Source: an uncultured Thioalkalispiraceae bacterium (GTDB lineage Bacteria > Pseudomonadota > Gammaproteobacteria > UBA6429 > Thiohalophilaceae). Taken from it: a stretch of 35,286 nt of DNA. The translations under genes were made by a program, and so were the position numbers. Where the stretch lies: the NCBI GenBank assembly GCA_964472525.1, contig CAYYLL010000033.1, positions 1 through 35,286 of the forward strand, read 5' to 3'. Positions 1 through 35,286 of this stretch are shown in pieces. The notes beneath the pieces are model-generated. The model made no database searches and was not told where the DNA came from. It saw nothing but the letters and a program-made list of their open reading frames with translations. Numbering within the stretch: position 1 is the stretch's first letter; each line of letters starts with the position of its first letter.

Positions 1-37
1 CATCGTCATCAATAACAAGAATTTTCTTTTGAATCAT
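1..37 (-). CDS. 5' end (12 codons) of a response-regulator gene running out of the window (MIQKKILVIDDD..., receiver-domain N-terminus; plausibly FlrA/FleQ-type flagellar master regulator)
   Basis: Reverse complement of 1-37 reads ATG ATT CAA AAG AAA ATT CTT GTT ATT GAT GAC GAT, the canonical KILVIDDD receiver start; position matches where flrA/fleQ sits next to fliS/fliT in polar-flagellar loci. Confidence 0.4.
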   Translation of the reverse strand, partial: MIQKKILVIDDD

Positions 38-245
38 GTATTGCCCATACCTTTAATATATGTACTTCATTTTTTTGTCCGTTATTAAGCTATTGATAAT
101 GAGTTCTTACTAAGGGTAGAAAGATATTCACCGAAAGTCAAAATTTTGTCGCTATTAATTTCAGATTCAGTAAATTATTGATATTGCTAGTCGCTTTACC
201 ACTCATCCAATATTACCGATTTCAAATATTGGAAAGTATCAATCT

Positions 246-821
246 TTAATTTTTTTGTTGTTGAATACTGCGACGATGTAACTGAAAGACCCATTTTACA
301 AAATGTTCATCACTCACCATATCGACAGGTAAAAACTGCGCCTTAATGATAGAACCGTTCACTTCGGTCACTTCTGCTATCCTTTTTATCGGCCATGGAA
401 GTTGGCTTGATGGGTAAAAGTCAAAGTATAATTTCTGAGACTTTTCAATATTGGCTATTTTGCTGTTTGAAAAAGGTTTATCTAAAAACGCCTTGCTATC
501 CCATTCAACGGCCAAGGCACTGAGTTTTATTTGATATTCACCAACAACGGGATGTTGCGTCGCTAATAAAAAACGCAGTAAATGCAAAATGGTTGTTAGT
601 TTATGTTCTAAGGCTTTATATTGACTGCTTTTATCACGTATTTCATTATTGTCGGATGTTGTAAAAGCATTCGCAATATCAAAAGCCAGTTGATTATGCT
701 GACTGATGGTGTTTTCTATTTCAGCTACCATCGTTTCACTAACGATAGAAACGTTAAAAGGGAGGGTCGTTTCAACCACCACTCCCGGCTGCGGGTTTAC
801 TTTATCGTTTATATTCGGCAT
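246..821 (-). CDS. hypothetical protein of the flagellar locus (191 aa), function not recognisable
   Basis: Long ORF co-oriented with fliS/fliT, no recognisable motif by eye. Confidence 0.5.
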   Translation of the reverse strand: MPNINDKVNPQPGVVVETTLPFNVSIVSETMVAEIENTISQHNQLAFDIANAFTTSDNNEIRDKSSQYKALEHKLTTILHLLRFLLATQHPVVGEYQIKLSALAVEWDSKAFLDKPFSNSKIANIEKSQKLYFDFYPSSQLPWPIKRIAEVTEVNGSIIKAQFLPVDMVSDEHFVKWVFQLHRRSIQQQKN

Positions 822-893
822 ACAAGAAGATTAGCAAGGCTGTTACCGCCCTGTCCAGTCATCATCACTAACGAGTAAATATTTCCGTATCCG

Positions 894-1223
894 CTAGTGT
901 TGATGAGAGTGGTAAGCAATAGCCGCTTTATGGCGCGATTTGTTTTCTTTTAAACTGTGCAGTTCCTTAGCGCGTGCTTCTTCACAAAGATAAAGGCTTT
1001 CGCTGTCAATAAGTAAAACTTGTTCAAGTATATCGGCAATTTCAGCTAAAGCATCGGGCATATCTGGATGATTAAATAAAGCATCCATTACATTTTGCCG
1101 CTGCTCCTCAAGTTCTGTACACGTATTCCAATCCTGTTTGTAACTCATGTCACGCATATGCTGGCTTAAATGCAAAATCTTTTTCGCATATTGTGTTGGC
1201 GATAAACGATACATTGTCATCAT
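894..1223 (-). CDS. fliT: FliT-like flagellar export chaperone (109 aa, helical, acidic)
   Basis: Size, helical/acidic composition and position immediately downstream of fliS. Confidence 0.45.
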   Translation of the reverse strand: MMTMYRLSPTQYAKKILHLSQHMRDMSYKQDWNTCTELEEQRQNVMDALFNHPDMPDALAEIADILEQVLLIDSESLYLCEEARAKELHSLKENKSRHKAAIAYHSHQH

Positions 1224-1229
1224 AATATT

Positions 1230-1676
1230 TTAGTTGCTTATTTTTTCCGAGCTTGTTTTTTCTGGACTTATTTTCCCGGCATCAACTTTTTCTGGTAACT
1301 CATCCCAAGCATCTTTGACTGAACGCACTAACGATGTCACTTCGTCTAAAAGATCCGGGTTGTTTTCTATATTCGCTCTTGCAAGACGACGAGTCATATA
1401 ATCGTAGAGATCATCCAAATTTTGGGCAATTTCGCCACCCGCATCAACATTTAAACTTGCTCGTAAACCATCAATAATAGAAATAGCCCAACTGATATTA
1501 CCGCCTTTTTGCGGAATATCATTACGCTCCATATGCCCTTTTGCGATGGCAATTTTTTCAAGCGCACCATTCATTAACATTTGAATTAACATGTGAGGAT
1601 CGGCTGATTCAACGCTGCTCGATACACCGACACGATTATATTGCTCTACCGCACTGTGCAATTTAACCATATTCAT
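1230..1676 (-). CDS. fliS: flagellar export chaperone FliS
   Basis: 148-aa product with FliS-like four-helix core, directly downstream of fliD. Confidence 0.8.
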   Translation of the reverse strand: MNMVKLHSAVEQYNRVGVSSSVESADPHMLIQMLMNGALEKIAIAKGHMERNDIPQKGGNISWAISIIDGLRASLNVDAGGEIAQNLDDLYDYMTRRLARANIENNPDLLDEVTSLVRSVKDAWDELPEKVDAGKISPEKTSSEKISN

Positions 1677-1715
1677 AACTTACTACCTCCTAATAAAAAC
1701 AAGGCTTATCCTTGT

Positions 1716-3752
1716 TTATTTTGATTGACTACGCGCGCCTGGCAAGGCTGCCAATTGTCGCGATAAATATTCACCCGTTGAACGCATCTTACCCACTAGA
1801 GCGTCCAAATTTGAAAAAGTTTTAAGATGCCGTTTTTCAGATTTTGCAAGTTTTTCGGCCAGTTTATCTCGATCATCACTAATATTTTTCAGGCTCTCGG
1901 TGAAGCCTTTTCCCCGACCCTGCAAGACACCACCGGGTTCTAAAAAATTCGTTAATAACTTATCCAGTTTTTCGGCAACCCCTTTCGAATAGCTTACCGA
2001 ACCACGCAAACCAACAGCACCACCGACTACATCAACTTGCAAGCCATTCGCAATCCCCTGCCCCTGTAAAGTACGACCGGTACCAATCGCAGCATTGGTA
2101 CCGATGCTACCTTGCACATCTGAACCGGCTAGCCCTTGTTTAACGGTTAACCCGGTTGCAGCTATTAATTGTTCCGGAATTTTTAGTATTTCAACATTAG
2201 ATGCACTACCAAAACGTTGAGAGGTAAGGACTAAATGATTGCTCTCGACACTGATGTTAACGACAGCCTCTTTTGACGATAATTTAGGATCACCATTAAT
2301 TTTACTTTGTAACTCTGATGCCAGATTTTCTAATGAGCTATACGTTTTACTGTCGAGTGTAATAACGGATGATTGGGTATTATCAACTTTCACTGTCAAA
2401 GTGTTTGCATCATCGGGAATAACAAGGTTACTGGTTGCTACATCAAGACCGTTATAATGCCCCTGAGTTGCTAATGCATCGATAAAAACGGGATAATCGC
2501 CAACCTTGGTTGTGTCCGTTGCACCTAGATAGCGTATTAACAAATCACTCGTAGAACCGGTACGTGAAAATAACTGAGCAACTTCATTAATATTAGTGTC
2601 AATCGCTGTCTGAACTTTATTAGCATCAATGGTGAGTTCACCACTGCGCTGTGTATCAATACCTAATGACGCGAGTGAAACATATTCTGAATTCACTGCC
2701 GAAAAGTCTGTGCCTAATACACGGCGTAATTGCGATAATGCACCGCGAACAGATGAATCACTCGCTAACGGCCCCGCTTCCTGTGTTTCCGGATCGTAAC
2801 TGGTCAAGTCATTACTGTGCTTAATAAAGGTATTATATTGATCAACAAAGCTCTGTATTGAGGTCAATACTTGCGCTTTGTCATGAAAAATTCTAAGTCC
2901 CACTGTCTGGCCAACCGACTCAGGTGTTAAATTAAGGGTAACGCCACTAATAACATCATCAATCGAATTTTTAGGTGATTCAATCTCAACACCATCAATT
3001 TTAATAATGGCATTTAAACCTGCGGATGTTTGTTTTAAGTTCTGACCTTGATTATTTAACTTTCCCGGTTCATACGATAAGGTTGATAAACCAAACAAGT
3101 CAGTATCAATCTTATCATTATCATTTATCTTTAAACGCATACTGTTAGTTGCACCGGGAAGCTCACTGGATAAAATTAATCTAAACCCTTTGCCTATGCG
3201 TAGAACAGACGCTTTTACGCCAGCATCCGCATCATTAATTGCACGTTGTATTCCGCGCAGTGAATTATTTTCGTTCGTGATAAAAACATTTTTAACGGGG
3301 CGTTCAGGGTTAACAATAAATTCACCGGTCGTCTTATCCAATTCACCAAACTGAATACTAATAGAACCACTTCCAATCGCTTCTAAATCAGAGGCAAACG
3401 TTCCAGAAACAAGTCGGTGTTGTTGTGCTAAGCGGTCCACGTCAATGTCGTAGTTTGCCGGTTCAGGATCACCTGAAATAGAGGCGTTCAGAACCTCTTC
3501 ATCTGATAAACTTAAGCTCATTTTAGTAAATGACTGAGGTTCTTTAAGCGGTGCAAGTGATAACTGGAACTCATTTAATGCCCCCTGAAAAACGCCTAAG
3601 GCCGTCAAGCTACTTTGTATTTTTGCTTCTTTACGATCGAGTTTTTTAGTGACAGGATTGCCTTCTGCCGCCACCAGTTTTTCAACCAGTCCCTGTACAT
3701 CAATACCTGAACCAACGCCCAAGGATGTTATGGTTGGCATGTTTGACCTCAT
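1716..3752 (-). CDS. fliD: flagellar filament cap protein FliD (hook-associated protein 2)
   Basis: 678 aa, N-terminal MPTITSLGVGSGIDVQGLVEKLVAAE and C-terminal conserved coiled-coil typical of FliD. Confidence 0.9.
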   Translation of the reverse strand: MRSNMPTITSLGVGSGIDVQGLVEKLVAAEGNPVTKKLDRKEAKIQSSLTALGVFQGALNEFQLSLAPLKEPQSFTKMSLSLSDEEVLNASISGDPEPANYDIDVDRLAQQHRLVSGTFASDLEAIGSGSISIQFGELDKTTGEFIVNPERPVKNVFITNENNSLRGIQRAINDADAGVKASVLRIGKGFRLILSSELPGATNSMRLKINDNDKIDTDLFGLSTLSYEPGKLNNQGQNLKQTSAGLNAIIKIDGVEIESPKNSIDDVISGVTLNLTPESVGQTVGLRIFHDKAQVLTSIQSFVDQYNTFIKHSNDLTSYDPETQEAGPLASDSSVRGALSQLRRVLGTDFSAVNSEYVSLASLGIDTQRSGELTIDANKVQTAIDTNINEVAQLFSRTGSTSDLLIRYLGATDTTKVGDYPVFIDALATQGHYNGLDVATSNLVIPDDANTLTVKVDNTQSSVITLDSKTYSSLENLASELQSKINGDPKLSSKEAVVNISVESNHLVLTSQRFGSASNVEILKIPEQLIAATGLTVKQGLAGSDVQGSIGTNAAIGTGRTLQGQGIANGLQVDVVGGAVGLRGSVSYSKGVAEKLDKLLTNFLEPGGVLQGRGKGFTESLKNISDDRDKLAEKLAKSEKRHLKTFSNLDALVGKMRSTGEYLSRQLAALPGARSQSK

Positions 3753-3854
3753 TATTTATCTACACAAAGTAACAATTCTTTATAGAACCGATACTTATAC
3801 GATCTATTGTAAATAAAGCAAATACGATGCCAAGCAAGCTCGTGAATAGAAATA

Positions 3855-4271
3855 TTAAGCTTTAAGCTCAATGAGAAAGCCCTTAGCCTCATTGTTTTCG
3901 ATTGAGTCGGCTAAATGATGGGCAATAGCGAGCATTTCTTCTGAAGGGATCTGTCTAACGACTTCCTGAGTATTAGAATCAACCACTTGAACAATCACTC
4001 GTCCGGTTGCATCATCAATATGGAATTTCATATCACGTTGGATACTTTGTACATAATCTTGAAGTTGGCTCACGACGCTCTCCAGTTCATCGCGTGACAT
4101 TTCCACATATTCAGTATGAATCTGTTCAGTATGAATATTAGTAGTGGCAATAGCTTGCCGCCCTTGATCCACCGCATTATCAATAGGCACAGCATTACGG
4201 TTAACAGCAGGTTGAGTACCCGTTGTTTGTACCTGTACAGCTATATCGACTATTGATTGCGTTGCCATCAC
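3855..4271 (-). CDS. flaG: flagellar protein FlaG
   Basis: 138-aa protein between flagellin and fliD as in Vibrio/Pseudomonas loci; FlaG-like C-terminus. Confidence 0.75.
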   Translation of the reverse strand: MMATQSIVDIAVQVQTTGTQPAVNRNAVPIDNAVDQGRQAIATTNIHTEQIHTEYVEMSRDELESVVSQLQDYVQSIQRDMKFHIDDATGRVIVQVVDSNTQEVVRQIPSEEMLAIAHHLADSIENNEAKGFLIELKA

Positions 4272-4340
4272 GTTACCTCATTTATTAGTAAGGAAGGATT
4301 ATACCCTTAGTTTAAGTATAACCCTTCCTGCCAGTAGTGA

Positions 4341-5804
4341 TTACTGTAATAAAGTCAGAACGTTTTGCGGTGCAACATTAGCCTGCGCTAACATGGCTGT
4401 ACCCGCTTGTTGCAGAATCTGCGCACGTGTTAACTCAGCTGTTTCTTTAGCGAAGTCAGTATCACGAATACGAGACCGTGCAGCACTTAAGTTTTCAGCG
4501 TTAGTCTGCAAGTTGGAAATGGTTGAACCAAACCGGCTTTGAATCGCACCGAATCTTGCCCGTTGTCCATTCACGGTTGCTAATGCAGCATCCACAATAG
4601 CTAAGGCTTCGTTAGCGCCTTTTACCGAACTTACATCCAGTTGTGCGACACCCATTAAGTCCGAAGCTTCCTGCGAATCGCTAATAGTTCCACCGGCTGT
4701 ACCAATAACACCAAAAGATTTATCAGAATCGAATGTTACCTGACCGGTCACAACGGCTGTTTCTATCGCTTGATTAGCCCCCAGAACGGTACCACCAACA
4801 GCAGTACCATCAGCAGCCGTGGATCCACCTACGGTCACATTACCGGCATTAGAATTAACGGTGTCCGTTAAGTTAATGTTATTACCCGTAGCATTAAGAA
4901 GGACAATACCTTGGCCATCTTCACTAATACGGGCAGTTACACCGGTTCGATGAGCCACGTCATTAAATGCGGTTACCGCACTCGATAACCCGCTATTTCC
5001 TTCGGTTCCTTGTAAACTAAATGAAATAGATTGTGTATCTTCATTATCGGCTTGAATACTCAAACTATAAGAACCAGCCTGGTCAAACTTCACATTCACT
5101 TCAGTACGTGCAAACGCTTTTACACCGGTAAGGCTTGATTTAGCGGTCACTTGTTCCGCGGTATCTTTAGCACTATCGCCTGCTTCAACATTAAAAGTCA
5201 GGCTACCTAAAGAACCATTAACAATAAGCGCGTTATCCTGCATATTTCTTGATTGTGGATTCGCTGATGTTTCCTGACCAGTCACACGATAATTACCGTA
5301 TTGATTGGTTCGGAAGTTATTCGTTGTTGCCTGAATAGTTTGGTTAGCATTCGCACCTACCTGGAAGATGGCTGTACCAAACGTACCATCCAGAATTTTT
5401 TGTCCATTAAATTCAGTATTGGTGGCAATACGATCCATTTCTGAAACAAGTTGACCTACTTCAGATTGCAACGCCTGTCTATCCGATGACGAGTTTGTTG
5501 CATTTGCAGACTGAACCGATAATTCACGGATCCGTTGCAAGATATTACCACCTTCGGCTAATGCACCTTCAGCAGTTTGTGATAATGAAATACCATCGTT
5601 GGCATTTCGTACGGCCTGATTCAAGCCATTAATTTGAGAAGTAAATCGTTCGGAAATCGCTAAACCTGCTGCATCATCCTTTGCGCTGTTAATACGCAAA
5701 CCAGAAGACAACCTTTGCAATGATGTTTGTAATGCTGCCTGAGAAGCATTCAAATTACGCTGCGAATTTAGCGACATGATATTGGTATTAATAACTTGTG
5801 GCAT
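4341..5804 (-). CDS. fliC: flagellin
   Basis: N-terminus [50 protein letters not shown] and C-terminus ...[16 protein letters not shown] are textbook flagellin D0/D1; strong SD (AGGAGAG) upstream. Confidence 0.95.
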
Positions 5805-6016
5805 GACGCGCTCTCCTAAATGTTTCCTTCACCACGCAATAATGTTGCGGCTAAGGGATATTCAAATAGCGATGCTGGTAATTTGTTAACTACCATATCG
5901 CTTCCGTGATACCTAGCGTCCGGGATTTCAGTATCTTTAGGGTAAAAAACAAAAAAAGTGAAAATAAATCAGGAGAAATAAAAATGTAGGGGAGTTATTG
6001 TAAGATACTGTTTTTA

Positions 6017-7237
6017 TTATATATAATCAAACATTGATAGACCTTGCACACGGGTAAATGCCTTTTGTGATGCCTGTAAACCGGTTAATTTCAAATTTAA
6101 TTCACTCACTGCCTTGGCATAATCAAGGTCTTCGATGCCAGATAATATTTCTTTAATTTGCAAATTATAGTCTTCATTAATCGATTGCTGTGCATCTAAT
6201 GCTTTTAAACGTGCCCCGGTATTAGAACGAATTTCCAATACACGGCCTAATGAATTATCAACACCTAAAAGAGTACGATTTATTTCATTATGAAGCTCGG
6301 CATTTTGACTGGGATTACCACGAGGTCGCTGTAAGGCTTCAACAAAATTATTCAGAGTTGTAAAAACATCCTGATTCTCACTCGGACGTATCACAAAAAA
6401 GTCGTTTGTATCCGGTTCTCCTTCAATAGAAACCCGCACGCCATTAAATTCAATATTGGCGCCTTCAACATAAACCGTACCCGCAGGAATAACTTCCTGA
6501 TTATTGGCGTCCATCACTTTATAAGTAGTCGGCTCATTGGGATCAATCGATTCTTTCTTGTCAAAAACAATGGCATAAGTCCCCCCATCATAATGGCCGG
6601 TTACGCTACCGGGATCAATAATGGCAGAACCTGTATTGGTTTTATTTTCAAAGCCAGTAAACTCACTATTACCATCTTTAATCGTACGAAAAACAAAATT
6701 ACCTGAATCACTGGTTGCAATGGTACGTTTAGGGCCTATTTGTAAATTACGTTGAGTATCGTCACCCTGATATTCGTATTCACCCTTTGCATTATTAACA
6801 AAAGGTCTGAAATTTGTTTTTGATCCAGAAAATAAATAATCGCCGGAACCATCGGTTGAGTTCGCCATATCCAGCATTTCTTTAAGTAATTGTGAGACTT
6901 CTTCAGCTATAAAACTTCGAGTCTCGTTTGTTTGTGAGGCGTTGTTCGAAGCAACCGCTAACTCACGTATACGTTGTAAAATATCCGTGGCATTACCCAT
7001 AATAGATTCTTCTACGGTTAAGCGTGCGCGTGCCGCATCAATATTTTTCTGATATTGGCCATTCGTTTGTAATATATTTTTTAAATCTACTATTCTGGCC
7101 GCACCAATCGGATCTTCTGATGGCTTAAATATTCTTTTACCCGTTGCAATTTGCTTTTGTACTTTCGATAATTTCTCCTGCTGTTCCAGCATCGCGTTAA
7201 TGGCAACGTCTTGAGTTTGACTAGTAGATACTCTCAT
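6017..7237 (-). CDS. flgL: flagellar hook-associated protein 3 FlgL
   Basis: 406 aa, flagellin-like conserved termini, follows flgK. Confidence 0.85.
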   Translation of the reverse strand: MRVSTSQTQDVAINAMLEQQEKLSKVQKQIATGKRIFKPSEDPIGAARIVDLKNILQTNGQYQKNIDAARARLTVEESIMGNATDILQRIRELAVASNNASQTNETRSFIAEEVSQLLKEMLDMANSTDGSGDYLFSGSKTNFRPFVNNAKGEYEYQGDDTQRNLQIGPKRTIATSDSGNFVFRTIKDGNSEFTGFENKTNTGSAIIDPGSVTGHYDGGTYAIVFDKKESIDPNEPTTYKVMDANNQEVIPAGTVYVEGANIEFNGVRVSIEGEPDTNDFFVIRPSENQDVFTTLNNFVEALQRPRGNPSQNAELHNEINRTLLGVDNSLGRVLEIRSNTGARLKALDAQQSINEDYNLQIKEILSGIEDLDYAKAVSELNLKLTGLQASQKAFTRVQGLSMFDYI

Positions 7238-7243
7238 ATTCGA

Positions 7244-9313
7244 TTACCTGAACGTTTGCATTAAAGTGTCAAACAACTGTTTAGCCGTTGCAATAACTTG
7301 GGCATTTGCTTTATAAAGTTGTTGATAGCGAATTAAATCGGCTGCTTCTTCATCCATATTAACGCCAGATATAGACTCACGACGATGATCAGCCTGTTGC
7401 AGTAAGAGTTGTTGGGCTTTGCTACTGGTGTCTAATTCATGTGTTTTACTGCCAACCCGTGAAACAAGCTGAGCATAAATTTGTGTATACGTGCCGGTTT
7501 TGTTTGCCAATAATCGTTCACCTTGCAAACCCGCCAATGAAACCGCATTACTATTATCGCCCCGACCGTCTTTATTGTATTCAATATGAAAAGTATCTCC
7601 TTCTTTTGGATTACCTGTAATTTTGAAGCGCACCTTCATATCTAAACCATCCGGTGTCGGGAAAACCGAAATACCTTTGTCTGGATCATATTCATGAATA
7701 GATGATACTTGCGGTGCAGAAGCAGGCGACTCAGGACTGACGGCTGTTGCATGTCCTTCTTCGTCGGCTTTAATCACGGGTTCATCTGGGACGGCAGCTA
7801 ATTTTTGGGTAATGGGTTTGCCTTTGTTGTCTAATATTTCATAATGATTATCATCAACAAAACGCACGACTAGCGGCATTTCCAAGTCTTTATTGTTGCC
7901 CTGAAATAATTCAGAATCGGTACTCAGCACTTTAACATCGGTGATTTTAGCATCACCTAAATTAGCCACATCTTCAAATGCCCGAATCGGTGATGAAGCA
8001 GCAATTTTCTTAACATCATTAATTAATACTTTAAACCGCTGTCCGGCTTCAACTGTTGGCCGAATAATATAACTATCCTGATTTTCAATGTGACTACCCG
8101 ATTCTATTTTTAACTTAAACCCCTCATCATTGATTTCAGCAGGCAATGATGAAAACTCGGCAACTAACTTGTCATCTATTAAACGTACAAGCCGATATTT
8201 TCCATCATTAAAAGATAATCTATAATCACTTACGGTAACCTTATCAAGGTTAGTGATTTCAGCCGCTATTTTCAAATCACCTTTATTATTAATACTTCCT
8301 TTAACCTTGGGAGCCGTCACATCCAGTTCTTCAAAAAAATCCTTACCCAGTACATTATTTAAATCCATCCCCAACTTATGTTGCTCATTAAATGTTTTTG
8401 AAATACCAATCGCAATACGACCCAAATCATTTTGCGAAACATCGAGGATGCCGGATTTAAACTCCAACATTCCACCGAGTTCTCCACCGGATAAAAATTT
8501 CGTAATAATGGCATCTGACTTCGGGTTCTTAAACGCAATTTCAATTTCAGAAGCATCGTCCGGGCTTGGAATTACATCCAGTTTTGATGCCTGCCCACCC
8601 ACAACCAGGATCTGACCATTACCAATAAAAACGTTTAAACGACCATCGTCCTGTACCTGCCCTCGTACCGAAACTTTTTCTGATAGTTGTAATAATAATC
8701 GGTCACGTTGATCCAACAGGTCATTGGGTGATGAACCGCCAATTTCCTGCGCACGAACAATCGCTTCATTAACATCCGCAATCGATTGGGCAAAACCATT
8801 AATATCCTCTACGGTATTACGCATATCTTTTTGCACACCACGACGTAAGGACTCAAACCGGTCGTCCAGATATTTAAAACGATCTTCCAGAGAATGAGCC
8901 TCACTGATCATCACCTGACGGGCCGAAACAGAAGCAGGATTATCCGCCACACCGTTCATCGCAGAAAAGAAATTTTGAATCGCAGGCGCAAGCCCTGAAT
9001 CAGGATCAGACAACATCGTATCAACCTGACTGGTAAAGTCATATTGGGTATCGAGTGCTTTACTCACGGAGGCAACGTTGCGTAATTCTTCGGTTACAAA
9101 ATCATTATAAACACGCGCGACATTATCAACAATAACACCGGTACCCACTGCCCCATTACCACTAGGCTGTGGTGCGCGGGCAACAAGGTCGGTACGCTGT
9201 CGTGAATAACCTTTGGTTGCACCATTAGCAATATTATGACTTGTTGTAGACAATGCACGCTGCGCAGCAAGTGCGCCCGATGTGCTAATGCCTAAAACGT
9301 CACCAGAACCCAT
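7244..9313 (-). CDS. flgK: flagellar hook-associated protein 1 FlgK
   Basis: 689 aa, N-terminal rod/hook family motif (ISTSGALAAQRALSTTSHNIANGATKGYSRQ), gene order flgJ-flgK-flgL. Confidence 0.9.
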   Translation of the reverse strand: MGSGDVLGISTSGALAAQRALSTTSHNIANGATKGYSRQRTDLVARAPQPSGNGAVGTGVIVDNVARVYNDFVTEELRNVASVSKALDTQYDFTSQVDTMLSDPDSGLAPAIQNFFSAMNGVADNPASVSARQVMISEAHSLEDRFKYLDDRFESLRRGVQKDMRNTVEDINGFAQSIADVNEAIVRAQEIGGSSPNDLLDQRDRLLLQLSEKVSVRGQVQDDGRLNVFIGNGQILVVGGQASKLDVIPSPDDASEIEIAFKNPKSDAIITKFLSGGELGGMLEFKSGILDVSQNDLGRIAIGISKTFNEQHKLGMDLNNVLGKDFFEELDVTAPKVKGSINNKGDLKIAAEITNLDKVTVSDYRLSFNDGKYRLVRLIDDKLVAEFSSLPAEINDEGFKLKIESGSHIENQDSYIIRPTVEAGQRFKVLINDVKKIAASSPIRAFEDVANLGDAKITDVKVLSTDSELFQGNNKDLEMPLVVRFVDDNHYEILDNKGKPITQKLAAVPDEPVIKADEEGHATAVSPESPASAPQVSSIHEYDPDKGISVFPTPDGLDMKVRFKITGNPKEGDTFHIEYNKDGRGDNSNAVSLAGLQGERLLANKTGTYTQIYAQLVSRVGSKTHELDTSSKAQQLLLQQADHRRESISGVNMDEEAADLIRYQQLYKANAQVIATAKQLFDTLMQTFR

Positions 9314-9321
9314 TTATTCAC

Positions 9322-10227
9322 CTATACAAAGTTATCAGTATTCATTTCATCTTCAGAAACGAATGACTGCATTACATTTTTAATTTTGTCAGCATAACGT
9401 GGGTCGGTTGCATAACCGGCTCGTTGAATACTGTCTATATATTGGAGTGAATCAGAATTTTCGTTAAGTGCCTCTTTATATCTTGGATTATTCTTAATAA
9501 AATTTACATAGTCATCAAAACTTTCCTGATAAGAATGATAGGAGCGAAATGCAGCCGTTTCTGTTTTTGCAACACCATGGTCTATTTCAATAGTCTGTTT
9601 TATATACTTATTACCGTCATAGCCTTGCTGAGCTTTTATATTAAATAGATTGTAACTGGACTTGCCATTTGGTAATTTCCCAATGGCTTTACCCCAACCG
9701 GTTTCTAATGCCGCCTGAGCAATCAATACATTTGCATCAACGCCCAGTTTTTCTGCTGCCACGTCTGCATAAGGTCTGAGTGTTTGTACAAACTGTTCAG
9801 AATTTATAAAGACAGTACTGTCTCTGTTTAAAATAAAAGGATCACTAACATGTTTTGAAAGGTTATTTACCGTACCAATGCTTTCCTTTTTGTCTGATAT
9901 AGATTTATCTGGTATAGACTTTTCTGGCATATACTTTTGCATTTGTTTCACTAAGGCATCGGCTAATCCAATACCTTTTCCGCTGCTCATATTCAATGCA
10001 ATTTGTTTATCAAACATTTCCTGATACATTTCACTTTGATTACTATCAAATAAGGGATCTTTAAAATTTGCCTTACGCATGCTTTTTAGCATCATGTTAA
10101 TAAAAATACTTTCAAATTGATGTGCAACTTTTTCTAAAGATTGATTCGGAGATTGCTTGGCATCCAATCGCATTTCTGCAAATTGAGAAAAATCGGTATA
10201 TGCTCTATTTACCGCTGCATCCAACAT
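9322..10227 (-). CDS. flgJ: flagellar rod assembly protein/peptidoglycan hydrolase FlgJ
   Basis: 301 aa; N-terminal FlgJ rod-binding domain, C-terminal glucosaminidase (LIAQAALETGWGK). Confidence 0.85.
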   Translation of the reverse strand: MLDAAVNRAYTDFSQFAEMRLDAKQSPNQSLEKVAHQFESIFINMMLKSMRKANFKDPLFDSNQSEMYQEMFDKQIALNMSSGKGIGLADALVKQMQKYMPEKSIPDKSISDKKESIGTVNNLSKHVSDPFILNRDSTVFINSEQFVQTLRPYADVAAEKLGVDANVLIAQAALETGWGKAIGKLPNGKSSYNLFNIKAQQGYDGNKYIKQTIEIDHGVAKTETAAFRSYHSYQESFDDYVNFIKNNPRYKEALNENSDSLQYIDSIQRAGYATDPRYADKIKNVMQSFVSEDEMNTDNFV

Positions 10228-10375
10228 CGTGATTACCTGATAGAAAGTATTAAGATAAAACTATGCAGAAAGCATGCCGTAAATTTTTTATTTTAAATTC
10301 AATGGGATACATACTATTTACGGCAACTAATTGCCGTTTTATTGTTAACCACAGAGGATGTGGTTAACGAACAGA

Positions 10376-11494
10376 TTAAATGACAACCAATTCAGCCTGA
10401 AGCGCACCCACTTCTTTTAAGGCCTCTAAAATTGCCACTAAATCACCCGGAGCCGCACCCACCTGATTAACCGCCCGTACAATTTCATTCAGAGAAACCC
10501 CAGGATTAAAAACAAACATTTTATTTTTTTCTTGTTTAATATTGATATCGGATACAGGTACAACGGCTGTTTTACCTTCGGATAAAGGCGTTGGTTGATT
10601 CACTTTAGATGATTCCGTAATGGTTACCGTTAAACTACCATGAGAAACCGCTGCCGGTAACACATGCACATACTTACCAATAACAACGGTACCCGTTCTT
10701 GAATTTATAATAATTTTAGCCGGTGCTTCACCCGGTTTAATAATTAAATTTTCTAAAAAAGATATAAAGGATACACGTTGCGCTGGATCTGAAGGTGCAT
10801 TAACACTCACCGATGCCGGATCAATAGAATGTGCCGAGCCAGGACCCACTGCATTATTAATCACCTCAGCCAAACGTGTGGATGTTGTAAAGTCAGCCTG
10901 ATGCAAATTTAAAACAATTTCGCTGGCATCACCAAAGGGAGTATCAATAACACGCTCCACCATTGCGCCACTTAATATACGTCCGGAACTAGGCACATTA
11001 ACCGTTATCTTTGAACCATCCAGGCCGCCAGCACCAAAACCACTCACCACCACATTGCCTTGAGCTATTGCATATATCTTATGATCCATACCACGTAACG
11101 GTGTCATTAATAAACTACCACCACGTAAACTTTTTGCTCCACCTATTGAAGCAACAGTGACATTAATCTTTTGCCCTTTTTTGGAGAAAGCCGGTAAAAC
11201 AGCATGGATTACAACAGCCGCCACATTTTTTGTTTTCAGTGTCGCCTTAGGAGGAATATTAATACCTAACCGCGATAACATGCTTTTCATACTCTGATCA
11301 GTCACTGCACCCGAACCATCGCCGGTACCATTCAGTCCAACAACCAGACCGTAACCCACCAGAGGATTACTGCGTACTCCGGCAACGGTTGAAATATCCT
11401 TAATCCTATCTGCTTTTACAATTCCAGAACTCAGTCCAATGTAAAACAAGATGCCAACCAGAACAGTAAATTTAAATTCTTTTAGTGATAACAT
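10376..11494 (-). CDS. flgI: flagellar P-ring protein FlgI
   Basis: FlgI family; start moved to internal ATG (MLSLKEF..., signal peptide) with AGGAG 7 nt upstream, because the longer ORF overlaps flgH. Confidence 0.9.
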   Translation of the reverse strand: MLSLKEFKFTVLVGILFYIGLSSGIVKADRIKDISTVAGVRSNPLVGYGLVVGLNGTGDGSGAVTDQSMKSMLSRLGINIPPKATLKTKNVAAVVIHAVLPAFSKKGQKINVTVASIGGAKSLRGGSLLMTPLRGMDHKIYAIAQGNVVVSGFGAGGLDGSKITVNVPSSGRILSGAMVERVIDTPFGDASEIVLNLHQADFTTSTRLAEVINNAVGPGSAHSIDPASVSVNAPSDPAQRVSFISFLENLIIKPGEAPAKIIINSRTGTVVIGKYVHVLPAAVSHGSLTVTITESSKVNQPTPLSEGKTAVVPVSDINIKQEKNKMFVFNPGVSLNEIVRAVNQVGAAPGDLVAILEALKEVGALQAELVVI

Positions 11495-11529
11495 TTTATT
11501 TCTCCTGTTTACATCAAGCCCAATATTGT

Positions 11530-12213
11530 CTAGTACGGCCATGCTTTACCCTGAAAGAATCGACCTAACGCACCCATGCTGTTTGCAGATGAAATCGTTC
11601 CATTGCCTGCATACATAACATGCACATTAGCAACCCGTTTAGATTCCACGGTATTGTCTGGTTTAATGTCCTGTGGCCGAACAATGCCAGAGAAACGTAT
11701 AAATTCTTCTGACTGATTCAAAAGTACTAACTTTTCTCCACGTATCACCAAATTTCTATTCGGCAATACTTTAGCAACAGTCACCGAGATTGAGCCTGAA
11801 AAACTGCTGTTCTGCGCACTGGTTCCCTGACCATTAAATTCTCGCTTTGCCTTAAGTTCATTATTCAAAATTTCTTTACCATTTTTTGTGACTTTATCAC
11901 CGGCTAATTTTGGACTCGGTAAATCAACTTTTTGATCCTTGGTTGCACTGGTATTAGCCGTCGAGCTCGCATTGGTGTTTTCATTCAAGACAATAGTTAA
12001 AATATCGCCAATATTGCGTGCATTATTATCATCAAATAAACCAACGTTCATTTCCGGGCGAAAAATAGCACCGTTATCGTCTTTTGGTAATTTAATAACA
12101 ACCGGTGGTGTCGCTTTAAACGATTCTTTCTCATGCTCTTTTTTTACGAGCGAACATGCGGATATGGCACTCATAAGTAAAATAATAAATCCTGTTTTAA
12201 TTTGCTTTTTCAT
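11530..12213 (-). CDS. flgH: flagellar L-ring lipoprotein FlgH
   Basis: Signal peptide with lipobox (LMSAISAC), FlgH family, gene order. Confidence 0.9.
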   Translation of the reverse strand: MKKQIKTGFIILLMSAISACSLVKKEHEKESFKATPPVVIKLPKDDNGAIFRPEMNVGLFDDNNARNIGDILTIVLNENTNASSTANTSATKDQKVDLPSPKLAGDKVTKNGKEILNNELKAKREFNGQGTSAQNSSFSGSISVTVAKVLPNRNLVIRGEKLVLLNQSEEFIRFSGIVRPQDIKPDNTVESKRVANVHVMYAGNGTISSANSMGALGRFFQGKAWPY

Positions 12214-12245
12214 TCTTTACTCATTGCGTATTTATTGGGGACTGA

Positions 12246-13031
12246 CTATAAATTATTGTTTACGTACTGAAGCATTTGATCAGCCGTTGAAATGGCTTTT
12301 GAATTCATTTCATAAGCACGTTGTGTTTCAATCATGTTCACCAGTTCTTCAACAATATTGACATTTGAACTTTCAAGAGAGCCCTGAATAAGGCTACCAA
12401 AACTAAGGGAGTCGGGTGAGGCTACTTGTGCAGGTCCACTCGCCGCTGTTTCACCTAACATATTTCCACCTAAAGATTGCAAGCCACCGGGGTTAACAAA
12501 ATCAGCCAATTGAATAGTTCCCACCTGCGAAGGAACAGCATTACCCGGTTGAGTAACCGAAACCGTACCATCAACGCCAATAGTGACACTCAATGAATTA
12601 GCGGGAATACTAATATCGGGTTGCAAACGATAACCGGATGAATTAACAATTTGTCCGGCAGCACTTACCTGAAATTCACCATTACGGGTATAACCAATGT
12701 TTCCATTAGGTAAAAGGATCTGAAAAAAACCACGCCCTTCAATGGCCATATCAAAAGGATTGGCTGTTTGTAATAAATTCCCCTGTTGATATAATTTTTG
12801 TGTTGCAACCGTTCGCACCCCCGTACCGAGTGACAAACCTGAAGGTAATTCTGTTTCCTGACTACTTTGGCCACCCGGCTGGCGAACATTTTGATAGATT
12901 AAATCTTCAAAAACGGCACGTGCGCGTTTAAAACCAGTTGTATTCACATTTGCCAGATTATTGGAAATAATCGACAATCTATTTTGTTGCGCATCCAAAC
13001 CTGTTTTTGCTATCCATAATGGTTGAGCCAT
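12246..13031 (-). CDS. flgG: flagellar distal rod protein FlgG
   Basis: 261 aa, rod-family N/C termini ([35 protein letters not shown]). Confidence 0.9.
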
Positions 13032-13062
13032 TAGCTTTTACTCCAAATAATGTTTGTTAAAT

Positions 13063-13803
13063 CTAGGCAATATTAATTAACCGCATTGCATATTCATCAT
13101 TATCTTCTGCGGTTTTCATCATCTTCACTTGCATTTCAAACTGGCGAGCCAGTTCAATCATGTTAACCAACTCCGATGCAATATTAACGTTGCTACCTTC
13201 TAATACTCCTGACAACAATTCGACTTTTGCGTCAGCCGGTTCGACTTCATTATCACCAACATGAAAAAGTCCATCGTTACCTTTATGCACTGTTTTTAAA
13301 TCTGGATTAACTAATTTAATACGGTCCACAATATTCACAACTTCGGCACCATCTGTTTGGGTTATCACGCTGACTGTTCCATCGGTACCAATTTCAATGC
13401 GTTTCGCCGGTGGTAGAGTAATTGGACCCCCATCACCCATCACGGTTAATCCATTCGCTGTTTCAAGCAACCCTGTTGAAGTGACCTGTAACCCACCTGC
13501 ACGTGTATAGGCTTCATTACCATCTTTAGCTTGTACGGCAATAAAACCTTGTCCTTTAATAGCAACATCTAATGCACGGCCAGTAGTTTGAATCGAACCA
13601 GAATTAAAGTCTGTTCCTTCACGTTCGGTCATTGAAAACACACGGGTTGGAAAACCATCGCCGAAAAGAGGCATACTGCGTGCGGCAGCAAGATCCGCTT
13701 TAAAACCCGTGGTACTCACGTTAGCAATGTTATTTGCATTATGTGCTTGCGCTAACATATTTTGTTTCGCACCACTCATTGCAACATATAACATTCTATC
13801 CAT
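13063..13803 (-). CDS. flgF: flagellar proximal rod protein FlgF
   Basis: 246 aa rod family protein preceding flgG. Confidence 0.9.
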   Translation of the reverse strand: MDRMLYVAMSGAKQNMLAQAHNANNIANVSTTGFKADLAAARSMPLFGDGFPTRVFSMTEREGTDFNSGSIQTTGRALDVAIKGQGFIAVQAKDGNEAYTRAGGLQVTSTGLLETANGLTVMGDGGPITLPPAKRIEIGTDGTVSVITQTDGAEVVNIVDRIKLVNPDLKTVHKGNDGLFHVGDNEVEPADAKVELLSGVLEGSNVNIASELVNMIELARQFEMQVKMMKTAEDNDEYAMRLINIA

Positions 13804-13845
13804 TACGCACCTTTACTATTGTAAAAAATTTATTTAGCCTAATTA

Positions 13846-15102
13846 TTAACGTATGTTAATAATTGTTTGTGTAACCGTATCAGCCGTGGTGATCACCTGT
13901 GCATTTGCCTGAAAATTCCGTTGCGCTTTAATCATATTCACCAGTTGGCCGGTTAAATCAACATTCGATCCTTCCAATGCACCGGATTGCAGTTGTCCTA
14001 AACTACCTGAACCTGGCGTACCGACCAAAGGAACACCGGATGCAAAGCTCTCTGCCCAATTAGTATCACCCAGTTGTCTTAATCCTTGTGGATTAGAAAA
14101 ATCAGAAAGTGTTACCTGTCCGAGTGTTTTTGTTTGACCGTTACTGTATCGAGCACGAATAATACCGGTGTCATCAATATCAATGCCACTTAAACGCCCG
14201 GATGTATAGCCATTTTGAGTTAAAGCACTAACCGAAAACTTAGTACCAAATTGAGTGGTCGGCGTTGCTGCCTGTAAATTAAGGATGACATTAATTGGCA
14301 CCGCACCCGAACCCGTTTCAATACCGTTATAAACCAGTTCACCTGGAGGAGCAGCAGCACCATTAATAGATTCCAGTCCACCTGCACCATTAAATTTTAA
14401 TTTATCGCCAGTATAAGGAGGAGCCTGTCCGCCCTTTGCATCTTTCCCATCAACAAATAAATGTGTTGTCCAACTGTTAGGTTCGGCATCTTTAATGTAA
14501 TACATGGTAGACAAGTGCGGCGCACCTAATGAATCATAAACAGTCAACGAAGTTGAATGTGTGAAGGATGATGGTACTTCTGGATTAAACGGTAGTGTTG
14601 ATGGCGGACTTTGGGAGCTATCCAGATTAAGACCAACATCAATACGCGAGGTTGCTTTTGGAATAATATTAGAACGATCCAAACGCAATGGGCCTACCGC
14701 ACCCGAAATTTCACCTGAATCATCGGCATTATTAACAACCAGTTTATCGCTTGATGAGTTAACAACAAAGCCATCTCTATCGACTTTAAATGAACCCGCA
14801 CGAGTATAAGAACGGGAACCATTGTCATCTAAAACAAAAAATCCTCGACCATTAACTGCCAAATCCAGTTTGTTATCCGTAAATTCAATATTACCCTGAC
14901 CAAATTGTTGGCTCACACCGGATAAACGCACCCCCGCACCAATCGCATTGGAAGCACCGCCGTCCGTTGCAGCATAAACATCGGCAAACTCTGCACGCGA
15001 TGTTTTAAAACCTGTTGTACTTGCATTGGCAACGTTATTACCGATAACACGTAAATCTTGTGCGGCGGCATTAATACCACTGAGTGCTGCACGAAATGAC
15101 AT
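13846..15102 (-). CDS. flgE: flagellar hook protein FlgE
   Basis: 418 aa, hook-family termini, gene order flgD-flgE-flgF. Confidence 0.9.
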   Translation of the reverse strand: MSFRAALSGINAAAQDLRVIGNNVANASTTGFKTSRAEFADVYAATDGGASNAIGAGVRLSGVSQQFGQGNIEFTDNKLDLAVNGRGFFVLDDNGSRSYTRAGSFKVDRDGFVVNSSSDKLVVNNADDSGEISGAVGPLRLDRSNIIPKATSRIDVGLNLDSSQSPPSTLPFNPEVPSSFTHSTSLTVYDSLGAPHLSTMYYIKDAEPNSWTTHLFVDGKDAKGGQAPPYTGDKLKFNGAGGLESINGAAAPPGELVYNGIETGSGAVPINVILNLQAATPTTQFGTKFSVSALTQNGYTSGRLSGIDIDDTGIIRARYSNGQTKTLGQVTLSDFSNPQGLRQLGDTNWAESFASGVPLVGTPGSGSLGQLQSGALEGSNVDLTGQLVNMIKAQRNFQANAQVITTADTVTQTIINIR

Positions 15103-15165
15103 AATCTTTCTCCTTTAATAACGACTCAATATATAAAAGTTGCTAATTATAAATAAATTAACGTT

Positions 15166-15888
15166 CTACATTATTTTTAAAACTTCAGACATTTTAGCCT
15201 GACCGGCATTCGTTAAATTTAACGTCATCGGTTGTCCCGCATGACCGACGCTAACACTGTCAACCATATCAAACACAAGTGTATCAACACCCTGTTTTTC
15301 ATTATCAATACTGGCATAAGCTTCCATCGTATATTTCCCAGGCAAAGACATTACTAATTTCCCTTCACCTTTGGCTAGCTTATCGTCCTGTTTTGTTTTT
15401 CCGTCCCAGCTAAAATCAATTTTTCCTGCTGAGCGAGCCCCAAGGTTAATTTCTTTAACCACTTCACCTCGTGAATTTTTAATATTGACTATCAGTTCAT
15501 CGGTTGCCACTTTTAAATCCGCAGAGGCTTGAACTTCAAAAGGTTTACTCATATTTTGATTAATACGGAAATCATTACCCGGAACCAATACTTTTCGTCC
15601 AACCATACTGGTAGCTTGCAACGCCTGATTAGACTGCATGGTATCGGCTAAATTCTTAAAGGAATCCTTAATGTCTTTTAAACCACTCACTGCACTAAAT
15701 TGTGCCATCTGAGTCAGGAACTCACCGTTAGCCATGGGCTTAAAGGGATCCTGATGATTCATTTGTGCTAACATCAAGTCCATAAAATCTTCCTGACCAA
15801 GATGTTTTTTCTCGGCCGATTTTTTATTTTGGCTGGGAGCTAATCCAATATCATCAAAAGATGAAATTTTGTTATTAATCGGTTCCAT
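15166..15888 (-). CDS. flgD: flagellar hook cap/assembly protein FlgD
   Basis: 240 aa, FlgD-like, between flgC and flgE. Confidence 0.85.
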   Translation of the reverse strand: MEPINNKISSFDDIGLAPSQNKKSAEKKHLGQEDFMDLMLAQMNHQDPFKPMANGEFLTQMAQFSAVSGLKDIKDSFKNLADTMQSNQALQATSMVGRKVLVPGNDFRINQNMSKPFEVQASADLKVATDELIVNIKNSRGEVVKEINLGARSAGKIDFSWDGKTKQDDKLAKGEGKLVMSLPGKYTMEAYASIDNEKQGVDTLVFDMVDSVSVGHAGQPMTLNLTNAGQAKMSEVLKIM

Positions 15889-15943
15889 AATCTTGCCTGT
15901 ATTTCCTGATTTATCTCAATCAATCATTCGCTGTTAAATATTT

Positions 15944-16357
15944 CTATTGGCCAAGCTGCAAGGTACGCATTAGCATTTTCTTGGCTGTTGTCATCACTTC
16001 AACATTCGACTGATACGAACGTGAAGCTGAAATCATGTCTGCCATTTCTTCAACCATATTTACATTAGGTAAATGGATGTAGCCTTCTTTATCTGCCATC
16101 GGATTATCTGGGGCATACTCAGCACGTAATGGTTTATTACTTTCTACAATCCCTAATACCCGCACGCCGACTGCTTTTTTCTCATCCGAAAAGTCCTGCA
16201 CCATCGGAGCAAACACAGGATGTCTTGCTCGGTAGGTAGTACCTATACTGCTACTAAGACTGTTTGCATTCGCCATGTTGCTTGAAATTGTATTCAAACG
16301 TAACGTTTGCGCTTGCAAAGCAGAACCTGATATTCCAAAAACATTAAACAATGACAT
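15944..16357 (-). CDS. flgC: flagellar proximal rod protein FlgC
   Basis: 137 aa rod protein, conserved N-term MSLFNVFGISGSALQAQ. Confidence 0.9.
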   Translation of the reverse strand: MSLFNVFGISGSALQAQTLRLNTISSNMANANSLSSSIGTTYRARHPVFAPMVQDFSDEKKAVGVRVLGIVESNKPLRAEYAPDNPMADKEGYIHLPNVNMVEEMADMISASRSYQSNVEVMTTAKKMLMRTLQLGQ

Positions 16358-16406
16358 ACGTAATTTCCTATTAATAACTCTTTATTTTACCTGTTTGTTG
16401 CCCAAG

Positions 16407-16808
16407 CTAGTCACCACGAATAGCTGACATTAATGTACTGATTTTACCGTTAAGAAAACGCAGACTTGCCATATAACGAATAGCGTTATCATTAAAAGCC
16501 GACATTTCAACTTGTGACTCAACCGTATTGCCATCCAAAGAAGCCTGATAGGGCATACGGAATAATGTTTCAAAACGGTAATCTGATTTCTCAGGCTGAA
16601 TATGTTTTGAACTGGTTTCAACCAACGGTTTATTGCCAAAAGGATTTCGAATAGCTGCCTGTAAAGACGCATTAAAATCAAAATCTTTTGCTTTATAATT
16701 GGGTGTTTCGGCATTTGCCAGATTCGAAGACAGCAGCTCGGTACGGCGAGCTTGTAAATATAAAGCCTGCTCATGAAGATTAAAGGTACTACCGAATGAA
16801 AATGACAT
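16407..16808 (-). CDS. flgB: flagellar proximal rod protein FlgB
   Basis: 133 aa, first gene of flgBCDEFGHIJKL operon. Confidence 0.9.
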   Translation of the reverse strand: MSFSFGSTFNLHEQALYLQARRTELLSSNLANAETPNYKAKDFDFNASLQAAIRNPFGNKPLVETSSKHIQPEKSDYRFETLFRMPYQASLDGNTVESQVEMSAFNDNAIRYMASLRFLNGKISTLMSAIRGD

Positions 16809-16841
16809 TGTCTTATCCTGTTTAAAACTGTAAATGACTTG

Positions 16842-16859
16842 TTAGAGCTAGTTGCAACA
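16842..16859 (-). promoter_or_regulatory. candidate sigma54 (-24/-12) promoter for flgB operon: minus strand reads TTGGCAT-AGCTG-TTGCA
   Basis: GG and GC elements with correct 10-nt spacing; close match to TGGCAC-N5-TTGCA; lies 35-50 bp upstream of flgB ATG, consistent with FlrC/FleR-dependent flgB promoters. Confidence 0.5.
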
Positions 16860-17028
16860 GCTATGCCAAGTTTAATTTATAGTTTATTCAAGGACTTACA
16901 GATGGAGGTGGCGGCAAAAAGAAAGCTAAACGGCAATCCTTTACCTACCAACCAGAAGAATATATAAAATGAGTATCTCGTTAAAAGCTAGAATGGATTT
17001 AAAGCAGTACAAAAATAGATGACAACAA

Positions 17029-17862
17029 TCACTTCAAGCGGTATACAACACCGGCTTTAAACTTAACCATTTCATATAGATCACAATATCCCGTGGGAGA
17101 CTCAGAGCCACCCAGAAAAAGATAACCACCGGGATTAAGCAATTTTGCCATACGCACCAGAATGTCCGTTTTAATTTCGGCTGAAAAATAAATTAAAACG
17201 TTTCGACAAAATATAATGTCAAATTTACCCAGTATTGAATAATTTTTTAATAAATTTAATTCTGAAAATTTGCAACGGCCGCTGATTTCCGGACGAACTT
17301 TATAGCCACCGTCATTTTGATCAACAAAAAACCGTTTAAGCCTTTCTGTGGACAAACCGCGCGCCAAACTCAACTCGTCATATTTGGCTTCACGCGCATG
17401 TTTAAGAACCGTTGGTGAAATATCAGTTCCGACTATTTCCAAACGTCCGCTGAACTTTCCAGGATTTTTGGCCTGATACTCTGAGAAGGTCATGCTAATT
17501 GAATACGCTTCTTGGCCGGAGGAACTCGCCGAAGACCAGATACGCATTGACGGTTTTTTAGTTTTTGCTATTTCGTTAAAAAGTTCAGTATATAAAATTT
17601 CGAATGGATACTTGTCTCTAAACCAACTTGTTTCATTCGTTGTCATCGCATCGATAATTTTTTCTTTTAATTCTATATTATTTACCTGTTTTAATTTGTC
17701 TATCATCCCGCTAAGCGAAGCAAATTTAAACTCAATCAATAAACGTGAAAGACGGCTTGTCACCAAATAATGTTTGTTTTCACCTAGTACGATACCACAG
17801 GCATCCTCAAGAAATGTTCTAAAACTTTCATAGTCTTGTTTTGATAATGTATGTTGATTCAC
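17029..17862 (-). CDS. cheR: chemotaxis protein methyltransferase CheR
   Basis: SAM-dependent MTase motifs (VWSSASSSGQEAYS..., FCRNVLIYF), position between cheV and flgB as in Vibrio. Confidence 0.9.
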   Translation of the reverse strand: MNQHTLSKQDYESFRTFLEDACGIVLGENKHYLVTSRLSRLLIEFKFASLSGMIDKLKQVNNIELKEKIIDAMTTNETSWFRDKYPFEILYTELFNEIAKTKKPSMRIWSSASSSGQEAYSISMTFSEYQAKNPGKFSGRLEIVGTDISPTVLKHAREAKYDELSLARGLSTERLKRFFVDQNDGGYKVRPEISGRCKFSELNLLKNYSILGKFDIIFCRNVLIYFSAEIKTDILVRMAKLLNPGGYLFLGGSESPTGYCDLYEMVKFKAGVVYRLK

Positions 17863-17927
17863 TCAGCTATCTTCTTTATGTATTTTAAACTAGTTTAATA
17901 CACTCTAATAATATTTCTAATATTAAA

Positions 17928-18860
17928 TTATGAAATAATACCTTTCACCTGCAATATGTCTTTAACCTCACTGGCAAGTTCTTCTGCATTAAATTTTGGT
18001 ACAAATTTATCAGCACCTACTTTCGCAACCATTGATTGATTGAAAACACCGCTTAAAGATGTATGTAGCAGGATAGGTAATTTTTTTAATGCTTCACTTG
18101 CTCTGATTTCAGAAGTGAGTGTGTAACCATCCATTTCAGGCATTTCCACATCTGAAATAAGTACATCAATATGATCAGCTATATCGGAACCATCTTTAAT
18201 TAATGACTTTAAAATATTTAAACCATCAAGACCATTTTTGCCAATCGTACATTCCATACCCAGCTTATCTAAAGTACGTTTAATTTGATTACGTGCAACA
18301 GAAGAATCATCAACAACAAGTACACGAATAACCGTATCTTCTTTAGATTTAACCTCCATCGCATTATCCATACCACTAAGATCGACACCTAATAATTCTG
18401 CAAGAACTTTTTCTACATCAATAATTTCGACCAGTTCATCGTCCACTGATGTCACTGCGGTCATATAATTATCCTTACCTAATCCCTGTGGCGGTGTTTT
18501 AATATCCGACCAGTTCATGTTGACAATTCTATCGACACCGCTGGTTAAAAAACCCTGAACCTGACGATTATATTCTGTAATGATCAAATAATTAGTATCC
18601 GATTGTTGCAGTGGTCGTTTACCGATAGCTAACGCTAAGTCCAGCACCGAAATTGTTTTACCACGCATATTAGTCATGCCAACCACCACCGGTGATGAGT
18701 TGGTTATTTTTGTTAATGGTGGGCACATAATCACTTCTTGTACTTTAAATACATTAATACCAAACCGTTGCCGGCTACCTAAAGTAAAGAGTAATAATTC
18801 AAGCCTATTCTCACCCACTAAATTAGTACGTTGATCGACACCTTCAAGTATTCCGGCCAT
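17928..18860 (-). CDS. cheV: chemotaxis coupling protein CheV (CheW-like domain + receiver domain)
   Basis: N-terminal CheW-like domain and C-terminal REC domain (VLVVDDSSVARNQIKRTLDKLG ... DVEMPEMDG). Confidence 0.85.
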   Translation of the reverse strand: MAGILEGVDQRTNLVGENRLELLLFTLGSRQRFGINVFKVQEVIMCPPLTKITNSSPVVVGMTNMRGKTISVLDLALAIGKRPLQQSDTNYLIITEYNRQVQGFLTSGVDRIVNMNWSDIKTPPQGLGKDNYMTAVTSVDDELVEIIDVEKVLAELLGVDLSGMDNAMEVKSKEDTVIRVLVVDDSSVARNQIKRTLDKLGMECTIGKNGLDGLNILKSLIKDGSDIADHIDVLISDVEMPEMDGYTLTSEIRASEALKKLPILLHTSLSGVFNQSMVAKVGADKFVPKFNAEELASEVKDILQVKGIIS

Positions 18861-18913
18861 GATTTCACCTTAAAAATTTATTAATACATGGAATTGATTG
18901 AGTTACAGAAAAG

Positions 18914-18921
18914 TTATCGGC
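18914..18921 (-). promoter_or_regulatory. sigma28-type -10 element (GCCGATAA on minus strand) about 55 bp upstream of cheV
   Basis: Perfect GCCGATAA octamer; -35 partner (TAAAG...) only partial (TCAAGTAAG 11 nt upstream). Confidence 0.3.
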
Positions 18922-19128
18922 TAAATAAAGACTTACTTGAATATCTTATGGCATAGATATGAAATTCTTATCTATACCGAAATGGCATATGTATTGCTTA
19001 ATAATATCTACAAACTATTTTTTAGGCAGGATTAAATAACATCAGCCTATAAAATCAACGGGTTATAGATTCTAATTGTTTAAGCGTCAAAAAGCCGACG
19101 AAATAATGACTAATAATTTGGCAGATTT

Positions 19129-19833
19129 ATGAAAAACAGCTTTTTAAATTATTCCTATGCGCTCTTATTGAGTAGCTTATTACTGTTATTTACAAACGCT
19201 GCGCAAGGTTCTATTTACCAGTCACCCACGTCCATTACACAAGCGGTCAGCAGCTTTCTTAAAAACTACTTAAAGACAACTGACTTTACGGTGACATCCG
19301 TTGATAAACGCTTGCGACTTAAAGCTTGTGCAAATAATTTAAGAACTCAGTTCCCTCAATATGCGGAAGAACTTGGCCGTACCACCGTTGAAGTGAGTTG
19401 TAATGGCCCCAAAGCATGGAAAATTCTGGTTTCGGTTTACATCCAAAAATATTTAAATATTATCGCTAGTAAGCACAGCCTACCTTCTGGCAGTGTCATT
19501 CAAGCATCTGATATTAAACTGACACGTAGAGATGTTAGTCGTATTCACGGTGGTTATTTTACTCAACTATCACAAATGACCCACATGGTAGTGCGGCGAC
19601 CATTAAAATCTGGAAAAATTATTTCACCATCTATGCTAACGCCTAAACGGCTAGTACAACGTGGTGACGAAGTTCTTATTCTTGCCACAACAGAGCATTT
19701 AACTATCCGTGTAAAAGGCAAGGCATTAATGAGTGGCGTTCTTGGGCAGCGTATTAGGGTTAAAAACATTCACAGCAAGCGTATTTTTCAGGCGACTGTG
19801 ATATCAAACGGGCTGGTAAGAGTAAATATGTGA
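19129..19833 (+). CDS. flgA: flagellar basal-body P-ring formation chaperone FlgA
   Basis: Signal peptide, C-terminal SAF/FlgA domain (KGKALMSGVLGQRIRVKN...), divergent from cheV/flgB. Confidence 0.85.
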   Translation: MKNSFLNYSYALLLSSLLLLFTNAAQGSIYQSPTSITQAVSSFLKNYLKTTDFTVTSVDKRLRLKACANNLRTQFPQYAEELGRTTVEVSCNGPKAWKILVSVYIQKYLNIIASKHSLPSGSVIQASDIKLTRRDVSRIHGGYFTQLSQMTHMVVRRPLKSGKIISPSMLTPKRLVQRGDEVLILATTEHLTIRVKGKALMSGVLGQRIRVKNIHSKRIFQATVISNGLVRVNM

Positions 19834-19874
19834 TTTTATTCGTTATTTATCTTTATCAGGTGTAATATCATCGC

Positions 19875-19901
19875 TAAAGTTTCCGGCTATCTGGCCGCTA
19901 T
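19875..19901 (+). promoter_or_regulatory. sigma28 (FliA) promoter upstream of flgM: TAAAGTTT-N11-GCCGCTAT
   Basis: Perfect -35 octamer TAAAGTTT, 11-nt spacer, -10 GCCGCTAT (6/8 to GCCGATAA); 40 bp upstream of flgM ATG. Confidence 0.6.
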
Positions 19902-19940
19902 AACGGTAGCGTAACTATAAACAGGCTTTGGAGCAGTAAA

Positions 19941-20264
19941 ATGCCTCACGATATATCAGGAATCAATTCGAATAAATCATCCCAGTTGGGTGATCGAAAT
20001 GTTACGCAAGTCAAAAAATCTGACGATGCCGCAAAATCTACTAAGAGCAGCACAAGCACAGCAACAGCGGGAGACAAAGTCACGCTTACCGATACTGCTG
20101 CAAAATTAAAAGCACTGGAATTGGGGTTAGCCAATCAACCTGCCGTTGATGACAACAAAGTAAAAGATGTACAGACAAGTCTTCAAAATGGCAGTTACAA
20201 GATGGACCCAGAACGTATTGCCGATAAAATGATTAACTTCGAATCTGCTTTTAATGACAGCTAA
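19941..20264 (+). CDS. flgM: anti-sigma-28 factor FlgM
   Basis: 107 aa, C-terminal FlgM sigma28-binding region (DPERIADKMINFE). Confidence 0.85.
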   Translation: MPHDISGINSNKSSQLGDRNVTQVKKSDDAAKSTKSSTSTATAGDKVTLTDTAAKLKALELGLANQPAVDDNKVKDVQTSLQNGSYKMDPERIADKMINFESAFNDS

Positions 20265-20760
20265 ACTTGCCATGCAAAATACGGCCTTAACACGAAAATT
20301 TATTCCCTTACTTGAAGATATCGCCAATTATCTTGAGCAGTTATTCCATGCGCTAGAAAATGAATATCAAGCCTTGTCGGATAATAATCTTCCGGCCATT
20401 GAAGCTATTGCCCAGGAAAAAGTGTTGCTAATGGAGCAGCTTGAAGACTTAAATAAAGAACGCCGACTGCTACTAGAAGAAGCTGGACTCAACCTATCAG
20501 CAACGGGTATTGACAATTTTTTCAACAGCAGCACCATTAATAATAACCCTAGCTTAAAAACATTATGGGGAAGTATTTCAACACTGTCGACACAATGCGA
20601 AAAGCAGAACAACATCAATGGTATTATTATTGACAATAATAAACGCCATACCGAAAATGCCCTATCCATATTACAGGGCAAGCAACAAACAACAGAATTA
20701 TACTCCAGTAAAGGTCAGTCGATTAAAATGGCCAAAAAACAAACGCTTATTCGAGCATAA
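20254..20760 (+). CDS. flgN: flagellar export chaperone FlgN
   Basis: 168 aa helical protein after flgM; true start may be the ATG at 20272 (MQNTALTRKF...). Confidence 0.75.
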   Translation: MTAKLAMQNTALTRKFIPLLEDIANYLEQLFHALENEYQALSDNNLPAIEAIAQEKVLLMEQLEDLNKERRLLLEEAGLNLSATGIDNFFNSSTINNNPSLKTLWGSISTLSTQCEKQNNINGIIIDNNKRHTENALSILQGKQQTTELYSSKGQSIKMAKKQTLIRA

Positions 20761-20774
20761 CCCATCTGAATTTA

Positions 20775-21500
20775 ATGGCTGACATAAATAACAACATCAT
20801 TTATGACCCCATACATTTAACGGCCATATTGGCACGTTTAGAAAACAATCATTGCCAACTTGAAGTTAAAAAATTAAATCGTGACAATACCGTTCAGGCT
20901 CTGGGTATATCTGAAATACTTCAGATCAACCACAATAAAAATAATATCCTGTTCGACACACTCGAACACAACAACATTTCAAATGGTCAACAGATTAAGA
21001 TTTTTACAAAACATGACGGTATTGAAATGGATTTTACTGTCCACGTTACCGCATTAACAGAACGAAACCATTTAATTTATTTTAATACTCAAATCCCAAC
21101 CGAAATAGCCTACAAACAACGTCGGCTGCAATATCGTGTTGAACTACAAAACCTGTGGAAGATTCCGGTTACCCTACTCAATAAAGACAATCCATTAACA
21201 GCTTATATTTATAATATTTCAACAGGGGGGATCAATGTTCGCAGCGCAACGGATAACCTAAGCCAGATAAAACATGATGCCATCATCGATACATTGATAC
21301 AGCTACCCAACACAGAAAATATGCAATGCAAACTACAAGTGCGACAAACAAAATCAGATCAAACAACTGGGCTACAACAATTAGCTGGGCAATTCATTTG
21401 CCTTACCCCAAAACAGGAAAAAAGTATTCAGGCATTTGTAAATAGTGTTGAACGTAACAAGATAAAAACAACGACAACTCGACACGCTGAATACAATTAA
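20775..21500 (+). CDS. PilZ-domain protein, YcgR-like (c-di-GMP binding flagellar brake-type)
   Basis: RxxxR motif (QRRLQYRVE) and D/NxSxxG motif (YNISTGGINV) in C-terminal half; downstream of flgN. Confidence 0.65.
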   Translation: MADINNNIIYDPIHLTAILARLENNHCQLEVKKLNRDNTVQALGISEILQINHNKNNILFDTLEHNNISNGQQIKIFTKHDGIEMDFTVHVTALTERNHLIYFNTQIPTEIAYKQRRLQYRVELQNLWKIPVTLLNKDNPLTAYIYNISTGGINVRSATDNLSQIKHDAIIDTLIQLPNTENMQCKLQVRQTKSDQTTGLQQLAGQFICLTPKQEKSIQAFVNSVERNKIKTTTTRHAEYN

Positions 21501-21562
21501 AATACGGGCTAAAATAGCTACTTTCTAGTAAAAATTACTTAGTGACTCCATTTATATCGGGT

Positions 21563-21568
21563 TATAAT
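21563..21568 (+). promoter_or_regulatory. perfect TATAAT -10 hexamer 9 nt upstream of tRNA-Arg
   Basis: gggTTATAATccctagctt immediately before the tRNA 5' end; weak -35 (TAGTGA). Confidence 0.4.
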
Positions 21569-21577
21569 CCCTAGCTT

Positions 21578-21654
21578 GCCCCGGTAGCTCAGTTGGATAG
21601 AGCAGCCGCCTCCTAAGCGACAGGTCGGACGTTCGAATCGTCTTCGGGGCACCA
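21578..21654 (+). tRNA. tRNA-Arg (anticodon CCU), 77 nt with encoded CCA
   Basis: Cloverleaf read by eye: acceptor GCCCCGG/TCGGGGC, D-arm GCTC-AGTTGGATA-GAGC, anticodon arm GCCGC-CTCCTAA-GCGAC, T-arm GGACG-TTCGAAT-CGTCT, ACCA. Confidence 0.85.
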
Positions 21655-21656
21655 AC

Positions 21657-22463
21657 TTATTTTTTATCTTTCGCCTTATCCATAAAGCCAAATAAGGATT
21701 TCTTGTTTTTTTGCTCTGCTTCAAGTGCTTTTTGCTTTCGTTCCAACTCCAGCATTTCCATTTTACGGTGTAATGCCTCCCTTCTTACCTTTTGTTGCAG
21801 GCGTTGTCGGTCGTGATTCGATAAATCTAGTTTCATAAAGTTATGCGATTCTCGAATTAAGTATTTACCCATGTCATCAAAAAAATCATCTGTGATCTGC
21901 TCTGCCTGAACCGTTCTCTTTAACAAGCCTAAATCCTGAAAATTATTAAATTTAAGATGAATACATGAATTTTTCATATCACCTTCAATTAATATTGTTA
22001 TTTTTACTTTACTTTCAAGTTTAAACTTGGCAAATGAAATTTCGTGAGAGTCATCCCGATATTGCTGAGAGATGTATTGAAGTTTATGACGCTGCATATA
22101 TTCAATATGCTTTTCAATATTCTTTTTATTATCAACATCAAACTCAATAGAATCTTCATCGGTACAATAAAAAATCAGAATAATTTGTTTCATTTCTTCT
22201 GAGCTGTCTGTTGATATTTTATAACTGTTCTGGAAAAGATCCTTTTTTAGGCCCGATGCAGTTAACGTATAAGGTGCGGTAATCGTCGGTTTTACAAAAT
22301 TGAGATGTTCGACAAGCTCATTTAAATGTGTATAAATAGCGGTCATTGCCGGATGAATTTTTGTTTTATAAACGTCCTGTAACTCCGCTTGTTTGGCAGC
22401 ATCATCGTTTTGAGATTGCTTAAGTGCAGAGCTTTGTTTGCGTAAGTCGTCTAACAAACCCAT
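21657..22463 (-). CDS. hypothetical protein (268 aa) with lysine-rich coiled-coil C-terminus; stop codon 3 bp from tRNA-Arg 3' end
   Basis: ORF; no recognisable domain; convergent with and abutting the tRNA. Confidence 0.5.
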   Translation of the reverse strand: MGLLDDLRKQSSALKQSQNDDAAKQAELQDVYKTKIHPAMTAIYTHLNELVEHLNFVKPTITAPYTLTASGLKKDLFQNSYKISTDSSEEMKQIILIFYCTDEDSIEFDVDNKKNIEKHIEYMQRHKLQYISQQYRDDSHEISFAKFKLESKVKITILIEGDMKNSCIHLKFNNFQDLGLLKRTVQAEQITDDFFDDMGKYLIRESHNFMKLDLSNHDRQRLQQKVRREALHRKMEMLELERKQKALEAEQKNKKSLFGFMDKAKDKK

Positions 22464-22512
22464 AATAATTCATCCAGGATTATTTTTTGATTAAAGGGGT
22501 TAACGGTAAAAA

Positions 22513-23088
22513 TTATAATTTTTGAAGCGAATCTTTCCAGTTTTCGTTACTTGCTTCTTCTTTTAATAGAATTTTCATTCCATTGTTAGGGTTTTCCCAG
22601 CCCGTTTCCCCAATAACAGGTTCCAGTTCAAACCCCCACCAAATACCACTCGCATCTTGCACTATCCAGTTTAATTTACGAGAAACATTAGTAGCCCCTG
22701 ACTTTCCAGATTTATGCTGCTCTATTCTTTCGAGCAAATGTTGCATTTCACCACGGCTAATGGTCGTGGTTGGATCAAGTTCTTCGGTTAACGGTGCAGG
22801 CCTATCGCTAAAATAGGTAAGGGTTAATTTGCCCACCACCACCACATCATTATCCTTCAATATATGTGTTTTAATCGCATTGCCATTCACATAGGTGCCA
22901 TTGGTACTACTGCAATCTTTAATCTCAACAAATTTGCTTAACTGGTGAATTTCAGCGTGATGACTGCTAACGGTTGCATCGTCTAAACGAATATCATTAT
23001 CCGCATTTCGACCAATTTTTAAAACTTCGTGCGAAACATACATTTCGTCTAATTTATTATTGTTGTCTCGAATAGTTAGCTTATACAT
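22513..23088 (-). CDS. FHA-domain protein (191 aa) with uncharacterised C-terminal domain
   Basis: N-terminal FHA signature: LKIGRNADNDIRLDDATVSSHHAEI...STNGTYVNGNAI...DNDVVVVG. Confidence 0.65.
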   Translation of the reverse strand: MYKLTIRDNNNKLDEMYVSHEVLKIGRNADNDIRLDDATVSSHHAEIHQLSKFVEIKDCSSTNGTYVNGNAIKTHILKDNDVVVVGKLTLTYFSDRPAPLTEELDPTTTISRGEMQHLLERIEQHKSGKSGATNVSRKLNWIVQDASGIWWGFELEPVIGETGWENPNNGMKILLKEEASNENWKDSLQKL

Positions 23089-23419
23089 TGGGTCTATTTA
23101 TGATTGTAAATTTATCCTTGAGTATAACAGCTATTCTCTAAAGGAAAAGTGAAAATGCTACTGTAAGTAAATGATTAACTTATATTTATCGATTTTAGCA
23201 AATAAGTCAAACTAAAACATAAGAGTATAAAATCATCTGCTATTATCGAGTATTTATAATGGCCTGATATTTAAACTGATTATCGCCACCAATAAAGACT
23301 ATTTACAAATCACATCATAATAATAGAGTCTTTTGCATAGTATCAAACAACCAAGTACCACTCGACAAAACCTTAAAGTTAAAATTCCGGCATAAAAAAC
23401 CTGTGTTAACGGGTTTAAT

Positions 23420-23894
23420 TACTTAAATGGTGCGCCTAGAGCGATTTAAACACCCGACCGCCTAGTGCGTAGTCGTGCGGTCTAGGTAAATCCTGTCAAC
23501 TTTGTCACAAGTATTTACTCTAATAGACTGAATTTAAAGATTTTTATCATGATTGGATAATTATTGATAATTTCACTCCCCCTCCCCCTACACAACATCA
23601 AATATGGTTTGTCATGACACATATTTGCCATACGGGATTTCTATTACTTCTAGGATTTTGTGGTGGGCTTGAACGCAGGAGGCTCTGAGGTCAAGTGTAG
23701 CATCGCTTCGCTAGTGAAGGTTTTTACACTTTTCTAATTCGAAACAAACTCTATTAGCAGTTTATAATCGTAAATTGTATGTTTTACTGTTCGAGCTGTT
23801 CTAACTCACCTCATGTTTCAGCGTGTGAATATTTTAGCCCTTCCATTTCATCTGGGTCGAGTGGCGTAGCACCTTTGGGACAATTAAATTCCAC
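23420..23894 (-). pseudogene. decayed Fic-family 'mobile mystery protein B' remnant, read in three frames broken by stops
   Basis: Directly after mystery-protein-A stop: frame 1 ...KGATPLDPDEMEGLKYSHAET*, then shifted GELEQLEQ*, then NIQFTIINC*. No intact Fic HPFx(D/E)GNGR motif found downstream. Confidence 0.4.
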
Positions 23895-24359
23895 TTACTT
23901 TTCTTCCCATAAATCTCGTGGCATATCTCTAATCAAACGTTCCGTTTCAAACTCGATTTGCCGTTGTAACTGTTCGCTTGATAACTGCTGCGCTTCTAAT
24001 TTCATTTGTACATCTGTCTTATTCACCAGATTTTCCGCTTTTTGCTTTGCTCTATCACGAATCATACTGTCAACCGATTTTCTGGGCACCAGAGCGTAAA
24101 CTAGCTCGCAATCAAGCGCTTTAGCAACACGCCGTAGCTGCTTGAGTGTAATACGATCTTCCATTTCCATACGTTCCATTTGAGAAGCCTGTGACTTACT
24201 CACACCCAAGCGCGTAGCCAATTGAGGGCTACTCATCCCCAATGCTGTACGCAAAGTACGGATCCAACCCTCTTTCGGTGATTTTATTCTTTTAATATCA
24301 ATAAGTTGGTCAATTTTAGACCGATACTGATCTCTAATAATCTGCTTAATCATAATCAA
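23895..24359 (-). CDS. HTH (XRE-family) 'mobile mystery protein A'-type regulator
   Basis: HTH RTLRTALGMSSPQLATRLGVSKSQASQMER, size and architecture of the A partner of A/B (HTH/Fic) mobile modules. Confidence 0.6.
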   Translation of the reverse strand: MIMIKQIIRDQYRSKIDQLIDIKRIKSPKEGWIRTLRTALGMSSPQLATRLGVSKSQASQMERMEMEDRITLKQLRRVAKALDCELVYALVPRKSVDSMIRDRAKQKAENLVNKTDVQMKLEAQQLSSEQLQRQIEFETERLIRDMPRDLWEEK

Positions 24360-24425
24360 TTACCACATATATATGGCCAAGTAATCTATACACTACCATA
24401 TATATATAGCCTAAAATAATATAAT

Positions 24426-24446
24426 AGGCAATATTTATATTGCCTT
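24426..24446. promoter_or_regulatory. perfect palindrome AGGCAATAT-T-ATATTGCCT (9-bp arms) in promoter region of the HTH gene; candidate operator
   Basis: Seen directly; plus second inverted repeat ATATATATGG...CCATATATAT at 24366-24408 and hairpin GCCCAAGT-N7-ACTTGGGC at 24476-24498. Confidence 0.35.
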
Positions 24447-24575
24447 TATTTAAGGCTATTGTTAGTTTCCCTATGCCCAAGTACAGTGCACTTGGGCTTA
24501 TCAGACATATAAATTCTACCAATTACACGTATTTCAGCTTACCCTCCTTTAAATAGTATTTTTAGCTAAAATAGT

Positions 24576-24746
24576 ATGAGCATGATTAAACAACAAAATT
24601 TTGCTAAACATGATGCAGAAAAACAGCCCTTACGTGAACGTGATATTGCGGCTATAAAAAATGGTGCATCTGCAAAAGAAATGCGTAATCGTAACTTTAT
24701 GTTCTCAGGTTTAGACATGTCAAAAGTGGTTGCTATCGCTCCCTAA
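24576..24746 (+). CDS. small hypothetical ORF (57 aa, MSMIKQQNFAKHDAEKQPL...)
   Basis: Below ORF-table cutoff; weak SD; no similarity recognised. Confidence 0.2.
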   Translation: MSMIKQQNFAKHDAEKQPLRERDIAAIKNGASAKEMRNRNFMFSGLDMSKVVAIAP

Positions 24747-24791
24747 TGGGCATCGCTTCTCACATCCCAAATAAATCTCCATTTTCAATTA

Positions 24792-25177
24792 AGATCAATA
24801 ATGCTTATTCATCTTCTTATTGGATTGATGAACACGTTTGATAGCTTCTGCCCATAATGGACTACACAAAGGTCTAAATTTAGCTCGACTACTATCACTC
24901 CATTTAATTTCCATTACCTCGATAATTAAGGCATCTGGATATTTTTTCCAGTCCTCGCGTTTGCTATTTTTTATTTCAACATCAATCTCATTCCATTCCA
25001 GATGCGCACTCTTCTCTATAGAATTTAGTTTTCGGCGAAAAGTACGATTAACCCTTCACTTTCTTTTGCGCTATGCTTTACGTGAGCTTTTATCATTTTC
25101 TCCATACACATTTTTACGCTGATGGGTGTAATCTCTAATCTTATTTTCTTGTGGTGTTATTACTCTTTCCTGATTCA
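24792..25177 (-). pseudogene. frameshifted gene relic; ATG start (25175-25177) then three consecutive reading frames each closed by a stop
   Basis: Frames read MNQERVITPQENKIRDYTHQRKNVYGENDKSSRKA* / ...HSAKESEGLIVLFAEN* / ...LEWNEIDVEIKNSKREDWKKYPDALIIEVMEIKWSDSSRAKFRPLCSPLWAEAIKRVHQSNKKMNKHY*. Confidence 0.25.
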
Positions 25178-25189
25178 TAATTTTTCTAC

Positions 25190-25229
25190 TCGAAAACTTA
25201 AAAATAAAGCGGGGTAAAACTACCCCGCT
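25190..25229 (-). terminator. rho-independent terminator (9-bp GC-rich stem AGCGGGGTA/TACCCCGCT, loop AAAC, then T-run on minus strand) downstream of the mini-RtcB gene
   Basis: Seen directly. Confidence 0.6.
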
Positions 25230-25252
25230 CTATACGCACAATTAAGTCACGA

Positions 25253-25621
25253 TTACCCTCTAACACAAACAACACCTTCAGTTTGTGCCACCATATCATC
25301 AACACTAAAATGACGTTTTGCTTTGCCACGCCTCATTTTACGTCCAGCACCGTGTGAGCAAGAACAAAATGATTCCTTGTTCCCTTTTCCTTGCACAATA
25401 AAAGACTTGGCACCCATACTTCCTGGAATAATACCAATCTCATCAACACCAGCACGAATCGCCCCTTTACCAAAATACACATCTGGCATTGCCGCCACAT
25501 GGCTATAAATAATCGGCAATTGAGATATATTCAACAATTGTTGATACGCTTCATGCTCAATATCATCGGTATAGATTTTTACTGGCACTTTACCTTTTGT
25601 TATCTGTTTTAAAATTAGCAT
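25253..25621 (-). CDS. mini-RtcB: RtcB RNA-ligase derivative (122 aa) with two in-frame internal deletions; probably non-catalytic relic
   Basis: N-term KGKVPVKIYTDD...LPIIYSHVAAMPDVYFGKG matches RtcB N-terminus; then jumps to GIIPGSMGAKSFIVQGKGNKESFCSCSHGAGRKMRRGKAKRHFSVDD (GMP-histidine motif) and ends VVCVRG like RtcB C-terminus; the metal-binding core is missing. Confidence 0.7.
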   Translation of the reverse strand: MLILKQITKGKVPVKIYTDDIEHEAYQQLLNISQLPIIYSHVAAMPDVYFGKGAIRAGVDEIGIIPGSMGAKSFIVQGKGNKESFCSCSHGAGRKMRRGKAKRHFSVDDMVAQTEGVVCVRG

Positions 25622-25677
25622 AACACTACCCTACCTACTCTCTATAATAGTCATGACGATTAGTATCATCATGTTTT

Positions 25678-25860
25678 TTAGTTGCGAGGCAACAATTCTT
25701 GAAATCTACGGCCAGAGCCACAAACACAAGGATCGTTACGTCCCAACTTCTCTGTTAACTCTTTATTATTGTGAACAATCCGTTTACCATGTTTCACATT
25801 CGTTTCTGAGGGGTAACCATGACGACGTTTACTCATAATCTCAAAAGCAGACTTCCTCAT
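25678..25860 (-). CDS. small SEC-C-like Cys-motif protein (60 aa; ...[21 protein letters not shown])
   Basis: C-terminal NDPCxCGSG motif resembling SEC-C metal-binding motif; a strong SD+GTG (25895-25897) opens a different frame 35 nt upstream, so possible frameshift. Confidence 0.4.
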
Positions 25861-25918
25861 AAATCTCGTAATCAGAAGTTTCTTTTCTAGTCTTGTGTTT
25901 CACAATACACCTCCTACA

Positions 25919-26872
25919 TTAAATTACTAAATTAAACCATTGAGGATCTGGTATTTTCTTATACAAACGGCAAAAGCCTTTATCTGACTGTAAAAATTCA
26001 GGTGCCTCAGATGTTTTCTTAAAACAAAAACGCTTTGGCAATTTTTCATAAAGCGATACAGGTGGTTTGGTATATGAAATACGCTTCACATTCGCACCTG
26101 TTTTCGAACTATGATAATGAATATTCGTAATACCTATTTCATTACGAATAAAATCTATCGTTGCTGCAAGCATCGCTTCAGACCAGATCGCTTTATACGG
26201 ACTCATAACATACTTACAGTAATGAATAACATCATCAATACTGCCATCTACACTCCACCATCTAACATGATTTGACTTCTTCTTTTTAGCTCGTTCAGCA
26301 TCACGTAATAAATCAGTACCTTCTCTTACCCAATCACTTTGTATTTCTTCAATTAATGCTTCATTGGTATCAAAGTCGATATCAATCCTTGACCAAGCCA
26401 AAGTTTCTCTAAAATATTCATTACTTTTTTGTTCATAAACCGGATGACAACTAGGATTAAGTAATTGTTCATATCCAGGCTTCACTAATTTTTTATAAAA
26501 AGCATCGTGTTTATTTGAGAAATTCAGTTGCAAAACAAGGTTAAAACCTTTTCTGGAAGTTTGCCCCCACGATGTATCTTTATAATCCCATTTTGATACG
26601 GTTAGAACAAAATCATGAATTTCACTTGGCCATATGTAATCGATAAAGTCCTTAGATACTTTCCCACCTCTGAATTTATCCAAATTCTCTTTGACAAAAG
26701 GTTTTTCCAACAAACCAGAAAATATTGATTTCTTAATATCAGAAATACGGTTTAGATCTTTATCTGTCATATATCCTAATAACATTAAAGCGTATCGGTC
26801 TTTAAAGTAACGAAATACCGTACGTTCTTTAGGCATGCAGTCTATAATTTCATTAACTAATTGTAGTTCCAC
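25919..26872 (-). CDS. hypothetical protein (317 aa), no recognisable domain
   Basis: ORF only. Confidence 0.5.
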   Translation of the reverse strand: MELQLVNEIIDCMPKERTVFRYFKDRYALMLLGYMTDKDLNRISDIKKSIFSGLLEKPFVKENLDKFRGGKVSKDFIDYIWPSEIHDFVLTVSKWDYKDTSWGQTSRKGFNLVLQLNFSNKHDAFYKKLVKPGYEQLLNPSCHPVYEQKSNEYFRETLAWSRIDIDFDTNEALIEEIQSDWVREGTDLLRDAERAKKKKSNHVRWWSVDGSIDDVIHYCKYVMSPYKAIWSEAMLAATIDFIRNEIGITNIHYHSSKTGANVKRISYTKPPVSLYEKLPKRFCFKKTSEAPEFLQSDKGFCRLYKKIPDPQWFNLVI

Positions 26873-26999
26873 TTCACACCTCCAATATTGAGTACCTTAA
26901 TAAACGATACCGGGTACCACACCCAACACCAAAATAATACTGATGTTGAATATGATACATAGCATCACCTCCCCGTACATATTCCAGCACTTTATGTAC

Positions 27000-28148
27000 T
27001 TATTCATGTAAATTGATTCTTACAGTATCTTTTACAATACCGTCTAAACCGCCGAACACAGTAAGCTTGTCTACTTTCTCTGTTATTTTTTCAAGAATTT
27101 CCAGTTCTTTCAAACGCATTAGCGTTGGGTTGTCGTCCATTAAACGCGCAGTGTTCAATAAAGAACGTGTTGCTGCTGTTTCTTCACGACGTTTGATAAC
27201 ATTTGCCTGTGCAATTTTTTCAGCCTCAACCACCTGGTTAAGGATGTCTTTCATATCACCAGGTAAAATGACATCTTTTACACCCACGCCACGTACCTTA
27301 ATACCAAACTCAGAAACCTTATCTTTAACTGTTTCAAAGATTACTTTGTCCAGTTCATCTTTATTCCCTAATAAAGTATCTAAAGTACGTGTACCAACGG
27401 CTTGACGTAATGCAAACTGTAATTCACGATAAACATAATCAGTAACATTCACTAACTTGTTACGCACAGCAATCGGATCAGTGACCTGATACTGAGCAGA
27501 CAAGTTCACACGCAGGCTAACTTTATCCTTAGTCAAAATTTCTTGACCTTGAACTTCCATCACTTGCATACGTAACTCAACTTGTTCCACTTTTACATTA
27601 CGGTTGAACTTCCAGTAAGCGTACAAACCAGGTTTTAATTTTTGCACAAGCTCACCATCAACAATCAGCAAACCAATATGGTTATCGGCCACTTCACTAA
27701 TTGTTAGGTAGTTAACAACTTCACGTGGCATTGCATCCATACGTGCATGTGCGATTAACCCAACAACGGCTTTTGGCACCATAAAGTCTTGTTCAATGTT
27801 TAGTGTTTCTACTTTTACATCAATCAAACCTTTCCAATACAACTGACGTGTAGCAGGTAGCAATACACCATTGAGTTTTCCATTCTTGTAAATCAGGCCC
27901 ACTTCATACTCACCCAACTCAATAAGCTGGAAGTATTTATCAACCAGTTCACGATTTTCTTTTACAAGAACATCGTTATAAGGATGATTAAACTCTGGTA
28001 CTGTCAAGTTATGAACCTCAACCGCTACACGACCAAATAGATCGAATCCACGGTAGATACCCGGTTCAAGAATCTTGACGACAGAACGATCTTTTAAATA
28101 AACACCACGTTCATGTTGTGCGATCACAATACGTTTTAATCCGAACAT
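27000..28148 (-). CDS. SPFH/band-7 (stomatin/HflC-like) domain protein without N-terminal transmembrane anchor
   Basis: C-terminal SPFH-like helical region (KDVILPGDMKDILNQVVEAEKIAQANVIKRREETAATRSLLNTARLM...LMRLKELEILEKI); start set at second ATG (MFGLKR...) which has GGAGAAGG SD. Confidence 0.55.
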   Translation of the reverse strand: MFGLKRIVIAQHERGVYLKDRSVVKILEPGIYRGFDLFGRVAVEVHNLTVPEFNHPYNDVLVKENRELVDKYFQLIELGEYEVGLIYKNGKLNGVLLPATRQLYWKGLIDVKVETLNIEQDFMVPKAVVGLIAHARMDAMPREVVNYLTISEVADNHIGLLIVDGELVQKLKPGLYAYWKFNRNVKVEQVELRMQVMEVQGQEILTKDKVSLRVNLSAQYQVTDPIAVRNKLVNVTDYVYRELQFALRQAVGTRTLDTLLGNKDELDKVIFETVKDKVSEFGIKVRGVGVKDVILPGDMKDILNQVVEAEKIAQANVIKRREETAATRSLLNTARLMDDNPTLMRLKELEILEKITEKVDKLTVFGGLDGIVKDTVRINLHE

Positions 28149-28503
28149 CACACCTTCTCCTTTCATTTAATTAAATATGAGAAATGCTCCACATCCAAAT
28201 TGCGGGACCATACTTGGTACCATCGTGTGTATTAAGCTGCTCCCAAGCTTGCTACGAATCTCACCCATAACACTAAAACGTTATTTATGAGATTCGCTCT
28301 CACTTGTTCGTAACTTAAACAGACCACAGTACATGTTGTATGTCGCAAGCAATCTTTATGCTGTGACATCGAATACACACTACAAAAATCGTTTGTGCAT
28401 TCAACTCACGGGAACATTTCCCGTTGCGATGAGTTACCCCATCAAATAAGCGGATTCGAACCGCAGGCTTTCGCCTTTTCCAAGAACAGCGTTAAAGGCT
28501 GTG

Positions 28504-28577
28504 TGCAAAAGAGAGGGAATTGAACCCTCGACAAATAGATTATCAGTCTATCGCTCTACCCAACTGAGCTATCTTCG
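28504..28577 (-). tRNA. tRNA-Ile(GAU)-like gene or pseudogene, no encoded CCA, bulged acceptor stem
   Basis: Minus strand: D-arm GCTC-AGTTGGGTA-GAGC, anticodon arm ATAGA-CTGATAA-TCTAT, T-arm GAGGG-TTCAATT-CCCTC are perfect; acceptor GCGAAGA/TCTTTTGC needs one bulge. Confidence 0.45.
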
Positions 28578-28726
28578 CTGGTGTTATTGAGTATTTAGTT
28601 GTTTTGTATACACCTTGCTATTTAAGCTTGAGTGCACAGGTCAGAGCTTAGAATCTGAACCGTTAAACAATTAAACGTATCTCAAAAACCTCTGAACGAC
28701 ATGTTTTAAACACATCATTACAATTC

Positions 28727-28759
28727 ATTTAAAAAGGTGGTGAGCGTTATGCCCACCAC
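28727..28759 (-). terminator. rho-independent terminator after HNH gene (GTGGTG-N11-CACCAC then CTTTTTA on minus strand)
   Basis: Seen directly. Confidence 0.5.
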
Positions 28760-28774
28760 AACATATGCAACATC

Positions 28775-29347
28775 TTATTGCGATATTGCATGACGGCGTT
28801 CTTTAGGGCATTGCACTTTCAAGAACGCCATTTGATCCGTCAATATGTGACGGTTATATAAAATTAACCACTCTGCATGGTTAGGTGCATAAGGCACCGC
28901 ATGTAAGTGCATTGTTGATTCACTCAACAATTTATCCGCTTTACGCTGATTACACACACGGCAAGCCGTTACCACATTTGTCCATACATCTTTCCCACCA
29001 CGTGATACAGGAATTACATGGTCACGTGTTAAATGGCGATCAACTAACATCGTTAAACAATACATACACGTATGTTGATCACGTCTAAACAATGCACGGT
29101 TAGTCAGCGATGAAACTTTTCCGCATGGTGCACGGCCAACTTCACCTTTTGCTGCCACGATAGAATGCACATCCATATAGGAACGTGTATTGCTCACACG
29201 GTTAATTCCACCGTAATAGCGCAATGGTTTATCACCTAATGTCCAGGCAACTTGATCTTTAGCATAAAGCAGTACCGCTTCTTGCCAATTAATCCATCCC
29301 ATTGGTTGCCCGCTGATATTGGTTCTTAAAATCAATGCGCTCATCAT
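28775..29347 (-). CDS. HNH endonuclease (zinc-finger HNH, homing-endonuclease-like)
   Basis: CxxC...DHVIPVSRGGKDVWTNVVTACRVCNQRK HNH/CxxC signature. Confidence 0.75.
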   Translation of the reverse strand: MMSALILRTNISGQPMGWINWQEAVLLYAKDQVAWTLGDKPLRYYGGINRVSNTRSYMDVHSIVAAKGEVGRAPCGKVSSLTNRALFRRDQHTCMYCLTMLVDRHLTRDHVIPVSRGGKDVWTNVVTACRVCNQRKADKLLSESTMHLHAVPYAPNHAEWLILYNRHILTDQMAFLKVQCPKERRHAISQ

Positions 29348-29401
29348 CTTATCTCCTACATTTCATCCATATTGCTTTAACAATTTGAAAGTATTTATAT
29401 T

Positions 29402-29465
29402 TGGTGCGCCCGGTCAGATGACCCAACAATAAGTTTAGTGCGTTTGCCAATTACGCCACGAGCGC
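29402..29465 (-). other. 64-nt tRNA-like relic (acceptor GCGCTCG/CGGGCGC + ACCA, D-arm GCGT-N9-ACGC, short hairpin GGTCA-TCT-TGACC; no proper anticodon arm)
   Basis: Seen directly; too short for a full cloverleaf. Confidence 0.3.
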
Positions 29466-29507
29466 TTTATTTACTATTTTCACTTACAACCAATTATCTT
29501 TTGAAAT

Positions 29508-29581
29508 TGGCTGAGGATCATGGATTTGAACCAGGACTACGAGTGTCAAAGACTCGCGTGCTACCATTACACTAATCCCCA
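29508..29581 (-). tRNA. tRNA-Gln (anticodon UUG), 74 nt, encoded GCCA end
   Basis: Acceptor TGGGGAT/ATCCTCA, D-arm GTGT-AATGGTA-GCAC, anticodon arm CGAGT-CTTTGAC-ACTCG, T-arm CCTGG-TTCAAAT-CCATG (one C.U mismatch), discriminator G. Confidence 0.65.
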
Positions 29582-29737
29582 ATATTTTATTGGTACGCCC
29601 CCGGTCGCAACGCACTTCCCTGTTCTCTCGCGACATTCGTATGTCCTATACATCAGATTCGAACTCAGAAAACACTGCGGCCATTATTTAGCCAGCACCA
29701 GCGACGTATGCCAGTTCCGTCATAGGCGCATAAAAAT

Positions 29738-29836
29738 TGGAGCACCTGTGAGGCCGTTTTTGTATGTTTAAATACATTGGCAACCTCAATCTTTCACCTT
29801 CGTAGGGTGATGCTCTTGCATTTAAGCTACAGGCAC
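29738..29836 (-). tRNA. tRNA-Arg(ACG)-like, 99 nt, with a 30-nt insertion (own hairpin) in the T-loop; probable pseudo- or aberrant tRNA
   Basis: Acceptor GTGCCTG/CAGGTGC + T + CCA, D-arm GCT-N10-AGC, anticodon arm TCACC-CTACGAA-GGTGA (perfect), T-stem TGAGG...CCTCA enclosing TTGCCAATGTATTTAAACATACAAAAACGG. Confidence 0.45.
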
Positions 29837-29845
29837 ATTATTAAT

Positions 29846-29920
29846 TGGTCGGTCGCAAGAGACTCTAACTCTTACCTTCTGGATTAAAAGTCCAGTGTGC
29901 TTTCATTACACCAGCGGCCG
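29846..29920 (-). tRNA. tRNA-Lys (anticodon UUU), 75 nt, atypical core (no G18G19, T-loop TTAGAGT lacks C56, one C.A acceptor mismatch)
   Basis: Acceptor CGGCCGC/GCGACCG, D-arm GTGT-AATGAAA-GCAC, anticodon arm CTGGA-CTTTTAA-TCCAG, T-arm AAGAG-TTAGAGT-CTCTT, A + CCA. Confidence 0.6.
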
Positions 29921-29984
29921 GAATTATTTTCTTAATACGTTTTAACTTAATGACAGCAATAAATTGTTTCTTTGATAGCTTCAT
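29865..29984 (-). CDS. 39-codon ORF (MKLSKKQFIAVIKLKRIKKIIPAAGVMKAHWTFNPEGKS) with strong SD GAGGAGGG; 3' half is co-linear with tRNA-Lys
   Basis: SD 5 nt upstream of ATG; ORF may be fortuitous or a relic. Confidence 0.2.
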   Translation of the reverse strand: MKLSKKQFIAVIKLKRIKKIIPAAGVMKAHWTFNPEGKS

Positions 29985-30015
29985 TTAATCCCTCCTCTGT
30001 TTAATAAACATTAAT

Positions 30016-30183
30016 TTAGGCATGCGGTCGAATTAAATGTAATAAATCATCTAGTTTTGGATTATTACGATTCTCGATCCATGCATTTGCAAGTAACCAA
30101 CGTAAATTAGCTTGCGTTGGAACTGTTCTGTTCTCTGGCACATTGACTTGTTGAATGAGTCGTCTGTACTTGTTAATTTCAAT
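30016..30183 (-). CDS. 55-aa ORF in TTG frame (LEINKYRRLIQQVNVPENRTVPTQANLRWLLANAWIENRNNPKLDDLLHLIRPHA) preceded by SD AAGAGGAG and a 6-codon ATG mini-ORF (MNNIGN*) in the -1 frame; probably frameshifted small gene
   Basis: Seen directly; strong SD belongs to the ATG at 30191-30193, whose frame stops after 6 codons. Confidence 0.2.
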   Translation of the reverse strand: MEINKYRRLIQQVNVPENRTVPTQANLRWLLANAWIENRNNPKLDDLLHLIRPHA

Positions 30184-30212
30184 ATTGTTCATAACGAACT
30201 CCTCTTTAGTTT

Positions 30213-30289
30213 GGGGCGATCAAACGGGTTCGAACCGATATCCACATAATTCACAGTTATGGACTTTACCTATTAAGCTATAATCGCCA
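30213..30289 (-). tRNA. tRNA-His (anticodon GUG) with G-1 and discriminator C73, encoded CCA
   Basis: G(-1)+acceptor GCGATTA/TGATCGC, D-arm GCTT-AATAGGTA-AAGT, anticodon arm CATAA-CTGTGAA-TTATG (perfect), T-arm ATCGG-TTCGAAC-CCGTT (1 mismatch), C-CCA; G-1:C73 is the His identity hallmark. Confidence 0.75.
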
Positions 30290-30407
30290 TTATTAAAAAA
30301 TTGGTCTGGATGTCTGGCTGCTCATGTGCATCCATGCACCCGCAGCATTTGTACATCCCTGTACATCATTTAAACTTGCGATATCTCCGTTCACTTTAAT
30401 ATAGTAC

Positions 30408-30443
30408 TGGCGGAGAACTCTAATCAGACTGAGCTATACCCAG
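30408..30443 (-). other. tRNA 5'-half fragment (acceptor + D-arm: CTGGGTATAGCTCAGTCTGATTAGAGTTC) followed by long hairpin; no matching 3' half
   Basis: GCTCAGT D-arm motif; no T-arm or acceptor complement downstream; adjacent palindromes TGTACA-GGGA-TGTACA and GTGCAT-GG-ATGCAC. Confidence 0.3.
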
Positions 30444-30466
30444 ATAAATCGAATACAATGGTGTTA

Positions 30467-30631
30467 TTAAATAGCACTCATTAATGCCATTAAAGAACAC
30501 CACTCTTTCTTCAATTTTTGCTTCTCAATTCTTCGTTTTGCTTTATCCGACTTTTCATGCACACCACCTTTAAACATCAATGGATGATTATGAAAAGGAT
30601 TTCGTGGTTTACTATCTTTTAATTTACTCAT
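30467..30631 (-). CDS. small basic protein (54 aa, MSKLKDSKPRNPFHNHPLMFKGGVHEKSDKAKRRIEKQKLKKEWCSLMALMSAI)
   Basis: Internal ATG of the 102-aa table ORF with SD GGAGAAAAG; longer version would overlap tRNA-Asn. Confidence 0.4.
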   Translation of the reverse strand: MSKLKDSKPRNPFHNHPLMFKGGVHEKSDKAKRRIEKQKLKKEWCSLMALMSAI

Positions 30632-30651
30632 CGCTTTTCTCCTATATAAAT

Positions 30652-30726
30652 TGGCTCCTAGAGTCAGACTCGAACTGACATACAACTCCTTAACAGGGAG
30701 CCCACCTACCAATAGTGCATCTAGGA
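30652..30726 (-). tRNA. tRNA-Asn (anticodon GUU), 75 nt, encoded CCA
   Basis: Acceptor TCCTAGA/TCTAGGA (perfect), D-arm CACT-ATTGGTA-GGTG, anticodon arm GCTCC-CTGTTAA-GGAGT, T-arm GTCAG-TTCGAGT-CTGAC (perfect), G + CCA. Confidence 0.8.
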
Positions 30727-30854
30727 ATAATATGTAAGTTGTTATACGAATCGGCTTCCCACAACCGATACCCATAAGGTTTCCCCCGAAGGTTTTGCTT
30801 TACTTACCTTAATGTTGCGTAGGTAGTTACGCGAATAAACAACAAAACAGGCTC

Positions 30855-31013
30855 AAAACCCAACCAAGTGCTACCACACTTTCGTATAACAACTTGCACA
30901 CAATTACATATTTCTAAACAACACTTGGGTTTACATAAGTGCCAGTAAAATGAAAAACTGGCACTAAAAAACCCAACCAAGTGTTACCACACTTTCGTAT
31001 AACAACTTGCACA
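30855..31013. repeat. two direct copies (30855-30900 and 30967-31013, one mismatch) of a ~47-bp element AAAACCCAACCAAGTG(C/T)TACCACACTTTCGTATAACAACTTGCACA; partial inverted copy at 30736-30750 next to tRNA-Asn
   Basis: Seen directly; each copy followed about 40-90 bp later by hairpin AGTGCCAGT-N10/11-ACTGGCACT (30938-30965 and 31106-31134). Confidence 0.6.
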
Positions 31014-31076
31014 TCTATTTATGCTCATTCGTTTTCTTACAAATCCATTTATTACATACATGCCTTTTTCAAAGAC

Positions 31077-31102
31077 GAAACCGAATAAACCTATTCGGTT
31101 TC
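31077..31102. repeat. perfect 11-bp-arm hairpin GAAACCGAATA-AACC-TATTCGGTTTC
   Basis: Seen directly. Confidence 0.5.
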
Positions 31103-31140
31103 ATAAGTGCCAGTAAGATAAAAAAACTGGCACTAAAAAA

Positions 31141-31176
31141 CCCCGTTAGTTATTCACCTAACGGGGTTCTTGTTTA
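31141..31176. terminator. bidirectional rho-independent terminator (CCCCGTTAG-N8-CTAACGGGG flanked by A-run upstream and TTCTTGTTT downstream); a second 9-bp GC stem follows at 31182-31212
   Basis: Seen directly; T-tracts on both strands. Confidence 0.55.
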
Positions 31177-31230
31177 GTTCCCGCGAAAGGCATGTTATGT
31201 CAGCCTTTCGCGATAGTGATTTGCAAAAAG

Positions 31231-31413
31231 CTATGTCATACCGAGGGTGTCCTGGTATGAGTTTGTATGTTCATTTGTTGTCAAAGATGTTTTTTGTTCA
31301 GTAGACACAATTGCTCGCATCAATTTCAGTGAGGCACACGGATCTATATCCCCTGCCACCAATAAATTGGGTCGAATATTTAAAGTTAAAATTGTGTTTC
31401 CAAATAAATTCAT
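31231..31413 (-). CDS. small hypothetical protein (60 aa, MNLFGNTILTLNIRPNLLVAGDIDPCASLK...) divergent from the HTH-XRE gene
   Basis: Start moved to internal ATG with strong SD GGAGGT (5 nt spacing); upstream extension lacks SD. Confidence 0.45.
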   Translation of the reverse strand: MNLFGNTILTLNIRPNLLVAGDIDPCASLKLMRAIVSTEQKTSLTTNEHTNSYQDTLGMT

Positions 31414-31542
31414 GTTTACCTCCAAATGAATAGCGCAATTATAGTTATGAATTTCAAGAATGCAAGCTTTATTTTCAAGTTTCTTGTACAATATTTTATA
31501 GCATTACACACACTTATATTGAGTTTAAATTTAGGATTAAAA

Positions 31543-32139
31543 ATGGCAGACAAAAAAAATCCAACTGCAATACAAATTGGCCAACGTATTAAGCAAGCAC
31601 GAAAGATGGCAGGGTTTAATACCGCCGCACAATTGCTAGATAAGATTAAAGATTGGGGAACTGGGCGATTAGGGAATTACGAAGCAGGTATATCACTTCC
31701 CTCCCCCGATGATGTAAAGATAATATCAAAGGTAACAGGCTCATCACCCTGCTGGATAATGTTTGGTTTAGGCCCAATCCGTTCTACAGGCAGAGATTTA
31801 CAAGCAATACGACACCAAAATTTCATTTATATATTTGATAGCTGTAAAACAAAGAAAGGATCTATTACTAAATTCTTAAATGCTATTGGATTATCCAGAA
31901 AAAAAATTGAAGAACATATCAACAACCCTTTCCTAACAATTCCTGATCGTACAGCACATAAATGTGAAAAATTTTACAAGAAACCTGTTAACTGGTTAGA
32001 TGAACAACATGTAGAATCCGATCCTATCTGCGCTGCCTTCCCTGAAGATATGCGCCATGTTATGGAAATTTACTCTTGCTTAACAAAAGAACAACGAATA
32101 ATGTTTCTAAAAATGGCTGATGTCATTAGCTCATCGTAA
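31543..32139 (+). CDS. HTH-XRE family DNA-binding protein (phage-repressor-like N-terminal HTH, unknown C-terminal domain)
   Basis: HTH IQIGQRIKQARKMAGFNTAAQLLDKI; start set at MADKKNP (AGGA upstream) rather than the 39-aa hydrophobic extension. Confidence 0.6.
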   Translation: MADKKNPTAIQIGQRIKQARKMAGFNTAAQLLDKIKDWGTGRLGNYEAGISLPSPDDVKIISKVTGSSPCWIMFGLGPIRSTGRDLQAIRHQNFIYIFDSCKTKKGSITKFLNAIGLSRKKIEEHINNPFLTIPDRTAHKCEKFYKKPVNWLDEQHVESDPICAAFPEDMRHVMEIYSCLTKEQRIMFLKMADVISSS

Positions 32140-32245
32140 AAAATGATGTCAAAGTATGTTCTATAGCTAAATAACTGTATATAGAAACGCAGCATATTGT
32201 CACACTATAAAATAGCCAATAAATACTTCAAACTATTACTCATTA

Positions 32246-32980
32246 TCATACACGTGTAAGTGACTTAAATATTTCAGCATCCCAAGGACGCATTGCAAGC
32301 ATAAAACCTACAGAGTGACGTTTATCTAACGGCAACTTAACATCATGTCTTAACAGTTCTGTAAATTCCTTAGCAAGTATTTGCATCTTACTCATTAATT
32401 GCTGCAACGATGCATCACTTAATAAACCATACAAAAATAATCGCTGCTCCATATCACCATTAAATCGTGATTTTAAAAAATGACCTTGCAACTGAGATGC
32501 AAAAAATCGTTCAATCGGTCCATCTGACAACCAGCGAAAATCTTCAGAGATACGTAGCTTAATCCGATTGTTCGGTAATAAATCAATAATTTTCAGTCTA
32601 TCCAACTGTGCGAGAGATTGAATGCATTCAGCTTCGGTAAGATGATACTGAGACAAGATATCCGAAAAACTGAAATGGTTACGTACGCTCACAGCGACTA
32701 ATAACAACTTAACATCAGCCACAAGCTTCTCTTCTTGCTCATAGGTTAGCTGGGTTATATGCTGCCGTGAGTCTTCATAAAGCTGGAACAAATCAGATAG
32801 CTCCATTTGCATTATCTGGCAGATATCCTCCAGCCGTTCCAGGGTGAAACGTTTCGATGCAAACTGACGCTTTACATTAGCCTCACTCATACCCAGCGCT
32901 TCACCCACATCAGCGTAAGTTAGATTATAAGTCTTTAGCGCCTGTTTTAAAGTTGCTATAAGTGCTGCTGTCTGCGCCAT
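32246..32980 (-). CDS. XRE-family transcriptional regulator (N-terminal HTH + uncharacterised C-terminal domain), divergent from the pspA-like operon
   Basis: HTH LTYADVGEALGMSEANVKRQFASKRFTLERLEDICQIMQMELSDLF. Confidence 0.6.
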   Translation of the reverse strand: MAQTAALIATLKQALKTYNLTYADVGEALGMSEANVKRQFASKRFTLERLEDICQIMQMELSDLFQLYEDSRQHITQLTYEQEEKLVADVKLLLVAVSVRNHFSFSDILSQYHLTEAECIQSLAQLDRLKIIDLLPNNRIKLRISEDFRWLSDGPIERFFASQLQGHFLKSRFNGDMEQRLFLYGLLSDASLQQLMSKMQILAKEFTELLRHDVKLPLDKRHSVGFMLAMRPWDAEIFKSLTRV

Positions 32981-33113
32981 AGAAGCTCTCCAATGCCTTA
33001 AAGTATCGTATTTATATACCTATATACCACTTATTGTCACCTTTTTCCACTGGAGTTTATTTATTTGCTTCTATGTCCCACACTTCTAAAACAAACTACA
33101 AGAGGGAACCACC

Positions 33114-33770
33114 ATGTCAATATTCAAACGTCTTAGCACCACTATCGCCGCTCAACTTGACCACGTCGTCGGAGAAATCGAAAACCACGATGCTATTGTT
33201 AAAGCCAGCATCTCTGATTTAAAGAAGAAAATCGTAGAAGCTAAAGTACGACTCGACCATGTACGTAATGAAGTAAACCGACTACAAAACCAAGTTTCCC
33301 AACATCAAACCGATGCCAAACGTTGGCAGTCACGTGCAATCGAGTGTGCACATACAGACGAGCAAAAAGCTCTGTCTTGTGTAAGCCGGGCACATCAATG
33401 CGAACAACAAATATCTCAACTCGAATCAGCCGTTAACCAATATCAACAATCAGCTAAAAAGCTAGATCAAGATATTAATGCCGCAGAAAACCGTGCACGA
33501 GAGCTTAAACAAAAACATGATTTAATGCGTGCACGTCAGTCCAGTTGCGCAACACTAAAAGTTACTCAGGACACAAGTGAAGATTCAACATCCATGCTAT
33601 GTGATACCTTTGACCGCTGGGATATTAAGTTGCGTCAAACCGAATTGTCAATCGACGCACAACCTCATATCGATTCACTTGAACAAGAGTTTGTTCAACA
33701 AGAGCAAGAAGATGAATTACGTCATGCCTTGGATGACTTATTAAAAAATAATCAGGAGGAAATAAAATGA
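33114..33770 (+). CDS. PspA/IM30 (phage-shock protein A / Vipp1) family protein
   Basis: N-terminus MSIFKRLSTTIAAQLD... parallels PspA [20 protein letters not shown]; all-helical coiled-coil 218 aa. Confidence 0.65.
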   Translation: MSIFKRLSTTIAAQLDHVVGEIENHDAIVKASISDLKKKIVEAKVRLDHVRNEVNRLQNQVSQHQTDAKRWQSRAIECAHTDEQKALSCVSRAHQCEQQISQLESAVNQYQQSAKKLDQDINAAENRARELKQKHDLMRARQSSCATLKVTQDTSEDSTSMLCDTFDRWDIKLRQTELSIDAQPHIDSLEQEFVQQEQEDELRHALDDLLKNNQEEIK

Positions 33771-35104
33771 ATCATTACAGTGAACAACCCGCATTCGATG
33801 ATTCCAATCATTCAATCACATCCACTGATTTTGCATGGATGAAAAAATTACCAGACTTATTGCGCATTCTAGGAACCGGTGCATTATTAATCGCGATGTA
33901 CAGTTTTTTAATCAAAGGTTGGGATAATGGCAATGATACATTTCGTTATCTATTAATGCTTGGTCACACTGGATTACTTGCCGCAATTGGGCTAGCCAGT
34001 GGCCATTGGTTAAAGGAAAGTAAAGGAGCCAGATTACTGCTAACACTCGCATTAGTCTCGGTCCCCGCAAACTTCGCTATTTTAGGTGCTTTTATTTTCT
34101 CACAAGCCAGCGGAGTTGATTTAAGCCAATATCCTAACTATATCGCCTGGTCTGTCGACAGTATGCAAACAGCTTTACTAACGAGTGGTGGCGCATTATT
34201 TATTTTATTTCCTGTCACCTTATTAGGTTTTACTGTCTTAGCACGCAGCATGTCTAAACGTTTAACCCTATTATTTTTGCTCAGTAATGCTGTACTGCTC
34301 TTACCAGTTCGCGATCCCGTAATGGTGGGTTTAATGGTATTAGCATTAACCATTATGACAATCATCTTGGCACACAAATCATCACAACAGCACATTGCCG
34401 CAAAGACACAAGAAGGAATTACAGCATTAGGTTTGCAAGCCCTTCCCTTAGCTATCTTAATGGGTCGCACCCTGTGGTTGTATTCTGCTGATATGCTCCT
34501 ATTAACGGTAATGACAATAACCACCTATATTGTCCTGCGCCAAGCATCTATGTTCTTCAATAATGAATCGCGTTTAAAGAAAATTCTAGATGCCCTATCA
34601 TTAATCCCTGCCATCATTACGGCACCATTTTTAGCCACAACGTTAACTGATGCTAATTGGCCAATTGATGCATTAATATTACCAATCGCTACGATTGCTT
34701 CAGCTATCATGATTTATGACATTGCACAACGTAATGATAAAAGTGCGACGACTTATCGCTGGATAGCAGCATTAATGGTGGTAACAGGCATGGGGATTAA
34801 CATGCTATTCCATTCAGGTGTAATTGCTGCAATAAGTTGCATTACAGCAGGTGTTGGATTGTTAGCCCTTGGGTATATGAACAAACAGCGCAGTTTCTTC
34901 ATTAATGGTTTCATTTTAATAATGATTGGTATAGCTCAACAGTTATATGAACTAGTACACAACTTTAACTTAGGTAGCTGGGCAAGTATGGCTGTAATGG
35001 GCGTAATCACTATTGTCGTTGCTTCTATTATTGAAGCTAAAGGTAATTACTTATATCAGCACTTCTCAAACTGGAAAAATAGCTTTAAACAGTGGGAAGG
35101 TTAA
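33767..35104 (+). CDS. polytopic inner-membrane protein (445 aa, about 12 hydrophobic segments), translationally coupled to the PspA-like gene (ATGA overlap)
   Basis: Hydrophobic helices throughout; start overlaps upstream stop. Confidence 0.6.
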   Translation: MNHYSEQPAFDDSNHSITSTDFAWMKKLPDLLRILGTGALLIAMYSFLIKGWDNGNDTFRYLLMLGHTGLLAAIGLASGHWLKESKGARLLLTLALVSVPANFAILGAFIFSQASGVDLSQYPNYIAWSVDSMQTALLTSGGALFILFPVTLLGFTVLARSMSKRLTLLFLLSNAVLLLPVRDPVMVGLMVLALTIMTIILAHKSSQQHIAAKTQEGITALGLQALPLAILMGRTLWLYSADMLLLTVMTITTYIVLRQASMFFNNESRLKKILDALSLIPAIITAPFLATTLTDANWPIDALILPIATIASAIMIYDIAQRNDKSATTYRWIAALMVVTGMGINMLFHSGVIAAISCITAGVGLLALGYMNKQRSFFINGFILIMIGIAQQLYELVHNFNLGSWASMAVMGVITIVVASIIEAKGNYLYQHFSNWKNSFKQWEG

Positions 35105-35110
35105 GGAACA

Positions 35111-35143
35111 TGTATGCCAAGAAAATATATCTTGGCATACATA
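35111..35143. repeat. perfect 12-bp-arm palindrome ATGTATGCCAAG-AAAATATAT-CTTGGCATACAT immediately after the membrane-protein stop
   Basis: Seen directly; not followed by a T-run. Confidence 0.5.
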
Positions 35144-35286
35144 CTTAAACAAAATGGAGAAAACATAAAATCTCAATATGCCGTTATTTTACTACACGGT
35201 TTATTAAAGGTATGAAAGATTTATTAGTTGTTCTGTAATCCCCCCGAAAAATAACAGGCGTTTTAAGTAGAAAATTCTCGTAAACT

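Follow-up and report, generated by a model that had tools for sequence, protein, structure and literature searches.

Why does one leftward-reading stretch of a gammaproteobacterial contig hold a row of tRNA genes next to a derivative of the ligase RtcB, and do the two belong together? The first-pass annotation of the window (the whole stretch of DNA analysed, 35,286 nt) had described such a segment, and ARAGORN, Rfam and Pfam confirm the observation. Between 25204 and 31242 the minus strand carries an rtcB relic, a SEC-C gene, the gene for a 317-aa protein (also counted as 316 aa), an SPFH/Band-7 gene, an HNH gene, two micro-ORFs and five scoring tRNAs, together with four tRNA pseudogenes; a terminator scan places an intrinsic terminator at the operon end (25204-25233, minus strand). 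We consider it quite probable that 25204-32139 is a chromosomal, laterally moved operon for RNA damage or translational stress, in which a supernumerary tRNA array is combined with an RtcB repair cassette, and that this operon is decaying here.

Relatives and chromosomal sites

The order array, HNH gene, tRNA-like gene, Band-7 gene, 317-aa protein gene, SEC-C gene and gene for a 398-aa RtcB is present in the related loci L009, L017, L019 and L098, and L009 to L011 and L014 contain the same repair cassette. L017 and L019, with 20 tRNAs each and a full RtcB of 398 aa, run from tRNA-Asn by way of the micro-protein gene s54 to tRNA-His and its neighbour s58, then to tRNA-Lys, tRNA-Gln, the HNH gene, the tRNA-like gene, Band-7, the 316-aa gene, SEC-C and rtcB. 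L098 to L100 are 84-90% identical to the window over 25201-32129 and carry tRNAs for Asn, His, Lys, Leu, Gln and Leu with an intact rtcB (L098: ~85% DNA identity, six tRNAs). Thus, the linkage of a tRNA array with RtcB, which the first-pass annotation had proposed and suggested checking in related genomes, is recurrent and includes full-length RtcB. In the window the module lies ~3.5 kb from tRNA-Arg(CCU), while in L098 it adjoins tRNA-Arg(ACG), tRNA-Ser and csrA; such different chromosomal sites in close relatives fit the mobility that had been suggested.

Intact and decayed tRNA genes

tRNAs were called with ARAGORN and the Rfam tRNA model (threshold 29 bits), which agree on Ile-GAU, Gln-UUG, Lys-UUU, His-GUG and Asn-GUU, at 55-63 bits. 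The earlier count of at least six tRNA or tRNA-like genes included, as a tRNA, an Arg gene that is a remnant. The Ile-type gene was absent from the earlier list of anticodons. All tRNA features lie on the minus strand. tRNA-Asn(GUU) (30652-30726; Rfam 55 bits), whose CCA is encoded, is 86% identical to its L017 counterpart and has an unusual D-arm, but one that is common to the orthologues. tRNA-His(GUG) (30212-30288; 30212-30287 by ARAGORN and Rfam) has G-1 at 30288, C73, and a T50-T64 mismatch kept in orthologues. Comparison with relatives supports the calls of tRNA-Lys(UUU) (29846-29920), whose C4-A69 mismatch also occurs in L098, and of tRNA-Gln(UUG) (29508-29581), whose T-stem mismatch does so too. 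Two substitutions in tRNA-Lys, G19>A and C56>A, are specific to the window, and both fall on the G19:C56 tertiary pair. The anticodon loops of the Lys, Gln, His and Asn genes are the same as in the orthologues.

The remaining copies are broken. The gene annotated earlier as Arg-ACG (29763-29836) scores 22.3 bits, below threshold; it is a 3'-truncated pseudo-tRNA without a T arm (29781-29836), 87.5% identical to positions 1-56 of the L017 tRNA-Arg(GCG), and L098 has the same remnant with anticodon GCG. tRNA-Pro(UGG) is reduced to its 5' 35 nt (30409-30443; 83% identity to positions 1-35 of the L017 tRNA-Pro), again in both the window and L098. Two genes that are intact in L098 are pseudogenes here: tRNA-Leu(UAG) (29653-29729), with its anticodon region replaced and its 3' acceptor strand gone, and tRNA-Leu(UAA) (29402-29465), with a 22-nt internal deletion. 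The two tRNA-Leu genes have died since the split from the sister lineage, and ~13 further tRNAs were lost at an earlier stage.

The anticodons had been said to be exactly those of known nuclease targets. In that case the Asn, His, Lys and Gln tRNAs would have been selectively kept as anticodon-nuclease targets, serving as replacements or decoys, with structural deviations that aid escape; we regard this as unlikely. All four intact decoding tRNAs do read NAN codons, those with A as the second base (with the 19 tRNAs of the L017 array as reference, the hypergeometric P is 0.004, and 0.03 when a wider class of targets, 9 of the 19, is taken), and NAN decoders account for 9 of 15 tRNAs in six reduced arrays compared with 25 of 83 for full arrays (binomial P 0.016), but the target classes were picked after the data had been seen and the NAN enrichment is nominal and post hoc. 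tRNA-Lys is retained in four of the six reduced arrays, and the convergence of its window-specific substitutions on a single tertiary pair would also suit such a role. However, the proposal is weakened because intact arrays, with 18-28 tRNAs, cover nearly every amino acid; moreover, the ancestor shared with L098 had two tRNA-Leu genes as well, and the Arg copy is dead. The deviations themselves are present, as had been claimed, but they fall in the elbow, T stem and acceptor stem (for tRNA-Lys, the elbow and acceptor stem) and spare the anticodon loop, the part whose change is the published escape route of phage tRNAs according to the abstract of PMC10264068. The deviations were judged against orthologues, the host isoacceptors being located outside the window.

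The repair cassette and the rtcB relic

An HNH endonuclease gene (28775-29347, minus strand; Pfam HNH_5, E = 3e-16) terminates the array on its 3' side; its product is 40% identical to the HNH protein closing the 27-tRNA array of the Methylibium PM1 plasmid. The micro-ORFs (both minus strand), which are conserved in relatives, encode s54, a basic protein of 54 aa (30467-30631) whose tblastn matches are spread over many loci and frequently follow the 316-aa gene immediately, and s58, of 58 aa (30016-30192), which is 69-83% identical in relatives. Ka/Ks against L098 is 0.40 for s54, for which a search for a family match found none, and 0.03 for s58.

The gene that the predictors call tRNA-Ile(GAU) (28503-28578, minus strand; ARAGORN, Rfam and relatives) encodes an RNA with a bulged acceptor stem and no encoded CCA. 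In 13 related loci a tRNA-like gene precedes the Band-7 gene by 260-500 nt; its body is conserved, but its anticodon is GAU, AAU (as in L098), CAU, UGU, CAA or UAG. By this comparison, and as portrayed in a secondary citation, it appears to match the reported Band-7-associated tRNA-like RNA. The SPFH/Band-7 (slipin-like) gene (27000-28166, minus strand; Pfam Band_7 E = 7e-26) likely starts at 28148, yielding a product of 382 aa, the length of the other cluster members; identity to L009, L017 and L098 is 87-94%. The 317-aa protein (25919-26872, minus strand), an RtcB partner from an unnamed family with a GNAT-like fold, has relatives adjoining rtcB in 48 of 80 species, and this association is possibly new. 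A small SEC-C-motif protein (25678-25860, minus strand; Pfam SEC-C) is encoded between the 316-aa gene and rtcB, also in L009, L014, L019 and L098.

The last gene, rtcB (25253-25621, minus strand; Pfam RtcB 1.3e-26), encodes 122 aa, of which only the N-terminus and a part corresponding to profile positions ~299-380 of 426 match the family; the N-terminal 58 residues, the HGAGR segment and the final 6 residues are retained. Thus, the derivative of RtcB noted earlier is internally deleted. Mapping against L009 and L098 reveals a first deletion of 711 nt between 10-nt direct repeats (junction overlap GTAAAGG(G/T)GC; the repeats encode GKGA and RKGA motifs) and a second of ~120 nt with AGG microhomology. 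Both are in frame, start, stop and terminator are original, and the motif MPDVH reads MPDVY (H>Y). The deleted central part is, we take it, the site of most metal-binding residues and GTP ligands, and the ligase in this copy is, to judge from the sequence, dead, presumably killed by these two microhomology-mediated events. The mapped deletions and the tRNA remnants bear out the earlier impression of partial decay. Ka/Ks of the retained parts against L098 is 0.14, which alone is no sign of relaxed selection and fits recent deletions.

It is very unlikely, in our estimation, that the 122-aa form is a functional short protein (e.g. a regulator or dominant-negative partner) and no pseudogene. Frame, original signals and Ka/Ks would suit one, and short RtcBs with the identical junction of MPDVHxG to KGAIRA occur in two phage-like contigs (P0003, P0004); PHROGs contains a short RtcB family of 139 positions. 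However, in the intact gene the junction falls within a 10-nt direct repeat, so that in-frame deletions can be expected to recur from the sequence alone; in addition, the form is a one-member cluster found in this lineage only, the H>Y change falls in a conserved motif, and the central two-thirds of the enzyme are missing. Apart from rtcB, the genes of the decaying operon are undamaged and evolve under purifying selection; the operon may therefore still function together with a ligase supplied from another locus of the genome.

Known systems and the control region

Bacterial operons in which extra tRNA genes accompany a ligase for RNA repair are already known, and the present one is such an operon in a half-decayed state. 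A 2018 preprint (bioRxiv 10.1101/312249) credits Burroughs and Aravind (2016; Nucleic Acids Res 44:8525, cited here from the preprint's summary) with RtcB, Band-7 and a Band-7-associated tRNA-like RNA, and reports from 2021 and 2023 describe long tRNA arrays that have a conserved HNH gene and rtcB nearby (PMC8421152) and the Anabaena TrcR regulon of a trn array, HNH, rtcB and a slipin gene (PMC10272220). Hence, of the first-pass interpretation the linked unit and its decay survive, whereas the idea that the combination had not been described does not. As in the 2016 system, so far as the summary portrays it, a tRNA-like gene precedes Band-7, rtcB is linked on the same strand, and the RNA is conserved in body but not in anticodon; going by the same summary, the differences are the internal deletion of RtcB here and the joining of the cassette to a multi-tRNA array with HNH, the 316-aa GNAT-like protein, the SEC-C peptide, the two micro-proteins, the HTH regulator and the structured leader. 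Shared with the Anabaena array are supernumerary tRNAs whose CCA is encoded and which include pseudogenes, an attached HNH gene, spread by lateral transfer, and rtcB, HNH and slipin genes as one functional set. In Anabaena the genes lie scattered, under the common control of the RHH repressor TrcR via 9-nt repeats, whereas here one operon has an XRE-type HTH regulator and a leader with a terminator, and just four decoding tRNAs remain. The rtcBA operon with RtcR (E. coli, Salmonella, P. aeruginosa) is likewise centred on RtcB repair, with an SPFH protein in Pseudomonas (PaFlo8, within the P. aeruginosa rtc locus; PMC13086221), but neither RtcA nor the sigma-54 activator RtcR is seen in the window, whose regulator and leader are of another type.

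Phage tRNA regions (T4 SegB; jumbo phages) also combine tRNA clusters, small ORFs and an HNH-type nuclease, sometimes with RtcB alongside jumbo-phage tRNAs (PMC7824862). The HNH gene and micro-ORFs had suggested this analogy, but it is weak. That the segment is a leftover T4-, T5- or jumbo-phage tRNA region of a prophage is highly improbable: HNH relatives (~50% identity, HNH core) lie within the phage tRNA arrays L007 (36 tRNAs) and L008, the tRNA-Lys region is ~76% identical to KVP40-like Vibrio phages and internally deleted RtcBs are known on phage-like contigs, but genes for phage structural proteins, phage replication or an integrase are absent from the window, a search of the viral collection IMG/VR with the 317-aa (316-aa) protein found no homologue, phage and plasmid collections searched at the DNA level yielded just short matches to RtcB, slipin and tRNA, and the module is cellular, its flanks here being chromosomal and the whole of it chromosomal in many species-level genomes and MAGs.

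The chromosomal stress operon would be read leftward from a single control region. A divergent XRE/DicA-like regulator of 198 aa (31543-32139, plus strand; Pfam HTH_3; mechanical ORF start 31426, cluster members 198 aa) has homologues (47-74% identity) in 12 related loci, where they lie upstream of the module in divergent orientation, and is possibly new as a conserved component. The possibly new leader RNA of ~115 nt in front of such operons (31129-31242, minus strand) consists of segments S1, S2 and S3 followed by an intrinsic terminator (31139-31168), which the terminator scan covers as well. In alignment A4 it forms two mutually exclusive helices, S2:S3 (96.5% paired, with the terminator) or S1:S2 (88% paired); each has 6 pairs with both sides changed and a covariation score reached by 0 of 500 shuffles. 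Its covariance model scores 100.5 bits in the window and also finds 27 related loci, and comparison with Rfam gave no credible match. By analogy with the literature, stress in intact relatives would lift repression or termination at the leader, the 'L-array'-like array with its terminal HNH gene would supply extra tRNAs, and RtcB would reseal tRNA or rRNA breaks with 2',3'-cyclic-phosphate and 5'-OH ends; within the cassette of tRNA-like RNA, Band-7, 317-aa GNAT-like protein, SEC-C peptide and RtcB, Band-7 with its RNA may act as a scaffold or cofactor.

The leader also contains a possible mini-ORF, ATG-ACA-TAG (31239-31231), and a palindrome, TCATACC...GGTATGA, spans 31260-31236. From the leader terminator to tRNA-Asn the spacer is duplicated in the window only (30855-31143, minus strand; direct repeats D1, D3 and D11), L098 having a single copy.

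Setting and gene content of the rtcB operon

The window DNA is bacterial chromosome with a GC content of about 38%. Positions 1-21500 carry a flagellar and chemotaxis cluster (FliD, two flagellins, FlgK to FlgE, CheR, CheV, FlgA, FlgM, FlgN and a PilZ protein), and the accessory genes, including the rtcB module, come after a tRNA-Arg(CCU) gene called by ARAGORN at 21578-21654 (+). Three genes lie between this tRNA gene and the module (21657-24359), encoding a 268-aa protein without a family, an FHA-domain protein and an XRE-type HTH protein; none of them adjoins the module in the lineage of L098, a close sister locus with an intact rtcB. An att-type repeat of the tRNA-Arg(CCU) 3' end was looked for and not found, and no integrase was found either. 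As expected of lateral transfer, a module about 85% identical to that of the window occupies a different chromosomal site in L098. A PADLOC search for a known defence system returned only generic HNH and HTH matches, and this assignment was dropped for that reason.

The first-pass annotation had placed an RtcB relic and a group of tRNAs on one leftward segment, and Pfam, ARAGORN and Rfam all agree with this. The RtcB fragment (25253-25621, -) is recognized by Pfam (E = 1.3e-26) through two pieces of the profile only. Pfam also confirms a SEC-C peptide, an HNH endonuclease and an SPFH/Band-7 protein (Band_7, 7e-26). The Band-7 gene shares its strand with the rtcB relic and lies about 1.4 kb upstream of it, and its product is 87-94% identical to the proteins of relatives. 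ARAGORN and Rfam both call tRNA-Gln(UUG) (29508-29581), tRNA-Lys(UUU) (29846-29920), tRNA-His(GUG) (30212-30287), tRNA-Asn(GUU) (30652-30726) and a tRNA-like gene read as tRNA-Ile(GAU) (28503-28578; 63 bits to the Rfam tRNA model), all on the minus strand. These five score 55-63 bits; the proposed tRNA-Arg(ACG) (29763-29836) scores 22.3 bits, under the threshold of 29.

The proposed linkage of a tRNA array to RtcB is borne out by relatives such as L017, L019 and L098, which have the same order with a full 398-aa RtcB. Such an RtcB with window-like neighbours is present on contigs that carry homologues of the 317-aa protein of the window (316 aa in relatives), as in L009-L011 (HNH, a tRNA, Band-7, the 317-aa gene, RtcB) and in L014 and L015 (tRNA-Gln, HNH, the 316-aa gene, RtcB). 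The syntenic loci L017 and L019 read ...Asn...[s54] Asp Ile Pro His [s58] Val Arg Arg Lys Arg Leu Gln Trp Met Leu [HNH], followed by the tRNA-like gene, Band-7, 316-aa, SEC-C and RtcB genes; s54 and s58 are conserved micro-ORFs. Closest to the window are L098-L100, with a DNA identity of 84-90% over window positions 25201-32129 and with Asn, His, Lys, Leu-UAG, Gln, Leu-UAA, HNH, tRNA-like, Band-7, 317-aa, SEC-C and an intact 398-aa rtcB. A scan of one genome per species with the family alignment of the 317-aa protein yielded 80 loci, whose neighbourhoods were surveyed with tblastn and ARAGORN. In 48 of these 80, rtcB and the 316-aa gene share a strand and are no more than 500 nt apart; a Band-7 gene is present in 13, HNH in 8, and at least four array tRNAs in only 6, a patchy distribution of the kind that lateral spread produces.

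The HNH protein is of the type found in tRNA arrays. Over 95% of its length it shares 40% identity with the HNH protein at the end of the array of 27 tRNAs on the Methylibium PM1 plasmid, with further matches in Nostoc, Tolypothrix, Acaryochloris and Mycobacterium plasmids. A relative of it is also embedded among 34 tRNA genes and a tmRNA gene within about 11 kb of a 160-kb IMG/VR contig (L007:3983-14877).

Long tRNA arrays (L-arrays, of roughly 20 or more tRNAs and thus much longer than accretive arrays) are known from many phyla and from every class of Proteobacteria; they are laterally transferred, include some pseudogenes and have a conserved HNH, and rtcB is located nearby and co-induced under translational stress (PMC8421152). 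The Anabaena TrcR regulon comprises the trn array, the HNH gene all8564, rtcB and alr0739-alr0740, a hypothetical protein and a slipin (PMC10272220). RtcB and Rnl ligases accompany jumbo-phage tRNAs (PMC7824862), and an SPFH protein is present within the Pseudomonas rtc locus (PMC13086221). Thus, the combination of an array with HNH, rtcB and slipin/SPFH genes is already known, and the suggestion that it was undescribed is superseded by PMC8421152, by PMC10272220 and by Burroughs & Aravind (2016), as the last is cited in bioRxiv 10.1101/312249. What the window adds is a reduced and decayed gammaproteobacterial member with all components in one operon. In the cyanobacterial case the joint action of array, HNH, slipin and RtcB was inferred from co-regulation, whereas in these Gammaproteobacteria there is one operon with one control region, a compact system in which joint function could be tested. 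The module also differs from the rtc operon (RtcR-RtcA-RtcB), since its regulator is a 198-aa HTH protein, and neither the RtcA cyclase nor the sigma-54 activator RtcR is found among the ORFs of 21657-35104.

Reduction of the array and loss of rtcB

That the module is partly decayed, as first proposed, is evident from two deletions in rtcB and four tRNA remnants. Complete RtcB is encoded in L009, L014, L017, L019 and L098; relative to L009 and L098, the window gene lacks 237 and about 40 codons, and the alignment of the 122-aa relic with the RtcB profile is confined to the N-terminus and positions ~299-380 of 426. The first deletion removed 711 nt between two copies of GTAAAGG(G/T)GC, which encode the GKGA and RKGA motifs, and the alignment blocks around it overlap by exactly those 10 nt. 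The second removed about 120 nt at an AGG microhomology, joining ...QTEG to VVCVRG-stop, and thus kept the original stop codon and terminator. What is left of the protein consists of 58 N-terminal residues, the HGAGR segment and six C-terminal residues, with the MPDVH motif changed to MPDVY; the deleted central part is presumably the one that bears most of the metal and GTP ligands. Ka/Ks against L098 is 0.03-0.18 across all genes and 0.14 for the rtcB relic itself, suggesting that the deletions are probably recent and that the other genes are still constrained.

The possibility that the short RtcB represents a conserved family was rejected, because its junction lies within a direct repeat of 10 nt in the intact gene, at which recurrent deletion accounts for other short RtcBs. 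Two short open RtcBs of 164 and 186 aa (P0003, L003:2198-2692; P0004, L001:5363-5923) have the same junction as the window relic, MPDVHxG|KGAIRA, and lie on phage-like contigs, of which L003 also encodes UvsY, a gp19-like gene and four tRNAs, and L001 PhoH and ClpP. Both probably arose by recurrent deletion at the conserved KGA repeat; retention of a short form by phages is conceivable.

With four decoding tRNAs, one tRNA-like gene and four remnants, the window falls short of L-array length. Since relatives carry full-length arrays (20 tRNAs each in the syntenic L017 and L019, 19 in L080 and 28 in L069), the window array is a reduced derivative. Matching the array tRNAs of relatives to the window identified the remnants, all on the minus strand and in the expected order: Pro (30409-30443; the 5' 35 nt only), Arg (29781-29836; the first 56 nt, with anticodon ACG where L098 has GCG), Leu-UAG (29653-29729) and Leu-UAA (29402-29465, with an internal deletion). 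By comparison of the two loci, the reduction from about 20 to six tRNAs, together with the Pro and Arg remnants, is older than the split from L098; the loss of both tRNA-Leu genes, the tRNA-Lys changes G19>A and C56>A, and the two rtcB deletions followed it on the window side. The window copy and its intact sister thereby illustrate a route of module loss, with the ligase going first by repeat-mediated deletions and the tRNAs one at a time.

The two tRNA-Lys substitutions are the only ones relative to L098, and they affect both partners of the G19:C56 elbow pair; they may have arisen by chance, through decay that followed an initial hit, or because the elbow contact was selected against. The 3-bp D stem with a G-G opposition in tRNA-Asn and the T50-T64 mismatch in tRNA-His are conserved in the orthologues of L017, L019, L069 and L080, and are thus lineage traits rather than decay.

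Explanations of the retained tRNA set

The first-pass annotation had read the anticodons as those of anticodon-nuclease targets. The surviving tRNAs do all read codons with A at the second position (NAN codons), which gives a hypergeometric P of 0.004 against the L017 array (0.03 for the broader target class first proposed), and NAN decoders make up 9/15 of the tRNAs in reduced arrays and 25/83 in full arrays (P = 0.016). However, the NAN tests are post hoc, and the ancestor common to the window and L098 also had two tRNA-Leu genes. Moreover, full arrays cover almost all amino acids and so were not built from nuclease targets. The structural deviations, which had been taken for nuclease escape, lie outside the anticodon loop in tRNA-Lys and tRNA-Gln, most of them being common to L098 with its intact operon, and the anticodon loops are unchanged from those of array orthologues. 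Retention of these tRNAs as nuclease targets is therefore improbable, and a new anti-nuclease tRNA set in the window is not established.

Compensation for codon usage was rejected as well: AAU, AAA and CAA are frequent in the window, but CAU and CAC are rare, and decoders of the equally frequent GAU, GAA, AUU and UUA were lost. A phage origin, and with it the proposed analogy to phage tRNA regions, can be set aside, as Pfam and PHROG scans of the neighbours of the array found no phage genes or integrase, phage and plasmid collections searched at the DNA level contained only short matches to RtcB, slipin and tRNA sequences, and neither the 317-aa protein nor its family alignment detected a relative in IMG/VR.

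The tRNA-like gene directly upstream of Band-7 is a separate case. In 13 related loci a counterpart is found 260-500 nt upstream of Band-7. The body of these genes is conserved: they share the D and T arms and an acceptor stem that, as judged by eye, is imperfect or bulged. Their anticodons vary by locus (GAU, AAU, CAU, UGU, CAA, UAG and some odd loops; AAU in L098), and a decoding role for the window gene is unlikely. A "band 7-associated tRNA" beside RtcB was described by Burroughs & Aravind (2016), as cited in bioRxiv 10.1101/312249, and the putative tRNA-Ile fits that description as it is cited there.

Leader RNA, regulator and the 317-aa family

The gene for the HTH regulator (31543-32139, +) lies outside the segment originally singled out. 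Homologues 47-74% identical to it are present in 12 related loci, always divergent from and upstream of the module. Between this gene and the first tRNA is a conserved leader element of about 115 nt (31129-31242, -). Its segment S2 (GCGRAAGGC) pairs with S3 (GCCTTYCGC); this helix and the terminator stem are together 96.5% paired and include six pairs in which both partners have changed (three per helix), and the covariation score was reached by 0/500 shuffles. An alternative helix between S1 (AGCYTTTCG) and S2 is 88% paired; here too both partners have changed in six pairs, with 0/500 shuffles reaching the score, and the G-U pairs of this helix favour an RNA over a DNA motif. A covariance model with a seed of 13 loci detects the element on the module strand of the window and of 27 related loci, of which 15 were not part of the seed. 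In array-less loci the leader directly precedes rtcB, as in Hahella ganghwensis (L082; 32.5 bits, among the weakest matches). Another culturable carrier of the array-less operon is Microbulbifer marinus. Closer relatives have an ATG-NNN-stop mini-ORF at the leader 5' end, overlapping S1 and itself overlapped by a palindrome (TCATACC-N11-GGTATGA); the mini-ORF is absent from distant members. No credible Rfam family matches the leader at E up to 10. An antiterminator between S3 and the terminator 5' arm, for which pairing is possible in 87.5% of cells, was rejected as having no covariation support, and a sigma-54 promoter over the terminator, considered by eye only, was dropped.

With moderate confidence, these pairing patterns point to an attenuator-like switch, in which S2 would base-pair with S1 or with S3, two nearly identical segments, upstream of an intrinsic terminator. 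The presence or absence of a ribosome on S1, through the mini-ORF in closer relatives, could then switch on the spare tRNAs and RNA repair, and the attenuator would cooperate with two proteins, namely the divergent HTH regulator and the RtcB partner of 316 aa with its GNAT-like fold. The full proposal, that an undescribed leader common to gammaproteobacterial rtcB/316-aa operons, with or without an array, is a translation-sensing transcription attenuator working with these two proteins, is offered tentatively, as a conjecture with the odds somewhat against it. The leader RNA is possibly new, and the 317-aa proteins form an unnamed RtcB partner family; with the regulator, they provide handles on RtcB induction and on the role of supernumerary tRNAs, a long-open question.

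The 317-aa ORF (25919-26872) matches no Pfam family. It belongs to a compact unnamed family with 915 matches in a word-indexed search and 825 representatives at 50% clustering. A PD-(D/E)xK nuclease, guessed from the motif IDxDF...EEIQSDW, was rejected, since the fold search points to GNAT instead. The gene is 72% identical in amino acids to L098:4369-5322 (Ks 1.07), as against 90-94% (Ks ~0.3) for its neighbours, which suggests that it alone was replaced by recombination.

In many rtcB operons that have no array (L023, L027, L031, L052, L053, L082, L095 and others), the 316-aa gene is directly followed by a homologue of the basic micro-protein s54 (54 aa; 30467-30631, -); thus s54 is not array-specific and looks like a third conserved partner. 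The ribosome-rescue factor ArfA was rejected as its identity: s54 has no Pfam or NCBIfam match, and BLASTP against an approximate ArfA sequence gave no alignment. In the window alone, the spacer between the leader terminator and tRNA-Asn has been tandemly duplicated (30855-31143), and it contains AAGTTGTTATACGAA three times, as two direct copies and one inverted copy that abuts tRNA-Asn.

What the first reader, a model, noticed from the sequence alone, without database searches (positions are those of the whole stretch)
25253..25621. Mini-RtcB: RtcB reduced to 122 aa by two in-frame internal deletions while keeping the His-nucleophile motif
The ORF aligns to RtcB at three separate places. Its N-terminal ~50 aa match the RtcB N-terminus (KGVPVKxxT...MPDVHxGKG). 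A central stretch matches GIIPGSMGAKSFIV...SFCSCSHGAGR, which contains the guanylylated histidine. Its last six residues match VVCV(K/R)G. About 280 aa of metal-binding core (Cys/His ligands) are absent, yet the reading frame is preserved across both junctions. It has its own rho-independent terminator. Two in-frame deletions seem unlikely to be mere decay. Either the remnant is expressed, perhaps as a decoy or regulatory peptide, or it is a recent deletion product.
Basis: partly seen in the sequence, partly recalled or inferred. Interest (0 to 1): 0.6.

Follow-up and report, generated by a model that had tools for sequence, protein, structure and literature searches.

The report
Internally deleted remnant of rtcB
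The 122-codon ORF is what is left of an ordinary RtcB RNA-repair ligase gene after two internal deletions at short repeated sequences; it has lost all its metal-binding residues and is most likely a recent, non-functional remnant.

Summary
ORF 25253-25621 (minus strand, 122 aa) aligns with RtcB in three collinear pieces and lacks 276 internal residues.

Related metagenomic contigs (L018-L021) carry the same gene block: HNH, tRNA-Ile, SPFH/Band7, a 317-aa protein, a small SEC-C protein, then rtcB. At exactly this position they have an intact 398-aa RtcB.

Deletion 1 (711 nt) lies between two in-phase copies of a 10-nt direct repeat, GTAAAGGTGC, which encodes G-K-G-A and R-K-G-A. Deletion 2 (117 nt) joins two TGT Cys codons. 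Repeats of 8 nt or more inside rtcB are mostly in phase, so keeping the frame is expected and does not indicate selection.

All five Mn ligands are gone. The guanine-contact Lys is now Arg, and the His of the MPDVH motif is now Tyr.

The double-deletion form exists as a single sequence only, with identical DNA in four assemblies. Other mini-RtcBs in the databases have different junctions, or are closer to full-length RtcBs than to each other, so they arose independently. AlphaFold2 gives no confident fold.

Verdict: an ordinary, recent gene remnant of low interest. By-products: a deletion hotspot in rtcB, and a conserved uncharacterised GNAT-like RtcB neighbour in tRNA-array islands.

The parts
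25253..25621 (-). mini-rtcB ORF, 122 codons plus stop: the remnant of a ~398-codon rtcB
   Evidence: ORF list; Pfam RtcB 94 bits; alignments to E. coli and L018 RtcB
25460..25621 (-). Segment 1: codons 1-54, equal to RtcB residues 1-54. It contains the MPDVH motif, here mutated to MPDVY (H49Y).
   Evidence: 46/54 aa and 131/162 nt identical to L018 rtcB; H49Y falls at a column conserved in at least 90% of sequences
25461..25470 (-). Junction 1 microhomology: GTAAAGGGGC, within codons G51-K-G-A54. This is the single surviving copy of a direct repeat that flanks the 711-nt deletion.
   Evidence: L018 rtcB has GTAAAGGTGC at nt 152 and at nt 863, 711 nt apart and in phase. The two blastn blocks L018 518-4423 and 5125-5320 overlap on exactly window 25461-25470.
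25265..25459 (-). Segment 2: codons 55-119, equal to RtcB residues 292-356. It contains GIIPGSMG and SCSHGAGR (His90 = Eco His337, the guanylylated nucleophile).
   Evidence: 78% aa identity to L018 289-356 and 66% to E. coli 299-366
25253..25267 (-). Junction 2 (TGT, Cys119) plus the tail V-R-G-stop, equal to RtcB residues 395-398 plus stop. 117 nt (39 codons) are deleted between TGT(356) and TGT(395). The penultimate Lys is now Arg.
   Evidence: Codon-level comparison: 16/21 nt match the 3' end of L018 rtcB, against 8/21 for a contiguous reading; K121R
25204..25233 (-). Intrinsic-terminator-like hairpin plus T-run downstream of the remnant
   Evidence: Consensus scan. L018 also has a hairpin at its rtcB stop codon, but the sequence is not alignable.
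25678..25860 (-). Upstream gene: 60-aa SEC-C-motif protein (same block as in relatives)
   Evidence: Pfam SEC-C; homologous small ORF in L018/L020
25919..26872 (-). Upstream gene p317: an uncharacterised 317-aa protein that is a conserved RtcB neighbour, with a GNAT-like predicted fold
27000..28166 (-). SPFH/Band7 gene of the conserved block
   Evidence: Pfam Band_7; collinear with L018
28503..30726 (-). tRNA-Ile, an HNH endonuclease gene (28775-29347), then tRNA-Gln, Lys, His and Asn: the tRNA-array part of the island
   Evidence: ARAGORN; Rfam; Pfam HNH; same order in L018 and L014

Best explanation
The ORF is a deletion derivative of a normal rtcB gene of about 398 codons. That gene belongs to a conserved island: tRNA array, HNH, tRNA-Ile, SPFH/Band7, p317, SEC-C, rtcB.

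Two replication-slippage or microhomology-mediated deletions removed codons 55-291 and codons 357-395.
- The first (711 nt) lies between two in-phase copies of GTAAAGGNGC, which encode the conserved motifs GKGA and RKGA.
- The second (117 nt) lies between two TGT Cys codons in V-x-C contexts.

Because the repeat copies are in the same codon phase, the frame is preserved automatically.

The product keeps the His nucleophile motif. It lacks all five residues that bind the two Mn ions and also the Glu that reads guanine, so it cannot be guanylylated and cannot ligate RNA.

It is probably still transcribed and translated. It sits in the old gene's place, behind the same upstream genes, with a plausible ribosome-binding site and a terminator. 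It has no selected function.

Shown: homology, synteny with an intact gene, junction sequences, loss of catalytic residues, and absence of diverged copies.
Inferred: the deletion mechanism, the recency, and the lack of function.
For: (1) Synteny. L018-L021 carry HNH, tRNA-Ile, Band7, p317 (66% identity), a small SEC-C ORF and a 398-aa RtcB. L018 518-4423 is collinear with window 29390-25461 at 71% nt identity. It resumes at L018 5125-5320 = window 25470-25275.

(2) Junction 1. It sits in a 10-nt in-phase direct repeat of the intact gene, tied for second longest in that gene. E. coli rtcB has 7 nt, GTAAAGG, at the same two sites.

(3) Frame. In-phase repeats dominate: 19/25 at 8 nt or more, and 43-47% at 4-5 nt.

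(4) Catalytic residues. The Mn ligands are Eco Asp75, Cys78, His168, His185 and His281 (PMC9745838). All fall in Eco 55-298, which has no counterpart in the ORF. Cys-to-Ala abolishes all ligation steps (same paper). The equivalent of guanine-O6 contact Lys480 is Arg, and the His of MPDVH is Tyr.

(5) No maintained family. In 5.8 billion clustered proteins and 1.84 billion representatives, the next best hit after the identical cluster is 50-58% identical. Every other mini form is closer to a full-length RtcB than to any other mini, and their junctions differ.

(6) Independent decay. On L012 an rtcB 5' fragment 78% identical to this one, sharing H49Y, runs straight into a p317-like gene. In the window the neighbouring mobile-mystery-protein B gene is cut to 27 codons.

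(7) Structure. AF2 gives mean pLDDT 58.8 and pTM 0.41, with the catalytic motif below 50. There is no structural match in the PDB, not even to RtcB.
Against: The ORF is intact. It deviates at only 2 of 27 near-invariant retained columns, which is within the range of functional RtcBs (22 of 84 have 2 or more). Recency or constraint could each explain this.

Expression signals look intact.

Internally deleted or C-terminal-only RtcBs with open frames recur in phage-like contigs, and one PHROG (32430, 139 aa) consists of short RtcBs. A function for some RtcB fragments is therefore not excluded.

No selection test was possible, because all copies of this allele are identical in DNA.
Confidence: 0.86

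Rival explanations
1. The 122-aa protein is a selected, functional mini-protein. Possible roles are a decoy for an RtcB-targeting factor, a dominant-negative or regulatory partner of another RtcB, or a GMP/GTP-binding peptide.
For: The frame is open and the GIIPGSMG and SCSHGAGR motifs are conserved. The ORF keeps its operon position, a likely ribosome-binding site and a terminator. The same architecture (N-terminal ~50 aa fused at GKGA to the C-terminal part) appears in P0003 and P0004 on phage-like contigs. Short RtcBs form PHROG 32430.
Against: There is no diverged orthologue with both junctions. The closest relative at this locus is full length. The shared junction is explained by an in-phase 10-nt repeat. 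The mini forms are polyphyletic. AF2 finds no confident fold. The RtcB fold is a single domain whose active site is built from the deleted part.
Confidence: 0.07
2. It belongs to an old, vertically inherited family of mini-RtcBs that share a single ancestral deletion.
For: P0003, P0004 and P0173 share the GKGA junction, and P0198 and P0256 align collinearly with the query.
Against: The window protein is 74% identical to the full-length L018 RtcB (81%, 99/122, over the non-overlapping residues) but at most 58% identical to any mini. Every mini has a closer full-length relative, even in a sparse sample clustered at 50%. Only the window form has the second deletion. Junctions differ in P0002, P0005, P0007, P0013, P0034, P0121, P0130 and P0136.
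Confidence: 0.03
3. It is an artefact of assembly, or the footprint of an excised intein, intron or other mobile insert.
For: The best NCBIfam hit is an intein-containing RtcB model (NF052663, 127.7 bits). Many close RtcBs carry inteins and are 570-770 aa long.
Against: Identical sequence was found in 3 other independent assemblies. The syntenic intact gene has no intein (398 aa). The intein site (GVDIG/C, seen in P0124) is inside the deleted region, not at a junction. The score is far below the model cut-off of 1050. No central RtcB piece lies elsewhere in the window.
Confidence: 0.02

Closest known systems
RtcB RNA 3'-phosphate/5'-OH ligase (Pfam PF01139; E. coli RtcB, P. horikoshii RtcB)
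   Same: It is clearly homologous in three collinear segments. It retains GIIPGSMG and SxSHGAGR with the His nucleophile, and the C-terminal V-x-G. It occupies the position of an intact rtcB in syntenic relatives.
   Different: It lacks 276 of 398 residues. The missing part includes all Mn1/Mn2 ligands (Eco Asp75, Cys78, His168, His185, His281) and the guanine-reading Glu. It also carries H49Y and Lys-to-Arg at the guanine-O6 contact. It cannot work as a ligase.
Short phage 'RtcB' ORFs (PHROG 32430; Pseudomonas phage PPpW-3 gp53, 137 aa; metagenomic P0003, P0004, P0013)
   Same: These are truncated or internally deleted RtcB derivatives with an open frame that keep the C-terminal His motif. 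P0003 and P0004 use the same GKGA junction.
   Different: They lie in phage contexts, often just downstream of an HNH gene. They keep the complete C-terminal ~40 residues that the window form lost. They arose independently, each being closer to a full-length RtcB. None has been characterised.
Bacterial pseudogenes and gene remnants formed by deletion between short direct repeats (replication slippage / microhomology-mediated deletion)
   Same: There is a deletion flanked by a 10-nt direct repeat with one copy retained. An intact orthologue lies at the syntenic site. Other decayed genes lie nearby.
   Different: The frame happens to be preserved through both events, so gene callers annotate it as a protein.
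tRNA-array islands with an upstream HNH gene and associated rtcB (L-arrays, Santamaria-Gomez et al. 2021, PMC8421152)
   Same: tRNA genes, an HNH endonuclease gene and rtcB are clustered, as that paper describes for cyanobacterial L-arrays.
   Different: Here the host is gammaproteobacterial, judging by the relatives. The array is short (5 tRNAs, widely spaced). There are extra conserved partners (SPFH/Band7, p317, SEC-C), and rtcB is degraded.

Membership tests
RtcB family (PF01139), as homologue | Significant sequence match to the family profile | tested here: met
   94.3 bits against a gathering score of 27, in 2 stretches; PHROG 1075, 120 bits
RtcB family, as active RNA ligase | Binuclear Mn site: Asp75, Cys78, His168, His185, His281 (E. 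coli numbering) | tested here: not met
   The ligands are listed in PMC9745838. E. coli residues 55-298 have no counterpart in the ORF, and no central fragment lies elsewhere in the window.
RtcB family, as active RNA ligase | Histidine nucleophile in the HGAGR motif (Eco His337) | tested here: met
   His90 in SCSHGAGR aligns with Eco His337; this column is invariant
RtcB family, as active RNA ligase | Guanine recognition by the penultimate Lys (Pho Lys480) and by Glu206 | tested here: not met
   Lys is replaced by Arg121 at a column conserved in at least 90% of sequences. The Glu lies in the deleted GNHFIE region.
RtcB family, as active RNA ligase | Full-length match above the NCBIfam equivalog cut-off | tested here: not met
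   PRK09588 scores 53.6 bits against a cut-off of 407; TIGR03073 scores 40.4 against 271.8
Intein-containing RtcB (NF052663) | Intein inserted in the RtcB extein; score above cut-off | tested here: not met
   127.7 bits against a cut-off of 1050. There is no intein sequence, and the syntenic intact gene is intein-free.
Gene remnant / pseudogene | Intact orthologue at the syntenic position in relatives | tested here: met
   L018-L021 have a 398-aa RtcB after HNH, tRNA-Ile, Band7, p317 and SEC-C
Gene remnant / pseudogene | The truncated form is not conserved across diverged lineages | tested here: met
   Only one sequence cluster exists. The DNA is identical in 3 other assemblies, and the next hits are at most 58% identical.
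Gene remnant / pseudogene | Relaxed selection (dN/dS near 1) since the disruption | tested here: inconclusive
   All copies are identical in DNA. There are 2 of 27 deviations at conserved columns, which is not an outlier.
Short phage RtcB (PHROG 32430) | Match across the 139-position profile, in a phage genome | tested here: inconclusive
   91.5 bits, but only to profile positions 22-95. The context is a bacterial chromosome next to a flagellar cluster.

The most novel reading that the evidence does not exclude
RtcB fragments that keep the His-GMP motif may form a recurrent, selected class of small proteins in phages and tRNA-array islands, made repeatedly by deletion at the gene's internal repeat. 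They might act as decoys or inhibitors of factors that target RtcB, or as modulators of a resident RtcB. On this reading the window's 122-aa ORF would be a chromosomal example.
Probability: 0.06. Interest if true: 0.55.

Novelty: new member of a known kind. Interest (0 to 1): 0.15.

Why it matters
In itself it matters little: it is a decayed gene that annotation pipelines will label 'RtcB family protein'.

It is useful as a caution. An open reading frame that survives two internal deletions is not evidence of selection when the junctions lie in in-phase repeats that encode repeated motifs.

Two by-products could be worth a specialist's time.
- rtcB carries an internal motif repeat (GKG[AS]...AIIPAAVG versus RKGA...GIIPGSMG). 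This acts as a recurrent in-frame deletion hotspot and explains many 'mini-RtcB' database entries.
- RtcB in gammaproteobacterial tRNA-array islands is consistently paired with an uncharacterised, confidently modelled GNAT-like protein, an SPFH protein and an HNH endonuclease.

Tried and rejected
- Megablast of window 1-25000 against phage genomes found no match. The window is a bacterial chromosome with a flagellar cluster, not a phage.
- PADLOC found no defence system around the ORF.
- I attempted a selection test using other contigs that carry the same protein. L001 and L003 are 100% identical. L002 differs only downstream, in the HTH gene. The test gave no information.
- The closest C-segment relative, P0006 (81% aa), is only 68% identical in DNA and not syntenic, so it does not help refine junction 2.
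- The intein-footprint idea was rejected.
- The idea that L012 shares the same 5' breakpoint was rejected. Its similarity probably extends a few codons further (GA-LGN versus GATVGS), and its 3' partner is a p317-like gene, so it is a separate event.
- AF2 on the mini protein and a Foldseek search against the PDB gave low confidence and no match. This is only weak negative evidence.
- Literature searches found no description of truncated or mini RtcB proteins.

Full report
**What is there**

An ATG-to-TAA ORF of 122 codons lies on the minus strand at 25253-25621. It scores 94 bits against Pfam RtcB in two stretches.

BLASTP against E. coli K-12 RtcB, fetched from NC_000913.3, aligns residues 7-54 with Eco 6-54. 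It aligns residues 52-119 with Eco 299-366 at 66% identity. A terminator-like hairpin with a T-run follows about 20 nt after the stop (25233-25204).

The exact protein occurs on 5 contigs. Three independent assemblies besides the window were read, and all show the same neighbours.

**Context**

The window is a bacterial chromosome, not a phage. Positions 246-18860 hold a flagellar cluster: fliD, two flagellins, flgK, flgJ, flgI, flgE and cheV. There is no nucleotide match to phage genomes.

The ORF is the last gene of a same-strand block. In order, the block is:
- tRNA-Asn, His, Lys and Gln
- an HNH endonuclease gene
- tRNA-Ile
- an SPFH/Band7 gene
- a 317-aa protein with no family assignment (p317)
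- a 60-aa SEC-C-motif protein
- the mini-rtcB

**The decisive comparison**

I searched homologues of p317 and looked up their contigs. This gave four contigs, L018-L021, one of them from MAG GCA_030635835.1. They carry HNH, tRNA-Ile, Band7, p317 (66% identical), a small SEC-C ORF and then a full-length 398-aa RtcB.

At the DNA level, L018 518-4423 is collinear with window 29390-25461 at 71% identity. The alignment resumes at L018 5125-5320 = window 25470-25275. The only structural difference within the block is inside rtcB.

Against this RtcB the mini protein maps as follows:
- residues 1-54 = 1-54 (46/54 identical)
- residues 52-119 = 289-356 (78% identical)
- the last 7 codons including the stop match the full gene's last 7 codons at 16/21 nt, against 8/21 for a contiguous reading

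Two deletions account for this: 237 codons (55-291) and 39 codons (357-395). No central RtcB fragment lies elsewhere in the window.

**How the deletions arose (inferred)**

In L018 rtcB the sequence GTAAAGGTGC occurs at nt 152 (codons G-K-G-A, 51-54) and again at nt 863 (R-K-G-A, 288-291). The copies are 711 nt apart and in the same phase. The window keeps one copy, at 25461-25470, which is exactly the overlap of the two BLAST blocks. This is the signature of slippage or microhomology-mediated deletion.

E. coli rtcB has 7 nt, GTAAAGG, at the same two sites. The second deletion joins TGT(Cys356) to TGT(Cys395), both in V-x-C contexts.

The repeated motifs are part of an internal similarity in RtcB: GKG[AS]...G-AIIPAAVG near the N-terminus against RKGA...G-IIPGSMG near residue 290 (visible). 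In a third RtcB (L016) the AIIP/GIIP pair is a 10-nt in-phase repeat, ATTATTCCCG. That pair is the junction used by the independent mini form P0005.

In L018 rtcB, 19 of 25 exact direct repeats of 8 nt or more are in phase, as are 43-47% of 4-5-nt repeats. Two repeat-mediated deletions therefore both stay in frame with a probability of roughly a third, not one ninth. ORF-based ascertainment also favours the in-frame cases.

**What the product can and cannot do**

According to PMC9745838, Mn1 is bound by Cys98, His234 and His329, and Mn2 by Asp95, Cys98 and His203. In E. coli these are Asp75, Cys78, His168, His185 and His281. The Cys-to-Ala mutant loses every step of the pathway. Glu206 and Lys480 read the guanine.

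All five metal ligands and the Glu lie in the deleted part. The Lys480 equivalent is Arg121. The His of the near-invariant MPDVH motif is Tyr49. Only the His nucleophile survives (His90 = Eco His337; its role is described in PMC3458531). The protein cannot be an RNA ligase.

AlphaFold2 with a 44-sequence alignment gives mean pLDDT 58.8 and pTM 0.41, with the catalytic motif (82-96) below 50. The model matches nothing in the PDB, not even RtcB. This is weak evidence, but it fits a remnant that does not fold on its own.

**Is the short form maintained by selection?**

No diverged copy exists. In the 5.8-billion-cluster search, the best hit after the identical cluster is 50-58% identical. The exhaustive HMMER search of 1.84 billion representatives gives the same result.

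The other contigs carrying the ORF are 100% identical in DNA across it. L002 diverges only from the next gene onward. No dN/dS test is possible.

The ORF deviates at 2 of 27 retained columns that are at least 90% conserved. This is not unusual among functional RtcBs and fits a recent event.

A related contig (L012) shows a different decay of the same gene lineage. There an rtcB 5' fragment, 78% identical and also carrying H49Y, runs straight into a p317-like gene. In the window itself, the partner of the neighbouring 'mobile mystery protein A' gene is cut to 27 codons.

**Other mini-RtcBs**

The searches turned up many internally deleted or C-terminal-only RtcBs.
- P0003 (164 aa) and P0004 (186 aa) use the same GKGA junction but keep the full C-terminus.
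- P0002, P0005, P0007, P0013, P0034, P0121, P0130 and P0136 use other junctions.
- P0173 has lost the nucleophile His.

P0003, P0004 and P0013 lie in phage-like contigs. Pseudomonas phage PPpW-3 gp53 is a 137-aa C-terminal RtcB just downstream of an HNH gene. PHROG 32430 is a family of such short forms.

Each mini form is more similar to some full-length RtcB than to any other mini form. They are therefore independent products of a deletion-prone gene, not one family. Whether some phage versions have a function remains open. I found no literature on them.

**Comparison with known systems, and verdict**

The ORF is a homologue of RtcB but fails the defining catalytic features. It is best filed as a gene remnant.

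The island resembles the tRNA-array / HNH / rtcB neighbourhoods described for cyanobacterial L-arrays (PMC8421152). Here it has additional conserved partners.

The 'recent deletion product' reading is supported (confidence about 0.86). The 'decoy/regulatory peptide' reading is unsupported (about 0.07). Interest is low.

Noticed in passing
window 25253-30726; L014, L018-L021: A conserved island: tRNA array, HNH endonuclease, tRNA-Ile, SPFH/Band7, p317, a small SEC-C protein and RtcB. It recurs in several gammaproteobacterial lineages in two gene orders (p317 before or after rtcB). It resembles the L-array/HNH/rtcB neighbourhoods of cyanobacteria (PMC8421152).
   Followed up: partly
[not shown]
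   Followed up: partly
L004 2198-2692, L005 5363-5923, L007 6001-6417, L010 2968-3381: Open-frame internally deleted or C-terminal-only RtcB genes occur in phage-like contigs and in Pseudomonas phage PPpW-3. In L007 and PPpW-3 they lie directly downstream of an HNH endonuclease gene. Their function is unknown.
   Followed up: partly
L018 rtcB nt 152/863; L016 rtcB nt 208/913; E. coli rtcB codons 51-54/298-301: RtcB has an internal motif repeat: GKG[AS]..G-AIIPAAVG against RKGA..G-IIPGSMG. At the DNA level it gives 7-10-nt in-phase direct repeats about 705-711 nt apart, which makes it a recurrent in-frame deletion hotspot.
   Followed up: partly
L012 1325-1580: On a 1.6-kb contig, Band7 is followed by an rtcB 5' fragment (about 58 codons, 78% identical to the window's, also H49Y). 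The fragment abuts the start of a p317-like gene. This is an independent loss of rtcB in a lineage with the Band7-rtcB-p317 order. The shared H49Y suggests the substitution predates both deletions.
   Followed up: partly
window 23811-24359 (-): Mobile mystery protein A (TIGR02612, 158.6 bits) is intact. Its usual Fic-type partner B is reduced to a 27-codon ORF (MEFNCPKGATPLDPDEMEGLKYSHAET). About 700 bp without ORFs follow it.
   Followed up: partly
window 23814-24359 versus L002: L002 is 100% identical to the window from Band7 down to 24360, but 14-20% divergent across the mobile-mystery-A gene and beyond. This marks a sharp recombination boundary just downstream of the remnant.
   Followed up: partly
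window 28503-30726; L018 1321-1396; L014 2154-2229: The tRNA genes are unusually widely spaced (265-365 bp). A sub-threshold tRNA-like match lies at 29763-29836 (22 bits). The tRNA-Ile after the HNH gene has anticodon GAT in the window but AAT in L018, L019 and L014.
   Followed up: no
window 24360-25252: An 893-bp stretch downstream of the remnant has no ORF of 100 aa or more on either strand. Synteny with L018, which has a sensor kinase at this position, ends exactly at the rtcB stop codon.
   Followed up: no

What the first reader, a model, noticed from the sequence alone, without database searches (positions are those of the whole stretch)
28430..30726. Phage-style tRNA array with degenerate members and tRNA fragments
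All elements lie on the minus strand. Ile(GAU)-like (28504-28577) has no CCA and a bulged acceptor. A T-arm fragment GCGG-TTCGAAT-CCGC sits at 28448-28470. A 64-nt tRNA-like relic lies at 29402-29465. Gln(UUG) is at 29508-29581. Arg(ACG)-like with a giant T-loop is at 29738-29836. Lys(UUU) is at 29846-29920, His(GUG) with G-1 at 30213-30289, a 5'-half fragment at 30408-30443, and Asn(GUU) at 30652-30726. His and Asn look canonical; the others carry mismatches or missing tertiary-interaction bases. The dense mixture of intact, variant and fragmentary tRNAs with an HNH endonuclease gene in the middle indicates an array evolving by duplication, homing-endonuclease-driven recombination and decay. 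This matches tRNA islands of virulent phages more than chromosomal tRNA operons. No rRNA genes are present.
Basis: seen in the sequence. Interest (0 to 1): 0.65.

Follow-up and report, generated by a model that had tools for sequence, protein, structure and literature searches.

The report
Decaying horizontally acquired tRNA gene array
This is a shrunken, partly broken copy of a mobile cluster of spare tRNA genes with a nuclease and RNA-repair genes that sits in a bacterial chromosome, and comparison with fuller copies shows how its tRNA genes were broken and reveals two undescribed structured RNAs.

Summary
Five minus-strand tRNAs (Asn, His, Lys, Gln and an Ile-like one) score 55-63 bits against Rfam tRNA, so they are not chance matches. 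The window is a bacterial chromosome with a flagellar operon, not a phage.

The region is a reduced copy of an island found in at least 13 metagenomic or MAG loci. Its order is HTH regulator, tRNA array, HNH, structured RNA, SPFH, unknown protein, RtcB. Relatives carry 16-25 tRNAs, and one carries GOLLD.

The "degenerate" members are orthologues of normal tRNAs, not duplicates:
- The 142-nt unit is tRNA-Pro broken by a hairpin insert at the T arm.
- The 64-nt relic is tRNA-Leu(UAA) with a 22-nt deletion.
- The Arg unit carries a hairpin in its T-loop.

RtcB is also a remnant.

The "Ile-like tRNA" and the "T-arm fragment" are domains of one conserved RNA of about 390 nt that always precedes SPFH. 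A second RNA of about 170 nt lies upstream of tRNA-Asn. Covariation supports both, and neither is in Rfam.

This is a long tRNA array with an embedded HNH, a known kind also found in phages and plasmids. Its function as a spare tRNA supply is inferred from the literature.

The parts
31426..32139 (+). Divergently oriented HTH (XRE-type) protein at the head of the island; candidate regulator
   Evidence: Pfam HTH_3. Conserved at 47-89% aa identity at the same position in L001, L007, L011, L012, L013, L019 and L022. The regulatory role is inferred.
30728..30904 (-). Conserved structured RNA of about 170 nt just upstream of tRNA-Asn, closed by a 19-bp stem (AAGUUGUUAUACGAA / UUCGUAUAACAACUU). A partial copy of its 5' half lies at 31013-30940.
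   Evidence: Alignment A2 of 7 loci has 56 pairs, 23 with compensatory changes. 93.6% of cells are paired against 36-47% when partners are slid, and 0 of 500 shuffles reach the observed values. nhmmer finds it in 9-11 array loci. No Rfam match.
30652..30726 (-). tRNA-Asn(GUU), canonical, CCA encoded
   Evidence: ARAGORN. Rfam 55.0 bits. The A7-U66 pair becomes G7-C66 in L007/L008.
30467..30631 (-). Conserved small ORF (54 aa) inside the array, function unknown
   Evidence: tblastn 55-87% aa identity at the same array position in 9 loci. No Pfam or NCBIfam match.
30302..30443 (-). Unit a: pseudogene derived from tRNA-Pro(UGG). A hairpin insert (30367-30317) takes the place of the 3' strand of the T stem. 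The anticodon loop (30415-30385) carries 14 extra nt found only in the window.
   Evidence: Alignment A4 with five intact tRNA-Pro genes. L007/L008 keep the loop UUUGGAU and carry the same insert. Identity to L007/L008 is 88-89%, below most of the canonical tRNAs.
30212..30288 (-). tRNA-His(GUG) with encoded G-1 and C73-CCA
   Evidence: ARAGORN. Rfam 60.0 bits. G-1 read from the sequence.
30016..30192 (-). Conserved small ORF (58 aa) after tRNA-His, function unknown
   Evidence: tblastn 69-98% aa identity at the same position in 10 loci. No family match.
29846..29920 (-). tRNA-Lys(UUU), with a C4·A69 mismatch, no G18-G19 and T-loop UUAGAGU
   Evidence: ARAGORN. Rfam 57.2 bits. 95-97% identical in L007/L008.
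29738..29836 (-). Unit b: tRNA-Arg(ACG) with a 30-nt T-loop (29783-29754) that holds a hairpin resembling by eye the first hairpin of the inserts in units a and c. Status uncertain: variant tRNA or young pseudogene.
   Evidence: Rfam 22.3 bits. ARAGORN relaxed mode. The orthologue L001 4628-4703 is a normal Arg tRNA with T-loop UUGAAGU. The insert is shared with L007/L008, whose anticodon is GCG, also Arg. Identity is 94-95%, as for the canonical tRNAs.
29591..29731 (-). It has a 12-nt insertion at the anticodon (29690-29679) and a 51-nt hairpin insert at the 3' side of the T arm (29654-29604).
   Evidence: L007 7685-7761 and L008 1066-1142 are intact tRNA-Leu(tag) at the same place, and both insertions are window-specific.
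29508..29581 (-). tRNA-Gln(UUG), canonical
   Evidence: ARAGORN. Rfam 57.2 bits.
29402..29465 (-). Unit d: relic of tRNA-Leu(UAA). A 22-nt deletion removed the variable arm and the 5' half of the T arm, and the anticodon loop is mutated.
   Evidence: L007 7859-7944 and L008 1264-1349 are intact tRNA-Leu(taa) at the same place. Identity is 86%, the lowest of all units.
28775..29347 (-). HNH endonuclease (190 aa) at the 3' end of the array
   Evidence: Pfam HNH_5 3e-16. 57-93% identical in the loci that carry the array. 40-42% identical homologues lie at the end of tRNA arrays in a jumbo phage and a megaplasmid.
28737..28759 (-). Terminator-like hairpin plus T run just after the HNH stop codon
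   Evidence: Consensus scan only.
28358..28732 (-). Conserved structured RNA of about 390 nt that always lies directly upstream of the SPFH gene.
   Evidence: Alignment A3 of 10 loci has 90 pairs, 41 with compensatory changes. 94.6% of cells are paired against 36-48% when slid, and 0 of 500 shuffles reach the observed values. nhmmer finds it in 13 loci, next to SPFH even where gene order differs. The tRNA domain has anticodon GAU, AAU, CAU, AUA or UAA, and CCA in 4 of 10. Only the tRNA part matches Rfam.
27000..28166 (-). SPFH/Band 7 (slipin-like) protein
   Evidence: Pfam Band_7 7e-26. Conserved in the islands.
25919..26872 (-). Conserved 317-aa protein with no family assignment
   Evidence: 39-55% aa identity in 7 islands. 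No Pfam, NCBIfam or PADLOC match.
25253..25621 (-). RtcB RNA ligase remnant (122 aa)
   Evidence: It matches residues 1-54 and 289-356 of the 398-aa L001 RtcB, so about 235 internal residues and the C-terminus are missing. RtcB is full length in L001, L009, L011, L012, L020 and L022, and runs to the end of the fetched sequence in L013 and L019.

Best explanation
**What it is.** The region is a reduced, decaying copy of a horizontally transferred long tRNA gene array cassette lodged in a gammaproteobacterial chromosome. The intact cassette, seen in relatives, has this order:

1. a divergent HTH regulator
2. a leader RNA of about 170 nt
3. 16-25 co-oriented tRNA genes with encoded CCA and two small ORFs
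4. an HNH endonuclease
5. a structured RNA of about 390 nt that embeds a tRNA-like domain
6. SPFH, a protein of unknown family, and the RNA ligase RtcB

**What remains in the window.** Four ordinary tRNAs survive (Asn, His, Lys, Gln), plus one Arg tRNA with an enlarged T-loop. Three genes are dead:
- tRNA-Pro and tRNA-Leu(UAG) were hit by small hairpin-rich repeat units at the T-loop/T-stem junction and by extra insertions in the anticodon loop.
- tRNA-Leu(UAA) lost 22 nt.

RtcB has an internal deletion.

**What is shown and what is inferred.**
- Shown: the synteny, the orthology of each broken unit, the lesions, and the two RNA structures.
- Inferred from work on Anabaena and mycobacteria: intact cassettes supply spare tRNAs and RNA repair when translation or tRNAs are attacked.
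- Inferred: this copy is being lost because it is no longer selected.
- Inferred from behaviour in relatives: the inserts are DNA-level mobile palindromic elements.
For: **Context**
- Flagellar genes fill 246-21500.
- The island is syntenic with L001 over window 32123-25311, and about 87% identical to L007/L008 over 30968-27052.
- The gene set is conserved in the array loci.
- Relatives carry 16-25 tRNAs in a common order.

**Lesions mapped against intact orthologues**
- Leu(UAG) and Leu(UAA) in L007/L008.
- Pro in five loci.
- Arg in L001.
- RtcB remnant.
- Broken units a, c and d are 86-90% identical to L007/L008. The canonical tRNAs are 91-99% identical.

**The inserts behave as mobile DNA**
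- They are present or absent at orthologous sites.
- Copies about 94% identical sit in unrelated tRNA genes of one array.
- The 72-78-nt type occurs in both orientations, and in its own orientation follows TCGA in 7 of 8 tRNA-embedded copies and TTGA in the eighth.
- Related hairpins occur outside tRNA genes in L085.

**The kind is known**
- Long arrays spread by HGT, with a conserved HNH and co-regulated rtcB (PMC8421152).
- The Anabaena TrcR regulon holds the tRNA operon, HNH, rtcB and a slipin gene (PMC10272220).
- Mycobacterial arrays carry one embedded HNH (PMC12803027, PMC6582537).
Against: - No expression or aminoacylation data exist for any unit.
- The window has only 5-6 tRNAs, below the 20-gene definition of an array unit. 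Membership therefore rests on synteny with larger relatives.
- Unit b is as conserved as the canonical tRNAs, so "decay" may not apply to it.
- No transposase was identified for the inserts.
- The shorter insert type found in the window does not follow the TCGA rule and was seen in only about six copies.
- Island boundaries and the integration mechanism were not found: there is no integrase and no att-like repeat.
- Homology between SPFH and the unknown protein here and Anabaena alr0740/alr0739 was not tested.
Confidence: 0.8

Rival explanations
1. It is a phage tRNA island, either a prophage remnant or phage DNA. It is shaped by duplication and homing-endonuclease recombination.
For: - The HNH family is shared with tRNA islands of Salicola phage SCTP-2, and has hits in Ralstonia, Synechococcus and Gordonia phages.
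- GOLLD, which is often phage-associated, lies in the L001 array (PMC12286853).
- Encoded CCA and odd tRNA features are common in phage tRNAs (own knowledge).
Against: - No phage structural, replication or integrase genes were seen among the window's ORFs.
- Megablast against 50,697 phage records found nothing, and distant blastn found only single-tRNA matches.
- The HNH alignment recovered no array in IMG/VR.
- Relatives lie on 100-226 kb MAG or metagenome contigs.
- The aberrant units are orthologues of distinct tRNAs, not duplicates.
Confidence: 0.08
2. The interrupted units are functional split genes. The T-loop inserts are intervening sequences cut out of the precursor, and the halves are rejoined by the island's RtcB. 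This would be a bacterial protein-dependent tRNA splicing system.
For: - RtcB is linked to the array in the loci that extend far enough.
- In relatives, the 72-78-nt inserts sit at a fixed T-loop position and leave both T-stem strands, the acceptor stem and CCA intact.
- L007/L008 unit a keeps a Pro anticodon loop.
- The L001 array lacks uninterrupted Trp and Glu genes, and the interrupted units would supply them.
Against: - Homologous inserts occur in both orientations, so the RNA would differ while the DNA hairpins stay the same.
- Related hairpins occur outside tRNA genes.
- In the window, the inserts remove or damage the 3' T-stem strand and come with anticodon-loop lesions.
- No splicing endonuclease or ribozyme was detected (Rfam; Pfam).
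- The window's RtcB is broken.
Confidence: 0.08
3. The aberrant units are selected tRNA-like RNAs. They would act as decoys or sponges for tRNA-targeting nucleases, or as scaffolds that display hairpins, rather than being dead genes.
For: - All keep a 6-7-bp acceptor stem and NCCA.
- Unit b is as conserved as the real tRNAs.
- One hairpin pair in unit a changes on both sides: GCUGC/GCAGC becomes GCCGC/GCGGC.
- A sponge role for array tRNAs has been proposed (PMC8421152).
Against: - Units c and d are intact tRNAs in the closest relatives, so the window's forms are recent lesions.
- Units a, c and d diverge more than most of the canonical tRNAs.
- Hairpin covariation is equally expected for DNA palindromes.
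Confidence: 0.04

Closest known systems
[quoted passage not shown] PCC 7120 trn operon (PMC8421152, PMC10272220)
   Same: - Co-oriented, densely packed supernumerary tRNA genes that include pseudogenes.
- Patchy distribution consistent with HGT.
- A conserved HNH endonuclease next to the array.
- A functional link to rtcB and a slipin gene, which are co-regulated in Anabaena and physically linked here.
   Different: - The window keeps only 5-6 tRNAs.
- The regulator is an HTH_3 protein, not the ribbon-helix-helix TrcR.
- SPFH, the unknown protein and RtcB are in the same cassette.
- Two conserved structured RNAs and T-loop hairpin inserts are present; the papers read here do not mention them.
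- Sequence homology to the cyanobacterial genes was not tested.
Mycobacterial tRNA array units with embedded HNH and GOLLD RNA (PMC6582537, PMC12803027, PMC4758250)
   Same: - An array with a single embedded HNH.
- GOLLD lies inside the array of one relative (L001 2394-2879, 154.8 bits).
- The arrays are redundant with host tRNAs and carry structural variants.
   Different: - The host phylum differs.
- The window itself has no GOLLD.
- The SPFH and RtcB linkage is not reported there: "RtcB" has 0 occurrences in PMC6582537, PMC12803027 and PMC4758250, and "SPFH" has 0 in PMC12803027, the only one of the three searched for it.
Phage tRNA islands with a homing endonuclease, e.g. the phage T4 tRNA region with SegB, or Salicola phage SCTP-2
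   Same: - A nuclease gene lies within a tRNA cluster.
- The HNH is 42% identical to the SCTP-2 protein that sits among 9 tRNAs.
   Different: - The context is chromosomal, with no phage genes.
- SegB is a GIY-YIG enzyme (own knowledge).
- No phage shares the gene order or the accessory genes.
REP/BIME palindromic units and IS200/IS605-type miniature elements
   Same: - Short hairpin modules combine in mosaics.
- The 72-78-nt type follows a fixed tetranucleotide (TCGA) in either orientation, with no obvious target duplication.
- Copies also occur in intergenic DNA.
   Different: - No Y1 or RAYT transposase was identified.
- The two end hairpins are unlike each other.
- Copies are strongly concentrated in array tRNA genes.
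- The resemblance is a lead from memory, not a tested membership.
GOLLD and ROOL large RNAs that lie near, or embed, tRNAs (PMC5737381, PMC12286853)
   Same: - The RNA of about 390 nt is large and multi-helix.
- It lies in a tRNA array context and carries a tRNA within it.
   Different: - It has no match to the GOLLD or ROOL models at E up to 10.
- It is about half their length.
- It is tied to the SPFH gene rather than to prophages.

Membership tests
tRNA array unit / L-array (PMC4758250, PMC8421152) | At least 20 tRNA genes at a density of 2 or more per kb | tested here: not met
   The window has 5 canonical tRNAs plus 1 variant in about 2.3 kb, so density is met and number is not. Syntenic relatives meet it: L001 has 20, L011 has 23 and L019 has 25. 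The window is therefore filed as a reduced derivative.
tRNA array unit / L-array | Genes co-oriented and close enough to be co-transcribed | tested here: met
   All units lie on the minus strand with spacers of 6-370 nt. The only terminator-like site follows HNH.
tRNA array unit / L-array | Conserved HNH endonuclease gene beside or inside the array | tested here: met
   HNH lies at 28775-29347. Its homologues lie at the 3' end of arrays in 13 loci, a phage and a plasmid.
tRNA array unit / L-array | Patchy, horizontally transferred distribution | tested here: inconclusive
   The island is about 87% identical in L007, but the flanks differ: host tRNA-Ser and tRNA-Arg there, other genes here. The taxonomy of most loci is unknown, and no integrase or att site was found.
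tRNA array unit / L-array | Silent in normal growth, induced by translational stress | not testable with these tools
   Needs expression data.
Rfam tRNA (RF00005) | Score at or above the gathering threshold of 29 bits | tested here: met
   Met by Ile-like, His, Gln, Lys and Asn at 55-63 bits. Not met by unit b (22.3 bits). Units a, c and d have no match.
Phage tRNA island | Located in a phage or prophage genome | tested here: not met
   The neighbours are flagellar and chemotaxis genes, and no phage-type genes were seen among the window's ORFs. No similar phage record or IMG/VR contig exists.
GOLLD RNA (RF02032), for the RNA of about 390 nt | Match to the GOLLD covariance model | tested here: not met
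   No GOLLD match at E up to 10 in window 27800-31400, or at E up to 5 in L001 6700-7100. The true GOLLD at L001 2394-2879 scores 154.8 bits.
IS200/IS605-like or REP-like element, for the T-loop inserts | Insertion 3' of a fixed tetranucleotide, either orientation, no target duplication | tested here: inconclusive
   Of the 8 tRNA-embedded copies of the 72-78-nt type, 7 follow TCGA and 1 follows TTGA. Four are forward and four reverse. The shorter type present in the window sits after T-loop position 60 instead. The sample is small.
IS200/IS605-like or REP-like element | Cognate Y1 or RAYT transposase in the genome | not tested
   Only about 8 kb of flank per locus was available, and the ORFs were not screened for PF01797.
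Archaeal/eukaryal-type tRNA intron | Bulge-helix-bulge motif at the exon-intron junctions and a splicing endonuclease | not tested
   No BHB search was done. No endonuclease family was detected among the island proteins. Both insert orientations argue against an RNA-level signal.

The most novel reading that the evidence does not exclude
It embeds a tRNA mimic and always precedes the SPFH gene of the SPFH/RtcB group. It would act as a cis-acting sensor that reports tRNA damage or processing status and switches on the repair genes. Separately, the T-loop inserts would be a new family of miniature mobile elements that home to the palindromic TCGA core of tRNA genes. The existence of the RNA class is well supported. 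The sensor function and the element's mechanism are conjecture.
Probability: 0.2. Interest if true: 0.8.

Novelty: new variant of a known kind. Interest (0 to 1): 0.55.

Why it matters
Long tRNA arrays with an embedded HNH are known but poorly understood. They are suspected of buffering translation against antibiotics, toxins or phage-defence nucleases.

This family puts the array, HNH, a slipin-like protein and RtcB in one cassette. In Anabaena the same set is scattered but co-regulated. That strengthens the case that these genes work together.

The comparison also gives a dated series of decay, from 25 tRNAs down to 5. It gives a concrete way in which array tRNA genes are killed: hairpin elements aimed at the T-loop. 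It also yields two covariation-supported RNAs absent from Rfam, one of which embeds a tRNA-like domain next to RNA-repair genes. Each of these can be tested directly.

Tried and rejected
- **Phage origin.** Megablast and blastn of the array against INPHARED found nothing beyond single tRNAs. The HNH alignment against IMG/VR found no array.
- **IMG/VR pattern scans.** Two scans for insert motifs returned zero hits. One scan for the 390-nt RNA returned two hits; both lie in loci with no tRNAs and no island proteins and look like coding sequence, so they were taken as chance.
- **Known RNA families for the aberrant units and conserved spacers.** Rfam at E up to 10 gave only tRNA and noise. Gathering-level scans of 10 more loci gave only tRNAs.
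- **ARAGORN with introns allowed.** It did not rescue units a or c.
- **Integration at tRNA-Arg(CCU) 21578-21654.** No att-like direct repeat was found.
- **Defence-system assignment.** PADLOC gave only generic HNH hits.
- **Organism identity.** Exact-protein look-ups lead only to metagenome assemblies: Logan SRR14803397 and GCA_006243105.1.
- **Literature on T-loop-targeted palindromic inserts in bacterial tRNA genes.** Nothing relevant was found in the searchable library.
- **T4 stable RNAs.** An early idea that the long CCA-ended units resemble the stable RNAs of the T4 tRNA cluster was dropped once intact orthologous tRNAs were found.

Full report

ARAGORN finds five minus-strand tRNAs between 28503 and 30726: Ile(gat), Gln(ttg), Lys(ttt), His(gtg) and Asn(gtt). 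It also finds a plus-strand tRNA-Arg(cct) at 21578-21654. Rfam's tRNA model scores the five at 55.0-63.4 bits, with E-values of 1e-10 to 1e-12.

- The Arg(ACG) unit at 29836-29738 scores 22.3 bits. It has a clean acceptor stem, D arm, anticodon arm and UCCA, and a 30-nt T-loop.
- The 64-nt relic at 29465-29402 has a 7-bp acceptor stem plus ACCA and no T arm.
- The T-arm-like hairpin is at 28464-28450.
- The "5'-half fragment" is the start of a 142-nt unit (30443-30302) whose 3' end pairs with it and ends in ACCA.

**2. Context**

The window is a bacterial chromosome. Positions 246-21500 encode flagellar proteins such as FlgB-L together with CheR- and CheV-like proteins. The tRNA region lies in an island of roughly 21.7-32.2 kb.

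The genes downstream of the array, on the same strand, are listed below.

| Gene | Coordinates |
|---|---|
| HNH | 28775-29347 |
| SPFH/Band 7 protein | 27000-28166 |
| 317-aa protein with no family | 25919-26872 |
| 122-aa RtcB remnant | 25253-25621 |

The RtcB remnant matches residues 1-54 and 289-356 of a full-length relative.

No phage record resembles the region beyond single tRNAs.

**3. Relatives**

Searching genome and metagenome collections with the HNH protein gave 92 loci. Fourteen carry tRNA arrays upstream of the HNH.

The island is syntenic with L001, a Gammaproteobacteria MAG, from window 32123 to 25311. It is about 87% identical at the DNA level to L007 and L008 across 30968-27052.

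tblastn shows the same gene set wherever the contig extends far enough: HTH, two small ORFs inside the array, HNH, SPFH, the unknown protein and RtcB.

Relatives hold 16-25 tRNAs in a shared order: Gly, Phe, Asn, Tyr, Ala, Asp, Glu, Ile, Pro, His, Val, Arg, Arg, Lys, Arg, Leu, Gln, Trp, Cys, Met, Leu, Ser, HNH. L001 also has a GOLLD RNA at 154.8 bits with a tRNA-Leu inside it. Ten other array loci have only tRNAs at Rfam gathering thresholds.

**4. What each aberrant unit is**

A three-way alignment with L007 and L008, and an alignment with five tRNA-Pro genes, settle this.

- **Unit a is tRNA-Pro(UGG).** In all three close relatives a 51-nt two-hairpin insert (window 30367-30317) follows the T-loop and takes the place of the 3' strand of the T stem. 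L007 and L008 still have the anticodon loop UUUGGAU. The window has 14 extra nt there.
- **Unit c is tRNA-Leu(UAG).** It is intact in L007 and L008. In the window it carries a 12-nt insertion at the anticodon (29690-29679) and a 51-nt insert of the same two-hairpin type (29654-29604).
- **Unit d is tRNA-Leu(UAA).** It is intact in L007 and L008. In the window it has lost 22 nt and has a mutated anticodon loop.
- **Unit b corresponds to a normal tRNA-Arg in L001** with T-loop UUGAAGU. The window, L007 and L008 share a hairpin insert in the T-loop. The anticodon is ACG in the window and GCG in the relatives, both Arg.

Identity to L007/L008 varies by unit.

| Unit | Identity |
|---|---|
| Canonical tRNAs | 91-99% |
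| Unit b | 94-95% |
| Unit a | 88-89% |
| Unit c | 90% |
| Unit d | 86% |

Units a, c and d therefore look like pseudogenes, and unit b is undecided. The samples are small, so these rates are only indicative.

**5. The inserts**

Relatives show the same phenomenon on a larger scale. In L001 the Glu, Trp, Lys and Leu(UAA) genes are interrupted. So are Asn in L018 and Leu(UAG) and a UCA-anticodon tRNA in L012. All keep their acceptor stems and CCA.

One insert type, 72-78 nt with three hairpins, has four forward copies placed after T-loop position 58. It has four reverse copies placed between positions 54 and 55. In its own orientation it follows TCGA in seven of these copies and TTGA in the eighth. 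Two L001 copies are about 94% identical although they sit in unrelated tRNA genes.

Hairpins of the form stem-CANGGAYG-stem are concentrated in the arrays, but longer ones also occur in intergenic DNA of loci without arrays, such as L085.

The following features point to small DNA-level mobile palindromic elements rather than RNA introns:
- presence or absence at orthologous sites
- near-identical copies in different genes
- both orientations
- a fixed position beside a palindromic tetranucleotide
- occurrence outside tRNA genes

The resemblance to REP units or IS200/IS605-type miniature elements comes from my own knowledge and was not tested. No transposase was sought.

The two-hairpin type in the window sits after position 60 and does not follow the TCGA rule.

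**6. The Ile-like tRNA and the T-arm fragment**

The whole interval between HNH and SPFH is conserved at the nucleotide level in all array loci.

RNAalifold on ten loci predicts 90 pairs, 41 of them with compensatory changes. On that structure 94.6% of cells pair, against 36-48% when partners are slid by 1-3 columns. Pairs with double changes number 41, against 6-12 in the slid controls. None of 500 shuffles reaches the observed values.

The RNA spans about 28732-28358. It contains the tRNA-like domain and the T-arm-like hairpin among 17 helices.

A profile finds it in 13 loci, always directly upstream of SPFH. This holds even in L011 and L022, where RtcB lies between HNH and the RNA.

The tRNA domain differs from the array tRNAs. 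Its anticodon varies (GAU, AAU, CAU, AUA, UAA), its acceptor stem is bulged, and CCA follows it in only 4 of 10 loci. I therefore read it as a structural tRNA-like module of a larger RNA.

A terminator-like hairpin separates it from HNH. Only the tRNA part matches Rfam.

**7. A second RNA**

Window 30904-30728, just upstream of tRNA-Asn, is conserved in 9-11 loci. It folds into a structure of 56 pairs, 23 with compensatory changes. Of its cells 93.6% pair, against 36-47% when slid, and 0 of 500 shuffles reach the observed values. Rfam has no match.

**8. Comparison with what is known**

- Long arrays ("L-arrays") that spread horizontally, have a conserved HNH next to them and are co-regulated with rtcB were described in cyanobacteria (PMC8421152).
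- The Anabaena TrcR regulon includes the tRNA operon, the HNH all8564, rtcB, and the pair alr0739 and alr0740 (a slipin) (PMC10272220). Here the same kinds of genes are physically linked.
- Mycobacterial array units have one embedded HNH and often GOLLD (PMC12803027, PMC6582537).
- The window's HNH family also ends arrays in Salicola phage SCTP-2 and in the Methylibium PM1 megaplasmid, where 27 tRNAs lie directly upstream. Neither has the hairpin inserts.

The window fails the numerical definition of an array unit (20 genes). I file it as a reduced derivative on the strength of synteny.

**9. How it most likely works**

Shown:
- the cassette architecture
- the lesions
- the two RNA structures

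Inferred from the literature:
- Intact cassettes are normally silent and provide spare tRNAs and RNA ligation when translation is impaired or tRNAs are cleaved.
- The HNH may help the cassette spread.

Inferred here:
- This copy has lost selection. It went from 20 or more genes to about nine units in the common ancestor with L007/L008. It then lost two Leu genes, a Thr-like unit and RtcB in the window's own lineage.

**10. Verdict**

The phage reading is only partly right.

The array is a new, decayed member of a known kind. Three features are not described in the literature I could search:
- two covariation-supported RNAs
- hairpin elements aimed at the T-loop
- physical linkage of SPFH and RtcB with the array

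I rate it a new variant of a known kind, with interest 0.55.

Noticed in passing
window 28358-28732 (-): A conserved structured RNA of about 390 nt with an embedded tRNA-like domain. It always lies directly upstream of the SPFH gene and is absent from Rfam. Of its 90 predicted pairs, 41 show compensatory changes.
   Followed up: yes
window 30728-30904 (-); partial copy 30940-31013: A conserved structured RNA of about 170 nt closed by a 19-bp stem, just upstream of tRNA-Asn in 9-11 array loci. It has no Rfam match. Its 5' half is duplicated 113 nt upstream in the window.
   Followed up: yes
window 30467-30631 (-) and 30016-30192 (-): Two small ORFs (54 and 58 aa) inside the array are conserved at the protein level (55-98% identity) at the same positions in about 10 loci. 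They have no family assignment.
   Followed up: partly
window 25253-25621 (-): The RtcB gene carries an in-frame internal deletion of about 235 residues, apparently between two GKGA motifs, and lacks its C-terminus. Relatives have a full-length RtcB.
   Followed up: yes
L001 2394-2879: A GOLLD RNA (154.8 bits) with tRNA-Leu(tag) embedded lies inside the array of a Gammaproteobacteria MAG. It is absent from the window and from ten other array loci.
   Followed up: partly
L011 7585-7657; L015 931; L012 7469-7620: The arrays include a tRNA with anticodon UCA, which reads UGA. In L012 its apparent counterpart, judged by eye from position and loop sequence, is interrupted by a reverse-oriented T-loop insert.
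   Followed up: no
L001 3223-3516: A 294-nt CCA-ended unit has tRNA-like acceptor and D arms. It carries about 170 extra nt in the anticodon/variable region and a T-loop insert. Its identity is unknown.
   Followed up: no
L085 8650-9140: Downstream of an HNH homologue in a locus without tRNAs there are three long hairpins with the same CAGGGATG loop. One is a full three-hairpin element. The repeat family is therefore not confined to tRNA genes.
   Followed up: partly
window 25919-26872 (-); L001 8510-9952: A conserved 317-aa protein between SPFH and RtcB matches no Pfam, NCBIfam or PADLOC family. L001 alone has an extra 480-aa PcfJ-like protein inserted before it.
   Followed up: partly
window 23100-25250: This stretch between the FHA-domain gene and the RtcB remnant has only short ORFs, including an HTH_3 protein at 23895-24359. 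That suggests further gene decay in the island.
   Followed up: no
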